This document shows, piece after piece, positions 1-64,000 of a DNA stretch of 64,000 nt. The notes beneath the pieces are model-generated. The model had not been told where the DNA came from, ran no database searches, and worked only from the letters and a program-made list of their open reading frames with translations. The stretch is from the NCBI RefSeq assembly GCF_056712565.1, contig NZ_CM160072.1; one strand, 5' to 3'. The translations under genes were made by a program, and so were the position numbers. How positions within the stretch are numbered: the stretch's first letter is position 1; the number at the start of each line of letters is the position of its first letter.

Positions 1-748
1 CGCGATCGGTGTTCTGCACCATGTGCAACGGCACCCGGAACAGACGACAGATTTCTTCAAGCTGAAACTTGCGGGTTTCCAGGAACTGGCTGTCCTCGGC
101 GTTCAGCGCCATCGACTTCCAGTCCAGCCCCATCTCAAGGATCATCGGGCGGTGAGCATTACCAAGCCCGGTGTGACGCTCCTCAAAATCTTTCTTCAGG
201 CGCTCGTAAGCCTGATCTGACAGCGTCTGCTCTGTACGCAACACACCCGACGTCACCGCACCATTGCTGAACAGTCTGGCCCCGTGCTCTTCGGTCGCAG
301 CTGCCAGCGATATTGCCTCGCGGGCATAGGCGATGGGATTCAGCCCCACCAGACCGTCCAGCGTCAGCGTGCGCACATGCCAGATATCTTCCTGGCTCAG
401 CACATCCGTGGAGCCGTCCGAGAATGTGACCTGATAGACCGGCTCCCAGCTACTGTTAAGCTTCGGTACCACACAGCCAGGATCGACGGGCAGCAGTTCA
501 GCCACTTCGCCAAATGCTTTCACTTTGTAGGCGTAAAAGTTTCCCCGCAGGCACAGACAGGTGACCACCAGCTCCCAGAACTCCTGCGGCGTCATATAGC
601 CATTGGGATGCGTGGAGATCAGCTTATGCAGACGTTCGCCGGTGGCCCTCTGTTTCAGGCTGCCGTTCAGGTGATACAGATTGCAGGGCAACATCCCGAC
701 CGACTCTGCCAGCACCCTGACGCAGGAAAAAACCGCCGTCAGTCGCAT
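1..748 (-). CDS. Phage portal-like protein, partial (3' end beyond window start)
   Basis: Minus-strand reading frame opening at ATG 748..746; I hand-translated the first ~50 codons (MRLTAVFSCVRVLAESVGMLPCNLYHLNGSLKQRATGERLHKLISTHPN...) without a stop. Sits immediately downstream of terminase large subunit, the usual portal position. Family assignment is positional inference only. Confidence 0.4.
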   Translation of the reverse strand, partial: MRLTAVFSCVRVLAESVGMLPCNLYHLNGSLKQRATGERLHKLISTHPNGYMTPQEFWELVVTCLCLRGNFYAYKVKAFGEVAELLPVDPGCVVPKLNSSWEPVYQVTFSDGSTDVLSQEDIWHVRTLTLDGLVGLNPIAYAREAISLAAATEEHGARLFSNGAVTSGVLRTEQTLSDQAYERLKKDFEERHTGLGNAHRPMILEMGLDWKSMALNAEDSQFLETRKFQLEEICRLFRVPLHMVQNTDR

Positions 749-873
749 GGCCCGCTGGCTGCTGATCTGCTTTCCGGTATAGGTGTCGTATGACAGCCCG
801 ATAGCCTCCGCCAGCTCTGCTGGCGTGGTCACCGGCGCGTCACTTTTTCGTTGAAATAATCCCGAAAAGAACA

Positions 874-1056
874 CTATTTACCTCCGCCGACAGACAGCTG
901 TGTACGATCGAGATATCGCGCCACCAGCCACGACCAGAACAGGCACAGCGCCCCGGCAACAACAAAACCCGCCGGGGGATAAATCAGCCAGGCACCATAT
1001 GCCAGCAAAAGCGCACCCAGCACGCCCACCAGAGGCGCGAGAATCAGCATGATCAT
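874..1056 (-). CDS. Small hydrophobic protein (60 aa) between terminase and portal-like ORF
   Basis: ORF-track translation is almost entirely hydrophobic (two predicted TM segments); same strand as flanking structural genes. Confidence 0.3.
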
Positions 1057-1067
1057 AATTACCTCAG

Positions 1068-2801
1068 TTAAAGCGAGCGGATCCCGTAGGACTCAATGTG
1101 GTCAGACAGCGTGTCTTCTTTCTCGTACAACATGGCTCTGCCAACCGCCATAATCAGCGCAACTGCACCATCGATTTTGTTTTCCGCCTGCTCTTTGACG
1201 GGTTTCACCACATCATCGTTACCCGGAATGGTTTTGCCGACCACGTTGCCGATACACCAGGTCATGATGGGATTGCCATCATGATGAAAGCGCCCCGATT
1301 CAATTGCCGCTTCCAGCTCTTTCATCGGGTCGGACATGTTGGTGTAGTTCTGAATGATAGTGATGGGGTTCAGGTCTTCATCAGCAAGGTCATGTGACAA
1401 CCCGGTCGCCCCGAAGGGGTCGATGGGTGACTCACTGACCGGGCTGATTTTGTTCGCCGCTTTGGCCTCCTCGAGGATGTAGCGATAATCCACCTCCGCA
1501 CCATCGGTAACGGTCAGAACGCCCATTTCCACCCATTTCTGAAAGCGTTCGGCTGTCCGTCGATCTTCATTTTTCTCGACGCTGTACACCGTGTCATACG
1601 GTACCCAGAAACGCGGGGCCACACTGTAGTAATGCGTTTTACCGTCAATCTCGCGGGTATAAAGTCGCGCCATGCTGTTCATATCCAGCTTACGCGCCAG
1701 GTCAAAGGCCAGAATGCACGGCTGCCCCTCGAACTGCTCAAGGGTCAGTGATTTATCCTCGCAGCTCTGCCAGCTCACCAGGTTGAAATACGCCGAACGC
1801 GCCGACACCCAGATATTGAGGTGTTTTGTTTTAAAGACGTTTGCCAGACGGGCGTTATTTTTCGCACGCTGCTGCTGACTTAACAAAAATTCGCGATAAA
1901 CCGACACGCCAATATTTGGATTGGCTTTTTCCAGCACCTGCGGGTCGGTCCAGTCGTCACCTTCATCAACGGTATAGATGATCCCGAACAGTTCATCGTT
2001 AGGCACCGAGCCATTGAGCATCTCGATGACTTCCCGCCGCTTGTCGTAGCACGGCCCCTCAATGTTGTACCCGGCGGTGGTGATAGCCCACATCAGTGGC
2101 TGACGTCGCGCCCCCATCCCGGTAAGCATCGTGGTGTAAAGCGCATCGGTGGCGTGCTCGTGATATTCATCCACCACCGCACAGTGGGGTGATGAACCAT
2201 CACCGGGGTTACCGATCAGCGGTTCAAACCGCGCGCCATCCTCCGGACGGTTCATGTTTGAGGCGTTAACCTCAATCCCGAACGCTTCCGTCAGCATGGG
2301 TGTGCGTTTACACATCAGTCGAGCCGGGCGAAAGACTTCCCACGCCTGTTTCTCTGTCGTGGCACCGGAATACACTTCCGCGCCAAACTCGTTATCACAG
2401 GCAAAACAATACAGGGCAACACCGGCAGAGATTGCCGATTTGCCGTTCTTACGGGGGATTTCGGTATACACCTCCCGGAAGCGGCGCAGCCGGGAGCCTT
2501 TATTGACCCAGCCAAACGCGCAGCAGATCACAAAGAGCTGCCACGGCTCCAGCGTGATGGGCATCCTCTTAAATGCCCACTCACCCTTGGTGTGCGGCAA
2601 CAGCTGAATAAATTTGGCGGCCCGTTCAGCCAGGTCCTTGTCGAAGCGGTAACGAAACGACTTACTTTTTTCCGCCATCAGGTCATCAAGATGGCGCTGG
2701 CAGGCCTGAATCACAAACTGGCAGGCCACAATCTTTCCGCGCACGACATCCCGGGCATACTGATTGGCAGCATTTACGTTGGGGTAAGATTTCCGGCTCA
2801 T
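1068..2801 (-). CDS. Phage terminase large subunit
   Basis: 577-aa ORF with the characteristic size and ATPase/nuclease organisation of lambdoid terminase large subunits; preceded by small subunit and HNH endonuclease. Confidence 0.85.
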
Positions 2802-3301
2802 GATTCGATGATTTTCAGAAACGGGTTAGTGGCTTTCTTCTGCCCCGCCAGGCCAATCAGACGCTGACGGCTGCTGGGGTCGAGTCCGAGCATTGCCCCC
2901 GTGCTGCTCATCTCGGACTCCTGTTCTTTTTTGGCTGTCAGCTCCGGATTTTTGACCCTGCCGCCCATTGCGCCGGTGATGGTATTGCCCTGTATGGCAA
3001 TATTTTTCACAGCACGTAGCCAGAACTCATAGGCCACGCACCACCGCTCAAGCACCGCGAGGTCAGTCACGCACAGCAGGCCCTGACCGCAGAGTTCTTT
3101 GGTTGTCAGTTGCCACATGATCGTGGCGAGAGGGAGATCTTCTTCAGCGAACCACTCCGGTGGCTCAACACCTTTGATGGGCGTAAAAACAGGTTCATCT
3201 TTGTTCAGGGCTCGCTTGCCGGGGTTTCCGGCCAGCGCCTTGCGCGCCGTTGGCTTGGGGCGACGCCCGGAACGCCCCGCCGTTCCAGCCATATGCGGCA
3301 C
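2798..3301 (-). CDS. Phage terminase small subunit (P27-like)
   Basis: 167-aa basic protein directly upstream of and overlapping the large subunit by 4 bp. Confidence 0.7.
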
Positions 3302-3417
3302 TCCTGGTTAAATTTCATTTTTCGCGGGTATAAAAAAACGATGGGGCGGGCAGTCCGGAAGACGTCAGGTCACAGGGATTTGACCCGCCCCTCCCCTCAG
3401 AAAGTTGAGAATTATTA

Positions 3418-3768
3418 TCACTTCAGTCGTTCACGGGCCGTCTTCGCCTTATGACACGGCCAGCACAGGCTCTGCAGATTGCAGTCTGCATCAGTGCCGC
3501 CATGCGCTTTAGGGATGATGTGGTCAACGGTTTTCGCCTCACGCACCACACCGACATGCAGGCACAACTGACACAGGCCTTTGTCACGCTTCAGCACGCG
3601 CGCGCGGATAACATCCCACTTCGAACCGTAGCCGCGCTGGTGACGGGATTGTCCTGGCTTGTATTGTTTCCAGCCTTCGCTTTTGTGGCTTTCACAATAG
3701 CCTGACGGATCAGTGGTGGTTTGGCGGCAGCCGCGAACGCGGCAGGCTTTTGGGGTTCGTGGGGGCAT
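3418..3768 (-). CDS. HNH endonuclease (terminase-associated)
   Basis: 116 aa with cysteine-rich zinc-finger pairs (CRVRGCR, CQLCLH, CWPCH) and DHIIPKAHGG HNH motif; canonical position upstream of terminase genes. Confidence 0.85.
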   Translation of the reverse strand: MPPRTPKACRVRGCRQTTTDPSGYCESHKSEGWKQYKPGQSRHQRGYGSKWDVIRARVLKRDKGLCQLCLHVGVVREAKTVDHIIPKAHGGTDADCNLQSLCWPCHKAKTARERLK

Positions 3769-3870
3769 TTAAAGTGGGATCTAACTCTAATAATTTAAAA
3801 AATTTAATTGGGTCTTGATATTAATCACATAGACTCAATGCTCTTTAGTTCTTACATAGGTGGTTGTATT

Positions 3871-4311
3871 ATGAGTATCCCCAGTTTAGATGTTCATAAA
3901 GTTGTTAAGTGCGCAGAGCATAAAAAGGCTTTAGATGCAATATCTCTCAAACTTAAGAATAACATTATTGACTCAAGCTCTGAATACGATTTTCTTGGCG
4001 ACACAATAATTTTCAATAAAGATAAAAAAAATAGGTTAACCCTCAAACTTTCAACATATGAACTAGAACTTATTTTCAAAGAAACACTGCTAGTCATTGA
4101 TGAAGCTCCTGTATTGAAGTTTGCTGCCATTGACCCAACCGATGAAAATAACAACGAGCTGATTGATTTATTTTTATCCAAAGGTGGATTTATTTATATT
4201 AGAGAATACAAATCCGAGCCACATTATGAGTATGGCGACACTTCTCTATTTTTACATATACTTGACGCTACTCTTAAAGAGCTTAAATCTGCAAACAAAA
4301 TATCCTATTAA
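3871..4311 (+). CDS. Hypothetical protein, AT-rich moron
   Basis: ORF 3808..4311; likely start ATG 3871 (MSIPSLDV...) preceded by AGGTGG. Very low GC versus flanking phage genes, opposite strand to the structural/lysis genes, no recognisable motif. Confidence 0.45.
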   Translation: MSIPSLDVHKVVKCAEHKKALDAISLKLKNNIIDSSSEYDFLGDTIIFNKDKKNRLTLKLSTYELELIFKETLLVIDEAPVLKFAAIDPTDENNNELIDLFLSKGGFIYIREYKSEPHYEYGDTSLFLHILDATLKELKSANKISY

Positions 4312-4417
4312 ATAAATTTTTGCTAACATAGCCCCGCGCCATGACAAGATTTTCTGTTCTAGATGCAAGGGCTATGTGTGAATATCTATAAACAAAAACC
4401 CCATCCGGTGATTTTTG

Positions 4418-4669
4418 TCATTTTTTAGCCATCTCAATTGCGGCATCAAAAAGTCGTTCAAGAATAAAATCAGGGTACTGTAATTTTTCTTGCTCGATAT
4501 GAAGCTCATAAATTTTCCCTTCCCACTCCCATTTAAAATTAAATCCAGAAGCAGAAGGTGCGAAATGTGTTTTAGCTTTAGGGTTAGCGTAACCAGCAAC
4601 AGTCAACACATCAAACTTAAAATCTTGAGGTTTAATACGCATAATCATATCCTTTGCCAAGTTCATCAT
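4418..4669 (-). CDS. Hypothetical small protein (83 aa), AT-rich moron
   Basis: Intact ORF in the same low-GC island, convergent with 3871..4311; no recognisable domain. Confidence 0.35.
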   Translation of the reverse strand: MMNLAKDMIMRIKPQDFKFDVLTVAGYANPKAKTHFAPSASGFNFKWEWEGKIYELHIEQEKLQYPDFILERLFDAAIEMAKK

Positions 4670-4739
4670 TATTCTTCGCGATTATAAAACAATGAATAAA
4701 ATCATTAAAGCATAGACGTTAAATATCCTCAAAATGTGA

Positions 4740-5177
4740 TTAGTTGGGACATTGCGTCCTGATATACTCCTGCAAGTAATTGACCTGTGAGGTTATCTTG
4801 TCGATTCCACTTCGGAGACGGTAATAATGGAGTTCAGCATCTGCTGTAAGTCTAGGGCTTTCTCCATCGCCCATGCCGCTGGCTCCGGTCGTTGACTTTG
4901 TACAGGTGGCGGCGACTTGCAGGCGCTTATGCCCAGCAGAAACATCAGCACGAAGACTTTCGATAGTCGCATTAGCATCAGCAAGCTCCTTTGTATATCT
5001 GGCATCGAGTTCAGCTACATTACGTTGACGCTTCTGCATATCAGCGATGATGGATGTGGCTTTATCGCGCTGTACTTTGTAGACGATGGCGTCATCACGG
5101 TAATTATCAACAGCCCATGACAAGCAGACGATGATGCAGATAACCAGAGCGGATATAATCACCGTTACTCTGCTCAT
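4740..5177 (-). CDS. Rz-like i-spanin
   Basis: 145 aa with N-terminal TM anchor then coiled-coil-like periplasmic region; overlaps and follows the lysozyme gene; contains an embedded Rz1 frame. Confidence 0.75.
4793..4972 (-). CDS. Rz1-like o-spanin lipoprotein, embedded in Rz in another frame
   Basis: Internal start [18 protein letters not shown] gives a signal peptide with lipobox (ISAC) followed by a proline-rich segment ([14 protein letters not shown]), as in lambda Rz1. Confidence 0.6.
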
Positions 5178-5650
5178 ACCTGAATCTCTTTGACCGTTCC
5201 GCCGGCTTCTTTGAATTTTGCAATCAGGCTGTCAGCCTTATGCTCAAACTGACCATAACCAGCTCCCGGCAGTGAAGCCCAGATATTGCTGCAACGGTCG
5301 ATAGCCTGACGAATATCACCGCGATCAATCATCGGTAAAGCACCACGCTCTTTAATCTGCTGCAGTGCAACAGCATCCTGGCTTTTTGGAGAGAAGTCTT
5401 TCAGTCCAAGCTGTTTACGGTATGCATCCCACCAGCGGGAAAGAAGCTGGTAGCGCCCGGCAGCCGTTGATTTGAGTTTTGGGTTTAGCGTGACAAGTCT
5501 GCGAGGGTGATCGGAGTAATCAGTGAATATTTCTCCGCCCACAATGACGTCATAACCATGATTACGTGTCGGTTGTAGCCCATTATCCGTTCCTTCTGAC
5601 CAGGCCACCATATCGAGGAAAGCTTTACGCTGAGGATTAAGATTTTGCAT
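5174..5650 (-). CDS. Phage endolysin (lysozyme, T4/P21 R-like)
   Basis: 158 aa; N-terminus [24 protein letters not shown]...YDVIVGG is typical of lambdoid R lysozymes; sits between holin and spanin genes. Confidence 0.9.
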
Positions 5651-5942
5651 TTTTCACCCCTGTCAGTCGTTCCCAGAAGTACGTCAGTGCAACCGAACCC
5701 ATCGCACCACTAATCCCCGCAGTTGCGAGAATCATGTAAATACTGAATCCACTTTCGATACTGATTAGGCCACCAATAACACCGGTGAATCCTGATACAA
5801 CTATCTGAGCGAGGGCATTTATCCAGCTCCACGTTGCTTTACTCTGCTTCACATCAATCAGGTAACGGACAAGCCCCCCCCAACCTGCGATGATCAGCAA
5901 AACAAGCCAGAACGCTCCGGCAAGATTCTCTTTTTCGTGCAT
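5637..5942 (-). CDS. Holin (alternative upstream start at 6041)
   Basis: Small multi-TM protein overlapping the lysozyme start; internal start MHEKENLAGAFWLVLLIIAGWGG... gives ~101 aa with about three TM helices. Confidence 0.55.
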   Translation of the reverse strand: MHEKENLAGAFWLVLLIIAGWGGLVRYLIDVKQSKATWSWINALAQIVVSGFTGVIGGLISIESGFSIYMILATAGISGAMGSVALTYFWERLTGVKNAKS

Positions 5943-6051
5943 ATGAATAGCCGCAGTTTCGCCTCCGACAGAAAATCGGAGCGTGAAATGATATGTTGAT
6001 TTATTATTAATTCGAAAATTACATTCTAATTCATCAGGCATTGATGATTTT

Positions 6052-6090
6052 ATAATAATAAAGGCCGTTCGTTACGGCCTTTATTATTGA
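6052..6090 (-). terminator. Hairpin terminator between the late-region moron and the holin
   Basis: Perfect stem AAAGGCCGT / ACGGCCTTT (6060..6082) with 5-nt loop, flanked by A/T runs. Confidence 0.5.
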
Positions 6091-6093
6091 TAT

Positions 6094-6429
6094 TTATTTT
6101 ACATCCCAAGGTAGTTCCTCAAGAGAGAAGACTAATTCATTATCAATAATTTCGTATTCTGCATAACCTTCAACCTCTCCTGAGAAGTTATTGTCAACGC
6201 ATCCTTCATAATAGCTATATGGTGCTATAAAGTGAAACCCATATTCATCTATCTCTGTGATTTCAAAATTGTAGTAATCGTAAGAATATCGAATATCATC
6301 ATCAGAAATAGAACTAAGTACATAGTTATTAAATTTATCGGAATGCTTAACGATAAGTTCTGACAACGCGTCAAGATTCTCTGGAGAGATATTTCCTAAC
6401 GGTAATCTGTACTCAACGGCATTAATCAT
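6094..6429 (-). CDS. Hypothetical acidic protein (111 aa), late-region moron
   Basis: Low-GC ORF rich in D/E/Y, bracketed by two terminator hairpins, between the Q antiterminator and the lysis cassette. Confidence 0.5.
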   Translation of the reverse strand: MINAVEYRLPLGNISPENLDALSELIVKHSDKFNNYVLSSISDDDIRYSYDYYNFEITEIDEYGFHFIAPYSYYEGCVDNNFSGEVEGYAEYEIIDNELVFSLEELPWDVK

Positions 6430-6477
6430 ACAACCTCCTTTTTAACTGATATGAGGTTATATAATGTGTTTCAGTAC

Positions 6478-6510
6478 AAGTAAATAAAAACCCGCTCAAC
6501 AGCGGGTTCG
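6478..6510 (-). terminator. tR'-like rho-independent terminator downstream of Q
   Basis: Minus-strand stem AACCCGCT-GTTG-AGCGGGTT followed by a U-rich tract; about 105 nt downstream of the Q stop, where lambdoid PR'/tR' lie. Confidence 0.5.
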
Positions 6511-6614
6511 TGAAAATTATCAACGGCAGACATACAAAGCCCATCGTTGAGAAAATCTTATCCATATTTTTTGAAAAATGCAAGCTTCATGTCACTATCT
6601 TCGGCGAAAATCAC

Positions 6615-7367
6615 TTATCTCGTCACCTTTCTCAATTGTGTTTCAGCATATGCTTCTTCCTGCCAGCACTTTGTTACTAGTTTATCAATTACGTCTGCAT
6701 ATCCTTTGTACCACTGATAATCAGTCAGGTCTGGAACCAGCTTCTGGACATGACGTCGTGCCAGTGTAGTCGGTAAACGGCTAAACCGGTTTCCATTGCA
6801 ACGCCCACAAGTCTTATAAACAGGCGTGCCATGAAGCCGGGTTCTTTTTTCATCCAGGACAATACCTTTACCCTTACACCCTCTGCACGCCGTGCTGACT
6901 TCTCCCTTGCCATGACAATGCTGACACAGTTCCTTCACCCACTCTTCTTTGATAACGGATTCCCCGCTTCTGGAATGTTTCACCACTTCGCGCAATACAT
7001 TATGAAATCCAGTACCAGTACAATGCTCACAGCGAGCCTTACTTGCCGCAGACCTGGAATAATCAGCAAAGGCAAAATTCACAAGGTAAGGGATGATCTG
7101 TAACCGGGTTTCTTCACTCAATTTGTTCAATGTCGGGTTATCCAGTGCCATCGCGTAATTGAGCAGGCCTTCAATCGCAAACTGAGGATCCTGAACACCA
7201 ACTTTTGCCAGGAATAAGGCAAACCCAAGCGGTGCTTTCGACTGCACCATCCCCTGCGCAGCCATTACATCCGTAATTGTTAAACCACCCGAGCCTGTCG
7301 CCGATGCGTCATCGCTCAATTTTGGAGATTTTGGGGAGTAATATTTCGGTAAGGCTTCAAGGTTCAT
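6615..7367 (-). CDS. Late-gene antitermination protein Q-like
   Basis: Multiple CxxC zinc-binding pairs (CEHCTGTG, CQHCHGKG, CRGCKGKG, CGRCNGN); located immediately upstream of tR' and the lysis cassette. Start may be 7409 or internal ATG 7367. Confidence 0.6.
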   Translation of the reverse strand: MNLEALPKYYSPKSPKLSDDASATGSGGLTITDVMAAQGMVQSKAPLGFALFLAKVGVQDPQFAIEGLLNYAMALDNPTLNKLSEETRLQIIPYLVNFAFADYSRSAASKARCEHCTGTGFHNVLREVVKHSRSGESVIKEEWVKELCQHCHGKGEVSTACRGCKGKGIVLDEKRTRLHGTPVYKTCGRCNGNRFSRLPTTLARRHVQKLVPDLTDYQWYKGYADVIDKLVTKCWQEEAYAETQLRKVTR

Positions 7368-7380
7368 GCTCGTTCTCCAC

Positions 7381-8376
7381 TTACACCAGTACGCCAATTG
7401 CCAGCGCACGATCGATAAAACGAAATATCAGCTCCAGCTGGGAGCCATACATCTCTTCAAATGCCACGGTATCCGCATGCAGCTCGTCGTGATGCTTTCT
7501 GCACAAAGGCAACACAAAAAGGTCATGCGCTTTTGTACCCATTCCACCCTGTCCGTGGCCTATCAGGTGGTGGGGATCATCAGCGGGCTTTCCACAACAT
7601 GCACACGACTGTGTCTTAACCCAGCGCGTGTACTTTTCATTAACCCAGCGGCGACGTTTTGGGCGTAACATAAAAGACTCCGGCGACTCCGGATCCACTT
7701 TCAGCGCCAGCACCTTTTTCGCCTTATCCTGGATGATGCTGGTGGCAGGAACCGAAGGCACAAGGTCACTTTCCCGGGTGACAGACGGCACAACAGGCTT
7801 CGGTAATCTCAGTGCCTTACGGGCTGCACTTTCCGGTAAGGCATCCGCCAGATCATTACGAACCAGCCACCAGCACAGTTCCGGCATTGTCACAACGTGA
7901 CTGTCATCAAAACCGAGATCCCGACGCACAACAGACAACACCCAGCGGGCACAGTTATCCGTTGCCATTGATTCCAGCCGTTCCGTGAACTGATCGCGAA
8001 GCAGGTTATCGCAGTGCCAGCACAGACGGATTGCGCCCGGCGCGTGTCGCATTGTGGTCATGTTCTCGCTGTGCCATCCGGAATGAGGCCACTGACAGCC
8101 CTTTTCACGAAGTAACCAGCTTTCAAGACATTCCACACCCCCCGCACGACGAATAACTGCCTCATTGCGGAACACGGCCCGAATGGCAGGATCATCCGCC
8201 AGCGGTTGTGATGCCGCCGGAACGGCACCACTGGCAAAAGATGAATAACGTTCCGGCTCAGGCTCCAGCAGGACACGCCCCTGCATAAACAGGGGCATCA
8301 GCTCTGAACCGGGCCTGAACAATACGATCCCCATACGCGGGGCAATTTCAGGGGTCAGTAGTGCTCTCACGGTCAC
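7381..8376 (-). CDS. DUF968-family protein (YdfU-like) with C-terminal HNH-like motif
   Basis: C-terminal CACCGKPADDPHHLIGHGQGGMGTKAHDLFVLPLCRKHHDELH resembles the zinc-finger/HNH signature of DUF968 proteins of E. coli lambdoid prophages. Confidence 0.6.
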   Translation of the reverse strand: MTVRALLTPEIAPRMGIVLFRPGSELMPLFMQGRVLLEPEPERYSSFASGAVPAASQPLADDPAIRAVFRNEAVIRRAGGVECLESWLLREKGCQWPHSGWHSENMTTMRHAPGAIRLCWHCDNLLRDQFTERLESMATDNCARWVLSVVRRDLGFDDSHVVTMPELCWWLVRNDLADALPESAARKALRLPKPVVPSVTRESDLVPSVPATSIIQDKAKKVLALKVDPESPESFMLRPKRRRWVNEKYTRWVKTQSCACCGKPADDPHHLIGHGQGGMGTKAHDLFVLPLCRKHHDELHADTVAFEEMYGSQLELIFRFIDRALAIGVLV

Positions 8377-8377
8377 C

Positions 8378-9175
8378 TCAATGAACGGTATCGAGCAGCT
8401 TTAACAGCTCAGGGAATCGGGATTCGAAGAAATGCGGCTGCGTCTCGCGCGGATTTGCAGGACTGGTGATGTTCTTGCCGAACATGCAGCCTTTCGCCGT
8501 CAGCGACCAGAATTTTTTGATGTTGTTAATCGCTGTACGGCTGTATCGTTCGCGCTGTTCGACGATCCCCAGCTTCGCCATCTGGTGATATGCCTGATTA
8601 GCCGTAAGGCGGATACCATACTGTTTCAGCAGTGCACTCAGCGACAGTGTCGGGCGACTTGAGCCATCAGGCGCGTCAGCAGGAGCATCAATGGCATAGC
8701 GCGGTGCCAGATTCGGTAAGCCAACAGCCTCCTGAAGCTTCTGACAGGCTCCAAGCACTGATGAGTTAGACAGGTTTAATTCCCGGCGCATAAAGTCCAG
8801 CAGGATCACGCCAGCCTGCATCTTGTCAGCAGCCTGCCCGGATAATTTTTCCGGTGTGCTGGTTACCATATCGAAAGTACGGATCACCTTCAGATGGAAT
8901 GACGGGCTTATCCACATTGCATAGGCATACACCAGTTCTTTGCAGACATACGTCCCCTGGTTATTTCCGCCACGAATAACGTTAACTGGCTCTATATTGA
9001 CCGAGTTGCAAATCTGCAACTCGCTTATTAAACGTTCAGTTTGCTCATTGCGGAGCCAGAATGCAGGCTTATGCTTATCCAGAGAACCGGCAGCCCTGTG
9101 CAGATCGTTCAGGCTGTAACGCCCATAAGCATCACGACGAACTTCAATACCATCAATAACCATCAGATTATTCAT
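8378..9175 (-). CDS. KilA-N domain protein
   Basis: N-terminus MNNLMVIDGIEVRRDAYGRYSLNDLHRAAGS...KPAFWLRNEQTERL is the KilA-N DNA-binding fold common in prophage early regions. Confidence 0.7.
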   Translation of the reverse strand: MNNLMVIDGIEVRRDAYGRYSLNDLHRAAGSLDKHKPAFWLRNEQTERLISELQICNSVNIEPVNVIRGGNNQGTYVCKELVYAYAMWISPSFHLKVIRTFDMVTSTPEKLSGQAADKMQAGVILLDFMRRELNLSNSSVLGACQKLQEAVGLPNLAPRYAIDAPADAPDGSSRPTLSLSALLKQYGIRLTANQAYHQMAKLGIVEQRERYSRTAINNIKKFWSLTAKGCMFGKNITSPANPRETQPHFFESRFPELLKLLDTVH

Positions 9176-9194
9176 ACTTCGTTTCTCCTCTTAA

Positions 9195-9584
9195 TCAGGC
9201 AGCTGCACCCGCCGTTTTCTCGTACTTACTGATAGTGATCTCGACCTTCCCTTCCGGGATAACCGGTCCCCACTCCACCAGCATTCTTTTCACCTGACTG
9301 TCGTCTTCCCACACACCCGCGTGGGTCAGGGCGTCAAACAGCGCCTTGTTATAGTTGTCCAGATCGCGGATCCGGTTATCCGGAGGAAACAACACGATCT
9401 CCACTGAAGCAGGTGCCGACGTTGGTTTTGGCAGACGACGTAACTGCTCAACTATTGCTGCACACGCCGCGCTCTGGAATTTGCGCCCCGCCGCGCTTAT
9501 CAGGCTCTTACCAGCAAACGCCCCTTTGTTGGGGTGTCGCCAGTACGTGTTCACGCTGGGCGGAAACGGCAGAATCAGCTTCAT
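9195..9584 (-). CDS. rusA: RusA-family Holliday junction resolvase
   Basis: 129 aa, MKLILPFPPSVNTYWRH...DLDNYNKALFDALTHAGVWEDDSQV matches the RusA signature. Confidence 0.85.
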   Translation of the reverse strand: MKLILPFPPSVNTYWRHPNKGAFAGKSLISAAGRKFQSAACAAIVEQLRRLPKPTSAPASVEIVLFPPDNRIRDLDNYNKALFDALTHAGVWEDDSQVKRMLVEWGPVIPEGKVEITISKYEKTAGAAA

Positions 9585-9907
9585 ACTTTCAGGCCCCTCT
9601 CATGTAACCAGTGGGCTGCACGCAGCCTGGCGTTTTCCTTACCGGCAAGCAGTGAGCGGATAATCCCGACCGCCTCGCTGTCGTCGTCCTTCACCGCGGT
9701 ATGAAGAGTGATACCCCGGGCCACGCCACGCTTTATCGTGATGACGCCTTTTTTCTCCAGTGCTCGAAGATGCTCCACCGCTGCATTCACTGAACGGTAT
9801 CCCAGCATGGTTGCCACCTCCTGATTGGTTGGCGGGAAGCCACGTTCTTTCTGATAAGAAATCAGCATATCCAGCACCTGCTGCTGGCATTGAGTTAACG
9901 TCGTCAT
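9581..9907 (-). CDS. LexA-type DNA-binding domain protein (no S24 peptidase domain)
   Basis: 108 aa resembling the LexA N-terminal winged-helix domain (LTQCQQQVLDMLISYQKERGFPPTNQEVATMLGYRSVNAAVEHLRALEKKGVI) but ending before any autocleavage domain. Confidence 0.5.
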   Translation of the reverse strand: MTTLTQCQQQVLDMLISYQKERGFPPTNQEVATMLGYRSVNAAVEHLRALEKKGVITIKRGVARGITLHTAVKDDDSEAVGIIRSLLAGKENARLRAAHWLHERGLKV

Positions 9908-10590
9908 GCCGCCATCTCCCTGAGCAGTTTTTCCGCCTGCTGGCGAACCTGCGCCAGAAACGCCTCACCACATGCCTCAAGTTCATCGCGCCCGATGTAG
10001 CTGATTGCCGGTCCCTTCCAGGTCTTGTCAAAAACAGCAATAGCACCAGCGAAGAAAGCTCCTGTCGGCACCTGCTTCTCGTCTTTCGGGATAAACCAGA
10101 CAGGCAGTTCAAAACCAATACGCCCGCGAATAAAAGCAATATGATCTGCATCTTCCGGCCACCACACTTCGCTGGTGGCAGCTTTGATCAGGAAAACATA
10201 GCGCCCGCCTTTATCACGCATGGCACTGGCATGCTTCATGATGTAACGCATGCCGGTGATGTATTGCCCCTCATGCTGACTGGCGCGGCTGTATGGGGGA
10301 TTACCAAAGGCAGCACCTTTAAGCTCCGCAAGACGTTCTGACCAGTCATGCGCCAGCGCATTGTCTTCCGCCGTGTAATACGCGGCACATTTGGCGTTAC
10401 CACCGTCGGTGAACAGATCCAGAACAAACGGGCCAAACAGGGTGTTAATTCCCCAGAAAATGTTGTCCGGCGTGCGCCACTGATCGCCCACTTCCTTCAG
10501 TTCATGGGCTGGTTTGTTCCGCAGCTCCACCAGCACCTGGCAATATTTATTACTCATTAAGCCCCCACGTAATTCCCTGACAGATACCAC
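9904..10590 (-). CDS. Phage DNA N6-adenine methyltransferase (Dam-like)
   Basis: 228 aa with the amino-methyltransferase catalytic motif NPPY (GAAFGNPPYS). Confidence 0.8.
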   Translation of the reverse strand: MVSVRELRGGLMSNKYCQVLVELRNKPAHELKEVGDQWRTPDNIFWGINTLFGPFVLDLFTDGGNAKCAAYYTAEDNALAHDWSERLAELKGAAFGNPPYSRASQHEGQYITGMRYIMKHASAMRDKGGRYVFLIKAATSEVWWPEDADHIAFIRGRIGFELPVWFIPKDEKQVPTGAFFAGAIAVFDKTWKGPAISYIGRDELEACGEAFLAQVRQQAEKLLREMAA

Positions 10591-11051
10591 TCTTCACCCG
10601 ATGCAGCGCGCTTGCTGCTTTTCCGTAAGCACCGCTCACGACGCGCCAGAAAATTGTTTCGTTCTGGCTGGGAGTGGCTTTCACGGAATGCCGCCATCCA
10701 CACGGTTGCAGCACGACGGTATAAACCCCTGGACTCCAGTTCTTCAGCCTGGCGGGTCAGGCACAAAATCACCCGTGGATCGTTAGTGCCGACATAGAAA
10801 TTGCGCACAGGTCTGGTTTCTCGAACTGGTTGTGGTTCCGGTTCCTGCGCTCTCTCAGTCAGGCGCGGGAAATGTCTGCGTGTATCTCCTTCACAACGGT
10901 GAGCCACACGCCCACTCTGACGTAACTTGCTTGCTGACTGCAGAACGCGCTGTCGTGAGTAACCTGCAAAAGCATCCGCAATGTCACCGGAAGTACACCC
11001 CGGATGGGCTTCAATGAATTTCTGAACGTCATTTAACAGACTCATGATCAC
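10557..11051 (-). CDS. Hypothetical prophage protein, possibly PerC-like regulator
   Basis: 164 aa; central region (LTRQAEELESRGLYRRAATVWMAAF) resembles PerC-family activators; weak assignment. Confidence 0.4.
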   Translation of the reverse strand: MIMSLLNDVQKFIEAHPGCTSGDIADAFAGYSRQRVLQSASKLRQSGRVAHRCEGDTRRHFPRLTERAQEPEPQPVRETRPVRNFYVGTNDPRVILCLTRQAEELESRGLYRRAATVWMAAFRESHSQPERNNFLARRERCLRKSSKRAASGEEWYLSGNYVGA

Positions 11052-11989
11052 CCCCTGAATCCTGCCGGGATCTGGCTGTAGTCCACGTTGTCGTAACTGG
11101 CTTTGAAGTACGGGTCCTCGCGTTTTTCGGTGTACGTACTTACGGACGGCGATAAGCGCAGGGAAAGCTCATCCCATTTTTCCCGCAGCTTCGACGGGCT
11201 GAGCACGTTACGGCACCAGAACGGATCGCGGCTGACGCGGCTGTACATCTCGCAGATTTGTTTGTGAGTACGACCATCCTGCACACACATCAGGCGAATT
11301 TCGTTTGCCCAGGCTGTCCAGTTCGGTTCTTTGGGACGAACCACCTCGCCGTCACATTCGGCAGCCTGCTCGTACAGGGCGATGATTTTTTTCCAGAGCC
11401 ACTGTGCGCAGGTCAAATCATCCTGCGTTCCCCACTGGCGCTTTTTAGGGCTGAATACAACAGCATCAGGATGGCGAGTTAAAAACTCCTGTTCAGCCGT
11501 CTGCGTGTCCGGTTGCGAAGCGTCCGGACGAGAAGTTTTTTTATCTGACGGATCATGTTTTGATTTTACTGACGGATCCCCGCCAGATTCTGACGGGTGA
11601 AAACCCGCTTTTTTGCCAGATTTCGACGCATCAAATTTTGACGGGGCAGATTTTGATGCGTCAGATTTTGACGGGTCAGAATCTGACAGTTGAGAAAATG
11701 CCGCTGCCTGAAGCTTCGCAACGTTAAGCTGATAAACATTCGACGCATTGCGGTTACCCTGGCGACGCGCCTTACGCGTTAACCAGCCTTCTGCTTCCAG
11801 CCGTGCGATAGCCGTTCTGACGGTACTCATCCCCGCGCCAATCTGGCGGGCAATGGTTTCAATTGATGGCCAGCACACACCTTCGTCATTACTGAAATCA
11901 GCCAGGCGGGCCATAATTGCCACGCTGGATAACTTCATGCCTGACGCAGCGCAACCATCCCATACATAGCCGGTTAATTTAGTGCTCAT
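11048..11989 (-). CDS. Phage replication initiation protein (HTH N-terminal domain, repeat-containing linker)
   Basis: 313 aa; N-terminal winged-helix region (CWPSIETIARQIGAGMSTVRTAIARLEAEGWL) typical of lambdoid O-like initiators; internal repeat peptide DASKSAPSKFDASKSGKK encoded by tandem DNA repeats. Confidence 0.65.
   Translation of the reverse strand: MSTKLTGYVWDGCAASGMKLSSVAIMARLADFSNDEGVCWPSIETIARQIGAGMSTVRTAIARLEAEGWLTRKARRQGNRNASNVYQLNVAKLQAAAFSQLSDSDPSKSDASKSAPSKFDASKSGKKAGFHPSESGGDPSVKSKHDPSDKKTSRPDASQPDTQTAEQEFLTRHPDAVVFSPKKRQWGTQDDLTCAQWLWKKIIALYEQAAECDGEVVRPKEPNWTAWANEIRLMCVQDGRTHKQICEMYSRVSRDPFWCRNVLSPSKLREKWDELSLRLSPSVSTYTEKREDPYFKASYDNVDYSQIPAGFRG
11541..11692. repeat. Iteron-like tandem repeats inside the replication gene (putative origin)
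   Basis: About eight imperfect ~15-bp direct repeats with core (c)AGATTTTGACGG, e.g. agattttgatgcgtc / agattttgacgggtc / agaatctgacagttg contiguous at 11648..11692. Confidence 0.5.
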
Positions 11990-12333
11990 GACCGACCTCT
12001 ATTTCCCTGAATTTACGACGAAACTGTTCGAGCGGACTGAAGCATTCATGCTCATAGCCTTCGCGGAGGTAGATAACCCGTTGTGTTTCCGGTTCCCAAC
12101 GAATGACTCTGACGGGCACTCCGTAGTGATCTTTGAACCAGCGGTTAACTTGTCGCAAAGGACTGTCTCCTTCTGCCGGTTGAAATCACCCACAGCCCAC
12201 TCAGCAAAGCTGTGGGTTACAATTTCCCTGTCACCTGGTACATTTACTGCATAGCAATACTCCACCTTCGCTTTTCCACCCGGTACAGGAAGCGCAATCA
12301 GTTGCGAGCGACGGTAGTGTGTTGTTAAACTGT

Positions 12334-12897
12334 TCATGCGTTAGTTTCTCCACAGTCACGACACGCCACGGCGCCCGGAGCTGCACACTCGCGGGCGTCA
12401 CTACTTTCTGAAACGCAAAAGATTTTGTAGACCAGTGCTGCATGCTCCTGCAGCTTCGAAATTGAGAGGTACAGCTCATCGTTAATTGCTGTCTTCTCAT
12501 GCGGTTCCACTACACCGTCTTCAATTGCTGAACGAATCTGTTTTGAATAACTGCCGATCTGTTCAATGACCTCCAGCAGGCGTTGGTTGATATCGGCGTT
12601 GTCCACATCCTCGACGTCAGGAAGAGACACAAAGACGCCATTTGCAGACTGCGCCACAGCATCAGCAATGAAGTGAGTGCCACCAGCACGCTGTAAAACC
12701 ATTGCCCATCCCAGCGGGAAAATCTGATCGCCATCTGCACGAAGGCGGTTGAATAAAGCGTTTTCTGTTACATCGAGCCAGTCAGCCGCTTCAGCGTAAC
12801 CACCCGGCAACGCCGCGATCGTTTTTCTGGCAGCTTTCACGTACCACTCAGGCTGTTTTTCTATTTTCCAGTGATGCTTACCCACGATTAGCCTCAT
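12334..12897 (-). CDS. Prophage regulatory protein, CII-like / YdaT-like
   Basis: 187 aa immediately downstream of the cro-like gene in the rightward early operon; family call is weak. Confidence 0.4.
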
Positions 12898-12928
12898 CGT
12901 TCTGTGGTTAAAAATTGAAAGTGTTCTG

Positions 12929-13129
12929 CTAATCTTTCGGATAGATATCCGGTCTTAAGTCAGATTTCGTAATTGCACCTGACGTGCATTGCTCAAGTTT
13001 TTTAGCCAGCACAAAACTGGCTTTTTTATAGCCATTGAAAACCAGCCGTAAGTAGCCAGGTGTTGAGCCAACTTTTCCGGCCAACTCGCCCTGCTGTTCT
13101 TTGGTTAAAGAGTCCCAATACGCTTTCAT
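12929..13129 (-). CDS. Cro-like HTH regulator (YdaS-like)
   Basis: 66-aa protein transcribed divergently from the CI-type repressor with a palindrome-containing intergenic region between them. Confidence 0.6.
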   Translation of the reverse strand: MKAYWDSLTKEQQGELAGKVGSTPGYLRLVFNGYKKASFVLAKKLEQCTSGAITKSDLRPDIYPKD

Positions 13130-13219
13130 ACAATGTGTACCTCAGGTGTACATATTACATGATTGAAATGAACCTTCAAGATACTTGTACCTTAACGGTA
13201 CAAGGGTTTTAATTTCGTT
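13130..13219. promoter_or_regulatory. Immunity-region operator/promoter between cro-like and cI-like genes
   Basis: Two palindromes sharing a GTAC core: TGTAC-N7-GTACA (13136..13152) and CTTGTACC-N5-GGTACAAG (13184..13204), in a 90-bp AT-rich divergent intergenic region. Confidence 0.55.
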
Positions 13220-13894
13220 ATGAAAACAATCCATGACATCCGGCGGTCTAACGCCAGAAAACTGAGAGATGGTGTTGGCGGGAATTCTTCCTTTGCCACT
13301 ATGATTGATCGCGAGCCAACCCAGACCAGCAGGTTTATGGGAGATGGTGCTACTAAAAATATCGGTGACAGCATGGCACGACACATCGAAAAATGTTTCG
13401 ACCTGCCTGTCGGATGGCTCGATCAAGAACACCAGACAACGAACATCACAAAAAAACCTGATGTTTCAATCACTAATAAACAAATCACATTAGTCCCTGT
13501 CATATCATGGGTACAGGCCGGAGCATGGAAAGAAGTTGGATATTCTGAGGTTGATTTGAGCACAGCAGAAACGTATCCCTGCCCTGTACCCTGTGGGGAA
13601 ATGACTTATATCTTGCGGGTGATAGGTGATTCAATGATTGATGAGTACCGCCCGGGAGACATGATTTTTGTCGATCCTGAAGTACCTGCCTGCCACGGTG
13701 ACGACGTTATTGCATTGATGCACGATACAGGTGAAACCACCTTCAAAAGGTTGATAGAAGATGGGACACAGCGTTATCTCAAAGCGTTAAACCCAAACTG
13801 GCCTGAGCCTTACATTAAGATCAACGGTAATTGCTCTATAATTGGTACTGTGATTTTCTCAGGAAAACCAAGAAGATACAAAATCAAAGCCTAA
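13220..13894 (+). CDS. CI-type repressor with S24 (LexA-like) autopeptidase domain
   Basis: 224 aa; N-terminal HTH region and C-terminal S24 domain with catalytic serine context VIGDSM. Confidence 0.85.
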   Translation: MKTIHDIRRSNARKLRDGVGGNSSFATMIDREPTQTSRFMGDGATKNIGDSMARHIEKCFDLPVGWLDQEHQTTNITKKPDVSITNKQITLVPVISWVQAGAWKEVGYSEVDLSTAETYPCPVPCGEMTYILRVIGDSMIDEYRPGDMIFVDPEVPACHGDDVIALMHDTGETTFKRLIEDGTQRYLKALNPNWPEPYIKINGNCSIIGTVIFSGKPRRYKIKA

Positions 13895-13907
13895 TCAATG
13901 TTTATGA

Positions 13908-13929
13908 ACCTGCTTCGGCAGGTTTTTTT
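13908..13929 (+). terminator. Rho-independent terminator after the repressor gene
   Basis: Stem ACCTGC-TTCG-GCAGGT followed by TTTTTTT. Confidence 0.6.
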
Positions 13930-14046
13930 ATACTTGACAATGTACCTTTGGGATACATAATGTACCCAAGAGAAACAACAAACAGGCAGGACGCCCACGA
14001 AGTAGCCGCCTGGGGCATATGAAGTCCAGGATGATTCGTTAGCAAC

Positions 14047-14075
14047 AAAAAAGCGCCCTATAGGACGCTTCGCTC
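14047..14075 (-). terminator. Terminator hairpin downstream of 14097..14609
   Basis: Minus-strand stem AAGCG-N10-CGCTT followed by a U-rich tract. Confidence 0.4.
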
Positions 14076-14096
14076 TTTAACAATCTGGATGACTTA

Positions 14097-14609
14097 TTAC
14101 TCAGATTTGAACTTTGGTTCTGGCAAAAGAGGAGGAGTTGAGTCCTCGAATCGTAGCCAGTGCTCCCAGATATCGTGGGATTGTAATTCCAGAAGACCAA
14201 TTTGACGTGATGCAACTGCAGTGCCAGCTATAGTTCCTCCTGCATAATCAACCTGGACGGACTTTGACGCTTTCTCAATTAATTCTGTCCAAGCTTCACT
14301 TTCCGCGTTAAAAGAAGCAGTTAATTCCTGCAGACGCTGTGGATCATCCTTGTTGTCTTGTTTCAAACGATTCAGGGCGGCCACCGAATACTTATTCTTA
14401 ACCCAACTAACCTGAGCTAACTGAACTCTCTGACAAGCGTCCATATCAGTAGTTGTTTCCTGAGGCATATCAAAGCAGGAAATAAAAAAAGTCTCAACAC
14501 CATCATTTAGACTACTGCTCGGCTGGTTCAAAGCATCAGAAGCATTGGATGCTATCGGTATTATCAGTGCTACCGACAGAATCAAACGTTTAACATAAAT
14601 CGCTCCCAT
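14097..14609 (-). CDS. Secreted/periplasmic protein with cleavable signal peptide (possible DUF1311/LprI-like)
   Basis: N-terminal KRLILSVALIIPIASNA-SD looks like a Sec signal peptide with an AxA-type site; two cysteines in the mature part; low GC; convergent with the repressor gene. Confidence 0.45.
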   Translation of the reverse strand: MGAIYVKRLILSVALIIPIASNASDALNQPSSSLNDGVETFFISCFDMPQETTTDMDACQRVQLAQVSWVKNKYSVAALNRLKQDNKDDPQRLQELTASFNAESEAWTELIEKASKSVQVDYAGGTIAGTAVASRQIGLLELQSHDIWEHWLRFEDSTPPLLPEPKFKSE

Positions 14610-14896
14610 TTAATTATCCCCTCTAAGAACAGAGTCATCCAGATTAGCCGAATCCTTGTTGTTGGGGAATAACCAGGCCCACCTCGCCTGATGTGGCTAA
14701 AAGCAGGCACATAACAGCTAAGTATTTTCAACCAGAGAGAATCCTTAGCGTTGTGGTGAATGCGGCTCAGCGCACGCGGGTTAAGGTTGAGGCTGACAGT
14801 CGACCTTCTGTGGATACCCACCCGCCTGGTGTGCAACCTTCGCCAGGCACCGGGAGGCACCCGGCACCACAACTTTATGCTGTGTGTAGTCCTGGC

Positions 14897-14940
14897 GGTA
14901 CCAGCTTGTACCCTTGCTTCCGGCTGGTACCGCTCTTTTT
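14897..14940 (+). terminator. Terminator-like hairpin in the noncoding region upstream of the yfdP-like gene
   Basis: Perfect 9-bp stem GGTACCAGC / GCTGGTACC (14897..14905 and 14923..14931) followed by CTCTTTTT; the stem also carries GTAC motifs like the immunity-region operators. Confidence 0.4.
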
Positions 14941-15077
14941 ACAAAACAGAGAAGAGCATCACCGGACGACGGGCTCATAACCCAATCCACCCGGGCGGCT
15001 GCCACCGCAGGTGTTCTTCTCTGTTTTGTGGAGAAACCAACCGACCTTGCAGGGTCGATATGATGAGGAGCAGCAAA

Positions 15078-15440
15078 ATGGCTAGCGAACGCAGTACCAA
15101 CGTGCAGGAATTTATCGGGGAGCTGGACGGCGGCGTATTTGAAACCAAAATCGGCGCAGTTCTCAGTGAAGTCGCTTCCGGTGTGATGAACACGAAAACC
15201 AAAGGTAAGGTCTCGCTCAACCTGGAAATCGAACCGTTTGATGAGAACCGTGTGAAAATAAAACACAAACTCTCATATGTTCGTCCGACTAACCGCGGGA
15301 AAATTTCCGAAGAAGACACCACCGAAACGCCGATGTATGTCAATCGCGGTGGTCGCCTGACTATTCTGCAGGAAGACCAGGGACAATTACTGACTCTTGC
15401 CGGTGAACCTGACGGAAAACTCCGCGCAGCAGGTCATTAA
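15078..15440 (+). CDS. YfdP-like prophage protein
   Basis: ~120 aa starting MASERSTNVQEF..., with GAGGAG RBS 7 nt upstream; directly precedes YfdQ- and YfdR-like genes as in the E. coli CPS-53 prophage. The longer ORF from 14760 is an unlikely extension. Confidence 0.5.
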   Translation: MASERSTNVQEFIGELDGGVFETKIGAVLSEVASGVMNTKTKGKVSLNLEIEPFDENRVKIKHKLSYVRPTNRGKISEEDTTETPMYVNRGGRLTILQEDQGQLLTLAGEPDGKLRAAGH

Positions 15441-15505
15441 TATCGTTCTTAATTAACTGATTATTTATCTCATCACTGAATATCTTTATATAGTGAGGAC
15501 TTATT

Positions 15506-16330
15506 ATGTCTCAGAACTTAGACGCAACCGCAATTAATCAAATCCATGCCCTTATTTCTGCTCAGGGTGTTAATGAAATTATCAGTAAGATTGGTGCCGA
15601 CGCAGTGGCATTACCTGAAAATTTCCGCATTCATGATCTGGAAAAATTTAATTTAAATCGCTTCCGTTTCCGTGGTGCGCTTTCCACTGCCAGCATCGAT
15701 GACTTTACCCGTTATTCTAAAGATCTTGCGGATGAAGGCACCCGCTGCTTTATCGATGCCGATAATATGCGTGCCGTCAGTGTGCTTAACCTGGGTACTA
15801 TTGATGAGCCTGGTCACGCAGATAACACCGCCACTCTCAAACTGAAAAAGACAGCACCGTTCTCTGCTCTGTTGTCTGTTAACGGCGAGCGTAACTCCCA
15901 GAAGTCACTGGCAGAATGGATTGAAGACTGGGCCGACTACCTTGTGGGCTTTGATGCTAATGGTGATGCCATTCAGGCAACAAAAGCGGCTGCGGCAGTC
16001 CGTAAAATCACGATTGAAGCAAACCAGACCGCTGATTTTGAAGACAATGACTTCAGCGGCAAACGCTCCCTGATGGAGTCTGTCGAAGCGAAGACCAAAG
16101 ATATTATGCCAGTGGCATTTGAATTTAAATGCGTTCCGTTTGAAGGCCTGAAAGAACGTCCGTTTAAATTACGCCTCAGCATTATCACTGGCGATCGTCC
16201 TGTACTGGTTCTGCGCATTATTCAGCTGGAAGCAGTGCAGGAAGAAATGGCTAACGAATTTCGTGATCTGCTTGTTGAGAAATTCAAGGACAGCAAAGTA
16301 GAAACCTTTATTGGTACTTTTACCGCCTGA
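15506..16330 (+). CDS. YfdQ-like protein (DUF2303)
   Basis: 274 aa, same length and gene neighbourhood as E. coli YfdQ. Confidence 0.65.
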
Positions 16331-16457
16331 TTTCATTACTGCAAATGCCCCTGCGGGGGCATTTATGGAAACGTAATTGACTCAATAATCGCCGGATGGT
16401 GAGGGCTTTCTTTTACCAGAATTCAGCGCGGTGCAGCGCATATACGTGGAGAACAAA

Positions 16458-16982
16458 ATGTCATTTATTAAAACTTTTTCCGGGAAGCATTTTTATTATG
16501 ACAGGATAAATAAAGACGACATCGTTATTAACGATATCGCGGTTTCTCTTTCAAATATCTGTCGCTTTGCAGGACATCTTTCACATTTCTACAGCGTCGC
16601 CCAACATGCGGTGCTTTGCAGCCAACTGGTACCGCAGGAATTTGCTTTTGAAGCGTTAATGCATGATGCAACAGAAGCGTATTGCCAGGACATCCCGGCG
16701 CCACTGAAACGCCTTCTTCCTGACTATAAACGGATGGAAGAAAAAATAGACGCCGTAATCCGTGAGAAATACGGGTTACCCCCGGTTATGAGTACGCCCG
16801 TGAAATATGCCGATCTCATCATGCTGGCAACCGAACGCCGCGATCTCGGGCTTGATGATGGCTCTTTCTGGCCCGTACTGGAAGGTATCCCGGCAACAGA
16901 GATGTTCAAAGTTATTCCACTGTCGCCAGGCCATACCTATGGGATGTTTATGGAACGCTTTAAAGAGTTAACTGAGTCGTAA
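16458..16982 (+). CDS. HD-domain 5'-deoxynucleotidase, YfdR-like
   Basis: HD motif (ALMHDATEAYCQDIP) and histidine-containing N-terminal region; start MSFIKTFSGKHFYYDR preceded by GGAG. Confidence 0.7.
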   Translation: MSFIKTFSGKHFYYDRINKDDIVINDIAVSLSNICRFAGHLSHFYSVAQHAVLCSQLVPQEFAFEALMHDATEAYCQDIPAPLKRLLPDYKRMEEKIDAVIREKYGLPPVMSTPVKYADLIMLATERRDLGLDDGSFWPVLEGIPATEMFKVIPLSPGHTYGMFMERFKELTES

Positions 16983-17090
16983 AAATCAGCACGTACGAAT
17001 TCAAACTCTGCCATAAAAGAACATATAAGTAATTTATTAACATATAGATATAGGTTATATTACAAATTGAAAAATTATTGGAGAGCAACA

Positions 17091-17957
17091 ATGAATCAAA
17101 ATCCATTCTCATTCTATGACTTTCTTGGATATTTAATACCAGGTGGTTTTTTTATCCTATTAATGTATTTCTGTGGTTTGACATTCGATCTAGATATTGT
17201 TATTGACTTAAGTGAATTGCTCAGAGGTCAAAGTCAAATCTTTGGCATTTTGAACTACGCTTCAATAGTTATTATATCTTATATAGCTGGACATTTTATT
17301 TCTATCACGTCAGCATTTTTTATCGAAAAATACATGAATAAAGAATTAGGATATCCTTCCAAATATCTATTTAAAAAATTGATAGATACCTCAGAAAGCA
17401 TTTGTAGCCCATCATGCGATGAGAGAAGCGCTGATAAAAAAACAAAAATAAAGAATCGCATAATCAAATGCGTATTATGTCCAATAATACTATGGGATTT
17501 TATAACACAAAAACTATGTTATTCTCAATCTCTACCATTTCATTTAGCTAATACAACATGGTTAATGATCAAAGAAGGTTATGAGAAAAAGTTCATAACA
17601 AATCGCCAATTATTACAAGATAAAAACGGACTTGATGATGATCTCTTCAGATTGGCATATCATTATGTTTATGAGTTTTCAAAACAACATCAAACAAAAA
17701 TTCAAAACTATGTTGCATTATATGGTTTTTGCAGAAACATATGTTTAATCTTTATAATTTCATTTTGGGTATCAGTTCCAACCTTTATTTATCGATTATG
17801 TACTCATAGTGATTATCTTTATAGTTTACTTTCAATAATGCTTAGCTTTTTCTTCGTCTATGTTTTCTATGTTGGTTTTGTTAAATTTTATAGAAGATAT
17901 ACTTTAGAAGTATTAATGGCATTTGCTGTACTTCAAAGTAACGACACTATTCGTTAA
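17091..17957 (+). CDS. Integral membrane protein, very low GC (candidate exclusion/abortive-infection moron)
   Basis: ~288 aa from ATG 17091 (RBS GGAGAG); two predicted TM helices at each end with a ~130-aa soluble central region; strongly AT-rich codon usage. Confidence 0.5.
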   Translation: MNQNPFSFYDFLGYLIPGGFFILLMYFCGLTFDLDIVIDLSELLRGQSQIFGILNYASIVIISYIAGHFISITSAFFIEKYMNKELGYPSKYLFKKLIDTSESICSPSCDERSADKKTKIKNRIIKCVLCPIILWDFITQKLCYSQSLPFHLANTTWLMIKEGYEKKFITNRQLLQDKNGLDDDLFRLAYHYVYEFSKQHQTKIQNYVALYGFCRNICLIFIISFWVSVPTFIYRLCTHSDYLYSLLSIMLSFFFVYVFYVGFVKFYRRYTLEVLMAFAVLQSNDTIR

Positions 17958-17998
17958 TAATGTTGCTCCCGTGTGCAGACGGGATAATGGAGAAACGT

Positions 17999-18205
17999 AT
18001 GCTGAACCTCGATTGTGTTCCTATCTCAACTTATTGCAAAGAAACTGGCGAAACTCCTGAAGCAATAAACAAACGTGTACAGCGCGGTGTTTGGCGTGAA
18101 GGTGTTCAGGTTTTAAAGGTTGAAGGCGTTAAGGAGAGGTGGATTGATCTTAGTGAGGTTGCAAAATGGGCCAGACAAAACTGCTCAAACTACCGCGCGG
18201 CGTAA
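17999..18205 (+). CDS. Excisionase-like protein
   Basis: Small basic protein directly upstream of and overlapping the integrase gene; GGAG RBS 8 nt before ATG 17999 (alternative start 17987). Confidence 0.55.
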   Translation: MLNLDCVPISTYCKETGETPEAINKRVQRGVWREGVQVLKVEGVKERWIDLSEVAKWARQNCSNYRAA

Positions 18206-19338
18206 CAATCAGGAAACACCACCAGGGAGAAACGATCAATATAACTTTCACCTACAAAGGAGTTAGATGTCGTGAGCCGCTTTCCAATCTGGAAGTAACA
18301 CCAAAGAACATTAAATACGCCGAGCGTACACTCGGCGAAATCCATAATAAGATCGAAAGGGGAACATTCATTTATGCAGAATATTTTCCCCGTTCTGCTC
18401 GTTTGAAAATTTTTGGTAATGCTGCTGCAAGCAAAACGGTAAAGATGTACCTGGACGAATATCTTGAAATCTGCGAAACAAGAAAACTTTCACCCTCTAC
18501 GATTGGTGGCTATAAAAAATGCCGTAGTGCGTTAGCCTCACTTCACATTTGCCCTGCAAGTGAATTAACACCAGCAACCCTGAAAGCGTGGATTCAAAGC
18601 CAGAAAACAACCTTAAAAACCATTCGCAACCAGTTATCTTTCCTACGGTCAGCACTTGATGAAGCCGTGACCGATGGGGTACTTCAAATTAACCCCGTAT
18701 CGTTAGTAACAGCTTCGCGCTACCAAAGTGATAAGTCAGAAGCAGAAAGCAGCTATGTGGTTGATCCGCTATCACCAGCAGAAGTTGATGCATTACTAGC
18801 AGCAGCCGGAAACAAACAATGGGAAAATCTGTTCCGGTTCGCCATACATACAGGCCTGCGTAGTTCTGAATTATGTGCCCTACGATGGCATGATATCGAC
18901 TTTGTTGGAAAAACAGCCCATGTTCAGAGCGCAAGTGTTGTCGGAGTTATCAAAGGAACAAAGACAAAAGCCGGTACCCGTAAAGTTGAACTGACTGAAG
19001 AAGCAATGTTGGCGTTGATAAACCAGAAGCCATTTACATTCATGAAGGATGCTACTGTCTTTGAAGATCCAAAGACCAATAAACCCTGGGCAAGTGCTGA
19101 TGCAATTAGGAAAAAAGCATGGGTGCCAACATTGCGAAAAGCAGGTATTCGTTACAGAAACCCATATCAAACCAGGCATACATTCGCCACCAGCCATATC
19201 AGCCGGGGAGCAAACCTGTTTTGGCTTGCGGCTCAAATGGGCCATAAAGGGCCTGAAATGTTATTCAGGCACTATGGACAATACTTGAAAGAGTATGATG
19301 GGAGGGCAAGTATCAAGGATAAAAAGGCTTTATTTTAA
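18166..19338 (+). CDS. Tyrosine integrase (phage integrase family)
   Basis: 390 aa with catalytic-domain signatures (LRSSELCALRWHDID; HTFATSHISRGANLFWLAAQMGHKGPEMLFRHYGQY), reading toward the att remnant. Confidence 0.9.
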   Translation: MGQTKLLKLPRGVTIRKHHQGETINITFTYKGVRCREPLSNLEVTPKNIKYAERTLGEIHNKIERGTFIYAEYFPRSARLKIFGNAAASKTVKMYLDEYLEICETRKLSPSTIGGYKKCRSALASLHICPASELTPATLKAWIQSQKTTLKTIRNQLSFLRSALDEAVTDGVLQINPVSLVTASRYQSDKSEAESSYVVDPLSPAEVDALLAAAGNKQWENLFRFAIHTGLRSSELCALRWHDIDFVGKTAHVQSASVVGVIKGTKTKAGTRKVELTEEAMLALINQKPFTFMKDATVFEDPKTNKPWASADAIRKKAWVPTLRKAGIRYRNPYQTRHTFATSHISRGANLFWLAAQMGHKGPEMLFRHYGQYLKEYDGRASIKDKKALF

Positions 19339-19947
19339 GTCATTATGCCAATCGTCTACTGTTTGAAACCAAATTTTTAACCTTTGCATAAAGGTACGAT
19401 CCTTTTTGGGAGGGTGGTACCTTTGAAAAGAAGTATGTAACGCTTCGATAACTCCCATACAAGCATCAATTACTTCTTGTGCTTTAACCGGGCGATCGGC
19501 ATCTGAAAGCTTGTGAGCGACCTCACAATCCAGAGTTGCTTTCTCTAGTACAGATGAGAACACCTCGTCAGGTATATACAGTCCTCTGCTTTCCAAAATG
19601 CAAATCAGTTTGGAAACTTGTTGAGCTTTAGCCAAGATAGTTAACAAGTATGAAACAGAAGCCTTTGTTCTATCCTTTTGCAACCTTAACAATCGATGCT
19701 TTGATGCTCTAATTTTAGGTTGAGTTGTCTGACTGAGCCAATAGTTAGAAGAAATATCAGAAATTTCAATAACTAACTTTGAAATAGCATCAATAATTGA
19801 TTTCGATTCAGAACGTGTCGCCAGTTTTACAGAATTATTGTACGCAACTCGCCATCCAATGAAAACTAAGCAGACGCTAACTACTGTGATACACCACGAA
19901 TACTGTCCTATTTGTGCTACTAATGACATTGGTTCCGTACTGATCAA
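19330..19947 (-). CDS. Membrane-anchored protein, third gene of the integrase-proximal cassette
   Basis: 205 aa; single N-terminal TM helix (YSWCITVVSVCLVFIGW) then a ~170-aa soluble domain with no recognisable motif; 3' end overlaps the integrase 3' end; 10-bp gap to the upstream gene. Confidence 0.5.
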   Translation of the reverse strand: MISTEPMSLVAQIGQYSWCITVVSVCLVFIGWRVAYNNSVKLATRSESKSIIDAISKLVIEISDISSNYWLSQTTQPKIRASKHRLLRLQKDRTKASVSYLLTILAKAQQVSKLICILESRGLYIPDEVFSSVLEKATLDCEVAHKLSDADRPVKAQEVIDACMGVIEALHTSFQRYHPPKKDRTFMQRLKIWFQTVDDWHNDLK

Positions 19948-19957
19948 CTATCGCCTC

Positions 19958-20284
19958 TTATACTCTTTCTGGTTGTGCTAAATCAATAAATTTATCAATC
20001 TGTTCTTTGTAGAACGGAACATCACTTTTTATAATCAAACGTGCTTTAACGTTGGCTTTAGGTATCCCTTCCTTACGGATGAGACCTCCAAACGCCTCTT
20101 CTAAGAAAGAGGAACCAACACCCAGTGCTATACCGCGAAAATCAACCACAATCTCCTGTTCAGTACCCTTCAGCGCAGGCACCAAAAACTCTCTACGAAA
20201 TCTTTCCGCACTGTGTGGGCTATCCGTTGTGTAACGTCCGAAAGGTGTTCTGGAGAACTCCTTCGCTATGACGATATTTCTCAT
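19958..20284 (-). CDS. Small STAS-like protein (DUF4325-like), second gene of cassette
   Basis: 108 aa; segment EIVVDFRGIALGVGSSFLEEAFGGL resembles the STAS-like DUF4325 proteins that I recall pairing with GHKL ATPases; 4-bp gap to the upstream ATPase gene. Confidence 0.45.
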   Translation of the reverse strand: MRNIVIAKEFSRTPFGRYTTDSPHSAERFRREFLVPALKGTEQEIVVDFRGIALGVGSSFLEEAFGGLIRKEGIPKANVKARLIIKSDVPFYKEQIDKFIDLAQPERV

Positions 20285-20288
20285 AAAA

Positions 20289-21200
20289 TCATCTCCTGGG
20301 AACCAGCGACCATTGTAGTAAAGTACCCGGTATGTACTCAGCTAGCTTCTCACATCGAGGACTACTGTCATTAGAATTATAGCTATAACGAGCCCTTCCT
20401 ATTAGTATCAGAAGTGTCTCATTATCCTCACAACCTGCCCCAATAGGTCTCTTGATATCTTCAGAGCCATTTCCCCGTCCGGAACCAACAAAGCGGGATT
20501 CCCCTACTAACATAGCTCTTTCCACAGAAGATACTTCGTTTTGAATGCTATGACCATCACCATTAGGCACGAAACTTCTATAAATCCCCAATCCAAGGTC
20601 ACAAACGATAAAAACGACTTTATTTTCATCACGATTGAACCAAGCGCACTGCCACCATCGTTTACCTTTGAGAAGCTGAATATCTGACTCGAACCCCTCA
20701 TCTTCATACGCATGATGAGAAACATTGAGCAAAGCTTCACTAATCGCTGTCAGCAGTAAGCCTAACTGTTCATTATTAAGCAGAGCACTTTTCTGCAGCA
20801 TGAGTACTGTTTCAACAATATGCTCGTAAGGTTCGACAGCTGACTGAAAGTATCGTTCCTCCCTCGTAAGTGCATTCAGTTTCTCTTCTGTGCCAGCAAG
20901 CAAAGCACGAGCAAGTCCAGTACCAACGATCCATCTATGCCCAGATGGGTTATCATCCTTTTTAGGCCATTTAAAACGTATAAAATTAGGGTCCCGGGTT
21001 AAAAATTGAGCTCTATTTACTATGGCAAAGAACAGTACCGATGCCGCAGCTGAGGCAAATTTTACCTTGGACAAATCAACTATAACTCGACCTTTATTTT
21101 TTACTCCAATCGATTCAATCGAGTTGATGAAGTTCAATGTCCCAGCCCTAGAATCATCTGAGTAAATGCAAAATTTGCTTGGGGGTACCAGTATGGTCAT
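20289..21200 (-). CDS. GHKL (Bergerat-fold, histidine-kinase-like) ATPase, first gene of cassette
   Basis: 303 aa; N-box-like EALLNVSHHAY, G1 box VCDLGLGI (DxGxG), G2-like GSGRGNG; ~130-aa N-terminal extension of unknown fold; AT-rich promoter-like region upstream (21201..21340). Confidence 0.6.
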   Translation of the reverse strand: MTILVPPSKFCIYSDDSRAGTLNFINSIESIGVKNKGRVIVDLSKVKFASAAASVLFFAIVNRAQFLTRDPNFIRFKWPKKDDNPSGHRWIVGTGLARALLAGTEEKLNALTREERYFQSAVEPYEHIVETVLMLQKSALLNNEQLGLLLTAISEALLNVSHHAYEDEGFESDIQLLKGKRWWQCAWFNRDENKVVFIVCDLGLGIYRSFVPNGDGHSIQNEVSSVERAMLVGESRFVGSGRGNGSEDIKRPIGAGCEDNETLLILIGRARYSYNSNDSSPRCEKLAEYIPGTLLQWSLVPRR

Positions 21201-21351
21201 AGCGATGTCATTCTTATACGATGGATTTATAGATTATCTACTATTCATAGTTGGTTATGAAGACTGGGATATAACAGTAAAAGATACGTGTAAGATCCGC
21301 AAGATAGTTAATGTCGAAAAAATCATTAATTACATCAAGTTAGTGATATTT

Positions 21352-21376
21352 GGACTCGGGTTCAACTCCCGCCAGC
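21352..21376 (+). other. Partial copy of the ssrA (tmRNA) 3' end: prophage att remnant
   Basis: GGACTCGGGTTCAACTCCCGCCAGC matches the E. coli tmRNA 3' end (GGACGCGGGTTCAACTCCCGCCAGC, recalled from memory) with one mismatch; upstream sequence does not match the tmRNA body, so this is a fragment. Confidence 0.6.
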
Positions 21377-21506
21377 CAATCATGATTGGACGGTGTAAGG
21401 ACTACACCAACAAAAACAGGAAGTTATAAGTCTCAGCAGGACACCGACCAGACGGTGAGGAGACAAAAAAGGATACGCAACGGAGTCGCGACTCCCTATG
21501 ACATTA

Positions 21507-21531
21507 AAGCCCGCTGATGCGGGCTTTTTTA
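21507..21531 (+). terminator. Rho-independent terminator
   Basis: Stem GCCCGC-TGAT-GCGGGC followed by TTTTTT, about 130 nt beyond the ssrA-like fragment. Confidence 0.55.
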
Positions 21532-21899
21532 TTGGTCCTGACCCGCCCTGAATAGAATTCATCCAATTACAGTCCAGACATATACAGTATCCCTCAGCTC
21601 AGTATCAGCTTCTCGACAAATGGTCACTGTTATTTACCCGTTGCCAGAAAGAGAATAATTTGCCCCCATAGCCAGCCTTCCCGGAATCTGTATATTCATT
21701 AATATTGTTATCGATTCCATCAAGTAACATAGGTTGGATGCGATTGATCTTACTCACATTAGTCGACACGGAACTCAGTAAGTTGAACTCTGAAAAAGCA
21801 GTTTAAATAGCATTTAAACAAATGCCACCAGTTCGAAAAAGAGTATAAGCACACTTAATATATTGTTTTAATTATTCATTTCCTTTCAACCCAATTCTT

Positions 21900-23038
<1,139 letters not shown>

Positions 23039-23057
23039 GCGCAAAGGAATTGAGCGG

Positions 23058-24326
23058 ATGTATGATTTTTTGATTATTGGCGGCGGCATCATCGGCATGT
23101 CGACCGCCATGCAACTAATTGATGTTTATCCGGATGCCCGCATAGCGTTGCTGGAAAAAGAGCCCGGCCCGGCCTGTCACCAGACGGGCCGCAACAGTGG
23201 CGTAATCCATGCCGGGGTCTATTACACGCCCGGCAGCCTGAAGGCGCAGTTTTGCCTGGCAGGAAACCGCGCCACCAAAGCCTTTTGCGATCAAAACGGT
23301 ATTCGCTACGACAACTGCGGCAAGATGCTGGTCGCCACGTCTGAACTCGAAATGGAACGGATGCGCGCCTTATGGGAACGCACGGCGGCGAACGGAATCG
23401 ATCGCGAGTGGTTAAACGCCGAAGAGCTGCGCGAGCGCGAACCAAATATCACCGGGCTGGGCGGTATTTTTGTGCCGTCCAGCGGCATTGTCAGCTACCG
23501 CGAAGTGACGGCGGCAATGGCAAAAATTTTTCAGGCCAGAGGCGGTGAGATTATCTATAACGCCGAAGTCAGCGCCCTCAGTGAGCATAAAAACGGCGTG
23601 GTGATATGTACCCGTCAGGGCGGTGAATATGAAGCATCGACGCTGATTAGCTGTTCCGGGCTGATGGCTGACCGGCTGGTGAAAATGCTCGGCCTCGAAC
23701 CGGGCTTTATTATCTGCCCGTTCCGCGGCGAGTATTTCCGCCTTGCGCCGGAGCATAACCAGATTGTTAACCACCTGATTTACCCCATTCCCGACCCGGC
23801 AATGCCGTTTTTGGGCGTGCATCTCACCCGCATGATCGACGGCAGTGTGACCGTCGGGCCAAACGCGGTGCTGGCTTTCAAACGCGAAGGCTATCGTAAG
23901 CGCGACTTCTCATTTAGCGACACGCTGGAAATTTTGGGCTCGTCGGGGATTCGCCGGGTGCTGCAAAACCATCTACGCTCAGGACTGGGCGAGATGAAAA
24001 ACTCGCTGTGCAAAAGCGGCTATCTGCGGCTGGTGCAAAAGTATTGTCCCCGGCTTTCGTTAAGCGATCTCCAGCCCTGGCCCGCCGGTGTGCGGGCGCA
24101 GGCGGTATCGCCGGACGGCAAGCTGATTGACGATTTTCTGTTTGTCACCACCCCGCGCACGATCCACACCTGTAATGCGCCCTCCCCGGCAGCGACATCA
24201 GCAATTCCTATTGGTGCGCATATTGTCAGCAAGGTACAAACGCTGTTGGCAAGCCAGAGTAACCCCGGACGCACGCTGCGAGCGGCACGTAGTGTGGATG
24301 CCTTACACGCCGCATTTAATCAATAA
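23058..24326 (+). CDS. lhgO: L-2-hydroxyglutarate oxidase/dehydrogenase
   Basis: 422 aa from MYDFLIIGGGIIGMSTAMQ (FAD-binding GxGxxG); the ORF-track extension upstream is unlikely. Confidence 0.9.
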   Translation: MYDFLIIGGGIIGMSTAMQLIDVYPDARIALLEKEPGPACHQTGRNSGVIHAGVYYTPGSLKAQFCLAGNRATKAFCDQNGIRYDNCGKMLVATSELEMERMRALWERTAANGIDREWLNAEELREREPNITGLGGIFVPSSGIVSYREVTAAMAKIFQARGGEIIYNAEVSALSEHKNGVVICTRQGGEYEASTLISCSGLMADRLVKMLGLEPGFIICPFRGEYFRLAPEHNQIVNHLIYPIPDPAMPFLGVHLTRMIDGSVTVGPNAVLAFKREGYRKRDFSFSDTLEILGSSGIRRVLQNHLRSGLGEMKNSLCKSGYLRLVQKYCPRLSLSDLQPWPAGVRAQAVSPDGKLIDDFLFVTTPRTIHTCNAPSPAATSAIPIGAHIVSKVQTLLASQSNPGRTLRAARSVDALHAAFNQ

Positions 24327-24348
24327 CCTTTGAAAACAGGATGTAGCG

Positions 24349-25797
24349 ATGAAACTTAACGACAGTAACTTATTCCGCCAGCAGGCGTTGATTAACGGGG
24401 AATGGCTGGACGCCAACAATGGCGAGGTCATCGACGTCACCAATCCGGCGAACGGCGACAAGCTGGGTAGCGTGCCGAAAATGGGCGCTGATGAAACCCG
24501 CGCCGCTATCGACGCCGCCAACCGCGCCCTGCCCGTCTGGCGTGCGCTCACTGCCAAAGAACGCGCCAACATTCTGCGCAACTGGTTCAATTTAATGATG
24601 GAGCATCAGGACGATTTAGCGCGCCTGATGACCCTCGAACAGGGCAAACCACTGGCTGAAGCGAAAGGCGAAATCAGCTACGCCGCCTCATTTATTGAGT
24701 GGTTTGCAGAAGAAGGCAAACGTATTTATGGCGACACCATTCCCGGTCATCAGGCCGATAAACGCCTGATTGTTATCAAGCAGCCGATTGGCGTCACCGC
24801 GGCTATCACGCCGTGGAACTTCCCGGCGGCGATGATTACCCGTAAAGCCGGTCCGGCGCTGGCGGCAGGCTGCACGATGGTGCTGAAGCCCGCCAGTCAG
24901 ACGCCGTTCTCTGCGCTGGCGCTGGCAGAACTGGCGATTCGCGCGGGCGTTCCGGCTGGCGTGTTTAACGTAGTCACCGGTTCGGCGGGCGCGGTCGGTA
25001 ACGAACTGACCAGCAACCCGCTGGTGCGCAAGCTGTCGTTTACCGGCTCGACCGAAATTGGCCGTCAGTTAATGGAACAGTGCGCGAAAGACATCAAAAA
25101 AGTGTCGCTGGAGCTGGGCGGCAACGCACCGTTTATTGTCTTTGACGATGCCGATCTCGATAAAGCCGTGGAAGGCGCGCTGGCCTCGAAATTCCGTAAC
25201 GCCGGGCAAACCTGCGTCTGCGCCAACCGCCTGTATGTGCAGAACGGCGTGTATGACCGCTTTGCCGAAAAATTGCAGCAGGCGGTGAGCAAACTGCACA
25301 TCGGCAACGGGCTGGAGAAAGGCGTCACCATCGGGCCGCTGATCGATGAAAAAGCGGTAGCAAAAGTGGAAGAGCATATTGCCGATGCGCTGGAGAAAGG
25401 CGCGCGCGTGGTTTGCGGCGGTAAAGCACATGAACGCGGCGGTAACTTCTTCCAGCCGACCATTCTGGTGGACGTTCCGGCTAACGCCAAAGTGTCGAAA
25501 GAAGAGACGTTTGGCCCCCTCGCCCCGCTGTTCCGTTTTAAAGATGAAGCCGATGTGATTGCGCAAGCCAATGACACCGAATTTGGCCTTGCAGCCTATT
25601 TCTACGCCCGTGATTTAAGCCGCGTCTTCCGCGTGGGCGAAGCACTGGAGTACGGCATCATCGGCATCAACACCGGCATTATTTCCAATGAAGTGGCCCC
25701 GTTTGGCGGCATTAAAGCCTCGGGTCTGGGTCGTGAAGGTTCGAAGTATGGCATCGAAGATTACTTAGAAATCAAATATATGTGCATCGGTCTTTAA
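24349..25797 (+). CDS. gabD: Succinate-semialdehyde dehydrogenase
   Basis: 482 aa aldehyde dehydrogenase at the expected position. Confidence 0.95.
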   Translation: MKLNDSNLFRQQALINGEWLDANNGEVIDVTNPANGDKLGSVPKMGADETRAAIDAANRALPVWRALTAKERANILRNWFNLMMEHQDDLARLMTLEQGKPLAEAKGEISYAASFIEWFAEEGKRIYGDTIPGHQADKRLIVIKQPIGVTAAITPWNFPAAMITRKAGPALAAGCTMVLKPASQTPFSALALAELAIRAGVPAGVFNVVTGSAGAVGNELTSNPLVRKLSFTGSTEIGRQLMEQCAKDIKKVSLELGGNAPFIVFDDADLDKAVEGALASKFRNAGQTCVCANRLYVQNGVYDRFAEKLQQAVSKLHIGNGLEKGVTIGPLIDEKAVAKVEEHIADALEKGARVVCGGKAHERGGNFFQPTILVDVPANAKVSKEETFGPLAPLFRFKDEADVIAQANDTEFGLAAYFYARDLSRVFRVGEALEYGIIGINTGIISNEVAPFGGIKASGLGREGSKYGIEDYLEIKYMCIGL

Positions 25798-25810
25798 CTG
25801 GAGAATGCGA

Positions 25811-27091
25811 ATGAGCAGCAATAAAGAGTTAATGCAGCGCCGCAGTCAGGCGATTCCCCGTGGCGTTGGGCAAATTCACCCGATTTTCGCTGACCGCGCG
25901 GAAAACTGCCGGGTGTGGGACGTTGAAGGCCGTGAGTATCTTGATTTCGCGGGCGGGATTGCGGTGCTCAATACCGGGCACCTGCATCCGAAAGTGGTTG
26001 CGGCGGTGGAAGCGCAGTTGAAAAAACTGTCGCACACCTGCTTCCAGGTGCTGGCTTACGAGCCGTATCTTGAACTGTGCGAGATTATGAATCAGAAGGT
26101 GCCGGGCGATTTTGCCAAGAAAACTCTGCTGGTTACGACCGGTTCCGAAGCGGTGGAAAATGCGGTGAAAATCGCCCGCGCCGCCACTAAACGTAGCGGT
26201 ACTATCGCCTTTAGCGGTGCGTATCACGGGCGCACGCATTACACACTGGCGCTGACCGGCAAGGTGAATCCATACTCTGCGGGCATGGGGCTGATGCCGG
26301 GTCATGTTTATCGCGCGCTTTATCCTTGCCCGCTGCACGGCATAAGCGAGGATGACGCTATCGCCAGCATCCACCGGATCTTCAAAAATGACGCCGCGCC
26401 GGAAGATATCGCCGCCATCGTGATTGAGCCCGTTCAGGGCGAAGGCGGTTTCTACGCCGCGACGCCAGCCTTTATGCAGCGTTTACGCGCGCTGTGTGAC
26501 GAGCACGGGATCATGCTGATTGCCGATGAAGTGCAGAGCGGCGCAGGGCGTACCGGCACGCTGTTTGCGATGGAGCAAATGGGCGTGGCACCAGATCTCA
26601 CCACCTTTGCGAAATCGATCGCGGGCGGCTTCCCGCTGGCGGGCGTCACCGGGCGCGCGGAAGTGATGGATGCCGTCGCTCCAGGCGGTCTGGGCGGCAC
26701 CTATGCCGGTAACCCGATTGCCTGCGTAGCGGCGCTGGAAGTGTTAAAAGTGTTTGAGCAGGAAAATCTGCTGCAAAAAGCCAACGATCTGGGGCAGAAA
26801 CTGAAAGACGGATTGCTGGCGATAGCCGAAAAACATACTGAGATCGGCGACGTACGCGGGCTGGGAGCGATGATTGCCATCGAGCTGTTTGAAGATGGCG
26901 ATCACAGCAAACCGGACGCCAAACTCACCGCCGAGATCGTGGCGCGTGCCCGCGATAAAGGCCTGATTCTTCTCTCCTGCGGCCCGTATAACAACGTGCT
27001 GCGCATCCTTGTACCGCTCACCATTGAAGACGCTCAGATCCGTCAGGGTCTGGAGATCATCAGCCAGTGTTTTGCTGAGGCGAAGCAGTAG
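25811..27091 (+). CDS. gabT: 4-aminobutyrate aminotransferase
   Basis: 426 aa from MSSNKELMQRRSQ; class-III PLP aminotransferase. Confidence 0.95.
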   Translation: MSSNKELMQRRSQAIPRGVGQIHPIFADRAENCRVWDVEGREYLDFAGGIAVLNTGHLHPKVVAAVEAQLKKLSHTCFQVLAYEPYLELCEIMNQKVPGDFAKKTLLVTTGSEAVENAVKIARAATKRSGTIAFSGAYHGRTHYTLALTGKVNPYSAGMGLMPGHVYRALYPCPLHGISEDDAIASIHRIFKNDAAPEDIAAIVIEPVQGEGGFYAATPAFMQRLRALCDEHGIMLIADEVQSGAGRTGTLFAMEQMGVAPDLTTFAKSIAGGFPLAGVTGRAEVMDAVAPGGLGGTYAGNPIACVAALEVLKVFEQENLLQKANDLGQKLKDGLLAIAEKHTEIGDVRGLGAMIAIELFEDGDHSKPDAKLTAEIVARARDKGLILLSCGPYNNVLRILVPLTIEDAQIRQGLEIISQCFAEAKQ

Positions 27092-27099
27092 ATCCGTAC

Positions 27100-27240
27100 C
27101 CATGCCGGAGGCGACGCTGCGCGTCTTGTCCGGCCTACGCGAATCCAGGTCGGATAAAGCGTTTACGCTGCATCCGACAATCTGTATGTGAACAGGAATA
27201 AATCTATGTCGGCCGGATAAGGCGGAGCCGCTCTCCGGTA
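27100..27240. repeat. REP/BIME-type palindromic repeats between gabT and gabP
   Basis: GCCGGAGGCGACGCTGCGCGTCTTGTCCGGCCTAC and related imperfect palindromes typical of E. coli REP elements. Confidence 0.5.
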
Positions 27241-27328
27241 AAAAGAATCAATAACAATTACACGCGTGACCCGACGCGGGAAATGTCGGGGCGCTCTCCC
27301 AAGTGACACACTTTCGAGAGGATTCAGG

Positions 27329-28729
27329 ATGGGGCAATCATCGCAACCACATGAGTTAGGCGGCGGGCTGAAGTCACGCCACGTCACCATGTTGTCTATT
27401 GCCGGTGTTATCGGCGCAAGTCTGTTTGTCGGTTCCAGCGTCGCCATCGCCGAAGCGGGCCCGGCGGTATTACTGGCCTATCTGTTCGCCGGATTACTGG
27501 TGGTTATGATTATGCGGATGTTGGCGGAAATGGCAGTTGCCACGCCCGATACCGGTTCGTTTTCCACCTATGCCGATAAAGCCATTGGCCGCTGGGCGGG
27601 CTATACCATCGGCTGGTTGTACTGGTGGTTTTGGGTACTGGTTATCCCACTTGAAGCCAACATCGCCGCCATGATCCTGCACTCGTGGGTTCCAGGCATT
27701 CCCATCTGGTTATTTTCCCTCGTCATTACCCTCGCCTTAACCGGCAGTAATTTATTAAGCGTTAAAAACTACGGCGAATTTGAGTTCTGGCTGGCGCTGT
27801 GTAAAGTCATCGCTATCCTGGCCTTTATTTTCCTTGGTGCAGTCGCAATTAGCGGTTTTTACCCGTATGCCGACGTGAGCGGTATTTCAAGATTGTGGGA
27901 TAGCGGCGGCTTTATGCCCAACGGCTTCGGTGCGGTATTAAGCGCGATGTTGATCACCATGTTCTCGTTTATGGGCGCAGAAATTGTCACCATTGCCGCC
28001 GCGGAATCCGACACGCCGGAAAAACATATTGTCCGCGCCACCAACTCGGTTATCTGGCGTATCTCTATTTTCTATTTGTGTTCTATTTTTGTCGTTGTGG
28101 CATTAATCCCGTGGAATATGCCAGGGCTGAAAGCCGTTGGTTCTTATCGCTCGGTTCTGGAATTGCTCAATATTCCTCATGCGAAATTAATCATGGACTG
28201 CGTGATATTACTTTCCGTAACCAGTTGCCTGAACTCGGCGCTGTATACCGCTTCCAGGATGCTCTACTCCTTAAGCCGTCGCGGTGATGCTCCCGCGGTA
28301 ATGGGTAAAATCAACCGCAGTAAAACCCCGTACGTAGCGGTGTTACTCTCCACCGGCGCGGCATTCTTAACGGTGGTGGTGAACTATTACGCGCCTGCGA
28401 AGGTGTTTAAATTTCTGATCGACAGCTCCGGCGCTATCGCCCTGCTGGTTTATTTAGTCATCGCCGTTTCACAATTGCGGATGCGCAAAATTCTGCGAGC
28501 AGAAGGAAACGAAATTCGCCTGCGGATGTGGCTTTATCCGTGGCTCACCTGGCTGGTAATCGGTTTTATTACCTTTGTGTTGGTAGTGATGCTATTCCGC
28601 CCGGCGCAACAGTTAGAAGTGCTCTCCACCGGCTTATTAGCGATTGGGATTATCTGTACCGTGCCAATTATGGCTCGCTGGAAAAAGCTGATAATGTGGC
28701 AAAAAACACCCATTCATAATACGCGCTGA
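27329..28729 (+). CDS. gabP: GABA permease
   Basis: 466 aa from MGQSSQPHELGGGLKSRHVTMLSIAG; APC-family transporter. Confidence 0.95.
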   Translation: MGQSSQPHELGGGLKSRHVTMLSIAGVIGASLFVGSSVAIAEAGPAVLLAYLFAGLLVVMIMRMLAEMAVATPDTGSFSTYADKAIGRWAGYTIGWLYWWFWVLVIPLEANIAAMILHSWVPGIPIWLFSLVITLALTGSNLLSVKNYGEFEFWLALCKVIAILAFIFLGAVAISGFYPYADVSGISRLWDSGGFMPNGFGAVLSAMLITMFSFMGAEIVTIAAAESDTPEKHIVRATNSVIWRISIFYLCSIFVVVALIPWNMPGLKAVGSYRSVLELLNIPHAKLIMDCVILLSVTSCLNSALYTASRMLYSLSRRGDAPAVMGKINRSKTPYVAVLLSTGAAFLTVVVNYYAPAKVFKFLIDSSGAIALLVYLVIAVSQLRMRKILRAEGNEIRLRMWLYPWLTWLVIGFITFVLVVMLFRPAQQLEVLSTGLLAIGIICTVPIMARWKKLIMWQKTPIHNTR

Positions 28730-28749
28730 TAATGATCAGGAGTCACACC

Positions 28750-29412
28750 ATGACCATTACCTCTCTGGATGGCTATCGCTGGCTGAAGAACGATATTATT
28801 CGCGGCAATTTTCAGCCGGATGAAAAATTACGGATGAGTTTGCTGACATCGCGTTATGCACTTGGCGTCGGACCGTTGCGGGAGGCGCTTTCGCAACTGG
28901 TGGCAGAACGACTGGTCACGGTGGTGAATCAAAAAGGGTATCGGGTGGCGTCTATGTCAGAGCAGGAGCTGCTCGATATTTTCGACGCCCGCGCCAATAT
29001 GGAAGCGATGCTGGTGAGTCTGGCGATTGCCCGCGGTGGCGATGAATGGGAGGCAGACGTTCTTGCGAAGGCGCATCTGCTCAGTAAGCTTGAGGCCTGT
29101 GACGCCAGTGAGAAAATGCTTGATGAGTGGGATCTGCGTCATCAGGCGTTTCATACTGCAATTGTGGCGGGCTGTGGTTCTTACTATTTGCTGCAAATGC
29201 GTGAACGGTTGTTTGATCTGGCAGCGCGTTATCGATTTATCTGGCTGCGGCGAACAGTGCTTTCGGTGGAAATGCTGGAAGATAAACACGATCAGCACCA
29301 GACCCTGACTGCGACGGTACTGGCGCGAGATACCGCGCGCGCCAGTGAGTTAATGCGCCAGCATTTACTGACGCCAATTCCCATTATCCAGCAGGCGATG
29401 GCTGGCAATTAA
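28750..29412 (+). CDS. csiR: GntR-family transcriptional repressor CsiR
   Basis: 220 aa from MTITSLDGYRWLK; position after gabP. Confidence 0.9.
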   Translation: MTITSLDGYRWLKNDIIRGNFQPDEKLRMSLLTSRYALGVGPLREALSQLVAERLVTVVNQKGYRVASMSEQELLDIFDARANMEAMLVSLAIARGGDEWEADVLAKAHLLSKLEACDASEKMLDEWDLRHQAFHTAIVAGCGSYYLLQMRERLFDLAARYRFIWLRRTVLSVEMLEDKHDQHQTLTATVLARDTARASELMRQHLLTPIPIIQQAMAGN

Positions 29413-29862
29413 CTACTCTTCAGGAATACGCAACACTTGCCCCGGGTAAATTTTATCCGGGCTTTTTAGCATCGGTTTATTCGCTTCGAAGATTTTATTG
29501 TACAGATTAGCGTTACCGTAGACCTGTTTGGAAATGGCACTCAGAGTGTCGCCAGACTTAACGGTATAAAACTGGCTGGCAGTGGCTGGTGTCGCCGTTT
29601 TCACCTGATCATCGACACTGGCAATACCGGAAATATTCCCCACCGCAACAAGGATTTTCTCCTTCGCCTCCTGACTTAAGCCGTCACCCGTGACCGTCGC
29701 TTTGCCGTCGGCAATTTGAATGTTCACTTTATCGGCATCAGGTATACCGGTTTTGTTCAGATGCTCCTGCACCTTCTTCGCCTGATCGTCTTTATCGTGC
29801 TGACCTGTAACCGCGTCCCAGAGTTTTTCTCCGGCATCTTTCACAAAATTGAACAGACCCAT
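29413..29862 (-). CDS. ygaU: Potassium-binding protein Kbp (YgaU), BON and LysM domains
   Basis: 149 aa from [16 protein letters not shown]; LysM-like C-terminus. Confidence 0.9.
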
Positions 29863-29945
29863 AGCTACCTCATTCGTTAACGGAAACACTCAGAAAGTGT
29901 AGCAGAGGAACGCGGCGCGTTAACGCCGCGGGGGTGAACACAGGT

Positions 29946-30104
29946 TTAATCGCGGGTTTGCACCCAGAACGCGTGAATCAAACCGGGGATATACCCAAGC
30001 AGTGTCAGCAGAATATTAATAATGAACGCCCAACCGAACCCTTTACCGAGCAGCACGCCGAGCGGCGGCAGAATGATGGTGATGACGATTCTCCAGAAAC
30101 CCAT
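29946..30104 (-). CDS. yqaE: Small membrane protein YqaE (Pmp3/UPF0057 family)
   Basis: 52 aa by reverse-complement translation (MGFWRIVITIILPPLGVLLGKGFGWAFIINILLTLLGYIPGLIHAFWVQTRD); the plus-strand ORF 29934..30119 is its antisense shadow. Confidence 0.85.
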   Translation of the reverse strand: MGFWRIVITIILPPLGVLLGKGFGWAFIINILLTLLGYIPGLIHAFWVQTRD

Positions 30105-30286
30105 ATGTACTCCCTATAAGAAAATTACTCATTGTTTAAAAAGAGATTTTATCTCTTAAGCGTAGTAATTTTAGCGGAGCCTGCCAGTTTCAGCTTACGC
30201 TTTTACTCTCATTTACGCTGCTGAGGCTGGTATATGTTGCATTTTTAGTTTAGAGTTTACTTAATTTAGAAAATACTTAAATATCT

Positions 30287-30586
30287 ATGACTGAACTCGC
30301 GCAATTACAGGCTAGTGCCGAACAGGCAGCGGCCTTATTGAAAGCAATGAGCCACCCTAAACGGTTGCTGATTCTGTGCATGCTTAGCGGTTCCCCCGGC
30401 ACCAGTGCGGGAGAGCTGACGCGCATTACCGGACTAAGTGCCTCTGCAACATCACAGCATCTCGCTCGTATGCGGGACGAAGGGCTTATCGACAGCCAAC
30501 GGGATGCCCAACGCATTCTATATTCCATTAAAAATGAGGCGGTAAATGCCATTATCGCCACCCTGAAAAATGTCTATTGTCCGTAA
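30287..30586 (+). CDS. ygaV: ArsR-family transcriptional regulator YgaV
   Basis: 99 aa HTH protein adjacent to ygaP. Confidence 0.9.
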   Translation: MTELAQLQASAEQAAALLKAMSHPKRLLILCMLSGSPGTSAGELTRITGLSASATSQHLARMRDEGLIDSQRDAQRILYSIKNEAVNAIIATLKNVYCP

Positions 30587-30595
30587 GGAGTCACT

Positions 30596-31120
30596 ATGGC
30601 TTTGACAACCATTTCGCCGCATGATGCACAAGAATTAATCGCACGCGGCGCAAAGTTAATCGATATTCGTGACGCTGATGAATATCTTCGTGAACATATT
30701 CCTGAAGCAGATCTGGCTCCATTATCCGTGCTGGAACAGTCAGGTCTTCCGGCTAAATTACGTCGCGAGCAAATAATATTCCACTGCCAGGCAGGTAAAC
30801 GCACCAGTAATAACGCCGATAAATTAGCAGCGATTGCCGCCCCCGCAGAAATCTTTTTACTCGAAGATGGGATTGATGGCTGGAAAAAAGCAGGATTACC
30901 AGTAGCGGTAAATAAATCTCAACCCTTGCCGTTAATGCGCCAGGTGCAGATCGCTGCGGGTGGTTTAATATTAATCGGCGTTATACTAGGTTATACCGTA
31001 AATAGCGGTTTCTTCTTATTAAGCGGCTTTGTTGGTGCCGGGTTACTGTTTGCAGGAATTAGCGGTTTTTGTGGGATGGCAAGGTTGTTAGATAAGATGC
31101 CGTGGAACCAACGAGCTTGA
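30596..31120 (+). CDS. ygaP: Membrane-anchored rhodanese (thiosulfate sulfurtransferase) YgaP
   Basis: 174 aa; rhodanese active-site region FHCQAGKRT and C-terminal TM helices. Confidence 0.9.
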
Positions 31121-31166
31121 GAAGCGACGCCGGACGCGCCATAGCAGCAACATCCGGCCTCAGTAA

Positions 31167-31571
31167 TTAGATCAGGAAATCGTCGAGAGATTTACCTTCT
31201 GCCAGCGCCTGAGCGATTGGCTTCGGTGTACGGCCCTGACCGGTCCAGGTTTTAGTTTCACCGTTAACATCGATGAATTTATATTTCGCCGGACGCGGCT
31301 GGCGTTTTTTACCAGCGCGTGGTGCCGCAGCAGAGCTATCACCCAATAACTCTTCCGGGTTAATTCCGTCAGCTTTCATCAGCTCCAGCCAGGTGCTAAT
31401 TTTTTCCTGGCGCTCTGCCAGTTCACGCTGCTGTTGTTCTTCTTCTTCACGTCTTTCTTTAGTGACAACCCTGAATTTTTCGAGCATTTCTTCAAGAACG
31501 TCAATGGAGAATTCGCGAGCCATCGCACGGAGGGTGCGAATGTTATTTAAACTTTGTAACATTACGGACAT
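31167..31571 (-). CDS. stpA: H-NS paralogue StpA
   Basis: 134 aa H-NS-like nucleoid protein. Confidence 0.95.
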
Positions 31572-32237
31572 AATAAAGAAAACCTTTTAACGCCAAAACA
31601 AAAAAGTATTTCGTCGCGTAGTGTAAGCGATCACTTATTATATTTCCACAAAATTTAATCTATTTACAGTCCTGCACGAGATTATTTCAGCTGTTATTTT
31701 CTGAAACTCTCAGAATAATTTCAAGATTATATATTAGCCATTTTGATGAGTAATTTAGGTTATTGGTGAACAGAGCGGCGCTCTCTGCTCGCTAATTCCG
31801 CAAGCCCGACAAAACCAAAGTGAATAAAAATGCAACTCAACAGAATAAAAGAAAACATCTATCACTGGTGCTTTCTGCTGTCAATGTACATTATCTGGCA
31901 TAAAAAATGCTGAAAATGACCCGATCACTACATACACCGAATTCTCTACGCTTATAGCGTTACCTCCCCCCAAACCTTCATGAGTGAAAATAAAGGTAAA
32001 CACATATCCAATTGATTTAATTAAAAACAAATCATATCGGCATGTAAAAATCCACAATGTACAAAAAACGCGCCGTTACGGAATATTTTATCTACAAAAA
32101 CAGATTAAATAAAAATTTTTCACTAATTGATTAGTCATAGCCAGCGATATACGCTATGCGAAAATGCAGATGGCAATGAGATCCACTGCTTTCATCTCCA
32201 TTCACATCCCATTACGCTTTTATTAAGGAGCATTAGC

Positions 32238-32687
32238 ATGTTCTCACCGCAGTCACGCTTGCGTCATGCAGTTGCAGATACGTTCGCGATGGTTGTTTAC
32301 TGTTCTGTCGTGAACATGTGTATTGAAGTTTTCCTCTCCGGAATGAGTTTCGAACAGTCTTTTTATTCCAGATTGGTAGCGATTCCGGTGAACATCTTAA
32401 TTGCATGGCCATACGGTATGTACCGCGATCTGTTTATGCGCGCAGCACGCAAAGTTAGCCCGTCGGGCTGGATAAAAAATCTGGCGGATATCATGGCTTA
32501 TGTGACGTTCCAGTCACCGGTGTATGTGGCGATCTTGTTAGTGGTGGGCGCAGACTGGCATCAGATTATGGCGGCGGTCAGTTCAAACATCGTTGTTTCG
32601 ATGTTGATGGGGGCGGTTTATGGCTACTTCCTCGATTATTGCCGCCGACTGTTTAAAGTCAGCCGTTACCAGCAGGTAAAAGCCTGA
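32238..32687 (+). CDS. alaE: L-alanine exporter AlaE
   Basis: 149 aa from [16 protein letters not shown] with AAGGAG RBS; the longer ORF-track start is unlikely. Confidence 0.9.
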
Positions 32688-32723
32688 CCCTTCTTTTCGC
32701 GACTGGCATCGCCAGTCGCGTCT

Positions 32724-33068
32724 TTAACTGGCTTCGCCAAATAAACCATTCAAATAACGTTCAAGCGCAACACGCGAACTAAAGCCATGCGGGATACCGT
32801 AATGCTCGTGTCGCTCGCCTGCTAAATAGAGCGGAAATTGCTGGTAATGATCGCAAGTTTTAATATCGGAAGCGGGTTCAGCCAGTGTGGAACTACGTTC
32901 TTTTAATGTTGGATGAATCACCAGGGCGGTACGTCCCATTCGCGCTTCGCGATTAACATAGACATAATTTTCCCCACGGCGGTAACCATACGCTTTCTGG
33001 GTTACCACATCGACAGTAAAACCGACTTTTTCAAGTACGCGCGCCACCTCGTCTGGTCGTAAATACAT
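32724..33068 (-). CDS. ygaC: Conserved protein YgaC
   Basis: 114 aa at the conserved position. Confidence 0.85.
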
Positions 33069-33219
33069 ATTTGATCCTCGTTATTATCAACCGCGGGCCT
33101 ACCTTACCTGATTGCGCATTCACAACGCTTTCAGAAAAGTCCATAAAGCCGCGATGAACCTCAGTTAAGAAAATTATGGTCTACACTGAAAATTACATCG
33201 AATTCTAATGGGGGATCAT

Positions 33220-33549
33220 ATGTTTAACCGACCGAACCGCAACGACGTTGATGATGGCGTGCAGGATATCCAGAATGATGTCAATCAATTAGCTGATAGT
33301 CTCGAATCTGTATTGAAGTCCTGGGGCAGCGACGCCAAAGGGGAAGCCGAAGCCGCTCGTAGTAAAGCGCAGGCTCTACTGAAAGAAACCAGGGCGCGAA
33401 TGCATGGTCGTACTCGCGTCCAGCAAGCCGCGCGTGATGCCGTTGGCTGCGCGGATTCTTTTGTTCGTGAAAGACCCTGGTGTAGTGTGGGTACAGCGGC
33501 AGCGGTGGGTATTTTTATCGGCGCACTGTTAAGCATGCGCAAATCGTAG
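33220..33549 (+). CDS. ygaM: Ribosome-associated membrane protein YgaM (ElaB/YqjD family)
   Basis: 109 aa from MFNRPNRNDVDDG with C-terminal TM anchor. Confidence 0.85.
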   Translation: MFNRPNRNDVDDGVQDIQNDVNQLADSLESVLKSWGSDAKGEAEAARSKAQALLKETRARMHGRTRVQQAARDAVGCADSFVRERPWCSVGTAAAVGIFIGALLSMRKS

Positions 33550-33605
33550 TGCAAAAATGATAATAAATACGCGTCTTTGACCCCGAAGCCTGGCTTCGGG
33601 GTTTT

Positions 33606-34940
33606 TTAGCTTAAGGCTTTACGTAATTGTTGTGCTACCTGTCGCGCCATACCTTCGTTAACGATATTAGTAAACGAAAGCAGTAATCCACCTTCCCCAC
33701 TTGAACGGATACGCCAGTCGCTAAGTGCCTGCACCGCAAGGCCTGCAGCATTGGCTTTACGCGCATGGGCAATATCATCGCCTATCATTCTGATCACCAT
33801 CTGGATACCACCTTTCTGCGGCACAACCTGAAATCCTTGCTGCGTCAACGCTTGCTCAATCCATTGCCGACGTTGAGCATAATGCTGACGCATTTTCTTC
33901 AGATGCCGCCAGAAATGCCCCTCGCGAAGAAAGTCTGCCAGTGTGTTCTGCCATAGAACAGGTACCGCACATGGAGCCAGTGACGCCTGGTGGCGGAATT
34001 GTGCAATTTGCTTCACCGGCACCACCAGCCACGCACAGCGCAATGCAGGAAATAGCGCTTTGCTGAATGTTCCGGCATAAATTACCCGCTGCGGTGCGTC
34101 GAGACTTTTTAACGCCGGTAACGGCTTACCGTGATAGCGAAACTCACTGTCATAATCATCTTCAATAATCCATGCCTGACTACGATCTGCCCATTCCAGT
34201 ATCTGATGCCTGCGCGCTAAAGAGAGCGCCACACCCAGCGGACTTTGGTGTGCTGGTGTTATCAGGGCAAAACGCGCATCAGGATAATTTTGTATTCCGC
34301 TTGTGATATCCAGTCCATTGTCATCAACCGGCACAGGCAAAATTTCCACATCATGGCGAGTGACAATCGGGCGAATCAGTGGAAAGCCGGGATCTTCTAT
34401 CCACATCCCGTTTCCCGGTTTCGCCAGCGCGTGCAGAATTAAAGCTATTGAGGCCGCATAACCGTGAGTGATAAAGACCTGCTCTGGCTGACAATCAATC
34501 CCACGTGAAACGCGTAAGTAATCAACTATTGCCTCGCGCAACGCCGCCTCACCGCAGACATCGCCTAACGCCAAATCAAAGCGCGTCTGGGTACGAAGGC
34601 GACGCCCCATCACCCGCGCCCACAGCTCTCGCGGAAAGAGATCGAGTGCGGGTAATCCCATTTGAAATGGCAACGGTTGCTGACTTTCACCGGCAAAAGC
34701 TACAACTTGTACAGTAGATTGTTGCGGATATATCCGCTCACTGACAAATGTGCCAGCCTGTCCCCGCCTGATCAGCCATCCTTGCGCCACCAGCTCAGCA
34801 TACGCATTTTCGACAGTGGATCGAGACACCCCCAGCTCCTGCGACCAGGTACGACTTGAAGGCAGCCTTGCGCCGGGTTTCAGTTCCCCTTGCTCAATAG
34901 CCGTTTTTAACTGACGGGCGATATCCTGATAGCGCGGCAT
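33606..34940 (-). CDS. MocR/GntR-family regulator with PLP aminotransferase-like domain
   Basis: 444 aa; N-terminal GntR HTH (MPRYQDIARQLKTAIEQGELKPGARLPSSRTWSQELGVSRSTVENAY) and large C-terminal class-I aminotransferase fold; not part of the K-12 ygaM-nrdH interval as I recall it. Confidence 0.8.
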   Translation of the reverse strand: MPRYQDIARQLKTAIEQGELKPGARLPSSRTWSQELGVSRSTVENAYAELVAQGWLIRRGQAGTFVSERIYPQQSTVQVVAFAGESQQPLPFQMGLPALDLFPRELWARVMGRRLRTQTRFDLALGDVCGEAALREAIVDYLRVSRGIDCQPEQVFITHGYAASIALILHALAKPGNGMWIEDPGFPLIRPIVTRHDVEILPVPVDDNGLDITSGIQNYPDARFALITPAHQSPLGVALSLARRHQILEWADRSQAWIIEDDYDSEFRYHGKPLPALKSLDAPQRVIYAGTFSKALFPALRCAWLVVPVKQIAQFRHQASLAPCAVPVLWQNTLADFLREGHFWRHLKKMRQHYAQRRQWIEQALTQQGFQVVPQKGGIQMVIRMIGDDIAHARKANAAGLAVQALSDWRIRSSGEGGLLLSFTNIVNEGMARQVAQQLRKALS

Positions 34941-35027
34941 ATGGTCTGCTTTTTTAGGTAATTTATGGCTCTCTTTAGCAGTCCATTATAGTGCTACATT
35001 GCGGGCGTTAATAAGAGGAGAAACTGT

Positions 35028-35459
35028 ATGACTACATTACGTCAGCCTTACTACGAACTTAGCCCGGCAGTGTATAACGCACTAGTGCAGGCCAAAACGG
35101 CACTGGAAAATAGCACGCTGGATACCACGTTGATGGAGTTAGTTTATTTGCGCGTCTCGCAAATCAACGGCTGCGCATTTTGTCTGGAGATGCACAGCAA
35201 AGCATTGCGCAAATCCGGCGTGCCACAGCACAAACTGGACGCCCTGGCAGGTTGGCGCGTAAGCCATCATTTTGATGAACGCGAGCGGGCGGCGCTGGCA
35301 TGGGCGGAATCGGTAACCGAAATTGCCAGAACCCATGCGGAAGACGAGGTTTATCAGCCTTTGCTTGAGCATTTCAGCGCAGCAGAGATCAGCGACTTAA
35401 CGTTTGCCATCGGGCTGATGAATTGTTTTAACCGTCTGGCCGTTTCCATGCGGATGTAA
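35028..35459 (+). CDS. Carboxymuconolactone decarboxylase / AhpD-like protein
   Basis: 143 aa with the AhpD-type CxxC-containing motif (NGCAFCLEMH); divergent from the MocR-type regulator. Confidence 0.7.
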   Translation: MTTLRQPYYELSPAVYNALVQAKTALENSTLDTTLMELVYLRVSQINGCAFCLEMHSKALRKSGVPQHKLDALAGWRVSHHFDERERAALAWAESVTEIARTHAEDEVYQPLLEHFSAAEISDLTFAIGLMNCFNRLAVSMRM

Positions 35460-35667
35460 CTTCTTGATGCCGGGTATTTGCCCGGCAAAAAAACACAAAA
35501 TCCCCTACCCCGTTGAGCCATTCATCGGTGGCGTAATCAATCTAAAATTCCCATATCTTGTGTGGTTGAATCTTTTTTCAACTACATCTAGTATCTCTGT
35601 ATCAACAGAGAGACAACCCGACGCGTATCATCGCGCCGTATCTTCATTTTAAACGGAAATACGAATC

Positions 35668-35913
35668 ATGCGCATTACTATTTACACTCGTAACGATTGC
35701 GTCCAGTGCCACGCCACCAAACGGGCGATGGAAAACCGGGGCTTTGATTTTGAAATGATTAATGTCGATCGCGTTCCTGAAGCGGCAGAAGCGCTGCGTG
35801 CTCAGGGCTTTCGTCAGTTGCCGGTTGTGATTGCAGGCGATCTTAGCTGGTCTGGTTTCCGCCCGGACATGATCAATCGTCTGCATCCAGCGCCACACGC
35901 GGCCAGTGCATGA
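35668..35913 (+). CDS. nrdH: Glutaredoxin-like protein NrdH
   Basis: 81 aa with CVQC redox motif. Confidence 0.95.
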
Positions 35914-36320
35914 GCCAGCTCGTCTACTTTTCCAGCAGCTCCGAAAATACGCAGCGTTTTATCGAACGTTTAGGGCTGCCCGCGGTGCGCATCCCGCTCA
36001 ATGAGCGGGAACGGATTCAGGTAGACGAGCCTTACATCCTGATCGTGCCCTCTTACGGCGGCGGCGGTACGGCTGGCGCGGTGCCACGACAGGTCATTCG
36101 CTTTTTAAACGACGAGCATAACCGGGCGTTGCTGCGCGGCGTTATTGCTTCGGGTAATCGCAACTTTGGTGAGGCATATGGCCGCGCCGGAGATGTGATT
36201 GCCCGGAAATGCAGCGTGCCGTGGCTGTACCGCTTTGAACTCATGGGTACGCAAAGCGATATCGAAAACGTTCGTAAAGGAGTAACCGAATTTTGGCAAC
36301 GACAACCGCAGAACGCCTGA
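35910..36320 (+). CDS. nrdI: Flavodoxin-like protein NrdI
   Basis: 136 aa, overlaps nrdH stop. Confidence 0.95.
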
Positions 36321-38437
36321 CGCAGGAAACGATGGATTATCACGCTCTGAATGCGATGCTTAACCTTTACGATAGCGCAGGTCGCATTCAGTTCGATAAA
36401 GACAGCCAGGCCGTAGACGCCTTTATGACGACGCATGTGCGTCCGAACAGTGTGGCCTTCAGTAGCCAGCAGCAGCGCCTGAACTGGCTGGTTAACGAAG
36501 GTTACTATGATGAAAGCGTCCTTAATCGCTACTCTCGCGATTTTGTCATTACGCTGTTTGCCCACGCGCACGCCAGCGGTTTTCGTTTCCAGACATTCCT
36601 CGGAGCATGGAAGTTTTACACCAGCTATACGTTGAAGACATTCGACGGTAAGCGTTATCTGGAAGATTTTGCCGATCGCGTCACGATGGTGGCGCTGACG
36701 CTGGCACAAGGCGATGAAACACTGGCGACGCAGCTCACTGATGAGATGCTGTCAGGACGCTTTCAGCCAGCCACGCCAACATTCCTCAACTGCGGTAAGC
36801 AGCAGCGCGGCGAACTGGTTTCCTGTTTTCTGCTGCGTATTGAAGACAATATGGAGTCGATTGGCCGGGCAGTAAATTCCGCACTACAACTGTCGAAACG
36901 CGGCGGCGGCGTAGCATTTTTGCTGTCGAATCTGCGGGAAGCGGGCGCGCCAATTAAACGTATTGAAAATCAATCTTCTGGCGTGATTCCGGTGATGAAA
37001 ATGCTGGAAGACGCATTTTCCTATGCCAACCAACTCGGCGCGCGTCAGGGGGCTGGTGCAGTCTATTTACATGCTCATCATCCCGATATTCTGCGTTTTC
37101 TCGATACAAAACGGGAAAATGCCGACGAAAAAATCCGCATTAAAACACTGTCGCTGGGCGTGGTGATCCCGGATATCACTTTCCATCTGGCAAAAGAGAA
37201 TGCGCAGATGGCGCTGTTTTCGCCCTATGACGTAGAGCGAGTTTATGGCAAGCCGTTTGCCGATGTCGCCATCAGTGAACACTATGACGAACTGGTTGCC
37301 GATGAACGCATCCGCAAAAAATACCTCAACGCCCGTGATTTCTTCCAGCGACTGGCAGAAATCCAGTTTGAGTCTGGCTATCCGTACATCATGTATGAAG
37401 ACACGGTTAACCGTGCTAACCCTATCGCCGGGCGCATAAATATGAGCAATCTCTGCTCAGAAATTTTGCAGGTTAACAGCGCCTCAGAATATGACGAGAA
37501 TCTCGACTATGCTCGTACAGGACATGATATTTCCTGCAATCTAGGGTCGTTGAATATTGCCCACACCATGGATTCCCCCGACTTTGCCCGCACGGTAGAG
37601 ACTGCCGTACGCGGTTTAACGGCGGTGTCAGATATGAGTCATATCCGCAGCGTGCCGTCCATCGAAGCCGGAAATGCCGCCTCACACGCCATCGGTCTGG
37701 GGCAGATGAATTTACACGGTTATCTAGCACGAGAAGGCATCGCTTATGGGTCGCCGGAAGCACTGGATTTCACCAATCTCTATTTCTATACCATCACCTG
37801 GCACGCACTGCGTACCTCGATGTTGCTGGCGCGCGAACGCGGTGAAACCTTCGCCGGGTTCAAACAGTCACGCTATGCCAGTGGTGAATATTTCAGCCAA
37901 TATCTGCAAGGTAACTGGCAGCCGAAAACGGCGAAAGTTGGCGAACTGTTTGCCCGTAGCGGTATTACGTTACCTACCCGTGAGATGTGGGCACAGCTGC
38001 GCGACGACGTGATGCGCTATGGTATCTACAACCAGAATCTCCAGGCGGTGCCGCCAACCGGTTCTATCTCTTATATCAACCATGCCACGTCGAGTATTCA
38101 TCCGATTGTGGCGAAAGTAGAGATACGCAAAGAGGGCAAAACAGGACGCGTTTACTACCCTGCCCCGTTTATGACTAACGAAAATCTGGCGCTGTATCAG
38201 GACGCTTACGAAATCGGCGCAGAAAAGATCATCGACACCTACGCGGAAGCGACTCGCCATGTCGATCAGGGGCTGTCGCTGACGCTGTTTTTCCCCGATA
38301 CCGCCACCACTCGCGATATCAACAAAGCGCAGATTTACGCCTGGCGCAAGGGTATCAAAACGCTCTATTACATTCGCCTGCGTCAAATGGCGCTGGAAGG
38401 CACTGAAATTGAAGGCTGCGTCTCCTGTGCACTTTAA
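36293..38437 (+). CDS. nrdE: Class Ib ribonucleotide reductase alpha subunit
   Basis: 714 aa. Confidence 0.95.
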
Positions 38438-39406
<969 letters not shown>

Positions 39407-39761
39407 GGGGGTTATTTTCAAAAATATCACTACCCGCTGCAGGGAAATAATTCCCGCCAAATAGCTTTATATCACGTAAATAATTTGTGGTGATCTACAC
39501 TGATACTCTGTTGCATTATTCGCCTGAAACCACAATATTCAGGCGTTTTTTTGCTATCTTTGACAAAAAATATCAACTTTTCTCGATTTGCTCTCAGCCC
39601 TTATATCATGGGAAATTCCGGCGATTTGCTCACATCAATATTCATGCCACATTTGCCCTCAGGGGTTGCCTCAGATTCTCAGTATGTTAGGGTAGAAAAA
39701 AGTGACTATTTCCATTGGGTAATGTATCGACATAAACAAATAACAGGAATCTTTCTATTGC

Positions 39762-40964
39762 ATGGCAATTAAATTAGAAATTAAAAATCTTTATAAAATA
39801 TTTGGTGAGCATCCACAGCGAGCTTTCAAATATATCGAACAAGGACTTTCAAAAGAACAAATTCTGGAAAAAACTGGGCTATCGCTTGGCGTAAAAGACG
39901 CCAGTCTGGCCATTGAAGAAGGCGAGATATTTGTCATCATGGGATTATCCGGTTCGGGTAAATCCACAATGGTACGCCTTCTCAATCGCCTGATTGAACC
40001 CACCCGCGGGCAAGTGCTGATTGATGGTGTGGATATTGCCAAAATATCCGACGCCGAACTCCGTGAGGTGCGCAGAAAAAAGATTGCGATGGTCTTCCAG
40101 TCCTTTGCCTTAATGCCGCATATGACCGTGCTGGACAATACTGCGTTCGGTATGGAACTGGCCGGAATTAATGCCGAAGAACGCCGGGAAAAGGCCCTTG
40201 ATGCACTGCGTCAGGTCGGGCTGGAAAATTATGCCCACAGCTACCCGGATGAACTCTCTGGCGGGATGCGTCAACGAGTGGGATTAGCCCGCGCGTTAGC
40301 GATTAATCCGGATATATTATTAATGGACGAAGCCTTCTCGGCGCTCGATCCATTAATTCGCACCGAGATGCAGGATGAGCTGGTAAAATTACAGGCGAAA
40401 CATCAGCGCACCATTGTCTTTATTTCCCACGATCTCGATGAAGCTATGCGTATTGGTGACCGAATTGCCATTATGCAAAATGGTGAAGTGGTGCAGGTTG
40501 GTACACCGGATGAAATTCTTAATAATCCGGCGAATGATTATGTCCGAACCTTCTTCCGTGGCGTCGATATTAGCCAGGTGTTCAGTGCGAAAGATATTGC
40601 CCGTCGTACACCGAACGGCTTAATTCGTAAAACCCCCGGCTTCGGCCCGCGTTCGGCACTGAAATTATTGCAGGATGAAGATCGCGAATATGGCTACGTC
40701 ATCGAACGCGGTAATAAGTTTGTCGGCGCTGTGTCTATCGATTCGCTTAAAGCCGCGTTAACGCAGCAGCAAGGTCTTGATGCGGCGCTGATTGATGCGC
40801 CGTTAGCGGTCGATGCACAAACGCCTCTTAGCGAATTGCTCTCTCATGTCGGACAGGCACCCTGTGCGGTGCCCGTGGTCGACGAGGACCAACAGTATGT
40901 CGGCATCATTTCGAAAGGAATGCTGCTGCGCGCTTTAGATCGTGAGGGGGTAAATAATGGCTGA
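39762..40964 (+). CDS. proV: Glycine betaine/proline ABC transporter ATPase
   Basis: 400 aa; Walker [11 protein letters not shown]-terminal CBS domains. Confidence 0.95.
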
Positions 40965-42021
40965 TCAAAATAATCCGTGGGATACCACGCCAGCGGCGGA
41001 CAGTGCTGCACAATCCGCAGACGCCTGGGGTACACCGGCGACTGCACCGACTGACGGCGGTGGCGCTGACTGGCTGACCAGTACGCCTGCGCCAAACGTC
41101 GAGCATTTTAATATTCTCGATCCGTTCCATAAAACGCTGATCCCGCTCGACAGTTGGGTCACTGAAGGGATCGACTGGGTCGTTACCCATTTTCGTCCCG
41201 TCTTTCAGGGCGTGCGCGTTCCGGTTGATTACATCCTCAACGGTTTCCAGCAATTGCTGCTGGGTATGCCCGCGCCGGTGGCGATTATCGTTTTCGCTCT
41301 CATCGCCTGGCAGATTTCCGGGGTCGGAATGGGCGTGGCGACGCTGGTTTCGCTGATTGCCATCGGCGCAATCGGTGCCTGGTCACAGGCAATGGTTACC
41401 CTGGCGCTGGTGTTAACAGCCCTGCTGTTCTGTATCGTCATAGGTTTGCCGTTGGGGATCTGGCTGGCGAGAAGTCCGAGAGCGGCGAAAATTATTCGTC
41501 CACTGCTTGATGCCATGCAGACCACGCCCGCGTTTGTTTATCTGGTGCCAATCGTCATGCTGTTTGGTATCGGCAACGTGCCGGGCGTGGTGGTGACGAT
41601 CATCTTTGCGCTGCCGCCGATTATCCGTCTGACGATTCTGGGAATTAACCAGGTTCCGGCGGATCTGATTGAAGCCTCGCGCTCATTCGGTGCCAGCCCG
41701 AGCCAGATGCTGTTCAAAGTTCAGTTACCGCTGGCGATGCCAACCATTATGGCGGGCGTTAACCAGACGCTGATGCTGGCCCTTTCTATGGTGGTCATCG
41801 CCTCGATGATTGCCGTCGGCGGGCTGGGTCAGATGGTACTTCGCGGTATCGGTCGTCTGGATATGGGGCTTGCCACCGTTGGCGGCGTCGGGATTGTGAT
41901 CCTCGCCATTATCCTCGACCGCCTGACGCAGGCCGTTGGGCGCGACTCACGCAGTCGTGGCAACCGTCGCTGGTACACCACTGGCCCTGTCGGTCTGCTG
42001 ACCCGCCCATTCATTAAGTAA
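40957..42021 (+). CDS. proW: Glycine betaine/proline ABC transporter permease
   Basis: 354 aa. Confidence 0.95.
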
Positions 42022-42078
42022 CTCTGCACTTGCCCGGTGACGCCGGGCGTTATCACCCTGCCAAAAAAAGGAATAACA

Positions 42079-43071
42079 ATGCGACATAGCGTACTTTTTG
42101 CGACAGCGTTTGCCACGCTTATCTCTACACAAACTTTTGCTGCCGACCTGCCGGGCAAAGGCATTACTGTTAATCCGGTTCAGAGCACCATCACCGAAGA
42201 AACTTTCCAGACGCTGCTGGTCAGCCGCGCGCTGGAGAAATTAGGTTATACCGTCAATAAACCCAGCGAAGTGGATTACAACGTTGGCTACACCTCGCTT
42301 GCTTCCGGCGATGCAACCTTCACCGCAGTGAACTGGACGCCACTGCATGACAACATGTACGAAGCTGCCGGTGGCGATAAGAAATTTTATCGTGAAGGAG
42401 TATTTGTTAACGGCGCGGCACAGGGTTACCTGATCGATAAGAAAACCGCCGACCAGTATAAAATTACCAACATCGCGCAACTTAAAGATCCGAAGATCGC
42501 CAAACTGTTCGATACCAACGGCGACGGTAAAGCGGATTTAACCGGCTGTAACCCAGGCTGGGGCTGCGAAGGTGCGATCAACCACCAGCTTGCCGCGTAT
42601 GGACTGACCAATACCGTGACGCATAATCAGGGGAACTACGCAGCGATGATGGCTGACACCATCAGTCGTTACAAAGAGGGTAAGCCGGTGTTTTACTACA
42701 CCTGGACGCCGTACTGGGTGAGTAACGAACTGAAACCGGGGAAAGATGTGGTCTGGTTGCAGGTGCCGTTCTCCGCACTGCCGGGCGATAAAAATGCCGA
42801 TACCAAACTGCCGAATGGCGCGAATTACGGCTTCCCGGTCAGTACCATGCATATCGTTGCCAACAAAGCCTGGGCCGAGAAAAACCCGGCAGCAGCGAAA
42901 CTGTTTGCCATTATGCAGTTACCAGTGGCTGATATTAACGCCCAGAACGCCATCATGCATGACGGCAAAGCCTCAGAAGACGATATTCAGGGCCACGTTG
43001 ATGGTTGGATCAAAGCCCACCAGCAGCAGTTCGATGGCTGGGTGAATGAAGCGCTGGCAGCGCAGAAGTAA
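42079..43071 (+). CDS. proX: Glycine betaine/proline periplasmic binding protein
   Basis: 330 aa from [21 protein letters not shown] (signal peptide). Confidence 0.95.
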
Positions 43072-43077
43072 TTTTTA

Positions 43078-43160
43078 TTCGGGCGGATAAGGCGTTTTTG
43101 CCTCATCCGCCGCTCTGTACACAATGCCTGATGCGACGCTGGCGCGTCTTATCATACCTA
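43078..43160. repeat. REP element downstream of proX
   Basis: GCCTGATGCGACGCTGGCGCGTCTTATCA-type imperfect palindrome. Confidence 0.5.
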
Positions 43161-43262
43161 CAAACCACACCGCACATTTCAACAATCTATCTTTCATCCC
43201 ATATTCATCAACATCCGCTATTATTGATTTCCAGCTTAATCATCACCTGATGAACAAAAATA

Positions 43263-44447
43263 ATGACTAAACCTAATCATGAGCTTAGCCCGGCGCTGAT
43301 CGTGCTGATGTCTATCGCCACCGGTCTGGCGGTAGCCAGTAACTATTACGCCCAGCCATTGCTCGACACCATCGCGCGTAACTTTTCCCTTTCCGCCAGT
43401 TCGGCAGGCTTTATTGTTACCGCCGCGCAGTTGGGCTATGCCGCAGGTCTGCTGTTTCTTGTTCCCCTCGGTGATATGTTTGAACGCCGCCGCCTGATTG
43501 TCTCGATGACCTTACTGGCAGCAGGCGGCATGTTAATCACTGCCAGCAGTCAGTCGCTGGCGATGATGATCCTCGGTACAGCATTAACCGGTTTATTTTC
43601 AGTCGTGGCACAAATTCTGGTTCCACTGGCAGCGACGCTGGCTTCACCGGACAAACGCGGCAAAGTGGTTGGCACCATTATGAGCGGTCTGCTATTGGGG
43701 ATCTTACTCGCACGGACCGTTGCCGGATTGCTGGCGAATCTCGGCGGCTGGCGCACCGTCTTTTGGGTTGCTTCGATGTTAATGGCACTGATGGCGCTGG
43801 CATTATGGCGTGGTCTGCCACAAATGAAATCAGAAACCCACCTCAACTACCCACAGTTGTTGGGTTCCGTTTTCAGCATGTTTATCAGCAATAAGATCCT
43901 GCGCACCCGCGCGTTGCTGGGCTGCCTGACCTTTGCCAACTTCAGCATTCTCTGGACCTCAATGGCCTTTTTGCTTGCCGCTCCACCTTTTAACTACAGC
44001 GATGGTGTAATTGGTCTGTTTGGGCTTGCGGGAGCTGCCGGAGCGTTGGGCGCTCGTCCGGCGGGCGGTTTTGCCGATAAGGGCAAATCGCACCACACCA
44101 CAACTTTCGGTCTGCTGCTGCTGTTACTTTCATGGCTGGCAATCTGGTTTGGTCACACTTCCGTACTGGCGCTGATTATCGGCATCCTGGTGCTGGACCT
44201 CACCGTGCAGGGCGTGCATATCACTAACCAGACGGTAATTTATCGAATACACCCTGATGCGCGTAATCGCCTGACCGCAGGTTACATGACCAGCTACTTT
44301 ATTGGCGGTGCCGCTGGTTCGCTAATTTCAGCCTCAGCCTGGCAACATGGCGGTTGGGCTGGCGTGTGTCTGGCTGGCGCGACGATTGCCCTGGTTAACT
44401 TACTGGTCTGGTGGCGAGGTTTTCATCGTCAGGAAGCCGCAAATTAA
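43263..44447 (+). CDS. ygaY: MFS transporter YgaY (intact here)
   Basis: 394 aa with about 12 TM segments; I recall this locus as a pseudogene in K-12. Confidence 0.8.
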   Translation: MTKPNHELSPALIVLMSIATGLAVASNYYAQPLLDTIARNFSLSASSAGFIVTAAQLGYAAGLLFLVPLGDMFERRRLIVSMTLLAAGGMLITASSQSLAMMILGTALTGLFSVVAQILVPLAATLASPDKRGKVVGTIMSGLLLGILLARTVAGLLANLGGWRTVFWVASMLMALMALALWRGLPQMKSETHLNYPQLLGSVFSMFISNKILRTRALLGCLTFANFSILWTSMAFLLAAPPFNYSDGVIGLFGLAGAAGALGARPAGGFADKGKSHHTTTFGLLLLLLSWLAIWFGHTSVLALIIGILVLDLTVQGVHITNQTVIYRIHPDARNRLTAGYMTSYFIGGAAGSLISASAWQHGGWAGVCLAGATIALVNLLVWWRGFHRQEAAN

Positions 44448-44570
44448 GCAATCAGCAACCGTTTTCGTGGCTTTACACTTATAAGGGTGTTAAGAAGCCC
44501 ATCAGTCTGATAAGGTTAAGATATTCATTCAGTCTATTTATAATATTAACAATCGTTAAGCGTACACTCT

Positions 44571-45308
44571 ATGGAAAGCCCTACTCCACAGCCTGCTCCT
44601 GGTTCGGCGACCTTCATGGAAGGATGCAAAGACAGTTTACCGATTGTTATTAGTTATATTCCGGTGGCCTTTGCGTTCGGTCTGAATGCGACCCGTCTGG
44701 GATTCTCTCCTCTCGAAAGCGTTTTTTTCTCCTGCATCATTTATGCAGGCGCGAGCCAGTTCGTCATTACCGCGATGCTGGCAGCCGGGAGTAGTTTGTG
44801 GATTGCTGCACTGACCGTCATGGCAATGGATGTTCGCCATGTTTTGTATGGCCCGTCACTGCGTAGCCGTATTATTCAGCGTCTGCAAAAATCGAAAACC
44901 GCCCTGTGGGCATTTGGCCTGACGGATGAGGTTTTTGCCGCCGCAACCGCAAAACTGGTACGCAATAATCGCCGCTGGAGCGAGAACTGGATGATCGGCA
45001 TTGCCTTCAGTTCATGGTCATCGTGGGTATTTGGTACGGTAATAGGGGCATTCTCCGGCAGCGGCTTGCTGCAAGGATATCCCGCCGTTGAAGCTGCATT
45101 AGGTTTTATGCTTCCGGCACTCTTTATGAGTTTCCTGCTCGCCTCTTTCCAGCGCAAACAATCTCTTTGCGTTACCGCAGCGTTAGTTGGTGCCCTTGCA
45201 GGCGTAACGCTATTTTCTATTCCCGTCGCCATTCTGGCAGGCATTGTCTGTGGCTGCCTCACTGCGTTAATCCAGGCATTCTGGCAAGGAGCGCCCGATG
45301 AGCTATGA
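44571..45308 (+). CDS. ygaZ: L-valine exporter subunit YgaZ (AzlC family)
   Basis: 245 aa. Confidence 0.9.
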
Positions 45309-45633
45309 GGTTCTGCTGCTTGGGTTACTGGTTAGCACGGCGAATTATTGCTTCCGCTATTTGCCGCTGCGCCTGCGTGTGGGTAATGCCCGCCCAACCA
45401 AACGTGGCGCGATAGGCATATTGCTCGACACCATTGGCATCGCCTCGATATGCGCTCTGCTGGTTGTCTCTACCGCACCAGAAGTGATGCACGATACACG
45501 CCGTTTCGTGCCCACACTGGTCGGCTTCGCGGTACTGGGTGCCAGTTTCTATAAAACACGCAGCATTATCATCCCAACACTGCTTAGTGCGCTGGCCTAT
45601 GGGCTCGCCTGGAAAGTGATGGCGATTATATAA
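45298..45633 (+). CDS. ygaH: L-valine exporter subunit YgaH (AzlD family)
   Basis: 111 aa, overlaps ygaZ stop. Confidence 0.9.
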
Positions 45634-45723
45634 CCCACAAGAATCATTTTTCTAAAACAATACATTTACTTTATTTATCACTGTCGTTACTATATCGGCT
45701 GAAATTAATGAGGTCATACCCAA

Positions 45724-46254
45724 ATGGATAGTTCGTTTACGCCCATTGAACAAATGCTAAAATTTCGCGCCAGCCGCCACGAAGATTTTCCTTATCAGGA
45801 GATCCTTCTGACCCGTCTTTGCATGCATATGCAAAGCAAGCTGCTGGAAAACCGCAATAAAATGCTGAAGGCTCAGGGGATTAACGAGACGTTGTTTATG
45901 GCGTTGATTACGCTGGAGTCTCAGGAAAACCACAGTATTCAGCCTTCTGAATTGAGTTGTGCTCTTGGATCATCCCGTACCAACGCGACGCGTATTGCCG
46001 ATGAACTGGAAAAACGCGGTTGGATCGAACGTCGTGAAAGCGATAACGATCGCCGCTGCCTGCATCTGCAATTAACGGAAAAAGGTCACGAGTTTTTGCG
46101 CGAGGTTTTACCGCCGCAGCATAACTGCCTGCATCAACTCTGGTCCGCGCTCAGCACAACAGAAAAAGACCAGCTCGAGCAAATCACCCGCAAATTGCTC
46201 TCCCGTCTCGACCAGATGGAACAAGACGGTGTGGTTCTCGAAGCGATGAGCTAA
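45724..46254 (+). CDS. mprA: MarR-family repressor MprA (EmrR)
   Basis: 176 aa upstream of emrAB. Confidence 0.95.
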
Positions 46255-46380
46255 CGCGTCATCTCGCTCAAAAATCCAGATTTATAAAAGAAAAAATGAC
46301 TGGCCAGCATCGCAACATGCTGGCCTTTTTGGCAAGCAGGTCGGCTCAGCCGATGAGTTAAGAAGATCGTGGAGAACAAT

Positions 46381-47553
46381 ATGAGCGCAAATGCGGAGAC
46401 TCAAACCCCGCAGCAACCTGTAAAGAAGAGCGGCAAACGTAAGCGTCTGCTCCTCCTTCTCACCTTGCTCTTTATAATTATTGCCGTAGCGATAGGGATT
46501 TATTGGTTTTTAGTACTGCGTCATTTCGAAGAAACCGATGACGCATACGTGGCAGGGAATCAGATTCAAATTATGTCTCAGGTGTCTGGCAGCGTGACGA
46601 AAGTCTGGGCTGATAACACCGATTTTGTAAAAGAAGGCGACGTGCTGGTCACTCTCGACCCGACAGATGCTCGCCAGGCATTTGAAAAAGCCAAAACTGC
46701 ACTGGCTTCCAGCGTTCGCCAAACCCACCAGCTGATGATTAACAGCAAACAGTTGCAGGCGAATATTGAGGTGCAAAAAATCGCCCTCGCGAAAGCACAA
46801 AGCGACTACAACCGCCGTGTGCCGCTGGGCAATGCCAACCTGATTGGTCGCGAAGAGCTGCAACACGCCCGCGACGCCGTCACCAGTGCCCAGGCGCAAC
46901 TGGACGTCGCTATTCAACAATACAATGCCAATCAGGCGATGATTCTGGGGACGAAACTGGAAGATCAGCCTGCCGTACAACAGGCTGCCACCGAAGTACG
47001 TAACGCCTGGCTGGCGCTGGAGCGTACCCGTATTGTCAGTCCGATGACCGGTTATGTCTCCCGCCGCGCGGTACAGCCTGGGGCGCAAATTAGCCCAACG
47101 ACGCCGCTGATGGCGGTCGTTCCAGCCACCAATATGTGGGTGGATGCCAACTTTAAAGAGACGCAGATTGCCAATATGCGTATCGGTCAGCCGGTCACCA
47201 TCACCACCGATATTTACGGCGATGATGTGAAATACACCGGTAAAGTGGTTGGTCTGGATATGGGCACAGGTAGCGCGTTCTCACTGCTTCCGGCGCAAAA
47301 CGCCACCGGTAACTGGATCAAAGTCGTTCAGCGTCTGCCTGTGCGTATTGAACTGGACCAGAAACAGCTGGAGCAATACCCGCTGCGTATCGGTTTATCC
47401 ACGCTGGTGAGTGTCAATACCACTAACCGTGACGGTCAGGTACTGGCAAATAAAGTACGTTCCACACCGGTCGCGGTAAGCACCGCGCGTGAAATCAGCC
47501 TGGCACCTGTCAATAAACTGATCGACGATATCGTAAAAGCTAACGCTGGCTAA
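46381..47553 (+). CDS. emrA: Multidrug efflux membrane fusion protein EmrA
   Basis: 390 aa from MSANAETQTPQQP. Confidence 0.95.
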   Translation: MSANAETQTPQQPVKKSGKRKRLLLLLTLLFIIIAVAIGIYWFLVLRHFEETDDAYVAGNQIQIMSQVSGSVTKVWADNTDFVKEGDVLVTLDPTDARQAFEKAKTALASSVRQTHQLMINSKQLQANIEVQKIALAKAQSDYNRRVPLGNANLIGREELQHARDAVTSAQAQLDVAIQQYNANQAMILGTKLEDQPAVQQAATEVRNAWLALERTRIVSPMTGYVSRRAVQPGAQISPTTPLMAVVPATNMWVDANFKETQIANMRIGQPVTITTDIYGDDVKYTGKVVGLDMGTGSAFSLLPAQNATGNWIKVVQRLPVRIELDQKQLEQYPLRIGLSTLVSVNTTNRDGQVLANKVRSTPVAVSTAREISLAPVNKLIDDIVKANAG

Positions 47554-47569
47554 TCCAGAGGTGCGTGTG

Positions 47570-49108
47570 ATGCAACAGCAAAAACCGCTGGAAGGCGCAC
47601 AACTGGTCATTATGACGATTGCGCTGTCACTGGCGACATTCATGCAGGTGCTGGACTCCACCATTGCTAACGTGGCGATCCCCACTATCGCCGGGAATCT
47701 GGGCTCATCACTCAGTCAGGGAACGTGGGTGATCACTTCTTTCGGGGTGGCGAATGCCATCTCGATCCCGCTTACCGGCTGGCTGGCAAAGCGCGTCGGG
47801 GAAGTGAAATTGTTCCTCTGGTCAACCATCGCCTTTGCTATTGCGTCGTGGGCGTGTGGTGTCTCCAGCAGCCTGAATATGCTGATCTTCTTCCGCGTGA
47901 TTCAGGGGATTGTCGCCGGGCCGCTGATCCCGCTTTCACAAAGTCTATTGCTGAATAACTACCCGCCAGCCAAACGCTCGATCGCGCTGGCGTTGTGGTC
48001 GATGACGGTGATTGTTGCACCAATTTGCGGCCCGATCCTCGGCGGTTATATCAGTGATAATTACCACTGGGGCTGGATATTCTTCATCAACGTGCCGATT
48101 GGCGTGGCGGTGGTGTTGATGACACTGCAAACTCTGCGCGGACGTGAAACCCGCACCGAACGGCGGCGGATTGATGCCGTGGGGCTGGCACTGCTGGTTA
48201 TTGGTATCGGCAGCCTGCAGATTATGCTCGACCGCGGTAAAGAGCTGGACTGGTTCTCATCACAGGAAATTATCATCCTCACCGTGGTGGCGGTGGTGGC
48301 TATCTGCTTCCTGATTGTCTGGGAGCTGACCGACGATAACCCGATAGTCGATCTGTCGTTGTTTAAGTCGCGCAACTTCACCATCGGCTGCTTGTGTATC
48401 AGCCTCGCGTATATGCTCTACTTCGGCGCGATTGTTCTGCTGCCGCAGTTGTTGCAGGAGGTCTACGGTTACACGGCGACGTGGGCAGGGCTGGCCTCTG
48501 CGCCGGTAGGGATTATTCCGGTGATCCTGTCGCCGATTATCGGCCGCTTTGCGCATAAACTGGATATGCGCCGACTGGTAACCTTCAGCTTTATTATGTA
48601 TGCCGTCTGCTTCTACTGGCGTGCCTATACCTTTGAACCGGGTATGGATTTTGGCGCGTCGGCCTGGCCACAGTTTATCCAGGGTTTTGCGGTGGCCTGC
48701 TTCTTTATGCCGCTGACCACCATTACGCTGTCCGGTTTGCCACCGGAACGACTGGCGGCGGCATCGAGCCTCTCCAACTTTACGCGAACGCTGGCGGGGT
48801 CTATCGGCACGTCGATAACCACGACCATGTGGACCAACCGCGAGTCACTGCACCATGCACAGTTGACTGAGTCGGTAAACCCGTTCAACCCGAATGCTCA
48901 GGCGATGTACAGTCAACTGGAAGGGCTTGGTATGACGCAACAGCAGGCATCAGGCTGGATTGCCCAGCAGATCACCAATCAGGGGCTGATTATTTCCGCC
49001 AATGAGATCTTCTGGATGTCAGCCGGGATATTCCTCGTCTTGCTGGGGCTGGTGTGGTTTGCTAAACCGCCCTTTGGCGCAGGTGGCGGCGGAGGCGGTG
49101 CGCACTAA
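47570..49108 (+). CDS. emrB: Multidrug efflux MFS transporter EmrB
   Basis: 512 aa from MQQQKPLEGAQL. Confidence 0.95.
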   Translation: MQQQKPLEGAQLVIMTIALSLATFMQVLDSTIANVAIPTIAGNLGSSLSQGTWVITSFGVANAISIPLTGWLAKRVGEVKLFLWSTIAFAIASWACGVSSSLNMLIFFRVIQGIVAGPLIPLSQSLLLNNYPPAKRSIALALWSMTVIVAPICGPILGGYISDNYHWGWIFFINVPIGVAVVLMTLQTLRGRETRTERRRIDAVGLALLVIGIGSLQIMLDRGKELDWFSSQEIIILTVVAVVAICFLIVWELTDDNPIVDLSLFKSRNFTIGCLCISLAYMLYFGAIVLLPQLLQEVYGYTATWAGLASAPVGIIPVILSPIIGRFAHKLDMRRLVTFSFIMYAVCFYWRAYTFEPGMDFGASAWPQFIQGFAVACFFMPLTTITLSGLPPERLAAASSLSNFTRTLAGSIGTSITTTMWTNRESLHHAQLTESVNPFNPNAQAMYSQLEGLGMTQQQASGWIAQQITNQGLIISANEIFWMSAGIFLVLLGLVWFAKPPFGAGGGGGGAH

Positions 49109-49365
49109 GGTTGTCAAAGGGAGCTGCGGCTCCCTTTTTATTTGCTCATACTGTAAACGGTTGTTTAATCCACTCATTCGGTGTATCTTTTCGCCGCCCC
49201 AAACTCTTCCATTCACCATTAACCGGTTCTGAGCATTCGCTCAGGTTGTTAATTCTCTTTTTCCTTCGCCCTCGCTTTCGCGGGTGATACTCACATTTTT
49301 CTTTTAACCCCATAACTCGCACCCTCGCGGGCGTACATTTATTACACACAAAATAATGGATTATT

Positions 49366-50073
49366 ATGAATACCCAACGGAAATACGGGAGAACCTGGCA
49401 TTATCCTTTCTCCCCTGGCACCACCAGCGATGACCGCATTAACGCCGATTACTGGCAGGATTTACAGGCCATCACGCAACTGGTGCACACAGAAAAACTC
49501 GACGGCGAAAATAACTGCCTTAACCGCTACGGCGTGTTTGCCCGTTCCCATGCTGCGCCTACGCAGTCGGCATGGACTTATAAAATTCGCCAGCGTTGGC
49601 AACTGCTGAAAAACGATCTCGGCGATCTGGAACTGTTTGGTGAAAATCTCTACGCCGTTCATTCCATTGAATACCGCGCGCTGGAACAGGACTTTTACCT
49701 GTTTGCCGTTCGCTGCCAGGATATGTGGCTGAGCTGGGAAGAGGTGCAGTTTTACGCCGCTCTGTTTGATTTCCCCTGCGTTCCCGAAATCTCCGGCCCG
49801 CAGCCGGGGAATGATGAAAAAAGCTGGCAACGTGATTTTCTGGCGCTGACCAATGCGCGCGGCACATTCGATCCCTGGGATACGCAAACCTGTCAACCCT
49901 GTACGCTGGAAGGCATTGTCAGCCGAAATCATGATGCGTTTTCTGTCGCTGACTTTTCGCATAACGTCTTCAAGTATGTGCGCAAAAATCATGTCAAAAC
50001 CACTGTGCACTGGAAACGCCACTGGCAACGGGCGCGGATGGCCCATGAGTTCGTTTATGGAGAACAGTCATGA
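49366..50073 (+). CDS. Putative ATP-dependent RNA ligase-like nucleotidyltransferase
   Basis: 235 aa with a covalent nucleotidyltransferase motif-I-like sequence ([10 protein letters not shown], KxDGxN); overlaps the next gene by 4 bp (ATGA); not in the K-12 emrB-luxS interval as I recall it. Confidence 0.55.
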
Positions 50074-51182
50074 TTTGGCAACTTACCGACGATAAACGCT
50101 GGTCGGCGCTACGTCAGCGTTTTAGCTGGGTTGAGGAGATGCATCACACGCCACAAGACCCTGAGCATCATGGTGAAGGCGACGTCGGCGTACATACCGA
50201 AATGGTGCTTAACGCCCTCATTACTCTGCCAGAATTCCAGCAACTCCCCGCTCAACAGCAGGAAGTTTTATGGGCGGCGGCGTTATTGCATGATGTTGAA
50301 AAGCGCAGCACTACCGTGCAGGAAAACGGACGTATTCAGTCTCCTGGTCATGCTCGTCGGGGCGAACTGACGGCCCGACAAATTTTATGGCGCGATATCC
50401 CAACGCCGTTCGTGCTGCGCGAGCAAATTGTTGCACTGGTGCGTCTGCATGGGTTACCGCTATGGTTACTGGAACGCCCGGAACCGGAGCGTTTGTTGCT
50501 CACGGCTGCAATGCGCATCGACACGCGTCTGCTCGCTTTGCTTGCTCGTGCCGATCTGCTTGGTCGCCAAAGCCCGGATCAGCAATCAATGCTGGAACGC
50601 ATCGATCTGTTCGAGCTGTTTTGCCATGAGCAACAATGCTGGGGAAAAATGCGCCCGTTCGTTTCTGATTCCGCACGCTGGCATTACCTGACCCATGAGC
50701 AAAGTTCTCCTGATTTTGTTCCCTGGGAGGCTGAACCTTTTGAGGTCATTTTGCTGTGTGGCTTACCGGGTATGGGCAAAGATCGCTATATCAATGAACA
50801 GTGCCAGGGAATGGACGTTATCAGCCTTGATGATATGCGGCGGCGAATCAATGCCAGTCCGGACGACAAAACCGCTACCGGGCGTATTGTGCAACAGGCA
50901 AAAGAAGAGGCGCGCGTTTTTTTACGCCAGAAAAAGCCGTTCATCTGGAATGCAACGAACATTACCCGCCAGCTACGCAGCCAGCTCATCAGTCTGTTTA
51001 CGGCTTACGGCGCACGAGTAAAAATCGTTTATCTGGAAGTGCCATGGGCGCAATGGAAGCAGCAAAATGCCAGACGCGAGTATGCAGTTCCTGAAGCGGT
51101 CATGATGCGGATGGCCTCAAGGCTGGAAGTTCCTCAACTTGATGAAGCACATAGCGTGGAATATCGGATGACTGACAGGTAA
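50070..51182 (+). CDS. HD-domain phosphohydrolase fused to a P-loop kinase-like domain
   Basis: 370 aa; N-terminal H...HD signature ([21 protein letters not shown]) and C-terminal Walker-A-like GLPGMGKD (lysine followed by D rather than S/T). Confidence 0.55.
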
Positions 51183-51232
51183 CAAAAGCCGGGCGGTGTT
51201 TTCACCAGCCCGGCCTCTTCTGCTTAAACTGA

Positions 51233-51748
51233 CTAAATGTGCAGTTCCTGCAACTTCTCTTTCGGCAGCGCCAGTTCTTCGTTGCTGTTGATGCGCACGT
51301 CACGTTCCAGAATGCTACGCGCAATATCCTGCGCTTCCTGCAACGAGTGCATCTGGTAAGTGCCACACTGGTAGACGTTCAGTTCCGGGATCTGATTCTG
51401 ATCCTGCACTTTCAGCACGTCTTCCATTGCCGCTTTCCAGGCATCAGCGACACGCTGCTCATCTGGCGTACCAATCAGACTCATATAAAAACCGGTGCGG
51501 CAGCCCATTGGCGAGATATCGATAATCTCTACGCCATTACCGTTAAGATGGTTACGCATAAAACCAGCAAACAGGTGCTCCAGGGTATGGATCCCTCTTT
51601 CTGGCATCACTTCTTTGTTCGGCACGCAGAAGCGCAGATCGAACACGGTGATTGCGTCGCCATGCGGGGTGTTCATTGTTTTTGCCACCCGAACTGCAGG
51701 CGCTTCCATCCGGGTATGATCGACTGTGAAGCTATCTAACAACGGCAT
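51233..51748 (-). CDS. luxS: S-ribosylhomocysteine lyase (AI-2 synthase)
   Basis: 171 aa. Confidence 0.95.
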
Positions 51749-51816
51749 TTAGCCACCTCCGGTAATTTTTTTAAAAATTTTCTGAACTCTTTGTTCCCAG
51801 GCGAGTCTGAGTATAT

Positions 51817-51889
51817 GAAAGACGCGCATTTGTTATCATCATCCCTGAATTCAGAGATGAAATTTTGGCCACTCACGAGTGGCCTTTTT
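51817..51889 (+). ncRNA. micA: Small regulatory RNA MicA (SraD)
   Basis: GAAAGACGCGCATTTGTTATCATCATCCCTGAATTCAGAGATGAAATTTTGGCCACTCACGAGTGGCCTTTTT matches the MicA sequence I recall, including the terminator hairpin; lies between luxS and gshA. Confidence 0.85.
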
Positions 51890-51898
51890 CTTTATCTG

Positions 51899-53482
<1,584 letters not shown>

Positions 53483-53527
53483 TTAATTAGCATAACTGTA
53501 ATGGTGACCATATGTGCAGGCCTACAA

Positions 53528-53956
53528 TTAGTGCCACCACATCATGCCCTGAACGGTAGCTGCTGCAACTGCAACATAGCGTAACGCTTTACCAAGGCAC
53601 AAAAAAAAGATTACCGGTCCCCACGAGATGCGCATCCATCCCGCTAACAGACACAGTAAATCGCCAACCACGGGCATCCAGCTTAATAATAGCGTGACTG
53701 CACCATAGCGTTTCAGCCAGCCGGTAGCTTTCTCTTGCCAGCGCGATGTTTTACGCAATGGAAAGAAACGCCCAAGGATAACGTTAGTTAACCCTCCAAG
53801 GCTATTACCCATTGTTGCTGTTAAAACTAAAACCCAGGGATGACTCACTCCGGAAAGCAACATTGCCACCAGCACGACTTCGGAGTTGCCGGGTAATAGT
53901 GTAGCGCTGAGAAAACTACTGGCAAACAACGAGAAAAGCGATAACACTTCACTCAC
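53528..53956 (-). CDS. yqaA: DedA/SNARE-associated family membrane protein YqaA
   Basis: 142 aa. Confidence 0.9.
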   Translation of the reverse strand: MSEVLSLFSLFASSFLSATLLPGNSEVVLVAMLLSGVSHPWVLVLTATMGNSLGGLTNVILGRFFPLRKTSRWQEKATGWLKRYGAVTLLLSWMPVVGDLLCLLAGWMRISWGPVIFFLCLGKALRYVAVAAATVQGMMWWH

Positions 53957-54519
53957 AGCAAGCGAACATCCACGGCGTCCATGCCTGCTGCACGGGCCGC
54001 CTGAATACCGAAATCGGCATCTTCAAAGACCACACACTGCGTCGGTTGCACGCCCATACGCTGCGCGCACAACAAAAATGTGTCTGGCGCGGGTTTATGG
54101 TGTTTGACGTGATCGGCAGCGACGACGGCGTCAAAATAACGGCGTAATCCCAGGTGTGCCAGCAATGCCTCAGCGATGGCGCTTTCACTCCCCGTTCCTA
54201 CAGCCATTGGGCGACGACCATGCCAGCTTTTCACCACTTCAACAAGAGGAAGCGGCTCGACACTATCCAGCAGCATACTTCTTACTGCTTCTGTTTTTTC
54301 ACGCGCTAACGCATGCGGGTCGAGATCGGCCTGATTCAGCTCAATAATCGCCTGAGCAATACGCCAGGTGGGCGAGCCATTAAGCGCAATCATCGCCTGA
54401 ACATCGTACTGAAGACCGTAGTGCCCTAATACTTCGCGCCACGCTTTACGGTGCGTAGGCTCGGTATCCAGGATGGTGCCATCCATATCAAAAATTAAAC
54501 CTGCATAACGCTCGTACAT
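53953..54519 (-). CDS. yqaB: HAD-family sugar phosphatase YqaB
   Basis: 188 aa; HAD motif I FDMDGTILDTEPTH. Confidence 0.9.
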   Translation of the reverse strand: MYERYAGLIFDMDGTILDTEPTHRKAWREVLGHYGLQYDVQAMIALNGSPTWRIAQAIIELNQADLDPHALAREKTEAVRSMLLDSVEPLPLVEVVKSWHGRRPMAVGTGSESAIAEALLAHLGLRRYFDAVVAADHVKHHKPAPDTFLLCAQRMGVQPTQCVVFEDADFGIQAARAAGMDAVDVRLL

Positions 54520-54666
54520 GGTCTTCTCGCAAGTCGAAAAATATGACGTTACTTTAGCGTAATTGCTTGATTTTGTCGCTGATGGCGAAGGAGAAGAAAA
54601 TTCAGGAAATGGATAAAGTAGTTATTTAGAAATGAGATATTTTTGAAGGAAATTTTTTGGAGAATA

Positions 54667-54683
54667 TGGTGCATCCGGGAGGA
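54667..54683 (-). pseudogene. Truncated tRNA-Arg 3'-end fragment
   Basis: Plus-strand tggtgcatccgggagga duplicates the 3' acceptor/T-arm end of the adjacent tRNA-Arg genes (with 6 nt of shared flank) and then diverges into a GGGAGGAT...ATCCTCCC hairpin. Confidence 0.4.
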
Positions 54684-54799
54684 TGACTCACTGGCGTTCG
54701 CCCTTCGGGCCGCTGCTGGCGCAACGTTATCCTCCCTGGTGCCTGCGGTTAATACCGCTACCTCTTCGATACCTTCATTGCTGAAGGTTACGGAGAATA

Positions 54800-54876
54800 T
54801 GGTGCATCCGGGAGGATTCGAACCTCCGACCGCTCGGTTCGTAGCCGAGTACTCTATCCAGCTGAGCTACGGATGC
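54800..54876 (-). tRNA. tRNA-Arg (anticodon ACG)
   Basis: 77-nt reverse complement gives GCATCCGTAGCTCAGCTGGATAGAGTACTCGGCTACGAACCGAGCGGTCGGAGGTTCGAATCCTCCCGGATGCACCA. Confidence 0.9.
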
Positions 54877-54939
54877 ATCGGGAAAATTTATTTTACTACT
54901 GATATTGATATCGCTACTAAAGCCATATCAAGTAAGAGA

Positions 54940-55016
54940 TGGTGCATCCGGGAGGATTCGAACCTCCGACCGCTCGGTTCGTAGCCGAGTACTCTATCCA
55001 GCTGAGCTACGGATGC
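54940..55016 (-). tRNA. tRNA-Arg (anticodon ACG)
   Basis: Identical 77-nt copy. Confidence 0.9.
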
Positions 55017-55080
55017 ATCGGGAAACTTACTTTACTGCAGATTTTTTGATACCGCCACTAAAGCCGTATCAAGTAAGAGA

Positions 55081-55157
55081 TGGTGCATCCGGGAGGATTC
55101 GAACCTCCGACCGCTCGGTTCGTAGCCGAGTACTCTATCCAGCTGAGCTACGGATGC
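55081..55157 (-). tRNA. tRNA-Arg (anticodon ACG)
   Basis: Identical 77-nt copy. Confidence 0.9.
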
Positions 55158-55160
55158 AAA

Positions 55161-55253
55161 TGGCGGTGAGGCGGGGATTCGAACCCCGGATGCAGCTTTT
55201 GACCGCATACTCCCTTAGCAGGGGAGCGCCTTCAGCCTCTCGGCCACCTCACC
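55161..55253 (-). tRNA. serV: tRNA-Ser (anticodon GCU)
   Basis: 93-nt reverse complement gives GGTGAGGTGGCCGAGAGGCTGAAGGCGCTCCCCTGCTAAGGGAGTATGCGGTCAAAAGCTGCATCCGGGGTTCGAATCCCCGCCTCACCGCCA, with the long variable arm of a class II tRNA. Confidence 0.9.
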
Positions 55254-55568
55254 ACACGCCTCTTACGAGTGCTTCGAAGAACTTGTTTATCGCTCATCGT
55301 CGCTGCGTGGCGCACATATTACTTTCTGAGACTTATAAGTCAAACAATTTTTCCCACACTTTTATCGTTTGCACACTTCACGCTCAATTAGTCTGTAAAA
55401 ACGTCAAAAAGAGTGTTTTATCAACAGAAAAACGGAGGTCTGACAGATAGCAGTAATGCAAAAAAATGGAGACTTAAGTTGAATGAACGGGAGTAAAGCG
55501 AAAAGACAATGGAGTGAAAGAGAAATTTTGAGGGTGCGTCTCACCGATAAAGATGAGACGCGGAAAGA

Positions 55569-55754
55569 TTAGTAACTGGACTGCTGGGATTTTTCAGCCT
55601 GGATACGCTGGTAGATCTCTTCACGGTGAACAGAAACTTCCTTCGGGGCATTTACGCCAATACGTACCTGGTTGCCCTTTACCCCTAAAACTGTCACGGT
55701 GACCTCATCCCCAATCATGAGGGTCTCACCAACTCGACGAGTCAGAATCAGCAT
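55569..55754 (-). CDS. csrA: Carbon storage regulator CsrA
   Basis: 61 aa, [48 protein letters not shown]. Confidence 0.95.
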
Positions 55755-55988
55755 TCTTTGCTCCTTGAAAGATTAAAAGAGTCGGGTCTCTCTGTATCCC
55801 GGCATTATCCATCATATAACGCCAAAAAGTAAGCAATGACAAACACATTACATCTAAGCAGTCATGGCATTACATTCTGTTAAACCTAAGTTTAGCCGAT
55901 ATACACAACTTCAACCTGACTTTATCGTTGTCGATAGCGTTAATGCGAATGCCGTGAAGCGAGTCCACGGCATTGCCTGACGCTTATA

Positions 55989-58619
55989 TTATTGCAATTT
56001 CGCGCTGACCCAGCCTTTCACACTGGCTAACGCTGCAGGTAAGGCCGCAGCATCCGTACCACCGGCTTGCGCCATGTCAGGACGTCCACCACCCTTGCCG
56101 CCCACCTGCTGAGCGACCATACCAATCAGTTCCCCTGCTTTCACACGATCTGTGACGTCCTTAGATACGCCTGCAATCAGAGAAACCTTACCTTCGGCTA
56201 CCGTTGCCAGCACGATAATTGTCGACCCCAGCTGATTTTTTAAATCGTCAACCATGGTACGCAACATTTTCGGCTCAACACCGCTAAGCTCGCTAACCAA
56301 CAGCTTAACACCATTAACATCAATTGCCTTACTGGAAAGATTTGCGCTCTCCTGTGCGGCAGCTTGTTCTTTAAGCTGTTGTAACTCTTTTTCCAGCTGA
56401 CGCGTACGTTCCAGTACTGAACGCACTTTATCAGCCAGATTATTGCTATCGCCTTTCAGCAGATGCGCGACTTCGCTTAAGCGATCGCTGTCTGCATGAA
56501 CGGTGGCGATAGCGCCTTCTCCGGTTACCGCTTCGATACGACGAACGCCTGCAGCAGTACCCGATTCAGAGATGATGCGGAACAGACCAATATCACCAGT
56601 GCGGCTGGCGTGAGTACCGCCACACAGCTCGGTGGAGAAATCGCCCATGCTCAGCACGCGTACGCGCTCATCATACTTCTCGCCGAACAGTGCCATCGCA
56701 CCTTTCGCTTTTGCCGCTTCGAGATCCATGATGTTGGTTTCGATCGGCAAGTTACGGCGAATCTGTGCGTTCACCAGGTCTTCGACCGCACGAATCTCTT
56801 CTGGTTTCATCGCTTCGTTGTGTGAGAAGTCGAAGCGCAGCACTTTGTCGTTAACCAGTGAACCTTTCTGCGATACATGAGTACCCAGAACCTGGCGCAG
56901 CGCAGCGTGCATCAGGTGCGTTGCGGAGTGATTCAGACGAATACGGGCGCGACGAGCCTCATCAACATCAGCCTGCACAGCGTCGCCCACTTTCAGAGAA
57001 CCCGCAGCAAGTTTACCGATGTGACCAATCGCCTGGCCGTATTTCTGCGTATCTTCCACCGCGAAGGAGAAGTTAGCGCCTTTCAGTTCGCCTTTATCAC
57101 CAACCTGACCGCCGGATTCCGCATAGAATGGCGTTTGATCCAGCACGACCACAGCTTCCTGGCCTGCATTGATGGCATCAACCGCTTTACCATCAACAAA
57201 CAGCGCGGTCACTTTGCCGTTCAGTTCCAGATGGTCATAGCCTTTAAATTCAGATGCACTGTCAACACGGATCATTGCGTTGTAATCGGCACCAAAGCCG
57301 CTGGCTTCGCGCGCACGACGACGCTGCTCTTCCATTGCTGCGTCAAAACCAGCTTCGTCAACTTTGATGTTGCGCTCACGGCAAACGTCAGCCGTCAGGT
57401 CAACCGGGAAGCCGTAGGTGTCGTACAGGCGGAAAGCAGTTTCACCATCCAGCGTATCACCAGAAAGTTTTGCCAGCTCTTCATCCAGCAGCGCCAGACC
57501 GCGCTCCAGAGTACGGGCAAACTGCTCTTCTTCAGTCTTCAGCACCTGCTCAACCTGCGCCTGCTGTCGTTTCAGGTCTTCACCCGCAGAGCCCATAACG
57601 TCGATCAGCGGACCAACCAGTTTGTAGAAGAAGGTTTCTTTCGCGCCGAGCATATTACCGTGACGCACTGCGCGACGAATGATACGACGCAGTACATAAC
57701 CACGGCTTTCATTGGACGGCATTACGCCATCCGCGATCAGGAACGCACAAGAACGAATGTGGTCTGCGATTACGCGCAGCGATTTATTGCTCAGATCGGT
57801 CGCGCCAGTGACTTTCGCTACCGCCTGGATCAACGTGCGGAACAGGTCGATGTCATAGTTAGAGTTAACGTGTTGCAGCACCGCAGCAATACGCTCCAGA
57901 CCCATACCGGTATCTACAGACGGTTTCGGCAGCGGTTCCATCGTGCCATCGGCCTGGCGGTTGAACTGCATGAAGACGATGTTCCAGATCTCAATGTAGC
58001 GGTCGCCGTCTTCTTCCGGACTTCCCGGAGGGCCGCCCCAAATGTGGTCGCCGTGATCGTAGAAGATTTCGGTGCACGGGCCGCACGGACCAGTGTCACC
58101 CATCTGCCAGAAGTTGTCAGATGCGTATGGCGCACCTTTGTTATCGCCGATGCGAATAATACGTTCGCGCGGGATCCCTACTTCTTTCTCCCAGATTTCG
58201 TAGGCTTCGTCGTCGCTTTCATAGACGGTAACCCACAGACGCTCTTTCGGCAGGGCAAACCATTTTTCGCTGGTCAGCAGTTCCCATGCAAACTGAATGG
58301 CATCGTGTTTGAAATAGTCGCCGAAGCTGAAGTTGCCCAGCATTTCGAAGAAGGTATGATGACGCGCGGTGTAACCGACGTTTTCCAGGTCGTTGTGTTT
58401 ACCACCCGCACGCACGCAGCGTTGGGAAGTGGTAGCGCGGGAATAATTACGCTTGTCGAGCCCAAGGAACACATCCTTGAACTGGTTCATCCCGGCGTTG
58501 GTAAACAACAAAGTTGGGTCGTTATGGGGTACCAGGGAGCTGCTGGCAACTACCTGATGTCCCTTACTATGGAAAAAGTCGAGAAACGCCTGACGGATCT
58601 CAGCGGTGCTCTTGCTCAT
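55989..58619 (-). CDS. alaS: Alanyl-tRNA synthetase
   Basis: 876 aa. Confidence 0.95.
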
Positions 58620-58746
58620 AATTATCCTGAAATCAAGCTAACGAAATATCGCCACCAGCTCCAGCGTGTCTTAACCGCCGGGCTGGTAACTGAAAAGTGG
58701 GAATAAGATAAGTTTTCTTGACTGGGAAGTAAAATACCGTATGCGT

Positions 58747-59247
58747 TCAGTCGGCAAAATTTCGCCAAATATCCTGGATATCTTCCATCAGATAGCCACG
58801 ATAGAGCAGAAAACGCTGGATCTTAACTTTTTCTGAAAAGACAGTTGGCAAAGGTTCGCCATATTTTCGCGTCGCCTGATCGCGCGCCAGTGCGCACCAG
58901 TCGATGTCACATTCACGCATCGCTTTTTCTGTCGCTTCGCGGGAAATACCTTTCTGATTCAGTTCCTGACGAATACGCGCAGGTCCATAACCTTTGCGGC
59001 TACGGCTGGCGATAAAGCGCGCAACAAATCGGCTGTCATCAAGATAGCCATGTTCGTGGCACCAGGCAATAACGCGCTCGTAATCTTCTGCCGTGGCATC
59101 AATCTCTTCCGGGCCATTTTTGCCCATAATAGGTGCCGCGAGTTTACGTCGCAGTTCTTGCTCACTGTGATCGCGCACCGCCAGAATGCGTACCGCACGA
59201 TCCAACAGGCGAGCATATGCCGGGCGACGGGATGTTGATTCTGTCAT
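58747..59247 (-). CDS. recX: RecA regulator RecX
   Basis: 166 aa immediately downstream of recA. Confidence 0.95.
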
Positions 59248-59315
59248 GGCATATCCTTACAACTTAAAAAAGCAAAAGGGCCGCAGATGCGACCCTTGTG
59301 TATCAAACAAGACGA

Positions 59316-60456
<1,141 letters not shown>

Positions 60457-60954
60457 TCAAGTGTTTTGTAGAAATTGTTGCCACAAGGTCTGCAATGCAT
60501 ACGCAGTAGCCTGACGACGCACCGCATCACGGTCACCGCTGAAACATTCCCGCCGGGTAATGCCTTCACCACGGGCAGTGGCAAAAGCAAACCAGACGGT
60601 GCCGACAGGTTTCTCTTCACTGCCGCCATCCGGCCCGGCGATACCACTAATAGACACGGCGTAATCAGCACGAGCCGCTTTCAGTGCGCCTATCGCCATT
60701 TCCACCACGACAGGTTCGCTCACCGCGCCATGCTGTGCCAGCGTCTCTTCGCGTACACCGATCATTTGCGCTTTTGCTTCGTTACTGTAGGTGACAAATC
60801 CGCGTTCAAACCAGGCGGAACTGCCGGCAATATCGGTAATCACTTTCGCTACCCAACCGCCGGTACAAGACTCAGCAGTTGTTACGGTTGCGCCACGGGC
60901 TTTCAGCGACTGCCCAACCTGTTCGCTTAACTGCATCAGTTCACTGTCAGTCAT
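60457..60954 (-). CDS. pncC: NMN amidohydrolase PncC (YgaD)
   Basis: 165 aa from MTDSELMQLSEQVGQ. Confidence 0.9.
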   Translation of the reverse strand: MTDSELMQLSEQVGQSLKARGATVTTAESCTGGWVAKVITDIAGSSAWFERGFVTYSNEAKAQMIGVREETLAQHGAVSEPVVVEMAIGALKAARADYAVSISGIAGPDGGSEEKPVGTVWFAFATARGEGITRRECFSGDRDAVRRQATAYALQTLWQQFLQNT

Positions 60955-61098
60955 CACAACCTCTGTCAGTCAAAAATTTATGCCGGACAAGATAACACTT
61001 TCGTCAGGAAGATGGTGTTGGCGTTGCAATTTTACGAGGAGGATTCAGAAAAAAGCTGATTAGCCAGAGGGAAGCTCACGCCCCCCTCTTGCAAATAG

Positions 61099-62184
61099 TT
61101 ACTGTACGCGCGCCAGCGCCACGGCTTGTCCTAACTGCCAGACCGCCATTGCGTAATGGGTGCTGTGGTTATAACGGGTGATGGTGTAGAAGTTCGGCAG
61201 ACCGTACCAGTACTGGTAGCCGGTGCCAACATCCAGACGCAGCAGGCTGGCTTGTTGATGGTTGCCCAGCGGCTGCTGTGGCGTTAAACCTGCCGCGGCA
61301 AGCTGCGAAATGCTGTACCTGGTTTTGAAGCCATTTGGCAAGCCTGGAGCCTGACCGTTTGCCATTACCGCGACCTGATCGCCTTTCACCCAGCCGTGCG
61401 CTTTGAAATAATTCGCCACGCTACCGATCGCATCAACCGGATCCCACAGGTTGATATGCCCGTCGCCGCTGAAATCTACCGCATATTGTTTGTAAGACGA
61501 CGGCATAAACTGTCCGTAGCCCATCGCCCCGGCAAAGGAACCTTTCAGATTGAGCGGATCGTCCTGCTCGTCGCGCGCCATCAGCAGGAAGGTTTCCAGC
61601 TCGCCAGAAAAATACTCCGCGCGGCGTGGGTAGTTAAATGACAGCGTTGCCAGCGCATCGAGGATGCGAGTTTTCCCCATCACGCGCCCCCAGCGGGTTT
61701 CAACGCCGATAATCCCGACGATAATTTCCGGCGGTACACCATACACCTGCCACGCGCGATTCAACGCATCTTCATACTGATTCCAGAAAACCACACCGTT
61801 CTGCACGTTGTCCGGCGTAATAAATTTTTTGCGATAACGCAGCCATGCGCCGTTCGGACCTGATGGCGGTTTCACCGATGTGGTTGGTGCCTGGTTATCC
61901 ATCAGCCGCAGTACCGAATCCAGACGTTTCGCCTGGGAGAGAATTTCCTGCAACTGCTGACGATCGAAACCGTGTTTGTTCACCATTTTGTCGATGAACT
62001 GCTGGGCATTCGGGTTATTGGCGAAGTCACCGCCCATCTGCATCACATTGTGCTGCGGCTCAAGCAGGAAGCCGCCAGACGGCGTTCCGGTGGTCGTTTC
62101 AGTCTCAGTAGGTTTTGGCTTGCTGCTACAGGCGGCAAGCAACACAAAAAGGGGAAGCAATGTTACATAACGACGCTTGAACAT
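61099..62184 (-). CDS. mltB: Membrane-bound lytic murein transglycosylase B
   Basis: 361 aa from MFKRRYVTLLPLFVLLAACSS (lipoprotein signal and lipobox LAAC); the ORF-track upstream extension is unlikely. Confidence 0.9.
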   Translation of the reverse strand: MFKRRYVTLLPLFVLLAACSSKPKPTETETTTGTPSGGFLLEPQHNVMQMGGDFANNPNAQQFIDKMVNKHGFDRQQLQEILSQAKRLDSVLRLMDNQAPTTSVKPPSGPNGAWLRYRKKFITPDNVQNGVVFWNQYEDALNRAWQVYGVPPEIIVGIIGVETRWGRVMGKTRILDALATLSFNYPRRAEYFSGELETFLLMARDEQDDPLNLKGSFAGAMGYGQFMPSSYKQYAVDFSGDGHINLWDPVDAIGSVANYFKAHGWVKGDQVAVMANGQAPGLPNGFKTRYSISQLAAAGLTPQQPLGNHQQASLLRLDVGTGYQYWYGLPNFYTITRYNHSTHYAMAVWQLGQAVALARVQ

Positions 62185-62422
62185 GAGGGGTCCATTTAAC
62201 AGATTCAACCAGGGGCAAGTATGGTAAAGCATCCCGCCCCGCACAAGGAAGCGGTAGTCACTGCCCGATACGGACTTTACATAACTCAACTCATTCTCCT
62301 CACTACCTTCTTTATACAAACTTTCAAAATAAAATATTTATCTTTCATTTTGCGATCAAAATAACACTTTTAAATCTTTCAATCTGATTAGATTAGATTG
62401 CCGTTTGGTAATAAAACAATAA

Positions 62423-63960
<1,538 letters not shown>

Positions 63961-63970
63961 AGGCTGAAAC

Positions 63971-64000
63971 ATGACCGTTATTTATCAGACCACCATCACC
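63971..64000 (+). CDS. srlB: Sorbitol PTS EIIA component, 5' fragment at window edge
   Basis: ATG at 63971 (MTVIYQTTIT...) at the expected position after srlE; truncated by the window. Confidence 0.6.
   Translation, partial: MTVIYQTTIT

Follow-up and report, generated by a model that had tools for sequence, protein, structure and literature searches.

The locus raises the question of what three adjoining prophage genes do, and which of them belong together. A sequence-only reading of the window (the whole 64,000-nucleotide stretch of DNA analysed) had likened these genes to the yfdPQR set of CPS-53, placed them in a leftward early operon, and suggested that an HD-domain 5'-deoxynucleotidase with a DUF2303 partner could alter nucleotide pools during lysogeny or early infection.

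Identity and transcriptional setting

DNA 100% identical to that of the three genes, and annotated yfdP/yfdQ/yfdR, was found in B2-phylogroup genomes. Over 14900–17100, identity is 100% to E. coli ATCC 11775, S88, APEC O1, UM146 and others, whose RefSeq gene calls, with coordinates exactly as listed below, are yfdP, yfdQ (YfdQ family protein) and yfdR (5'-deoxynucleotidase). The encoded proteins are 97.5% (YfdP), 99.3% (YfdQ) and 93% (YfdR) identical to those of K-12 MG1655, so that, on sequence comparison, the genes were shown to be true orthologues and the resemblance to the co-directional CPS-53 set was confirmed. Carriers of this DNA comprise 3052 of the 5426 complete E. coli genomes. The three genes are already named and partly characterised, with annotations in thousands of genomes, and the frequent presence of the cluster in early-left operons of lambdoid type has been remarked on (PMC12315714). 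The features of the locus, all on the + strand, are as follows.

13220–13894, +: gene for a CI-like repressor, YmfK-type, with HTH and S24 peptidase (Pfam Peptidase_S24, E=1.5e-26)
13906–13925, +: Rho-independent terminator 3' of the repressor gene, GAACCTGCTTCGGCAGGTTT then TTTTATAC
13934–13961, +: candidate pL promoter, TTGACA-16-CATAAT (promoter scan, 11/12 match)
13941–13957 and 13961–13977, +: two operator-like sites overlapping candidate pL, TGTACC-N5-GGTACA motif
15078–15440, +: yfdP, 120 aa (PF27127 / phrog_204), the constant upstream partner of yfdQ
15506–16330, +: yfdQ, 274-aa DUF2303 protein (PF10065 / phrog_210)
16344–16367, +: GC-rich hairpin directly 3' of the yfdQ stop, AAATGCCCC-TGCG-GGGGCATTT then ATGG
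16458–16982, +: yfdR, 174-aa HD-domain phosphohydrolase (phrog_318); the longer ORF, 16431–16982, encodes 183 aa
17960–18205, +: excisionase (phrog_2917, E=8e-45)
18166–19338, +: tyrosine integrase (Pfam Arm-DNA-bind_2 and Phage_integrase)

The order is accordingly repressor, terminator, promoter-like site, yfdP-yfdQ-yfdR, excisionase and integrase. The RefSeq name of the repressor gene is 'ymfK LexA family protein', its homologue in Shigella phage SfV is annotated cI, and a terminator is annotated in SfV at the position equivalent to 13906–13925. The RefSeq start of yfdR is the ATG at 16458, as against the GTG at 16431 of the longer ORF. Location between repressor and integrase, a common strand, and a promoter with repeats of the cro/cI type mark the genes in silico as members of an early-left (pL) operon, which xis and int (17960–19338) close. 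The three genes are carried as early-left cargo by a lambdoid prophage of the SfV/CPS-53 type that lies in the chromosome of a B2 E. coli, and the leftward early placement had been correctly read.

CPS-53 (KplE1), with yfdP-yfdQ-yfdR-yfdS-yfdT, and SfV, with orf32–orf28, share the three genes and their order, at 96% identity for the DNA of 15059–16977 and 93–99% for the proteins, and likewise have them between the immunity region and xis/int. In SfV, an active temperate phage, the layout is cI, terminator, orf33, terminator, orf32–orf28 (equivalent to yfdP-T), xis and int. The prophage studied here differs in lacking yfdS, yfdT and torI and has in their place a membrane-like, low-GC ORF of 296 aa and another xis/int pair; a tblastn search of the window with K-12 YfdS, YfdT and TorI gave no match. 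It also retains immunity, replication, lysis and head genes in comparison with CPS-53, the immunity region of which is deleted in K-12.

The only strong promoter found upstream of yfdPQR by the promoter scan was that at 13934–13961. With up to two mismatches allowed, TGTACC-N5-GGTACA matched five times in the whole 64-kb window, always within 13136–13977, including two sites in the cro/cI intergenic region (13136 and 13186) and two at the promoter (13941 and 13961). Promoter and operators are predicted from consensus matches and their function is putative; because the operator-like repeats overlap the promoter and recur at cro/cI, control of yfdPQR by the repressor is argued. A near-consensus promoter overlapped in this way suggests that yfdPQR are probably early lytic rather than lysogeny genes, which speaks against the proposed role during lysogeny. 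It also bears on the idea that yfdPQR are lysogeny-expressed fitness genes (morons) aiding host stress tolerance. K-12 deletions of CPS-53, yfdQ and yfdS do cause sensitivity to H2O2, acid and MMS, according to work cited in PMC4776307. However, expression in K-12, with its deleted immunity region, says little about an intact prophage; the genes lie downstream of the operator-overlapped promoter, and their G+C of 0.45–0.47 is ordinary, unlike that of the neighbouring low-GC ORF. We regard the moron explanation as extremely improbable.

Within the cluster, yfdP ends 65 bp before yfdQ. The hairpin at 16344–16367 appeared in both the MFE and centroid folds and was not called by the terminator scan because its T-tail is weak; it is possibly a leaky terminator dividing yfdPQ from yfdR. 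An Rfam search of 12000–23000 gave no match.

The yfdP-yfdQ pair and its facultative neighbour yfdR

YfdP was assigned to its family by a match to phrog_204 (E=2.7e-49) and by its position directly 5' of the DUF2303 gene; PF27127 is a new Pfam family, whose assignment was taken from precomputed matches on proteins 98% identical to YfdP. YfdQ matched PF10065 (DUF2303) over its full length (residues 7–272 of 274, 309.7 bits with the cutoff at 26.6, E=2e-92) and phrog_210 with E=2.6e-120. Neither protein matched an NCBIfam model. The families phrog_204 and phrog_210 are among the lowest-numbered in PHROGs, both of unknown function.

Pairing was surveyed at 82 loci drawn from a range of species and phages. 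An ORF for YfdP lies directly 5' of that for YfdQ in 78 of the 82; three of the other four loci begin at a contig end, and the remaining one has only a truncated yfdQ copy. A YfdR-like gene was present in 54/82. YfdS and YfdT, considered as conserved partners, were rejected, being found in 4/82 diverse loci and absent from 78/82. Phage-database records told the same story of pairing, with 184 for YfdQ and 181 for YfdP showing the same host split. YfdR-like HD proteins, for their part, abound in phages of Bacillus, Caulobacter and Rhizobium, none of which is among the taxa listed for YfdQ. Pairwise divergences correlated at r=0.92–0.93 for YfdP and YfdQ, compared with 0.78 for YfdQ and YfdR (0.53 within close relatives), although tight linkage in mosaic phage genomes alone could give rise to correlated P–Q divergence. 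Among 44 locus pairs with YfdQ identity >85%, YfdR fell below 70% in 14 and YfdP in none.

The pair also occurs in Xanthomonas phage CP2, Vibrio phages VvAW1 and 24E30.2, Pseudomonas phage pAN, and ArgO145, where it is flanked by SSB, Erf/RecT and exonuclease genes; some apparently non-lambdoid phages that carry it, of ~37–43 kb, encode no YfdR-like protein nearby. In viral-contig loci with 100% identical YfdQ, yfdR was found in 79/80 and the 296-aa ORF in 0/80, and a DnaQ-like exonuclease family was found in 26/80 genome loci. Among 72,556 plasmid records, YfdQ was detected in 23, most of them chromosomes under a wrong label or megaplasmids, which ruled out a plasmid function.

These comparisons show yfdP-yfdQ to be a two-gene unit inherited together in prophages of Gammaproteobacteria and in some phages that appear to be non-lambdoid, and yfdR to be a facultative neighbour that joins it in some lineages only. 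The three-gene 'module' thus needs redrawing, with a constant YfdP-YfdQ and a YfdR that swaps independently. The HD protein had been taken as the partner of the DUF2303 protein, with their co-occurrence across prophages as the check and independent occurrence as grounds for refutation; independent occurrence is what the survey found, the constant partner being YfdP. What this adds is modest: a rule of pairing by which YfdP and YfdQ are strictly linked, with YfdR optional, in phages as far apart as enteric prophages and those of Xanthomonas and Vibrio. Because of this linkage, YfdP should be studied with YfdQ, and not YfdQ with YfdR as in earlier work.

YfdR as an HD enzyme and a predicted DnaA binder

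The HD-superfamily residues H50, H69-D70 and D119 of YfdR are kept in ≥95% of the 53 relatives aligned, PDB 2gz4 among them, as are R36, F37, E73 and D78. YfdR was thereby shown, at the level of its residues, to be an HD phosphohydrolase with intact catalytic positions, and the description of an HD-domain enzyme annotated as a 5'-deoxynucleotidase was borne out, since the family goes by 5'-deoxynucleotidase or dNMP phosphatase in RefSeq and PHROGs (5'-deoxynucleotidase in RefSeq for the K-12 orthologue as well). YfdR departs from the K-12 protein in the last ~10 residues and at a small number of internal sites. The E. coli 5'-deoxynucleotidase YfbR shares the HD-superfamily fold and the conserved H...HD...D metal ligands with YfdR, and K-12 YfdR has been described as its structural homologue (PMC4776307). 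However, the closest solved relative is 2gz4 (Atu1052, E=3.6e-12) rather than YfbR, and YfdR scored below the curated YfbR-family cutoffs, with 24.2 bits against 25.9 for PF12917 and 20 against 122 for the NCBIfam equivalog NF003009. It further differs from YfbR in a reported nucleotide affinity that is much lower (Noguchi & Katayama citing Zimmerman 2008, in PMC4776307) and in an additional DnaA-binding activity.

The K-12 protein binds to DnaA through Phe46 of domain I, in moderate competition with DiaA and DnaB (PMC4776307); for the present protein, DnaA binding is predicted from 93% identity. In K-12, multicopy yfdQ and yfdR together with either yfdS or yfdT block initiation at oriC, with yfdP dispensable (Noguchi & Katayama 2016, PMC4776307). 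The block was seen on overexpression only, and its authors allow for a possible artefact; their pull-downs revealed no strong YfdQ–YfdR or YfdQ–DnaA binding (PMC4776307). Of the inhibitor set yfdQRST, yfdQ and yfdR are present in the prophage studied here, and since yfdS and yfdT are missing, the published block may not operate in it. The same authors liken K-12 YfdR to SirA of B. subtilis, Dps and lambda P (PMC4776307). SirA, E. coli Dps and, in excess, E. coli DiaA are likewise initiation-blocking ligands of DnaA domain I. With these proteins and with lambda P, YfdR, an HD enzyme, has no sequence or fold relationship, and its effect on initiation differs in needing co-expressed YfdQ plus YfdS or YfdT at high copy number.

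Against this background, the idea was weighed that YfdR dephosphorylates dNMPs and so alters nucleotide pools, with a DUF2303 partner, in defence against superinfecting phages or in counter-defence. The intact catalytic residues and the family names speak for it, as does the fact that YfdR-like proteins are encoded by many large virulent phages, a group in which genes of nucleotide metabolism are frequent. On the other side, a search of the PADLOC-DB 2.0 defence profiles, including those of nucleotide-depletion systems, returned no family at E<=0.01 for YfdP, YfdQ or YfdR; the sub-threshold YfbR scores and the low reported affinity count against it too, and the activity of YfdR demonstrated by experiment is DnaA binding (PMC4776307). 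In addition, the operator-overlapped promoter argues against expression in a lysogen, DUF2303 pairs with YfdP and not with the HD protein, and destruction of dNMPs amid the phage's own replication would look counter-productive. Nothing in the present analysis favours the idea, which we deem decidedly unlikely. The earlier interpretation was thus upheld as to orthology, co-direction, early-left position and HD enzyme, and found no support as to lysogeny, the DUF2303–HD partnership and defence.

Possible functions of YfdP-YfdQ

Our explanation for the locus as a whole, held tentatively and with nearly even chances of being right, is that of early-left cargo that comes into play upon induction. 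Induction or infection would allow the repressor-controlled promoter at 13934–13961 to transcribe yfdPQR, and the gene products would then intervene in the DNA replication or DNA metabolism of host and phage. YfdR would interfere with DnaA-dependent initiation and may also weakly dephosphorylate dNMPs, and YfdP-YfdQ would form a large oligomeric complex working beside phage DNA-handling functions.

The size of such a complex is suggested by the unpublished PDB entry 9o7m, in which 36 chains share one YfdQ sequence, 98.8% identical to YfdQ of Xanthomonas phage MET23-P3. In a profile search of PDB sequences, YfdQ matched this entry alone and YfdP none. The fold library that was searched runs to April 2026 and does not contain 9o7m, and fold and family searches yielded no informative structural relatives of either protein. 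No same-phage PDB entries were found for Erf, ORF36 or the capsid protein of CP2-like phages, and because of this 9o7m is probably not a piece of a virion or recombination-complex deposit. The entry may already contain the key to YfdQ assembly.

Several published observations bear on what the pair does. Plaque production by phage SW1 in K-12 requires yfdQ, indicating a pro-phage role in trans (bioRxiv 10.1101/413146); the DUF2303 protein of phage JC1 (gp10) co-purifies with CsCl-banded virions, and its authors propose DNA association (PMC9144972); and deletion of yfdQ leads to weak sensitivity to MMS and H2O2 (work cited in PMC4776307). The last two would also fit an unrecognised DNA recombination, repair or end-binding function of YfdP-YfdQ, such as an annealing or end-protection complex, with YfdR as unrelated cargo. 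This alternative, which we consider unlikely, draws further on the pair adjoining Erf/RecT, exonuclease and SSB genes in CP2, VvAW1, 24E30.2, ArgO145 and JC1, on the lack of a recognisable Rec module in the prophage studied here, which is Chi-rich, and in those of the LLS/ST64B type, and, speculatively, on the example chain of 9o7m being 'C' among 36, so that chains A and B may be non-protein. In a count based on homology only, those lambdoid phages and prophages that have no recognisable recombinase also lack a recognisable anti-RecBCD gene (PMC12315714 citing Bobay 2013). From this count, a Gam-like role of YfdP-YfdQ as a RecBCD inhibitor neither gains nor loses likelihood.

Alternatively, the pair could be an anti-defence device, an inhibitor or sponge neutralising a host immune system early in infection. 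Its early timing, its place in an accessory-gene-rich part of the operon, its presence not only in temperate phages but also in phages that have no integrase annotated nearby, the high-order oligomer of YfdQ, and the lack of a match to a host-like enzymatic family are in keeping with this. Yet anti-defence genes usually turn over fast, whereas this family is unusually conserved and syntenic, with 1467 clusters of the same length and always the same partner, and shows no similarity to known anti-defence folds. We therefore judge an anti-defence function very unlikely.

Returning to an action on replication, a bolder version can be framed, possible in our view and probably not correct, in which YfdP and YfdQ together make up an early phage machine that resembles no fold in the searched solved-structure libraries, includes a very large YfdQ oligomer, and has the host replisome or replicating DNA as its direct target. 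The DnaA binder YfdR would then be one of several interchangeable add-ons, and the whole a new class of host-replication takeover device. One possible route would be contact of the beta sliding clamp by the peptide Q-G-[QN]-L-[FL] in the disordered YfdP tail, which was found in 153/181 sequences, with Pseudomonas members having T for the first Q. This beta-clamp motif is likely a chance match, and thus a lead and nothing more. Should the pair prove to target host replication, a sizeable set of early genes labelled 'unknown' in Shiga-toxin and serotype-converting phages would be accounted for.

The exo-xis region of lambda (ea22, ea8.5, orf60a–63) is linked to the host cell cycle. It occupies the same early-left map position near xis/int as yfdPQR and is likewise poorly understood. 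Its genes showed no homology to yfdPQR in any search, and the Ea22 structure paper cites the YfdR paper.

The yfdP, yfdQ and yfdR genes and their linkage

Three real and already known genes occupy 15078-16982:

15078-15440, + strand: yfdP, ORF of 120 aa
15506-16330, + strand: yfdQ, ORF of 274 aa
16431/16458-16982, + strand: yfdR, 183 aa from GTG or 174 aa from the ATG used by RefSeq

The sequence-only reading had recognised this set correctly: the proteins are 97.5% (YfdP), 99.3% (YfdQ) and 93% (YfdR) identical to those of K-12 MG1655, and the DNA homology to the K-12 prophage CPS-53 spans 15059-16977, precisely the three genes. The stretch 14900-17100 is 100% identical in E. coli ATCC 11775, S88, APEC O1, UM146, IHE3034 and other chromosomes, where its counterparts are annotated as yfdP, yfdQ and yfdR, and it was matched in 3052 of 5426 complete E. 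coli genomes.

Co-occurrence was analysed at 82 loci, of which 80 came from a one-genome-per-species collection (Enterobacterales, Pseudomonas/Stutzerimonas, Marinobacter, Vibrio, Alcanivorax and others) and two from phages CP2 and VvAW1, by searching their ORFs with profiles of the three proteins. A YfdP-like ORF immediately preceded YfdQ on its strand in 78 loci, with gaps of 4-67 bp in most and an overlap with an over-called yfdQ start in two Marinobacter loci; in the other four, the YfdQ match lay at the very start of the contig (three loci) or was a truncated yfdQ copy only (one locus). A YfdR-like ORF followed YfdQ within 5 kb in 54 loci, adjacent in about 40 and 0.5-2 kb away in several, mostly from Pseudomonas; 28 of the 82 DUF2303 (YfdQ family) loci had none, and Vibrio phage 24E30.2 and phage ArgO145 also carry the pair without YfdR. 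Phage database records numbered 184 for YfdQ and 181 for YfdP, with an equal host breakdown, and 337 for YfdR-like proteins, dominated by phages of Bacillus, Caulobacter, Rhizobium and Stenotrophomonas, which are not among the taxa listed with YfdQ there. Pairwise divergence correlated at r=0.92-0.93 between YfdP and YfdQ and at 0.78 between YfdQ and YfdR (0.53 among closer relatives); among the 44 locus pairs with YfdQ more than 85% identical, YfdR fell below 70% in 14 and YfdP in none. Taken together, loci, records and divergence indicate that the real unit is yfdP-yfdQ, with yfdR as a frequent, exchangeable neighbour. The three-gene module proposed from sequence therefore does not hold, yfdR occurring independently of the other two (YfdR in 54 of 82 loci versus YfdP in 78).

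Directly 3' of the yfdQ stop codon, a strong, GC-rich hairpin (16344-16367; 9-bp stem AAATGCCCC/GGGGCATTT) lies within the yfdQ-yfdR intergenic gap, which is typically ~100-136 nt in enteric relatives. This hairpin may separate yfdPQ and yfdR transcriptionally, as a leaky terminator controlling yfdR. What is added here to previous knowledge is only the yfdP-yfdQ pairing rule and the pointer to PDB entry 9o7m.

Protein families and proposed role

Each protein matched its family: YfdP is a member of PF27127, a new Pfam family, and of phrog_204, YfdQ matched DUF2303 over its full length (E=2e-92) and belongs to phrog_210, both PHROGs being of unknown function, and YfdR is an HD-family protein. 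At 50% identity, the DUF2303/YfdQ family forms 1467 clusters within a set of 1.84 billion representative proteins, with members nearly all of 260-290 aa. Its solved structure, 9o7m ("YfdQ Protein"), for which no citing paper was found, contains 36 chains of one sequence, 98.8% identical to YfdQ of Xanthomonas phage MET23-P3 (locus L168 27837-28661); YfdQ thus forms a large assembly. With "C" given as the example chain, A and B may be molecules of a different type.

At least 95% of 53 relatives, among them the solved Atu1052 (PDB 2gz4; E=3.6e-12), retain each of the YfdR residues H50, H69-D70 and D119, and likewise each of R36, F37, E73 and D78. [quoted passage not shown] The earlier suggestion that the HD enzyme alters nucleotide pools accordingly appears quite improbable. 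No PADLOC defence profile matched YfdP, YfdQ or YfdR, and by these profiles the set belongs to no known defence system. That YfdP-YfdQ is an anti-defence device is very unlikely.

The yfdQRST genes were isolated as a multicopy suppressor of hda-185 over-initiation, which needed yfdQ, yfdR and either yfdS or yfdT, with yfdP dispensable; in vitro, replication from oriC was inhibited in extracts containing YfdQRST in excess, and K-12 YfdR binds DnaA domain I, through which, the authors suggest, a phage could favour its own replication as lambda P does (Noguchi & Katayama, PMC4776307). Deletion of yfdQRST was without effect, and the authors allow that the inhibition may be an artefact of overexpression (PMC4776307). 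A preprint (10.1101/413146) reports that phage SW1 depends on yfdQ to form plaques in K-12.

We tentatively favour, at somewhat below even confidence, a picture in which yfdPQR would be transcribed upon induction or infection as early functions, with products acting on DNA replication or DNA metabolism. YfdR bound to DnaA domain I would hinder DnaB loading at oriC, the binding being the step with direct evidence, and the role of YfdP-YfdQ would follow from context: strict linkage, DNA-metabolism neighbours and the large YfdQ assembly. A DnaQ-like exonuclease gene was found near the pair in 26 of the 80 genome loci, and SSB, Erf/RecT and exonuclease genes surround it in unrelated phages. The weak points are the absence of yfdS/yfdT-like genes here and in 78 of the 82 diverse loci, so that the set lacks a component required by the published inhibitor, and the dispensability of yfdP for that phenotype (PMC4776307). 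That the pair constitutes a new kind of phage replication-takeover complex is doubtful. The disordered C-terminal tail of YfdP holds a conserved Q-G-[QN]-L-[FL] (residues 101-105; 15378-15392), with L104 and F/L105 nearly invariant among 181 sequences and the first Q replaced by T in Pseudomonas members; its similarity to the beta-clamp-binding pentapeptide Qxx[LM]F is weak and could plausibly be due to chance.

That YfdP-YfdQ has a hidden role in recombination or DNA-end binding would suit the DNA-metabolism neighbours of the pair, and we consider it unlikely. PMC12315714, which describes both genes as of no known function, argues against recombination genes in disguise on the grounds that ArgO145 has both along with a full Rec module.

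Prophage setting and candidate early-left promoter

A lambdoid prophage, whose integration site adjoins glaH-lhgO-gabDTP, makes up the first ~19.3 kb of the window. It carries lysis genes and head genes of the HK97 type, RusA, a Q-like antiterminator, an immunity region of the e14/SfV type and a replication region. The features relevant to transcription and integration are:

13136-13152 and 13186-13202: operator-like inverted repeats, cro/cI intergenic region
13220-13894, + strand: repressor gene (S24 peptidase)
13906-13925, + strand: terminator after the repressor gene (terminator scan)
13934-13961, + strand: candidate pL promoter, TTGACA-16-CATAAT, the best promoter match of the region
13941-13957 and 13961-13977: operator-like inverted repeats overlapping or abutting this promoter
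17960-18205, + strand: excisionase ORF, overlapping the integrase ORF by 40 nt
18166-19338, + strand: integrase, with an Arm-DNA-bind_2 N-terminal domain

The motif TGTACC-N5-GGTACA (up to two mismatches) has five matches in the 64 kb, every one within 13136-13977; four form these repeats and the fifth (13585) falls within the repressor coding sequence. From these consensus matches we infer that 13934-13961 is a repressor-controlled pL, which would make yfdPQR early lytic rather than lysogeny genes. Action during lysogeny, one of the two timings previously proposed, thus fits poorly, and lysogeny-expressed fitness genes are an extremely improbable reading. This layout recurs in SfV, an active temperate phage: cI, terminator, orf33, terminator, orf32-orf28 (yfdP to yfdT), xis and int. 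In the window, yfdS, yfdT and torI were not found, and yfdR is followed by a low-GC ORF of 296 aa, the excisionase and the integrase. CPS-53 has TorI/IntS instead of this xis/int pair; the yfdPQR block of the window is thus linked to another integration module.

Neighbouring features

17067-17957, + strand: 296-aa ORF, 28.7% G+C, resembling a membrane protein
14097-14609, - strand: gene for a protein of 170 aa whose N-terminus resembles a signal peptide; the gene has its own terminator (14071-14050)
19330-21200, - strand: low-GC three-gene islet just past the integrase

The 296-aa ORF occupies the place of yfdS/yfdT in CPS-53 and SfV, matches phrog_12528 (function unknown) and, weakly, the PADLOC profile of Csx27, a type VI-B CRISPR-associated membrane protein (E=1.4e-5); among 80 IMG/VR loci whose YfdQ is identical, none had it. 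The ORF was probably acquired as a moron and is possibly an exclusion or defence gene. The 170-aa protein, encoded on the opposite strand between yfdP and the candidate pL promoter, matches phrog_7681 and, weakly, the lysozyme inhibitor LprI; its gene resembles a moron that is expressed in lysogeny and has inserted into the early-left operon.

The islet encodes three proteins: one of 205 aa, hydrophobic at its N-terminus, that matched no family; a STAS-like DUF4325 protein of 108 aa; and one of 303 aa that matched a histidine-kinase-like ATPase below threshold. PADLOC matched none of the three. The islet resembles a partner-switching module and, located at the attachment site, could represent a defence islet not yet catalogued.

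The prophage is enriched for Chi sites (GCTGGTGG), with 10 in its 19.3 kb (1-19340; eight on the - strand) and eight in the 44.7 kb of host DNA (19341-64000). The early-left operon is devoid of exo, bet, gam, erf and recT, and the two features fit the Chi-rich "no Rec module" lambdoid class of PMC12315714.

Immediately 5' of yfdP, ~440 bp of GC-rich DNA (14620-15063) contain no clean ORF and gave no Rfam match; in RefSeq, 14753-15063 is annotated as a hypothetical gene with a frameshift. This segment is common to SfV/SfIV-type phages, and SfV has a second annotated terminator in the cI-orf32 (yfdP) interval.

Follow-up and report, generated by a model that had tools for sequence, protein, structure and literature searches.

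Csx27 of the type VI-B1 (Cas13b) CRISPR systems (NCBIfam NF040557; PADLOC PDLC01605 and tm_4) has four transmembrane (TM) helices, with TM2 and TM3 separated by a cytoplasmic insert, an architecture shared by the protein described here. Csx27 has been reported to dampen interference by Cas13b, which is the sole experimental datum on its family and does not show a role as a defensive effector. According to a hypothesis of Makarova et al. 2019, as relayed by secondary sources, proteins of the Csx27 family are ssDNA membrane channels and are associated with natural-transformation genes. A second described setting is the interval between gpQ and gpA of P2-like phages, a defence hotspot (Rousset et al. 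2022, PMC9122126). One of its cassettes, system #3 or 'DUF4760 + 4TM', was found in 1102 of 18,150 loci and is the third commonest cassette of the E. coli P2 hotspot (Rousset 2022, PMC9122126).

The cassette gene and its prophage slot

The window, the whole stretch of 64,000 nt analysed here (RefSeq assembly GCF_056712565.1, contig NZ_CM160072.1), contains an ssrA-integrated lambdoid prophage of a UTI89-like E. coli; its head genes are of the HK97 type, and it has a cI/cro-like switch. Between its yfdR and xis genes lies an intact ORF (17091..17957, + strand), which begins with an ATG at 17091, ends with its stop at 17957 and encodes a 288-aa four-pass inner-membrane protein (WP_001075212.1, annotated as 'hypothetical protein'). 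A ribosome-binding site, GGAGAG, is located at 17080-17085, 5 nt 5' of the ATG. Translation is unlikely to begin at the alternative TTG codon at 17067, since the conserved N-terminus of the whole family starts at M-x-QNPFS.

The original prediction described a gene of much lower GC than its neighbours, with an AT-rich upstream region of its own, just 5' of xis-int, and all of this is borne out. The GC content is 28.4% in the gene and 25.9% in the 108-nt upstream spacer, against 48% in the remaining prophage and 50% in the full window. The gene directly downstream, which begins 41 nt past the cassette gene, is an excisionase (17999..18205, +; phrog_2917, E 7.7e-44), and a tyrosine integrase follows (18166..19338, +; phrog_1, E 1.9e-63). 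On the left, yfdR (16458..16982, +), encoding an HD-domain 5'-deoxynucleotidase, is a conserved backbone gene that flanks a variable slot; in a sister prophage the interval from yfdR to int holds a dGTPase. PADLOC returned no match for the neighbours of the gene, including a three-gene cluster 3' of int.

Homology to a sister prophage (strain W150) ends at 16977 and restarts at 17968. The segment 16978..17967 is a discrete mosaic single-gene cassette, and its AT-rich interval is a recombination unit. Its left edge and the AT-rich spacer (26% GC) with the ribosome-binding site occupy 16978..17090 (+), and its right edge occupies 17958..17967 (+). In mosaic relatives the divergence of the gene does not track that of the flanking DNA, and the GC of the gene lies below that of the flanks in all 20 of 20 loci. 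The lambdoid form is present in 204 of 5426 complete E. coli genomes (about 4%).

It can be seen that yfdP-yfdQ-yfdR, the cassette gene and xis-int are arranged in this order on one strand, with gaps of 108 nt and 41 nt on either side of the gene. No terminator was matched by a scan between yfdR, the cassette gene, xis and int. A promoter scan of the AT-rich spacer gave nothing above threshold, and a dedicated sigma-70 promoter was not demonstrated; a sub-threshold sigma-70-like match, TTATTA (17034)-16 nt-TATATT (17061), lies within 16978..17090 (+). Given this same-strand early-left string with its short gaps and without terminator or promoter matches, the gene may be expressed lytically rather than in the lysogen, and its description as lysogeny-expressed was an assumption of the original prediction. 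It would then be an early-lytic gene, transcribed with xis and int from the early-left promoter for the phage's own development and not for protection of the lysogen; it could change membrane potential or transport, set the timing of lysis, or exclude competitors during induction only. The same explanation is favoured by L029-type phages, in which homology begins at 17078 and the gene abuts the upstream ORF with no AT-rich spacer, and by the synteny with xis-int, which is maintained across several integrase types. In 35 of 61 IMG/VR loci a same-strand integrase starts no more than 2.5 kb 3' of the gene, usually at a distance of 211-284 nt, and at least 5 integrase types beside family members have no detectable tblastn similarity to the integrase of the window.

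However, an early-lytic role accords poorly with homologues outside phages and with the copy in Klebsiella phage P7641, which has its own 500-nt upstream gap. Solitary chromosomal homologues occur in Luteimonas, Algibacter and other bacteria. Another homologue (P0365, at 8001-8867 of its locus) is an integron-like single-gene cassette flanked by attC-like repeats at 7956-7983 and 8869-8896, with no intI in the 16.8 kb of that locus; the repeat, of about 28-100 nt and ending in GGCGTTA, recurs there between adjacent small ORFs of the same strand. The window copy itself lies outside any integron. Taken together, the early-lytic explanation is considered unlikely.

Membrane topology and conserved residues

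Four hydrophobic segments were recognised by Kyte-Doolittle analysis (about aa 12-34, 51-78, 210-236 and 244-264), in agreement with the predicted two TM helices at each end around a soluble domain of about 130 aa. The 131-aa middle segment carries 20 K/R and therefore should be cytoplasmic; positive charge is clustered in the centre and the C-terminus of the protein. A fifth region of lesser hydrophobicity (aa 124-142), centred near the invariant P131, may correspond to a re-entrant element associated with the membrane. The AF2 model of the protein is confident (pLDDT 89, pTM 0.88).

The N-terminal signature NPFSFYDFLGYLIPG (aa 4-18; 17100..17144, +), in which F6, D10, Y14 and G18 are invariant, runs into TM1 and is a motif in common with Csx27 (SLYELLSFVLPGA). 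The stretch 17124..17324 (+) encodes TM1 (aa 12-34) and TM2 (aa 51-78), which are joined by a periplasmic loop without conservation (aa 35-50); in TM2, Y64 and G67 are invariant and H68 is near-invariant. The cytoplasmic domain (aa 79-209; 17325..17717, +) has conserved membrane-proximal motifs, namely E79, GYPSKYL (aa 87-93) and D184..R187..H191-Y..E195..H200..K203..QNYVA, around a poorly conserved middle (aa 96-180) that holds the hydrophobic LLP(131)I element. TM3 (aa 210-236), with the motif LYGFxR and its invariant R215, is joined by a very short unconserved periplasmic turn to TM4 (aa 244-264), the three being encoded by 17718..17882 (+). The remainder of the gene (17883..17957, +) comprises the cytoplasmic C-terminal motif KFYRRYTLEVLMA, in which K265 is invariant and E273 and M276 are near-invariant, together with the tail and the stop codon.

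The segments at the N-terminus, after TM2, before TM3 and after TM4 have conservation values of 0.52-0.78, compared with 0.19-0.31 in the central insert and 0.09-0.14 in both periplasmic loops. The strongly conserved residues are all at the cytoplasmic face of the membrane, where they surround a variable cytoplasmic insert.

The GC far under the host level and an annotation that is merely hypothetical could also fit an AT-rich remnant without function or an ORF called in error, and this explanation is already refuted. The values of dN/dS, about 0.2 (0.17-0.24 against homologues of 78-85% identity), indicate purifying selection, and diverged copies have no internal stops. An alignment of 88 family sequences with a mean identity of only 32% retains 11 invariant columns. 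The family comprises 659 cluster representatives at 50% identity (E<=1e-3), mostly full-length proteins of 270-300 aa. Relatives are spread over Proteobacteria, Bacteroidota and Fusobacteriota. Selection of this strength, the number of clusters and the confident structure model rule out a chance ORF.

The invariant or near-invariant polar residues D10, H68, E79, H191, E195, H200, K203, N206, R215, K265 and E273 resemble an active site, which would suit a small membrane-embedded enzyme that modifies a component of the envelope. Such lysogenic conversion, like that by gtr or oac, would change the availability of receptors. The neighbourhood of the integration module is the classical place of conversion genes, and in other phages gtr and oac lie beside int-att. 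Nevertheless, an envelope enzyme is very unlikely here. The protein has only four TM helices; its conserved residues are cytoplasmic, and the periplasmic side has short loops without conservation. No enzyme was matched in Pfam, NCBIfam or PDB sequences or by a specific fold; in particular, GtrA, glycosyltransferase and acyltransferase_3 models gave no match in Pfam or NCBIfam, the latter returning a weak Csx27 match only. Csx27, the closest detectable relative, is not known as an enzyme. Among the findings that would speak against it, the original prediction had named a homologue among characterised membrane proteins with no part in defence, for instance an O-antigen modifier. No such homology was detected, and the hypothesis of defence therefore stays alive.

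A large family distantly related to Csx27

The family is large and has no Pfam family, solved relative or specific fold match. For the window protein, the sole match in PHROGs (E<=1) was the unannotated phrog_12528, and Pfam gave none even at E<=10, with scattered noise only for the 88 aligned members. A search of PDB sequences with the family profile returned zero matches at E<=10. Foldseek found only unannotated family members in AFDB50 and zero matches at E<=0.001 in the viral BFVD. The automatic names 'RDD' and 'DUF975', attached to a few family members in AFDB50, are without backing from Pfam scans and were rejected. In PADLOC-DB v2 the window protein had weak matches to Csx27 and tm_4, with all other models absent at E<=1; thus no match to Kiwa KwaA, Zorya, RexB, the Rst TM systems or PD-lambda-1/SNIPE was obtained. 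Literature searches on WP_001075212.1 and DUF4760 yielded nothing relevant, and no phenotype was found reported for any family member.

Similarity to Csx27 was detected in both directions. The PADLOC Csx27 HMM was matched by 9 of 12 diverse members with E values from 8.5e-6 to 1.1e-2, always from model position 4. As reference for the reciprocal comparison, a Csx27 beside a split cas13b on a metagenomic contig was used, which scores 203 bits on NF040557. The family HMM gave 23.3 bits against this protein in two collinear segments, compared with a maximum of 6.4 bits among 500 shuffles. In BLASTP against Csx27 the pre-TM3 motif was matched with E 4e-4 and the N-terminal motif was aligned as well, and hhalign against the single Csx27 sequence gave E 1.1e-4 with a probability of only 57%. 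Two motifs are shared by Csx27 and the family: S-x-Y-(D/E)-x-L-x-(Y/F)-x-x-PG-(A/G), starting from residue 4-7, and, before TM3, D-x-F-x-x-x-Y-x-Y ... N-(Y/F)-x-x-L-(Y/F)-x-F-R-(N/T). From these profile comparisons, the family appears to be distantly related to Csx27, by a similarity that is reciprocal but weak.

The relationship is at the level of a superfamily and not of Csx27 proper. Four-TM architecture and profile similarity across both TM pairs would place the protein in the Csx27-like superfamily in the sense of Makarova et al. 2019. Against NF040557 itself, it scores 14.9 bits (E 0.02, aa 5-43 only), far under the equivalog cut-off of 65 bits. The gene is flanked by yfdR, the excisionase and the integrase, with no cas13b or CRISPR array nearby; unlike Csx27, it stands alone in a prophage. 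The window protein is also about 70 aa longer than Csx27 because its central domain is larger.

The reciprocal remote similarity to Csx27 also allows the protein to be regarded as a channel for nucleic acids or as regulating DNA transport, working in DNA uptake or export and not as a dedicated anti-phage effector. The predicted ssDNA channel and the association with natural-transformation genes, both taken from secondary sources, point the same way, yet the channel is itself a prediction. Competence genes neighbour none of the inspected loci of the family. Under ordinary conditions, moreover, E. coli shows no natural competence. A role in DNA transport is therefore regarded as quite unlikely.

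Proposed function and comparison with known systems

In P2-like phages, the family gene lies between gpQ and gpA. Protein 2 of P2-hotspot system #3 (Table S5B) belongs to the family over its full length and is almost identical to the homologue P0125; P0125 and a second homologue (L003:6001-6843) are 42-48% identical to the window protein over the full length, with 44-48% for P0125. The P2 version is not among the cloned-system sequences in the supplements of Rousset 2022 (PMC9122126). By tblastn, the DUF4760 partner was found in 10 P2-like loci only and is absent from the window; PADLOC gave no match for it. In one further locus the family gene is near an Abi-alpha-like gene. Several chromosomal homologues are situated among ordinary metabolic genes, with defence neighbours absent, and phage hotspots also hold cargo unrelated to defence, for example partition systems, toxins and DinI.

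The suggestion of the original prediction, that the gene encodes a superinfection-exclusion or abortive-infection factor, thus gains circumstantial support from the P2 gpQ-gpA hotspot, the Abi-alpha-like neighbour, the variable slot between yfdR and int, the occurrence as an autonomous integron-like cassette and the distant kinship with Csx27. Its narrower form, a factor of the SieA/SieB type, does not hold by sequence: no similarity to SieA or SieB was found in PHROGs (E<=1) or Pfam (E<=10), and there was no Sie or Abi match in Pfam or PADLOC. Membership of a family found in accessory hotspots, together with the Csx27 kinship, makes the protein a good candidate for a phage-exclusion factor. 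On a finely balanced judgement, the reading preferred here is that of a stand-alone Csx27-like membrane protein which excludes or aborts other phages.

Under this reading, the horizontally mobile single-gene cassette encodes a four-pass inner-membrane protein with both termini inside, a stand-alone and enlarged relative of the Csx27 four-TM family of CRISPR and defence loci. Its accessory ('moron') function would be to guard the carrier cell from other phages at the inner membrane. In the case of exclusion, the protein would interfere with entry of the phage genome; in the case of abortive infection, the cytoplasmic domain would sense infection, and the membrane would then be permeabilised or depolarised. 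A more specific proposal is tentative and on the whole doubtful. The family may be a membrane effector against phages that works alone from one gene, and may represent the ancestor, or else a sibling, of Csx27 in free-living form; its conserved cytoplasm-facing site (D10, H68, E79, H191, H200, R215, K265) would gate a membrane channel or block genome entry, and the variable insert would recognise phage components. If this were true, the mechanism of the family would also show the role of Csx27 in type VI-B CRISPR.

As a defence or exclusion factor, the protein would be among the commonest uncharacterised cargoes of phage hotspots, and would bear on the prediction of phage-therapy host range for ExPEC (UTI89, S88, APEC O1). 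Its single-gene function and detectable Csx27 kinship make it an easy entry point to what the four-TM proteins of the Csx27 family do, so far a matter of conjecture.

Several other systems invite comparison. PDC-M48A, the four-TM partner of a Lactamase_B protein (a PADLOC candidate, P2-hotspot system #34), is likewise a short four-TM protein, with an N-terminal Y-N-I-F-x-x-L-F-PG-A motif similar to that of the family, and some family members and Csx27 itself have weak HMM matches to it. It was rejected as a close relative because the family HMM scored 0.3 bits, no better than shuffled controls; the hhalign probability was 15%, and the resemblance is at the superfamily level at most. Literature on PDC-M48 gave nothing useful.

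The inner-membrane superinfection-exclusion proteins P22 SieA and HK97 gp15 are, as the window protein is, prophage-encoded and multi-pass, but the PHROGs and Pfam searches revealed no sequence similarity of the window protein to either. The best conserved motif of SieA is also predicted to face the cytoplasm, and SieA can serve as a 'works like' model for blocking DNA entry. SieA, however, has 162-164 aa, three TM helices and the motif FnRYPnEAnnFNK, whereas the window protein has 288 aa and four TM helices, and the motif was not seen on reading its sequence. SNIPE (PD-lambda-1), a nuclease anchored in the membrane that cleaves phage DNA during injection, is an inner-membrane defence protein whose functional parts are cytoplasmic and lie where the phage genome enters. 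It consists of one TM helix with DUF4041 and GIY-YIG, whereas the window protein has no recognisable nuclease domain. P2-hotspot system #3 differs in having a DUF4760 partner with 1 TM and in its site between gpQ (portal) and gpA, whereas the window copy is without this partner and lies 5' of xis-int in a lambdoid prophage; both are accessory cargo of phages.

The cassette gene and its setting

The window is 100% identical to the chromosome of E. coli UTI89 and of other phylogroup-B2 ExPEC/APEC strains. The AT-rich cassette (16978-17967) belongs to a lambdoid prophage that has head genes of HK97 type, a switch made up of the cI-like ymfK and the cro-like ymfT, and the early-left string yfdP-yfdQ-yfdR. 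The single gene of the cassette (17091..17957, plus strand; RefSeq hypothetical protein WP_001075212.1) has a Shine-Dalgarno sequence, GGAGAG, 5 nt 5' of the ATG and is followed by an excisionase gene (phrog_2917, E 7.7e-44) and then a tyrosine integrase gene. The GC content is 28.4% in the gene and 25.9% in the 108-nt spacer, compared to 48% in the prophage portion of the window. By hydropathy, helices are located at aa 12-34, 51-78, 210-236 and 244-264; the 20 K/R residues of the 131-aa middle and a basic C-terminal tail predict an N-in/C-in topology that places the central domain in the cytoplasm. The original prediction was correct in everything that it described, namely low GC, four helices, a central domain and a place before xis-int. 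The ORF is not a product of chance, as seen from a dN/dS of 0.17-0.24 against homologues with 78-85% identity, 11 invariant alignment columns among 88 family sequences (mean identity 32%), and an all-alpha AlphaFold2 model built with the 88-sequence alignment as input (pLDDT 89, pTM 0.88).

In sister prophages, the shared sequence runs through yfdR and ends at window position 16977, where divergence sets in. In the prophage of strain W150, homology returns at 17968, right before the same excisionase, and two small unrelated genes occupy the slot; in an O157:H7 prophage it holds a methyltransferase gene, an exonuclease remnant and a PrtN-family gene. Since sister prophages carry other genes here, 16978-17967 represents one alternative filling of a variable slot, and 204 of 5426 complete E. 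coli genomes carry the cassette. Additionally, divergence of the gene is independent of divergence of its flanks among IMG/VR prophages. Loci L032-L036 have YfdQ/YfdR 98-100% identical to those of the window, a cassette protein at 78% and a different downstream region, and loci L029-L031 retain the xis-int module (89-92%) and lack yfdQ/yfdR. The GC of family genes was below that of the surroundings in all 20 loci examined.

Other loci of the window were noted as well. At 14097-14609, on the minus strand and in the stretch that separates the early-left genes from the cI-like repressor, a gene in a typical moron position encodes a protein of 170 aa (phrog_7681, unknown function) whose N-terminus looks like a signal sequence; PADLOC gave no match for it. 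Between the integrase and the prophage end (19330-21200), the minus strand holds three co-oriented genes: the product of the first, 303 aa long, matches HATPase_c_2 weakly (E 1.2e-4), the second encodes a STAS-like protein of 108 aa, and the third a protein of 205 aa that has no match in Pfam. None of the three was matched by PADLOC, and diverged copies (51%, 70% and 42% aa identity, respectively) follow the same integrase in other prophages (L022, L024). The segment 19330-21200 resembles a module of variable int-att cargo and may be an uncharacterised accessory or defence system of partner-switching type. In B2 strains without the prophage, ssrA (tmRNA) directly abuts the sequence from about 21341, upstream of glaH (region about 21341-22060), indicating that the prophage integrated at the ssrA 3' end with its right end near 21341. 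Because ARAGORN detected no tmRNA in the window, the intact ssrA must be located beyond it, at the opposite end of the prophage. A minus-strand cluster of three tRNA-Arg(ACG) and one tRNA-Ser(GCT) genes (54800-55253) is ordinary chromosomal content unrelated to the cassette.

Extent and residence of the family

A phmmer search of 1.84 billion representatives returned 659 family clusters (E<=1e-3), mostly of 270-300 aa and alignable end to end. Named sources include Enterobacterales, Vibrio, Pseudomonas, Thioalkalivibrio, Luteimonas and many Flavobacteriia, together with Fusobacterium, Pseudodesulfovibrio and Magnetospirillum. PHROGs assigns the protein to phrog_12528, of unknown function. Pfam holds no family for it or for any of the 88 members scanned, sequence search with the family matched no solved structure, Foldseek against AFDB50 returned uncharacterised family members only, and a BFVD search returned nothing. 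No functional study of any member was found in the literature searched; the family is widespread and uncharacterised, catalogued in passing as phrog_12528 and as system #3 in Table S5B of Rousset et al. 2022 (PMC9122126).

Among family members, the conserved motifs comprise QNPFSLYDFLGYxIPG (N-terminus and beginning of TM1), SYxxGHxLS...IExY (end of TM2), GYPSKYL, LLP(131)I, DxFRxxYHYxxE...HxxKxQNYVALYGFxR (running into TM3) and KFYRRFTLExLMA (after TM4). Conservation is 0.52-0.78 on every cytoplasm-proximal segment, compared to 0.14 and 0.09 in the periplasmic loops and 0.19-0.31 in the middle of the insert. This pattern suggests a functional surface at the membrane interface that is turned towards the cytoplasm and carries a variable module.

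In 35 of the 61 IMG/VR loci of the family, the same strand carries the start of an integrase gene no more than 2.5 kb downstream, usually at 211-284 nt, just enough room for an excisionase gene. At least 5 of the downstream integrase types are undetected by tblastn with the window integrase as query. Genes for cassette proteins with as little as 48% identity still occupy the position upstream of xis-int, in prophages of Klebsiella and Enterobacter type and in Klebsiella phage P7641. P2-like phages carry a 280-aa homologue (42-48% identity) in the interval from the portal gene gpQ to the ParM/gpA genes, where it comes after a gene for a 165-aa DUF4760 one-TM protein. The gpQ-gpA interval is a hotspot of anti-phage systems and houses old and tin in P2 itself (Rousset et al. 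2022, PMC9122126). System #3 of that study, "DUF4760" (1102 occurrences), pairs a 1 TM protein 1 with a 4 TM protein 2, and protein 2 belongs to the family studied here. Neither the P2 DUF4760 protein nor the four-TM homologue was found in the table of cloned systems of that paper, so system #3 seems not to be among those assayed there.

Apart from these sites, a family gene follows a NinB gene and is close to a 566-aa Abi-alpha-like gene (L066). The family also occurs outside phages. In a 3.8-Mb assembly (L008) a homologue forms one unit of an array whose small ORFs share a strand and are set apart by attC-like repeats with GGCGTTA at their end, and copies of the repeat directly flank the homologue. 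The array (7000-16800), whose ORFs include NADAR, acetyltransferases, RraB and TfoX_C, looks like a sedentary chromosomal integron; no integron integrase was present in the stretch examined. Solitary homologues occur between unrelated operons (L005, L009) and among small hypothetical and toxin-antitoxin genes (L006, L007). Evidently, neither a fixed partner nor a phage is needed for the protein to function.

Probable relation to Csx27

Among defence libraries, the cassette protein matched only Csx27, the type VI-B CRISPR accessory protein, and only weakly. The Csx27 model gave E 1.4e-5 with the window protein (aa 6-268), E 1.1e-5 with the P2 homologue, and E 8.5e-6 to 1.1e-2 with 7 of 10 further diverse members, always entered at position 4. 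For the reverse test, a genuine Csx27 (L017:3511-4167, a metagenomic locus) was found via the B. zoohelcum direct repeat and then Cas13b fragments; it scores 203 bits against a 65-bit cut-off and lies directly upstream of a split cas13b. This locus (3511-7836) comprises csx27 (219 aa) and a cas13b divided into ORFs of 547 and 611 aa, possibly by a frameshift or through faulty assembly. BLASTP aligned aa 172-225 of the window protein with residues 106-157 of this Csx27 (31% identity, E 4e-4), with the N-terminal motif also collinear (aa 7-19 with 5-17). The family profile gave E 1.1e-4 by hhalign against the single sequence, at a probability of only 57%. The family-alignment HMM scored 23.3 bits over two collinear segments, TM1-TM2 and the pre-TM3 motif towards TM4, against a maximum of 6.4 bits in 500 composition-preserving shuffles. 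On these sequence comparisons, the family is probably a distant homologue of Csx27. It is not Csx27 proper: the NCBIfam score is 14.9 bits against the 65-bit cut-off, cas13b and a CRISPR array are both absent at the gene, and the central domain exceeds that of Csx27 by about 70 aa. The description that fits the protein best is that of an enlarged variant of the Csx27-like four-TM proteins that stands alone. Csx27 has been reported to dampen Cas13b interference. It is also said, in secondary citations of Makarova et al. 2019, to be predicted to form an ssDNA channel.

Candidate function and comparison with known systems

The original prediction of a superinfection-exclusion or abortive-infection factor (SieA/SieB-type) is partly supported, in that accessory and defence slots, mobility and Csx27 kinship favour such a candidate role. 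The best-supported reading is that of an accessory membrane protein that would shield its carrier from other phages, because the family recurs in phage accessory and defence slots, moves autonomously, shows the patchy distribution and low GC typical of such cargo, and is akin to a CRISPR-associated membrane protein. The main caveat for the window copy concerns expression. The gene lies within the same-strand early-left string, and a terminator scan detected no terminator-like site between the early-left genes around it, only one weak hairpin inside the ORF (17457-17472). No promoter in the spacer exceeded the scan threshold, a weak TTATTA-16-TATATT being visible by eye, and in some relatives the AT-rich spacer is missing entirely. 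These features make action during lytic development a serious rival to a protective role. An enzyme for lysogenic conversion is also suggested, the sole pointer being the invariant His/Asp/Glu/Arg/Lys set, although homology gives it no support. Nothing mechanistically surprising has yet emerged. As a putative protective factor, the protein makes a strong experimental candidate, inexpensive to assay, and could also illuminate Csx27.

PDC-M48A, the small four-TM protein that accompanies a Lactamase_B protein in system #34 of the P2 hotspot, resembles the family in its N-terminal motif but showed no significant relation to it by hhalign or the family HMM. System #34 ("Lactamase_B + 4 TM", 107 occurrences; Rousset et al. 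2022, Table S5B) corresponds to the PADLOC candidate PDC-M48; its 162-aa four-TM protein matches PDC-M48A at E 9.5e-51, and its N-terminus recalls both Csx27 and the cassette-protein family.

Two modes of protection may be considered. The cytoplasmic domain might trigger membrane permeabilisation, with the variable insert as sensor. [quoted passage not shown]

Follow-up and report, generated by a model that had tools for sequence, protein, structure and literature searches.

The window, by which we mean the whole 64,000 nucleotide stretch of DNA analysed (NCBI RefSeq assembly GCF_056712565.1, contig NZ_CM160072.1), contains a 25 nt displaced fragment of the tmRNA gene ssrA (21352-21376, + strand), and this 25-mer is the attR, or distal, junction of a 43.1 kb prophage. 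We are highly confident in the fuller explanation, that it is the attR core of a 43.1 kb temperate phage integrated in ssrA and that it carries a damaged stub of the gene. As an attR stub of an ssrA-integrated prophage it is real and ordinary in kind; what is additional is the damage, a 5 nt deletion falling between 21376 and 21377. Loss of these 5 nt, which include a base of the G.U identity pair, predicts that curing of the prophage harms trans-translation, for which a 1 nt lesion in CP4-57 and CP4So provides a precedent; by analogy with those elements, the damage to the stub probably couples loss of the prophage to loss of tmRNA function. The prediction is relevant to prophage stability, to strain engineering (an ssrA mutant may result from curing) and to the re-use of an integration hotspot by successive elements. 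The right boundary of this 43 kb prophage, found in ATCC 11775, the E. coli type strain, and in other complete genomes including APEC O1 and NU14, is fixed to the base.

The fragment comprises the T arm and the start of the acceptor 3' strand. It reads GGACTCGGGTTCAACTCCCGCCAGC, and its counterpart in E. coli ssrA (nt 332-356 of 363) reads GGACGCGGGTTCAACTCCCGCCAGC; 24 of the 25 positions match, the sole mismatch being a G to T change at 21356. The original prediction had described this 25 nt match, with its one mismatch, as the 3' end of tmRNA. Alignment against full-length ssrA upholds the homology and extends it into the trailer, but places the fragment at nt 332-356 rather than at the extreme terminus. 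The 25-mer pattern occurs once in the window when both strands are scanned and in none of 100 dinucleotide-preserving shuffles of the window, so that no occurrence is expected by chance. No tmRNA gene is found in the window by ARAGORN, nor by Rfam at its gathering threshold. With permissive Rfam settings the sole tmRNA hit is one truncated at its 5' end (21200-21382, 14.2 bits, E = 8e-4, model positions 178-374); the tmRNA body is therefore absent ahead of the 25-mer, just as had been predicted.

Seven nucleotides, TCCACCA, complete ssrA beyond the point at which the 25-mer ends; 5 nt are deleted here, and homology then picks up with CCAATCATGATTGG, a perfect 14 bp palindrome (21376-21389) that overlaps the CCA end of ssrA in intact loci and is kept both in chromosomal flanks and in phage attP. 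Where the empty site reads ...CCAGCTCCACCAATCATGATTGG..., the window reads ...CCAGCCAATCATGATTGG..., which is 5 bases fewer (CTCCA, equivalently TCCAC). In an alignment of attB, attL and attR this deletion (21376/21377, + strand) corresponds to ssrA nt 356-360 or 357-361, and it takes out U357 of the G.U identity pair together with most of the acceptor/CCA end. Past 21376 the homology follows the native sequence downstream of ssrA as far as its terminator (21506-21535); the native 3' trailer with this intrinsic terminator, recognized in a terminator scan as a stem at 21506-21527 and a T run, occupies 21377-21535 on the + strand. To the left of the core lies the P arm (21201-21351, +), AT-rich non-coding phage DNA defined by comparison of carrier genomes, of which at least the last 75 nt (about 21277-21351) are constant across all compared genomes that carry the window phage.

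The other end of the element lies outside the window and was located in an identical genome. Comparison of 17900-22100 shows 100% identity of the window to E. coli ATCC 11775 [NZ_CP033092.2] and likewise to APEC O1, NU14 and other complete E. coli genomes. ATCC 11775 has an annotated intact ssrA of 363 nt (44440-44802 in the retrieved locus), preceded by smpB, whose CCA end maps to window coordinate -21741, 21.7 kb upstream of the window start. This ssrA, at attL, is 43,124 bp from the attR fragment, and the trailer and terminator behind the intact gene are a slightly diverged copy that is phage-borne. attL and attR thus form an imperfect direct repeat of 185 and 179 nt, respectively (168 identical columns, 11 mismatches, 6 gap columns), the attR copy being 21352-21530 of the window. 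The earlier expectation of an intact upstream ssrA with a matching repeat is borne out, and its reading of the fragment as the duplicated att core of an ssrA-integrated element holds as to attR, but the repeat is about 180 nt long rather than 25, imperfect, and shortened by the 5 nt deletion. Recurrence of the 25-mer at other att sites had been named as a finding that would speak against this origin; in the source genome the repeat occurs at two places only, attL and attR.

The Islander principle recognizes an integrated element by a target gene restored at one end and, at the other, a displaced 3' piece of that gene in unchanged orientation, with an integrase gene close to one of the ends (PMC4383910). 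All of these signature features are present here: the intact target gene, the same-orientation 3' fragment, a near-end tyrosine integrase, and relatives with an empty site. The window element does not differ in kind from this generic tRNA/tmRNA-gene island signature, with which 'Traffic at the tmRNA gene' (Williams, 2003) is reportedly associated as well.

On the chromosomal side, the ssrA-glaH intergenic spacer (21377-22060, +) is the same in empty-site B2 strains and shares 680 of 684 aligned columns with that of E. coli 'clone D i2'. 'clone D i2' is one of many genomes in which this spacer comes immediately after ssrA and leads into glaH. Because the spacer is the same as at the empty site, all of the DNA to the right of the fragment is chromosome, and glaH (csiD; 22061-23038, +, from the list of open reading frames and the annotation of the identical record) is the first core gene past the prophage, as the original prediction had proposed for csiD. 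ssrA and glaH/csiD are natural neighbours in the ATCC 11775-type background, and their adjacency makes the locus cleanly comparable with empty-site relatives. The locus had also been described as the one that the unrelated element CP4-57 occupies in K-12, directly abutting csiD. That the two elements are unrelated is supported by their integrases (see below), but CP4-57 does not abut csiD in K-12: some 11 kb separate them, holding ypjA, pinH, ypjB, ypjC, ileY and ygaQ.

The right-hand half of the 43.1 kb prophage occupies 1-21351 of the window, as derived from the ATCC 11775 annotation and coordinate mapping, and runs in the order portal gene end, terminase, lysis genes, Q-like antiterminator, replication genes, repressor and early genes, xis and int, and P arm; the left half, with attL and ssrA, lies upstream. 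The ATCC 11775 annotation places cargo and tail-fibre genes behind attL and lists as virion genes a Mu-like baseplate, sheath, tube, HK97-type head and P27-type small terminase; lysis genes, a Q-like antiterminator, RusA, replication genes, a LexA-family repressor with a Cro-like partner, xis and int make up the remainder. The prophage is apparently complete. It had been called lambdoid, which is apt for the early, regulatory and lysis genes (the repressor/Cro-like pair, RusA, the Q-like antiterminator and a holin-endolysin set, all known from the annotation of the identical record only) but not for the tail: a lambda-like non-contractile tail is absent, and the annotated sheath, tube, DNA-circularization protein and baseplate V/gp46/J proteins belong to a contractile one. 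A variant of the prophage in strain ZJ3920 contains an IS1 and is missing a large part of the early region; its two ends are the same, with intact ssrA at the other end.

Near the right end are an excisionase gene (17960-18205, +; phrog_2917 excisionase, E = 8e-45) and a gene for a PhiNP-type, ssrA-specific tyrosine integrase (18166-19338, +) with Pfam domains Arm-DNA-bind_2, Phage_int_SAM_5 and Phage_integrase. The integrase is identical to Citrobacter phage PhiNP Int at 353 of 387 residues (91%) and 86% identical to the integrase of phage LLS at the amino acid level. Its only resemblance to CP4-57 IntA is a 25% local match over 89 aa (E = 0.009), and by this sequence comparison it is unrelated to that P4-type protein. 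Both int and xis read toward the fragment, as had been noted for the integrase, with the correction that int is 2 kb from attR and that three cargo genes on the opposite strand (19330-21200, -) lie in between. These encode proteins of 205, 108 and 303 aa: the 303 aa protein has a weak match to HATPase_c_2 (anti-sigma/histidine-kinase-like ATPase), the 108 aa protein is STAS-like, and the 205 aa protein has no known domain by Pfam, in which it has no match. The cargo genes have no PADLOC match and no NCBIfam match. In related phages this position is taken by different genes: PhiNP and isolate AF6 encode an AAA ATPase and a DNA methylase there, and LLS has a single hypothetical gene. The cargo of the window phage could be an uncharacterised partner-switching or defence module.

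ssrA is a hotspot for many phage types in E. coli (PMC3603311), and the closest model for the present element is the temperate phage PhiNP, described as a myovirus, for which sequenced K-12 lysogens place integration at a 25 bp attP/attB core, GGTTCAACTCCCGCCAGCTCCACCA, at the 3' end of ssrA, with the gene reconstituted (PMC6456863). This core is visible at the ends of the PhiNP record [OR565852]. PhiNP shares with the window phage the xis-int order, the orientation toward attP, the cargo slot between int and attP, and a trailer-like P' arm after the core. It differs in its cargo, as noted above for the ATPase and methylase genes against the HATPase-like/STAS-like module, in a P-arm mismatch located at a different T-stem position, and in the attR copy of its record, which ends in an intact CCACCA whereas the window attR is 5 nt short. 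The free Escherichia phage LLS [PQ299149] carries the T arm, an intact TCCACCA, the palindrome CCAATCATGATTGG, trailer and terminator as one block, annotated 'tmRNA pseudogene / attP'. This is the very layout that we infer for the attP of the window phage, from which LLS differs by its intact acceptor/CCA end, its P-arm mismatches and its cargo gene.

The precedent for a damaged stub comes from elements with another type of integrase. In K-12, the annotated psaA is the attR stub at the right end of CP4-57; it reads ...CCGCCAGCCCACCAATCATGATTGG... and lacks T357 (23473-23499 in the retrieved locus). Excision of CP4-57 passes the T357 deletion to ssrA, with the result that tmRNA is inactivated and ArfA takes over ribosome rescue (PMC10107115); excision of CP4So from Shewanella oneidensis likewise inactivates ssrA by way of delta-T357 (PMC5148205). 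Like the window element, both are integrated in ssrA and have a displaced fragment with a lesion in the acceptor 3' strand that includes U357. They differ from it in encoding P4-type IntA, in being cryptic islands (the window element is apparently a complete phage) and in having a lesion of 1 nt rather than 5. By this analogy, the window attR would be a more severe, 5 nt version of the delta-T357 switch, in another integrase family.

The following events account for these observations. A 43.1 kb temperate phage, which combines int/xis of PhiNP type with lambda-like early and lysis genes, an HK97-like head and a tail of the contractile kind, integrated into ssrA by tyrosine-integrase site-specific recombination and displaced the 3' end of the gene. 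Its attP would have brought along its own ssrA 3' end and roughly 150 nt of trailer and terminator; this copy now completes a functional ssrA at attL, 21.7 kb upstream of the window, while the old chromosomal 3' end and trailer are those found at attR (21352-21535), adjoining the native spacer and glaH/csiD. On this model the G to T change at 21356 is likely to be phage-derived, and the chromosome would be the source of the deleted acceptor/CCA segment, a displaced fragment that has decayed; such a fragment may predate the present prophage, having passed from one ssrA occupant to the next. Precise excision would then fuse the ssrA body to the deleted end, giving a tmRNA unable to form its acceptor stem, with an attB ending ...CCCGCCAGCCAATCATG (deleted) and an attP ending ...CCAGCTCCACCAATCATG as products; alternatively, if the overlap region spans the lesion, excision may be impeded. 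Because of the analogy with CP4-57 and CP4So, we expect that excision probably yields a defective ssrA.

The position of strand exchange determines which partner contributed the deletion. In the window lysogen alone the crossover is bracketed only to 21357-21402, that is, between the phage-side mismatch at 21356 and the first attL/attR difference at 21403, and the 5 nt deletion falls inside this bracket; the attL of the window phage is compatible with a PhiNP-type attP core. Strand exchange probably occurred 5' of the deletion or across it, because PhiNP exchange has been placed experimentally within the last 25 bp of ssrA. In K-12 the DNA after ssrA is that of CP4-57, without the palindrome, and PhiNP integrates there even so, within the 25 bp core.

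Comparison across genomes shows the same P arm (at least 75 nt identical, the T mismatch included) joined to five different right-hand parts. These are the 5 nt-deleted end, in the window and in the genomes sharing its sequence; a full-length end altered at two bases, C to A in the T loop and U357 to A, in HH97; an intact end with a variant palindrome in C31; an intact end with a K-12-type flank adjoining ypjA in Ecol_545 and C1; and, in MEI7BO1-21, the P' arm of a CP4-57-like element directly after CCACCA, in a tandem array. The P arm is constant and the right-hand parts differ; variation therefore starts to the right of the P arm. Two of these junctions must temper a simple reading, in that the T-loop substitution in the HH97 attR does not sit easily with an overlap region in the T loop, and the MEI7BO1-21 tandem junction has a 1 nt deletion beside the CP4-57-type P' arm, a result not predicted by simple conservative exchange. 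The MEI7BO1-21 array at ssrA (2500-2700 in the retrieved locus) consists of the window phage followed by the CP4-57-like island, with the island integrase about 200 bp past the junction; T357 is missing at this middle junction, and a second, distal junction is not present, IS3/IS30 insertions having removed the distal end of the island.

Conversely, at least five unrelated left flanks (P arms), P2/Fels-2-like ones among them, precede the 5 nt-deleted junction, which is seen on four flank types. The last 46 nt of ssrA are reproduced without a mismatch in the genomes of free P2-like phages. In the viral-contig samples no 5 nt-deleted end stands behind an ssrA body. Among 5,426 genomes there is a single case of an ssrA body joined to such an end, the natural isolate E. 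coli WB61 [NZ_CP020025.1], which has exactly the same 5 nt deletion at an empty site with a K-12-type flank, ypjA being next. The WB61 gene (359 nt, 5711-6069 in the retrieved locus) ends ...CCCGCCAGCCAATCATG; its tmRNA falls from 296 to 270 bits in Rfam, and ARAGORN is unable to place or pair a normal 5' end. WB61 is presumably a trans-translation-impaired strain that has lost an element. The same 5,426 genomes include no cured ST95-type genome with a deleted ssrA. Outside E. coli, Mangrovibacter phragmitis has the same 5 nt deletion behind a CP4-57-like P arm with a diverged flank (6596-6626 in the retrieved locus), which suggests either recurrence or linkage of the deletion to the element rather than to the chromosome. 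It was the only species returned by a scan of genome contigs for the deleted junction, one that did not return the E. coli representative and so gives no species-wide picture. Exact P-arm scans of IMG/VR and of metagenome contigs gave no match to the attP of the window phage, and the phage collection contains its relatives PhiNP and LLS only, with no attP of the window phage.

Lesions in displaced fragments were counted in a sample anchored on the conserved trailer, and so independent of the state of the junction, in which 73 junctions were parsed from viral contigs (IMG/VR); earlier samples gathered with exact junction patterns are biased by the pattern, and the frequencies quoted are those of the flank-anchored sample. 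All 15 junctions behind an ssrA body are intact. Behind foreign P-arm DNA there are 58, 40 of them intact and 18 with a lesion, figures that count sequences and not independent events: T357 is absent from 10 (with 8 distinct left contexts), 4 nt are missing from two, 5 nt from three, 6 nt from one and 2 nt from one, and the last has a substitution. All of the deletions can be written with one left boundary, immediately after CCAGC. Small deletions of 1, 2, 4, 5 and 6 nt are found only in displaced ssrA fragments, apart from the delta-5 of WB61 at an empty site. As a general observation, such deletions in displaced fragments are confined to the acceptor/CCA segment and occur with many element types in at least two genera.

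This pattern may stem from selection, from an integrase-associated hotspot or from stepwise slippage. We entertain, as a tentative proposal that we rate below an even chance by a wide measure, that the acceptor/CCA lesions, along with the U357 to A change of HH97, are a recurrent trait, either selected or made by the integrase, which makes ssrA elements hard to lose, and that the stub is inherited by successive unrelated occupants. If this were true, the lesions would sit in just those bases that excision returns to ssrA, so that clean loss of an element would break trans-translation; each new occupant would supply a working 3' end, and the window prophage would be one such dependent pairing. 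A rival account, which we find similarly doubtful, needs neither history nor function: the deletion would be neutral, recent and post-integrational in the window lineage, and identical junctions elsewhere would reflect independent slippage. Displaced fragments are free of selection, and a route can be drawn on paper, from delta-T to CCCACCA, then through loss of one CCA repeat to delta-4, and through slippage in the C run to delta-5 and delta-6, every step of which is observed. This account is nonetheless hard to reconcile with the identical 5 nt junction behind at least five unrelated P arms and on four flank types, or with the concentration of small deletions in 17 of 58 displaced fragments within a 7 nt window, against about 2 of 58 with indels in the next 40 nt (a figure read off the printed sequences rather than computed). 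Delta-T, as the first step, also lies outside any repeat.

A second rival accepts the same attR but assigns the deletion to the phage. In this account the ssrA-like segment of attP is degenerate and the exchange takes place 3' of the deletion, for instance at the palindrome CCAATCATGATTGG, so that excision would restore a perfect ssrA, with an intact attB ending ...CCAGCTCCACCA and an attP carrying ...CCAGCCAATC. The bracket 21357-21402 permits such an exchange; the symmetry of the palindrome suits a core site, and the palindrome is conserved in phage attP. HH97, behind the same P arm, has substitutions through the T loop and U357, like unconstrained phage DNA, and in Mangrovibacter, another genus, the deletion is linked to a CP4-57-like P arm. 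Set against this are the recombination of PhiNP Int (91% identical) in K-12 without the palindrome, on a core that ends in CCACCA, and the MEI7BO1-21 junction, where the P arm meets CP4-57 P' DNA immediately past CCACCA. Moreover, free phage LLS and free P2-like phages have intact ends, at least five attP variants would be needed in one near-identical phage lineage, and in WB61 the deleted end is fused to an ssrA body. The idea of a crossover at the palindrome was down-weighted after the PhiNP integration data (PMC6456863) and the MEI7BO1-21 junction, and we regard phage ownership of the deletion as quite improbable. The motif GGTTCRANYCC is common to tRNA T arms, but an origin of the 25-mer as a chance or unrelated tRNA-like T-arm match, such as the remnant of another tRNA-gene att site, is refuted by the existence of an empty-site allele, by ssrA at the other end of the element, and by agreement at 24 of the 25 positions, a match not expected by chance, from which homology runs 154 nt more into an ssrA-specific trailer, and we give it practically no credence.

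The ssrA trailer of about 150 nt (21376-21535 in the window) is itself kept in the chromosomal flanks of several enterobacterial genera and also in the P' arms of unrelated ssrA-integrating phages. It consists of the palindrome CCAATCATGATTGG, a hairpin whose loop is AGGAC, a near-invariant 75 nt core, a GGAGCCGCGGCTCC hairpin and the terminator, and its second hairpin has compensatory changes (column pair 21/29: CG 7, UA 4, AU 4). The trailer matches no Rfam family; candidate roles include 3' processing of pre-tmRNA and protein-binding sites. The free Escherichia phage Ayreon [MF807953] has about 120 nt of the trailer (3490-3610) beside its integrase, without T arm or acceptor, which suggests a different use of the trailer or a remnant of an ssrA-type attP.

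Elsewhere in the window, three identical tRNA-Arg(ACG) genes followed by tRNA-Ser(GCT) lie at 54800-55253 on the - strand; K-12 presumably has four Arg copies at the same locus (argQ, argZ, argY, argV), in which case this would be a difference in copy number. Rfam also matches naRNA4, a REP-derived nucleoid-associated RNA, barely over threshold at 43081-43158, and the sRNA MicA at 51817-51888, both of them expected core-genome features, located between proVWX/emrAB and luxS/gshA.

Follow-up and report, generated by a model that had tools for sequence, protein, structure and literature searches.

A MocR-type regulator gene and a divergent AhpD-like gene between ygaM and nrdH: an inherited module probably lost from Escherichia coli K-12 by one deletion

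Some E. coli strains carry, between ygaM and nrdH, a divergent gene pair that encodes a MocR-type regulator and a small AhpD-like protein of the CMD family. We conclude, with a probability of roughly three in four, that the pair is a two-gene module which has been inherited vertically in the Enterobacteriaceae, is regulated by the MocR protein via an operator, and was lost from K-12 by one deletion. K-12 then represents the derived state, which corrects a misreading of the locus as a "B2-specific insertion" beside nrdHIEF. The analysis covered a window of 64,000 nucleotides (NCBI RefSeq assembly GCF_056712565.1, contig NZ_CM160072.1), a genomic comparison that drew on 80 loci, and a survey of presence and absence in 5,426 complete E. 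coli genomes. The locus appears ordinary, because it is old and vertically inherited, K-12 has a single deletion, and the regulatory link between MocR and COG2128 had already been predicted in 2016. Its practical value is modest and it will not surprise a specialist. The precise 46-bp candidate operator, together with natural lineages that lack mocR or the whole pair, gives a handle on what this widespread MocR–AhpD-like regulon senses.

The gene pair and its products

Both open reading frames lie exactly where the original prediction had placed them, and its description of a divergent pair holds, with 87 bp between the minus-strand mocR and the plus-strand CMD gene (Table 1). Its assignment of the products to the GntR/MocR regulators and the CMD/AhpD-like proteins is borne out by Pfam and NCBIfam alike. 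Of about 1,280 carriers, all the genomes listed have both genes annotated in RefSeq, and dN/dS over Escherichia and Citrobacter alleles is 0.03-0.12 (0.07-0.12 for mocR, a near-identical CE10 pair excepted, and 0.03-0.08 for the CMD gene). These values show purifying selection on both genes and, with the annotation, indicate that they are real genes and not chance open reading frames. On the left, RefSeq starts ygaM (NCBIfam PRK10132, 3.5e-68) at window position 33220 and the mechanical ORF at 33208; the T-run of the ygaM terminator runs into the mocR stop codon (33606-33608, minus strand). The gene on the right matches nrdH (NCBIfam PRK10329, 1e-56). An Rfam scan of 30-40 kb of the window gave no structured RNA matches at E ≤ 0.1.

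Table 1. Features of the ygaM-nrdH interval, in window coordinates
Feature	Position	Strand	Details
ygaM	33220..33549	+	DUF883/ElaB family; left flank, in presence and absence haplotypes alike
ygaM intrinsic terminator	33579..33607	+	11-bp stem and T-run
mocR-family regulator gene	33606..34940	-	444 aa; ORF and profile matches
Present/absent segment	33608..35477		about 1.87 kb
Segment removed by the 589-bp deletion	34357..34941		endpoints approximate, few bases of microhomology
Operator box C	34941..34949		ATGGTCTGC plus strand, GCAGACCAT mocR strand
A6/T6 tract by box C	34950..34955		near-invariant
Operator box B	34965..34972		ATGGCTCT plus strand, AGAGCCAT mocR strand
Operator box A	34978..34986		GCAGTCCAT plus strand, ATGGACTGC mocR strand
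Overlapping divergent candidate -10s	34985..34992		inside conserved block TAGCACTATAATGG
Candidate mocR -10	34990 to 34985	-	TATAAT; inferred by reading the sequence
Candidate CMD-gene -10	34987-34992	+	TATAGT; inferred by reading the sequence
CMD-gene Shine-Dalgarno	35013..35020	+	strong; AAGAGGAG
AhpD-like CMD-family gene	35028..35459	+	143 aa; ORF and profile matches
Conserved hairpin 3' of CMD gene	35468..35487	+	UGCCGGGU-AUUU-GCCCGGCA
Fast-evolving spacer	35478..35552		
nrdH upstream region	35553-35667		right flank of pair
nrdH	35668-35913	+	right flank of pair

Residues 4-66 of the MocR protein form a GntR-type winged helix-turn-helix (wHTH; Pfam PF00392, E = 1.4e-17), and residues about 100-440 an aminotransferase-like PLP domain (Pfam Aminotran_1_2, PF00155, E = 2.8e-26). 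Lys294, in the motif GTFSK294AL, aligns with the PLP lysine K309 (GAFSK) of B. clausii PdxR, and its GabR counterpart falls in the same conserved GTFSK motif of the alignment. With an N-terminal wHTH, a C-terminal PLP domain with its lysine, and a multi-box operator by a divergent target, the protein has these features of the MocR subfamily. Its top PDB matches are B. clausii PdxR (7PQ9, 9.5e-63) and B. subtilis GabR (4N0B, 2e-54), which share the domain architecture and the PLP lysine and whose genes are likewise divergent from their targets. The target differs, being an AhpD-like redox gene here and pdxST or gabTD for PdxR and GabR, respectively. So does the host, a gammaproteobacterium with a DXP-dependent PLP route.

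The CMD protein matches Pfam CMD PF02627 (3.5e-21) and the NCBIfam AhpD core domain TIGR00778 (54.9 bits, cut-off 27.8). Direct reading of its sequence gives E37-x11-C49-A-F-C52-x3-H56, which combines with the CMD fold the E-x11-C-x-x-C-x3-H proton-relay motif of AhpD and contains the previously noticed CxxC as C49-x2-C52. Against the full-length AhpD model TIGR00777 it scored 30.9 bits, far below the cut-off of 191.95, and no ahpC lies beside the CMD gene within the locus. It is 41% identical to PA0269 over the full length and gapless (BLASTP, E 8e-40), and phmmer aligned residues 3-143 with a PA0269-type PDB match (3.3e-31); the homology includes the N-terminal catalytic hairpin. Like the CMD protein, PA0269 (PDB 2IJC/2O4D/7XW1) has about 143 residues, and both it and Atu0492 (2GMY) carry the Glu-Cys-x-x-Cys-His relay in N-terminal helices. 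M. tuberculosis AhpD belongs to the same fold family and has the same E-x11-CxxC-x3-H signature; in the middle of the relay it has His, PA0269 has Tyr, and the CMD protein has Phe (C-A-F-C). M. tuberculosis AhpD is an AhpC-reducing adaptor that depends on lipoamide/DlaT. Unlike the CMD gene it is encoded with ahpC, and it is trimeric with the motif in C-terminal helices (PMC3141380). PA0269 is hexameric and AhpD-like, and weakly reduces H2O2 in a reaction blocked by NEM (PMC3141380). By analogy with PA0269, the CMD protein would be a small thiol-redox protein, probably hexameric, that uses the E-x11-CxxC-x3-H proton relay. It would most likely work as a Cys-dependent hydroperoxide/disulfide reductase, in the response to stress or in detoxification.

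The predicted intergenic operator and its known relatives

Three short boxes lie between the two genes. Box C abuts the mocR start codon and forms an inverted repeat with box A, its outer partner, and a direct repeat with box B; the span from A to C is exactly 46 bp in 21 of 21 matching loci. All three boxes are invariant in 22 loci although the MocR proteins there are only 62-91% identical, and a matching operator architecture is found in Pseudomonas, Burkholderiales, Hafnia, and Budvicia. In the whole window the pattern was matched a single time, against 0.01 expected. Between B2 and O157 the intergenic region is 100% identical, against 89.4% for mocR. Judged from the PdxR operator, which spans 48 bp and has two direct repeats, an inverted repeat, and an A/T tract (PMC10450172), the A6/T6 tract probably bends the DNA. 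The predicted operator resembles the PdxR operator in its length (about 46-48 bp), two direct motifs, one inverted motif, and A/T-rich tract, but the box sequence, (C)AG(A/T)CCAT, is other than in the PdxR and GabR operators.

A consensus promoter and terminator scan called nothing in the intergenic region, and its overall counts were at shuffle level. The candidate -10s escaped the scan because their -35 elements are poor, and promoter elements were therefore assigned by eye from the conserved block; box B occupies the expected -35 position of the putative CMD promoter. In the proposed mechanism, a PLP-dependent MocR dimer would bind the 46-bp operator through the outer inverted boxes A and C and the inner box B, direct to C, together with the A-tract. 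As the boxes cover the putative -10, start site, and leader of mocR, MocR probably represses itself, and since the -35 and spacer of the putative CMD promoter lie under the same boxes, it probably controls the CMD gene in a ligand-dependent way. The operator and the mocR coding sequence share two perfect inverted matches of 11-12 nt, which were attributed to chance, since they are neither collinear nor conserved in O157 or outgroup alleles.

The 2016 prediction comes from Suvorova and Rodionov (Microb Genom, PMC5320631), who listed a MocR group "Spro_3719 - Enterobacteriales" with COG2128 as its target. Members listed there include STM2803, CKO_04020, Ent638_0497, ECA2654, Spro_3719, and a K. 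pneumoniae member, from Salmonella LT2, Citrobacter koseri, Klebsiella, Enterobacter 638, Pectobacterium, and Serratia (PMC5320631). In that group, as here, a MocR-type regulator is divergent from a COG2128/PF02627 AhpD-like gene. The P. fluorescens member PFL_2191 regulates COG2128, AcpD, and GNAT (PMC5320631), which corresponds to the operon that we saw in Pseudomonas loci. The regulator PA0268, a neighbour of PA0269, is also listed as regulating COG2128 (PMC5320631), and its group is a MocR orthologous group separate from Spro_3719. The Spro_3719 group is given in supplementary tables alone, without function, ligand, or experiment, and the presence/absence polymorphism in E. coli is not described in that study (PMC5320631). 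E. coli is unlisted in the group, presumably because K-12 is without the pair. Our literature searches found no paper joining "MocR" with "carboxymuconolactone decarboxylase", no paper mentioning STM2803, and nothing relevant on "carboxymuconolactone decarboxylase" with nrdH and E. coli. The O157 protein z3974, not confirmed as a product of the pair, was pulled down with a salicylidene acylhydrazide and gave no Far-Western signal (PMC3191033), and was set aside here.

Distribution, ancestry, and loss

The original prediction took ygaM and nrdH to be neighbours in K-12; they do adjoin in MG1655, with 247 bp between them, and the pair did not turn up at this position in K-12-like genomes. Homology with K-12 breaks at 33607, so that the ygaM terminator is the left edge of the missing segment, and resumes in degenerate form at about 35478. 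The right edge is approximate (35473-35481) and lies inside the hairpin 3' of the CMD gene, which is not a canonical terminator since an A-run, not a U-run, follows the stem. K-12 and ST131 keep only the 3' arm of this hairpin (GCCTGGT) and a strongly diverged copy of the spacer, with the core CACAAAA(A)TCCCC(C)TACCCCGT. Presence and absence haplotypes agree to 99-100% over the nrdH upstream region.

The segment is present in 1,387 of the 5,426 complete genomes. An intact pair was found in 1,276 of 5,426, among them ST95- and ST73-type B2 strains, CE10, O157:H7, and O145:H28. One common deletion junction is carried by 4,033 of 5,426, including K-12, O111 and O113 strains, and B2 ST131, where it sits on a B2-like nrd flank; about 74% of the complete genomes are without both genes. 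The remnant shows 96% identity, which speaks for an old deletion allele. A comparison of the ygaM-nrdH interval across E. coli had been proposed with the original prediction. It agrees with the prediction in that the pair is absent from K-12, but the absence is one common deletion junction that extends to B2 ST131. A 589-bp deletion truncates mocR in 111 of 5,426 genomes, CFE299 for one; it removes the start codon, the wHTH, the linker, and the first base of box C, and leaves the CMD gene intact.

In other species the order nrdEIH–CMD–mocR–ygaM–ygaC was found, in full or in part, at 21 loci, in E. albertii, Pseudocitrobacter, Cedecea, Pluralibacter, Shimwellia, Pseudescherichia, Rahnella, and others. 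About 20 other Enterobacterales species have the pair beside ygaM/ygaC, and mostly nrdH too, in the same orientation. Three Citrobacter species keep the pair and the order without ygaM, Kluyvera (L006) and Klebsiella sp. (L018) have the pair without nrd in the stretch examined, and clustering at 90% identity groups the E. fergusonii proteins with those of the pair. Because the pair is syntenic in outgroups, shows no island hallmarks, and has left a degenerate downstream remnant in K-12, we infer that K-12 carries a deletion. One event of about 1.87 kb, from the ygaM terminator to the hairpin 3' of the CMD gene, would have removed the pair.

The original prediction had called the pair inserted, and its absence from K-12 and from most complete E. 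coli genomes could be taken to mean that B2-type strains gained it horizontally, as an islet between ancestrally adjacent ygaM and nrdH. The mocR alleles of B2 and O157, which differ by about 10%, could suggest independent acquisitions. However, the same site is occupied in the same orientation in about 20 other species, protein identities fall with taxonomic distance, and in GC content the pair (0.50-0.55) does not differ from its flanks. Between 33400 and 35750 a repeat search gave short two-copy matches alone, with no direct repeats at the borders, and no integrase, tRNA, or mobility gene lies there. The locus thus lacks the marks of a genomic islet. Moreover, K-12 keeps the remnant of the hairpin 3' arm and spacer, and a single identical absence junction is common to several phylogroups. 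Insertion is highly improbable and effectively refuted, and deletion of an ancestral module is the reading that we retain. The RefSeq family name, like the Pfam CMD match, might also point to aromatic catabolism, with the protein acting as a true gamma-carboxymuconolactone decarboxylase (PcaC). This is barely credible, since the protein carries the AhpD-type CxxC relay, which gamma-CMD enzymes lack (PMC3141380), no pca genes lie near the locus, and the top structural relatives of the protein are AhpD-like.

Two further readings concern what the regulator and its target do. If the regulator were a genuine PdxR, it would control vitamin B6 (PLP) synthesis or salvage and the CMD gene would be incidental. 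It scores 407.1 bits against the NCBIfam PdxR equivalog NF052282 (cut-off 320), PGAP now names it pdxR, its top PDB match is PdxR, and its operator has a similar architecture. Against this, PLP in E. coli is made by a DXP-dependent pathway, and E. coli is not known to carry pdxST. A PdxR controls PLP synthesis or salvage genes, typically from a divergent position, but no pdx gene adjoins the regulator in the window or at any of 22 syntenic loci, all of which have the CMD gene as the divergent partner. The operon that faces the regulator gene in distant taxa is made up of GNAT–flavodoxin-like reductase–CMD. The sole copy of the operator pattern in the window lies between mocR and the CMD gene, and Spro_3719 is grouped separately from PdxR, PdxQ, and PdxW, with COG2128 as the target (PMC5320631). 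A genuine PdxR is accordingly improbable, and "PdxR" as the RefSeq name probably claims too much. The implied link to the nrdHIEF operon is one of position only: the CMD gene adjoins nrdH across Enterobacteriaceae and Rahnella. Both proteins share CxxC redox chemistry, and the AhpD-like protein might be a partner of NrdH/NrdI/NrdEF, acting for instance as a thiol reductant or protectant when conditions are oxidative or iron is limited. Read-through into nrdHIEF, which may also couple the two, is conceivable since the hairpin 3' of the CMD gene has no U-tract. Such coupling is nevertheless very improbable. Pseudomonas, Burkholderiales, Hafnia, Budvicia, and others have the mocR–CMD pair but no nrd genes with it, and the Kluyvera and Klebsiella loci have none in the stretch examined; K-12 and ST131 lost the pair and yet kept the nrdH upstream region; and the conserved operator sits away from nrdH.

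For the vertically inherited module, one more specific role may be considered. In Pseudomonas and Burkholderiales the module is enlarged with a GNAT acetyltransferase and an AzoR/AcpD-type flavin reductase. The MocR/AhpD-like module might be dedicated to sensing and detoxifying one specific reactive small molecule, its old polymorphism in E. coli kept by niche selection and not by drift, a suggestion that we offer tentatively and consider unlikely. The trigger would be an aromatic amine, an azo/quinone compound, or a carbonyl-reactive compound, sensed at the PLP site of MocR. Niche selection would then have kept the pair in ST95, ST73, and O157, with one common deletion in K-12, B1 strains, and ST131, and with mocR alone lost in a further lineage.

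The module is dispensable, as the CMD gene persists in the 111 genomes with a truncated mocR and about three quarters of the genomes lack both genes. In Salmonella, STM2804, which from the gene numbering is probably the orthologous CMD gene, served in mouse competitions as a supposedly neutral site of marker insertion (PMC3723669).

Origin of the gene pair between ygaM and nrdH

The mocR and CMD genes are arranged divergently, separated by 87 bp, and are flanked by ygaM and by nrdH-nrdI-nrdE-nrdF. In the mocR product a GntR winged helix-turn-helix domain (wHTH; PF00392, 1.4e-17) precedes an aminotransferase class I/II domain (PF00155, 2.8e-26), a domain order that on sequence grounds is the MocR architecture. 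The CMD protein matches PF02627 at 3.5e-21, contains the AhpD core domain TIGR00778, and direct reading of its sequence gives the signature E37-x11-C49-A-F-C52-x3-H56. The pair region is 100% identical between the window and UTI89, S88, APEC O1, IHE3034, NU14 and the type strain ATCC 11775. In K-12 MG1655, ygaM and nrdH are neighbours, 247 bp apart. The ORF listing, the domain matches and this junction agree with the original prediction as to the coordinates, the protein families, the divergent arrangement, the absence from K-12 and the adjacency of ygaM and nrdH there.

Coordinates of the gene pair and of the elements of the predicted operator
Feature	Coordinates	Strand	Description	Source
mocR ORF	33606-34940	-	444 aa	ORF listing
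CMD ORF	35028-35459	+	143 aa	ORF listing
Box C	34941-34949		plus-strand ATGGTCTGC
T6 tract	34950-34955		plus-strand TTTTTT
Box B	34965-34972		plus-strand ATGGCTCT
Box A	34978-34986		plus-strand GCAGTCCAT

The pair had also been described as inserted at this position, which proved wrong: outgroups carry it at the same site, there is no island signature, and K-12 retains a remnant of the distal sequence. A search with the MocR protein, using one genome per bacterial species, yielded 79 loci, in which eight neighbouring proteins were placed by tblastn. The order nrdE–nrdI–nrdH–CMD–mocR–ygaM–ygaC–alaE(–stpA), with conserved relative orientations, recurs in E. albertii, Pseudocitrobacter (2), "Escherichia sp. 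ESNIH1", Pseudescherichia vulneris, Cedecea (2), Pluralibacter (2), Shimwellia and several "Enterobacter sp." genomes. In three Citrobacter species the order differs by the loss of ygaM; Kluyvera keeps the ygaM side, the nrd genes being absent from the stretch examined, and Rahnella (Yersiniaceae) has a looser form of the arrangement. MocR identity drops smoothly with taxonomic distance, from 91% through 77% and 62-71% to 47%, and the E. fergusonii proteins belong to the same 90%-identity cluster. The GC content of the pair (0.50-0.55) is that of its flanks, and neither border repeats nor mobility genes were found at the pair by repeat search and ORF listing.

Homology to K-12 (97-98% identity) ends at 33607, directly after the T-run of the ygaM terminator, and restarts cleanly at 35553. 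The intervening 73 bp of K-12 are a diverged copy of window ~35478-35552 and retain the 3' arm of the post-CMD hairpin (GCCTGGT…CACAAAAATCCCCCTACCCCGT in K-12, GCCCGGC…CACAAAATCCCCTACCCCGT in the window). Such a remnant of sequence distal to the missing genes is the expected trace of a deletion. The locus is an ancestral two-gene MocR–AhpD-like module, and the sequence evidence points to the K-12 state having arisen by deletion of the pair.

In Citrobacter sp. FP75, C. werkmanii and C. youngae (L003, L004 and L005, about 6330-6460), mocR–CMD adjoins nrdH and mocR abuts ygaC. A longer REP-like palindrome (GCCGGATGGCG…CGCCATCCGGC) replaces the post-CMD hairpin in Citrobacter sp. FP75, the sole Citrobacter aligned. 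The stpA–alaE intergenic region (31600-32200) is long and of markedly low GC content (0.355-0.38, against ~0.50 around it), and no Rfam family was found in it at E ≤ 0.1.

Predicted operator and identity of the regulator

Alignment of the divergent promoters of 22 Enterobacteriaceae loci gave a near-invariant block, which on the mocR strand reads TAGCACTAT(A/G)ATGG(A/T)CTG – N9 – (G)AGCCAT – N10 – AAAAAA – GCAGACCAT – mocR start codon. Box C is repeated in inverted form as box A and in direct form as box B. The 64-kb window has a single occurrence of the pattern ATGGNCTG-N25-32-CAGNCCAT, against 0.01 expected by chance, and the operator span is exactly 46 bp in 21 of 21 matching loci. The three-box layout (for example ATGGCCTA…AGGGCCAA…TAGGCCATG) is likewise present upstream of mocR homologues in Pseudomonas, Massilia, Azoarcus, Hafnia and Budvicia, where box C is overlapped by the mocR start codon. 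The block closely resembles, as judged from sequence, the operator of Bacillus clausii PdxR, where a fragment of 48 bp contains two direct motifs, a single inverted one and an A/T-rich bend, and where the outer inverted pair is clamped by holo-PdxR (PMC10450172).

Two candidate -10 hexamers lie in the conserved block, TATAAT (34990 to 34985, mocR strand) and TATAGT (34987-34992, CMD strand). Should TATAAT be the mocR -10 element, the three boxes would lie between it and the start codon, and mocR would repress itself. Relative to the candidate CMD promoter, which has no recognisable -35 element at the position of box B, the boxes would occupy about -58/-50 (C), -34/-27 (B) and -21/-13 (A). By analogy with PdxR we propose a ligand switch, in which a MocR dimer would toggle between the C+A and C+B pairs and so set transcription of the CMD gene, while transcription of mocR itself would stay limited throughout.

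A functional link of the pair with nrdHIEF is unlikely. The adjacency of CMD and nrdH is conserved within Enterobacteriaceae, and the CMD-gene hairpin has no U-tract, which makes some read-through conceivable; however, the pair is found elsewhere without nrd genes, the predicted operator is not close to nrdH, and the region upstream of nrdH is 99-100% conserved in genomes that lack the pair.

The regulon of the MocR–AhpD-like module has been predicted before. MocR regulons reconstructed by comparative genomics (Suvorova and Rodionov 2016, PMC5320631) include COG2128 (AhpD/CMD) in 53 cases, and the supplementary tables list it as the predicted target of an orthologous group, "Spro_3719 – Enterobacteriales", that is absent from the main-text discussion. 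The group comprises Salmonella LT2 STM2803, Citrobacter koseri CKO_04020, a K. pneumoniae member, Enterobacter 638, Pectobacterium ECA2654 and Serratia Spro_3719. The same tables give COG2128, AcpD and GNAT as targets of P. fluorescens PFL_2191, and a separate group, "PA0268", with a COG2128 target in Pseudomonas, Burkholderia and Ralstonia (PMC5320631). Our literature search yielded no experiments on the pair in E. coli or Salmonella; in one Salmonella study STM2804, said to have "no known function", served as a marker-insertion site ~5 kb from stpA (PMC3723669). Both genes are annotated everywhere in RefSeq, where newer PGAP runs use the name "MocR-like pyridoxine biosynthesis transcription factor PdxR" because the protein's 407 bits exceed the 320-bit cut-off of the NF052282 equivalog. 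In none of the syntenic loci does the regulator have a pdx gene associated with it. The conserved CMD target and the separate orthologous group make the name doubtful, and it is probably a spreading over-annotation.

The AhpD-like protein and its gene neighbours

Among solved structures the nearest are P. aeruginosa PA0269 (2IJC, 2O4D, 7XW1; 3.3e-31), with 41% identity over 141 ungapped residues, and A. tumefaciens Atu0492 (2GMY). The AhpD-like PA0269 is all-helical and likely hexameric as a biological unit; its H2O2 reduction is weak and NEM-sensitive, and its Glu36/Cys48/Tyr50/Cys51/His55 relay can be superposed on the one in M. tuberculosis AhpD (PMC3141380). The E. coli protein shares the Glu, both Cys and the His with these relays, but Phe replaces Tyr/His. 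A bona fide AhpD was rejected (TIGR00777 30.9 bits against a cut-off of 192; no adjacent ahpC), as was a gamma-CMD enzyme, whose features (PMC3141380) the protein lacks.

At distant loci the operon divergent from mocR encodes a GNAT acetyltransferase (PF00583), an AzoR/AcpD-type FMN reductase of flavodoxin-like fold (PF02525) and the CMD protein. This arrangement is seen in Pseudomonas (L021-L023, L027, L028, L041, L046, about 3350-4900), one locus adding a pyridine-nucleotide-disulfide oxidoreductase; Pectobacterium, Massilia and Azoarcus (L024, L033, L040) have one of the two extra genes beside CMD, and in Enterobacteriaceae the operon is reduced to its last gene, CMD. The company of GNAT and reductase genes points away from vitamin B6 metabolism and towards a role for the module in redox or xenobiotic detoxification.

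Distribution and divergence among E. coli

Among 5,426 complete E. coli genomes, 1,387 carry any part of the segment (1,007 at ≥99% identity, 15 at 95-99%, 365 at 90-95%); the pair is intact in 1,276, and 111 have a partial segment (69% coverage) with truncated mocR. The K-12-type 247-bp junction is found in 4,033, and the module is dispensable in most E. coli. O157:H7 and O145:H28 strains make up the 90-95% class, and the segment of CE10 (O7:K1) is 99.5% identical. Junction carriers include K-12 derivatives, O111:H8, O113:H21 and, unexpectedly, O25b:H4-ST131, a B2 lineage. "B2-specific" is a wrong label for the pair.

In ST131 (L084 4985-5250; ~ window 33540-35670) the junction is exactly that of K-12, which implies one deletion event, and the 73-bp remnant shares only ~96% identity with that of K-12. 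In its nrdHIE flank ST131 resembles B2: most 300-bp bins between nrdH and nrdE show 1-5 differences from the window and 11-17 from K-12. These features indicate that the deletion allele is old and present in several phylogroups, through recombination or because the polymorphism is ancestral. A speculative and rather improbable proposition is that the module is a sensor of one specific reactive xenobiotic, with selection maintaining the old presence/absence polymorphism.

Every allele examined was intact. From E. coli out to Citrobacter, dN/dS is 0.03-0.08 for the CMD gene and 0.07-0.12 for mocR, except in the near-identical window–CE10 pair (0.31). B2 and O157 are 89.4% identical in mocR, 97.7% in the CMD gene and 100% in the 87-bp intergenic region. 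Synonymous divergence between B2 and O157:H7 (window 33208-34940 vs L081) is 0.34 in ygaM and 0.41 in mocR, and about four times lower (~0.09) in the CMD gene and nrdI, which suggests an old or imported haplotype block over ygaM–mocR in one lineage.

The 111 partial genomes share a 589-bp deletion (about 34357-34941; compare L082, a mocR-deletion locus, 1497-2330) that takes the mocR start codon, wHTH domain, linker and first base of box C. The CMD gene is intact in all of them, and RefSeq labels the leftover mocR a pseudogene "missing N-terminus". These strains, e.g. urinary isolate CFE299 and dog isolate CUVET18-565, are natural regulator-null strains.

The spacer at 35478-35552, from the CMD hairpin to the nrdH upstream region, is unusually fast-evolving (B2 vs O157 91%, B2 vs K-12 ~56%), and in its part CGTCACGCTCAT…CCAGG the K-12/ST131 version is nearer to the Citrobacter than to the B2 sequence. 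Ahead of its ygaM terminator and after the ygaM stop codon (window equivalent ~33575), O157:H7 carries ~29 inserted bp (AGGGGATTTTGCCCTGGTCACCAGTCTTA) that are not in the B2, CE10, K-12 or E. albertii sequences. In E. coli P276M (NZ_CP044293.1), the ygaM–nrdH interval query matched over its last 69 bp only, which suggests that the locus has undergone another, larger deletion or rearrangement.

Follow-up and report, generated by a model that had tools for sequence, protein, structure and literature searches.

The analysed window, a stretch of 64,000 nucleotides on contig NZ_CM160072.1 (assembly GCF_056712565.1), displays the gene order proW-proX-[ORF]-ygaZ-ygaH-emrR (mprA), as found around ygaY (b2681) in Escherichia coli MG1655, with the central ORF starting at ATG and encoding 394 residues followed by a TAA stop (Table 1). 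A 1.5-kb query around this ORF shows 100% identity to the type strain of the species, DSM 30083 = ATCC 11775, whose RefSeq record annotates an intact "MFS transporter" (WP_000165690.1; EAS44_RS06600) with the same start and stop, no difference in sequence or coordinates being observed between the two; in addition, the public protein collection contains the exact protein, with at least 1000 contigs encoding it. The uninterrupted 394-residue frame proposed by an earlier, sequence-only reading of the region is thus borne out by both the ORF listing and the identical ATCC 11775 annotation, and a hand calculation places the chance of a 394-codon open frame, (61/64)^394, at roughly 6e-9. The shared synteny and the ~97% nucleotide identity to the K-12 gene (33 substitutions in 1178 aligned bases) support the name ygaY, and the position between proX and ygaZ, together with high identity over the full gene length, assigns the ORF to the ygaY ortholog group. 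The GC content of the gene is core-like, about 0.50-0.60 in 200-bp windows, with no compositional sign of horizontal transfer at that resolution. An Rfam scan returned no RNA family within ygaY, and one REP-type element upstream. A 98-residue antisense ORF with a TTG start, located opposite ygaY at 43550..43846, is treated as a chance frame facing a conserved coding gene.

Table 1. Features of the ygaY region and of other parts of the window, with the evidence for each assignment.
Feature	Position	Strand	Evidence
REP/BIME-type repeated element, proX-ygaY spacer	43081..43158	+	Rfam naRNA4/CssrE RF02564, 61.6 bits (gathering score 59.5)
ygaY CDS, 12-TM MFS transporter	43263..44447	+	ORF listing, ATCC 11775 annotation, Pfam MFS_1, hydropathy
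Motif-A-like cytoplasmic loop TM2-TM3, P68-L-G-D71-M-F-E-R75-R-R-L78, just upstream of the K-12 break	43464..43496	+	Translation, YnfM alignment
Site of the K-12 lesion, imperfect 7-bp tandem GGCAGCA GGCGGCA, Ala86-Ala87-Gly88-Gly89, TM3	43517..43530	+	Alignment, haplotype comparison
Sigma-70 promoter of the ygaZH operon, TTAAGA-17-TATAAT, 3' bound of the ygaY unit	44516..44544	+	Consensus scan
MicA sRNA	51817-51888	+	Rfam scan, 83.9 bits
Four tRNA matches, within the tRNA-Ser/tRNA-Arg cluster downstream of csrA	54803-55253	-	Rfam scan

The ygaY gene is flanked by two elements. On the 5' side, the REP/BIME-type element comprises a 12-nt hairpin with arms at 43082-43093 and 43100-43111. The 1.5-kb query matches a median of 6 places per genome, and the single listed repeat-only match (H40), covering window positions 43124-43162, falls within this element, to which the multi-copy matches are attributed. 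On the 3' side, the TTAAGA and TATAAT hexamers correspond to the listed constitutive RpoD promoter of ygaZH (PMC3946193). Farther upstream, the region by glaH at about 14095-21198 encodes a site-specific integrase together with a STAS-like-domain protein that lies between hypotheticals; it also contains yfdP/Q/R-like prophage genes and a hypothetical gene with a frameshift, and looks like a prophage remnant or an integrative island. Downstream, the interval between emrB and luxS, two genes adjacent in K-12, encodes on the plus strand at about 49365-51181 an 'RNA ligase family protein' (WP_001097119.1) and an 'ATP-binding protein' (WP_000638132.1), according to the ATCC 11775 annotation; this gene pair may represent a small accessory insertion, possibly of defence type. 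In the cluster downstream of csrA, the RefSeq annotation comprises five tRNA genes, four of them for tRNA-Arg and a single one for tRNA-Ser.

YgaY belongs to the major facilitator superfamily, matching the Pfam MFS_1 profile (PF07690) in two stretches with 138.3 bits, compared to a cut-off of 33.4 (E = 3.8e-40). A Kyte-Doolittle scan reveals 11 segments at or above 1.35, which a charged loop at about residues 185-218 divides into an N-terminal set of six and a C-terminal set of five, and a twelfth, weaker hydrophobic stretch at about 337-358, an arrangement that agrees with the twelve-helix, 6+6 architecture with a central loop, the count being derived from simple hydropathy and not from a dedicated topology predictor. 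In MFS transporters the loop connecting TM2 and TM3 carries motif A, G-x-x-x-D-R/K-x-G-R-R/K. The corresponding YgaY loop, PLGDMFERRRL, aligns D71 and R75-R76 with the D and R-K of YnfM (GPLSDAIGRKPV), but has Glu at the position preceding the basic residues, where Gly is usual. YnfM from K-12 shares 25% identity with YgaY over 409 columns (BLASTP, E = 1e-19), with an end-to-end alignment (residues 1-390 of YgaY and 20-414 of YnfM) and a common 12-TM MFS architecture, a homology consistent with the placement of YgaY (P76628) in TCDB as 2.A.1.36.3, within the YnfM family and with function 'Unknown' (PMC5417439). Nevertheless, ynfM is accompanied by a divergent LysR-type neighbour, ynfL, whereas ygaY has no such neighbour in the window, and since the identity reaches only 25%, YgaY is, as judged by sequence comparison, a distant paralog of YnfM and not its ortholog.

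The comparison with characterized transporters points to the fold. The NCBIfam collection returned 23 partial MFS matches, none of them near its curated cut-off and with no equivalog model reaching its own, the longest alignments corresponding to efflux models of the sugar-efflux (SET), Cmx/CmrA and Bcr/CflA types; residues 11-390 align with PRK03545, a 'sugar transporter' model of SET type, and the NCBIfam scores fall far under the curated cut-offs (63.6 versus 401). A PDB sequence search disclosed only remote MFS matches, including (i) GlcP (4lds), (ii) Qdr2, and (iii) the sugar efflux transporter SotB (6kki), which aligns with residues 13-383, the E-values for solved transporters ranging only from 1.6e-7 to 9e-4, as is typical of the weak similarity due to a shared MFS fold. 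Given these remote PDB matches and the low NCBIfam scores, no substrate can be transferred to YgaY. By analogy with its family, YgaY is most likely a proton-coupled secondary transporter operating by alternating access, which would probably export a small molecule. On the chromosome, the gene has the proVWX osmoprotectant importer on one side and the ygaZH valine exporter on the other.

In K-12, the same position between proX (b2679) and ygaZ (b2682) is occupied in MG1655 by ygaY (b2681; UniProt P76628; TCDB 2.A.1.36.3) as a pseudogene of 1178 bp, and PGAP annotates the copy of K-12 C3026 as "MFS transporter, frameshifted", so that the disrupted K-12 locus put forward by the sequence-only reading is confirmed. 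The pairwise comparison which that reading had suggested, carried out as a global alignment of the 1185-bp ORF with the MG1655 gene, shows beside the substitutions a single gap of 7 bases in K-12, placed at window positions 43517-43523, the exact position being ambiguous owing to a tandem repeat; the identical intact ORF that would have overturned the claim is not present in K-12. The K-12 reading frame ends as ...MTLLAAC*, with a stop after 88 residues and the rest of the protein in another frame. Because the break is located inside TM3 (residues 78-96), the N-terminal product would comprise only about 2.5 helices. Frameshift aside, the conceptual K-12 protein differs from that of the window in only three residues (G88C, M172V, and N210D). 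In contrast to K-12, the window copy preserves both repeat units and all 394 codons, and a 35-mer spanning the K-12 junction is absent from the window.

At the K-12 junction, which corresponds to window positions 43514-43535, the ATG of the original Met90 overlaps the premature TGA stop (ATGTTGA, read as GC ATG TTG A). Re-initiation at this codon could, as far as the sequence indicates, yield a 305-residue C-terminal fragment, the old "ygaY" ORF, and the overlap fits the older split annotation into ygaX and ygaY, which appears as "ygaXY" in older lists (PMC3946193).

The comparison of haplotypes at the lesion site distinguishes four arrangements: (i) the window and ATCC 11775 carry CTG GCA GCA GGC GGC ATG, an imperfect tandem of GGCAGCA and GGCGGCA, and are intact; (ii) BL21(DE3) and O103:H2 carry CT GGCGGCA GGCGGCA TG, a perfect 7-bp tandem, and are intact; (iii) ESY003 and PCN061 carry CTG GCGGCAT GCGGCAT G, a perfect 7-bp tandem that encodes Gly88Cys, and are intact; and (iv) K-12 carries CTG GCGGCAT G, with one copy only, and is frameshifted. 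The flanking SNPs of K-12 are common to ESY003 and PCN061 (TTGATTACC), so the K-12 state derives from a perfect tandem of two units by the loss of one of them, a pattern typical of replication slippage. When the unit is re-inserted, K-12 ygaY differs from that of ESY003 at 1 synonymous site in 1185 bp, so the loss is very recent.

These observations suggest a short history of the K-12 allele. A G-to-T change in a phylogroup-A-type haplotype, giving rise to Gly88Cys, created the perfect tandem GCGGCAT GCGGCAT, and K-12 then lost one GCGGCAT copy, most likely by replication slippage. The copy loss causes a frameshift midway through TM3, ending translation after 88 residues. The window, which comes from the type strain ATCC 11775 and has GGCAGCA GGCGGCA at this site, never carried the lesion. 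As a minor point, the loss of one unit from a tandem made by the Gly88Cys change dates the inactivation of ygaY to the immediate ancestry of K-12.

The distribution of the alleles among 5,426 complete genomes was examined by using queries for the deletion on the K-12 haplotype (a junction 38-mer) and on the BL21-type haplotype that have no 28-mer in common with any intact allele, together with a query for the precursor allele. The junction 38-mer matches 353 of the 5,426 genomes. All 60 carriers inspected by name are K-12 laboratory strains, their derivatives or O16:H48, including MG1655, BW25113, C600, J53, TG1, JM109, MC4100, S17-1, EPI300, and O16:H48 mouse-colonisation isolates. A K-12 ygaY that is truly intact and merely miscalled, through an error of sequencing or annotation, is refuted by the recurrence of the same junction in 353 genomes of K-12 derivatives, each assembled independently; the split into two ORFs, 'ygaXY', in older annotation mirrors the same break. 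No observation was found in favour of such an artefact, and its probability is negligible.

The intact precursor allele with two GCGGCAT copies is found in 790 genomes, with an exact match in 718, and with hosts and sources comprising humans, poultry, pork, cats, fish, and pigeons, and the 35-mer of the window at this site is found in 451 genomes. Of the 5426 genomes, 5413 match at least 80% of the 1.5-kb ygaY query at a single place. The ortholog from E. fergusonii is intact, with 394 residues, 97% identity and Gly88-Gly89 at the site. Taken together, the E. fergusonii ortholog and the distribution among genomes support the intact gene as ancestral, Cys88 as derived and the frameshift as private to K-12. 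The intact gene is therefore the normal state of E. coli and K-12 is the exception, which qualifies the sequence-only description of ygaY as 'intact in this strain': intactness holds, but it is the norm of the species and not a peculiarity of the strain. The YgaY protein from Shigella dysenteriae, a member of the same 90% cluster, comprises 389 residues, with an in-frame deletion of five residues (LSWLA) at about residues 289-293, in a TM segment, and possibly represents another lineage-specific degradation of the gene.

The repeat structure raises the question of whether the 7-bp tandem acts as a contingency locus, switching ygaY on and off through slipped-strand mispairing. Perfect two-copy tandems do occur at one and the same place on two haplotypes (GGCGGCA x2 and GCGGCAT x2), with one lineage in the one-copy, out-of-frame state. 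However, the tract comprises two copies only, a length at which slippage is expected to be rare, and in the window it is imperfect (GGCAGCA GGCGGCA). Moreover, instead of the recurrent copy-number change among natural isolates that characterizes contingency loci, the one-copy state is confined to the K-12 haplotype (the 353 genomes, with all 60 of those sampled being K-12 derivatives), and a query for the corresponding loss in the BL21-type haplotype gave 0 matches among the complete genomes. The K-12-only junction and the missing BL21-type counterpart largely refute such a phase-variation switch, which is left with a very slight probability, and favour a private loss in K-12.

A further question is whether an open frame implies a gene in use. 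The intact ORF might instead be silent, a decaying, H-NS-silenced gene whose lesion is still to come in this strain. In K-12, the ygaY region shows H-NS binding, with a weak H-NS ChIP peak and low transcription (PMC10656529; bioRxiv 10.64898/2026.02.10.705075), and ygaY DNA anchors an H-NS bridge to the downstream regulatory element of proU (PMC10656529; bioRxiv 10.64898/2026.02.10.705075). A consensus scan of the proX-ygaY spacer disclosed no consensus sigma-70 promoter and no promoter-like site upstream of the ygaY start. The loss of ygaY in K-12 is accompanied by no reported phenotype; the Keio ygaY deletion has served as a neutral control, being that of a pseudogene (bioRxiv 10.1101/072470), and the locus is chosen for chromosomal integration as a neutral site (PMC11731478). 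On the other hand, comparison of ygaY between E. coli lineages by the Nei-Gojobori method gives dS values up to 0.11 and dN values of 0.002-0.004, the resulting dN/dS of 0.02-0.035 indicating, at the level of sequence, strong purifying selection. This constraint, visible across lineages at a dS of about 0.11, is at odds with decay, as are the full-length, 97% identical E. fergusonii protein, the near-universal presence of the locus in the genomes searched and the confinement of the sole frameshift allele found to K-12. A silent, decaying gene is thus improbable, and the intact ORF in E. fergusonii, together with the low dN/dS, supports intact ygaY as the ancestral and selected state.

Overall, we are highly confident that ygaY of the window is an intact, ancestral core-genome gene encoding a twelve-helix MFS transporter and that the K-12 pseudogene reflects a private, recent lesion due to the loss of one 7-bp copy. 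That the gene is intact here and a pseudogene in K-12 is already known and ordinary, being annotated in this genome and in thousands more; the K-12 copy has been called cryptic, with in-frame stops (PMC10656529). The only small addition made here comprises the exact mechanism, loss of a repeat unit, and its confinement to K-12.

Transcription of ygaY in K-12 increases upon osmotic shock, with read-through from proVWX as the probable source (PMC10656529; bioRxiv 10.64898/2026.02.10.705075). Direct evidence for expression of, or transport by, the intact protein was not found in the literature searched. It is conceivable, if rather unlikely, that intact YgaY functions in the transport of a specific physiological substrate, rising together with proVWX after osmotic shock, K-12 then being its natural null.

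The K-12 lineage is a natural ygaY null, and consequently the missing ygaY phenotypes in K-12 resources, including the Keio collection, Tn-seq and use of the locus as an integration site, are uninformative about wild E. coli. Functional work on ygaY has to start from an intact allele, as carried for example by ATCC 11775, BL21 and O157, or from a K-12 strain in which GCGGCAT has been put back. If YgaY does work as a transporter, K-12, the reference for nearly all E. coli physiology, would have hidden an overlooked function.
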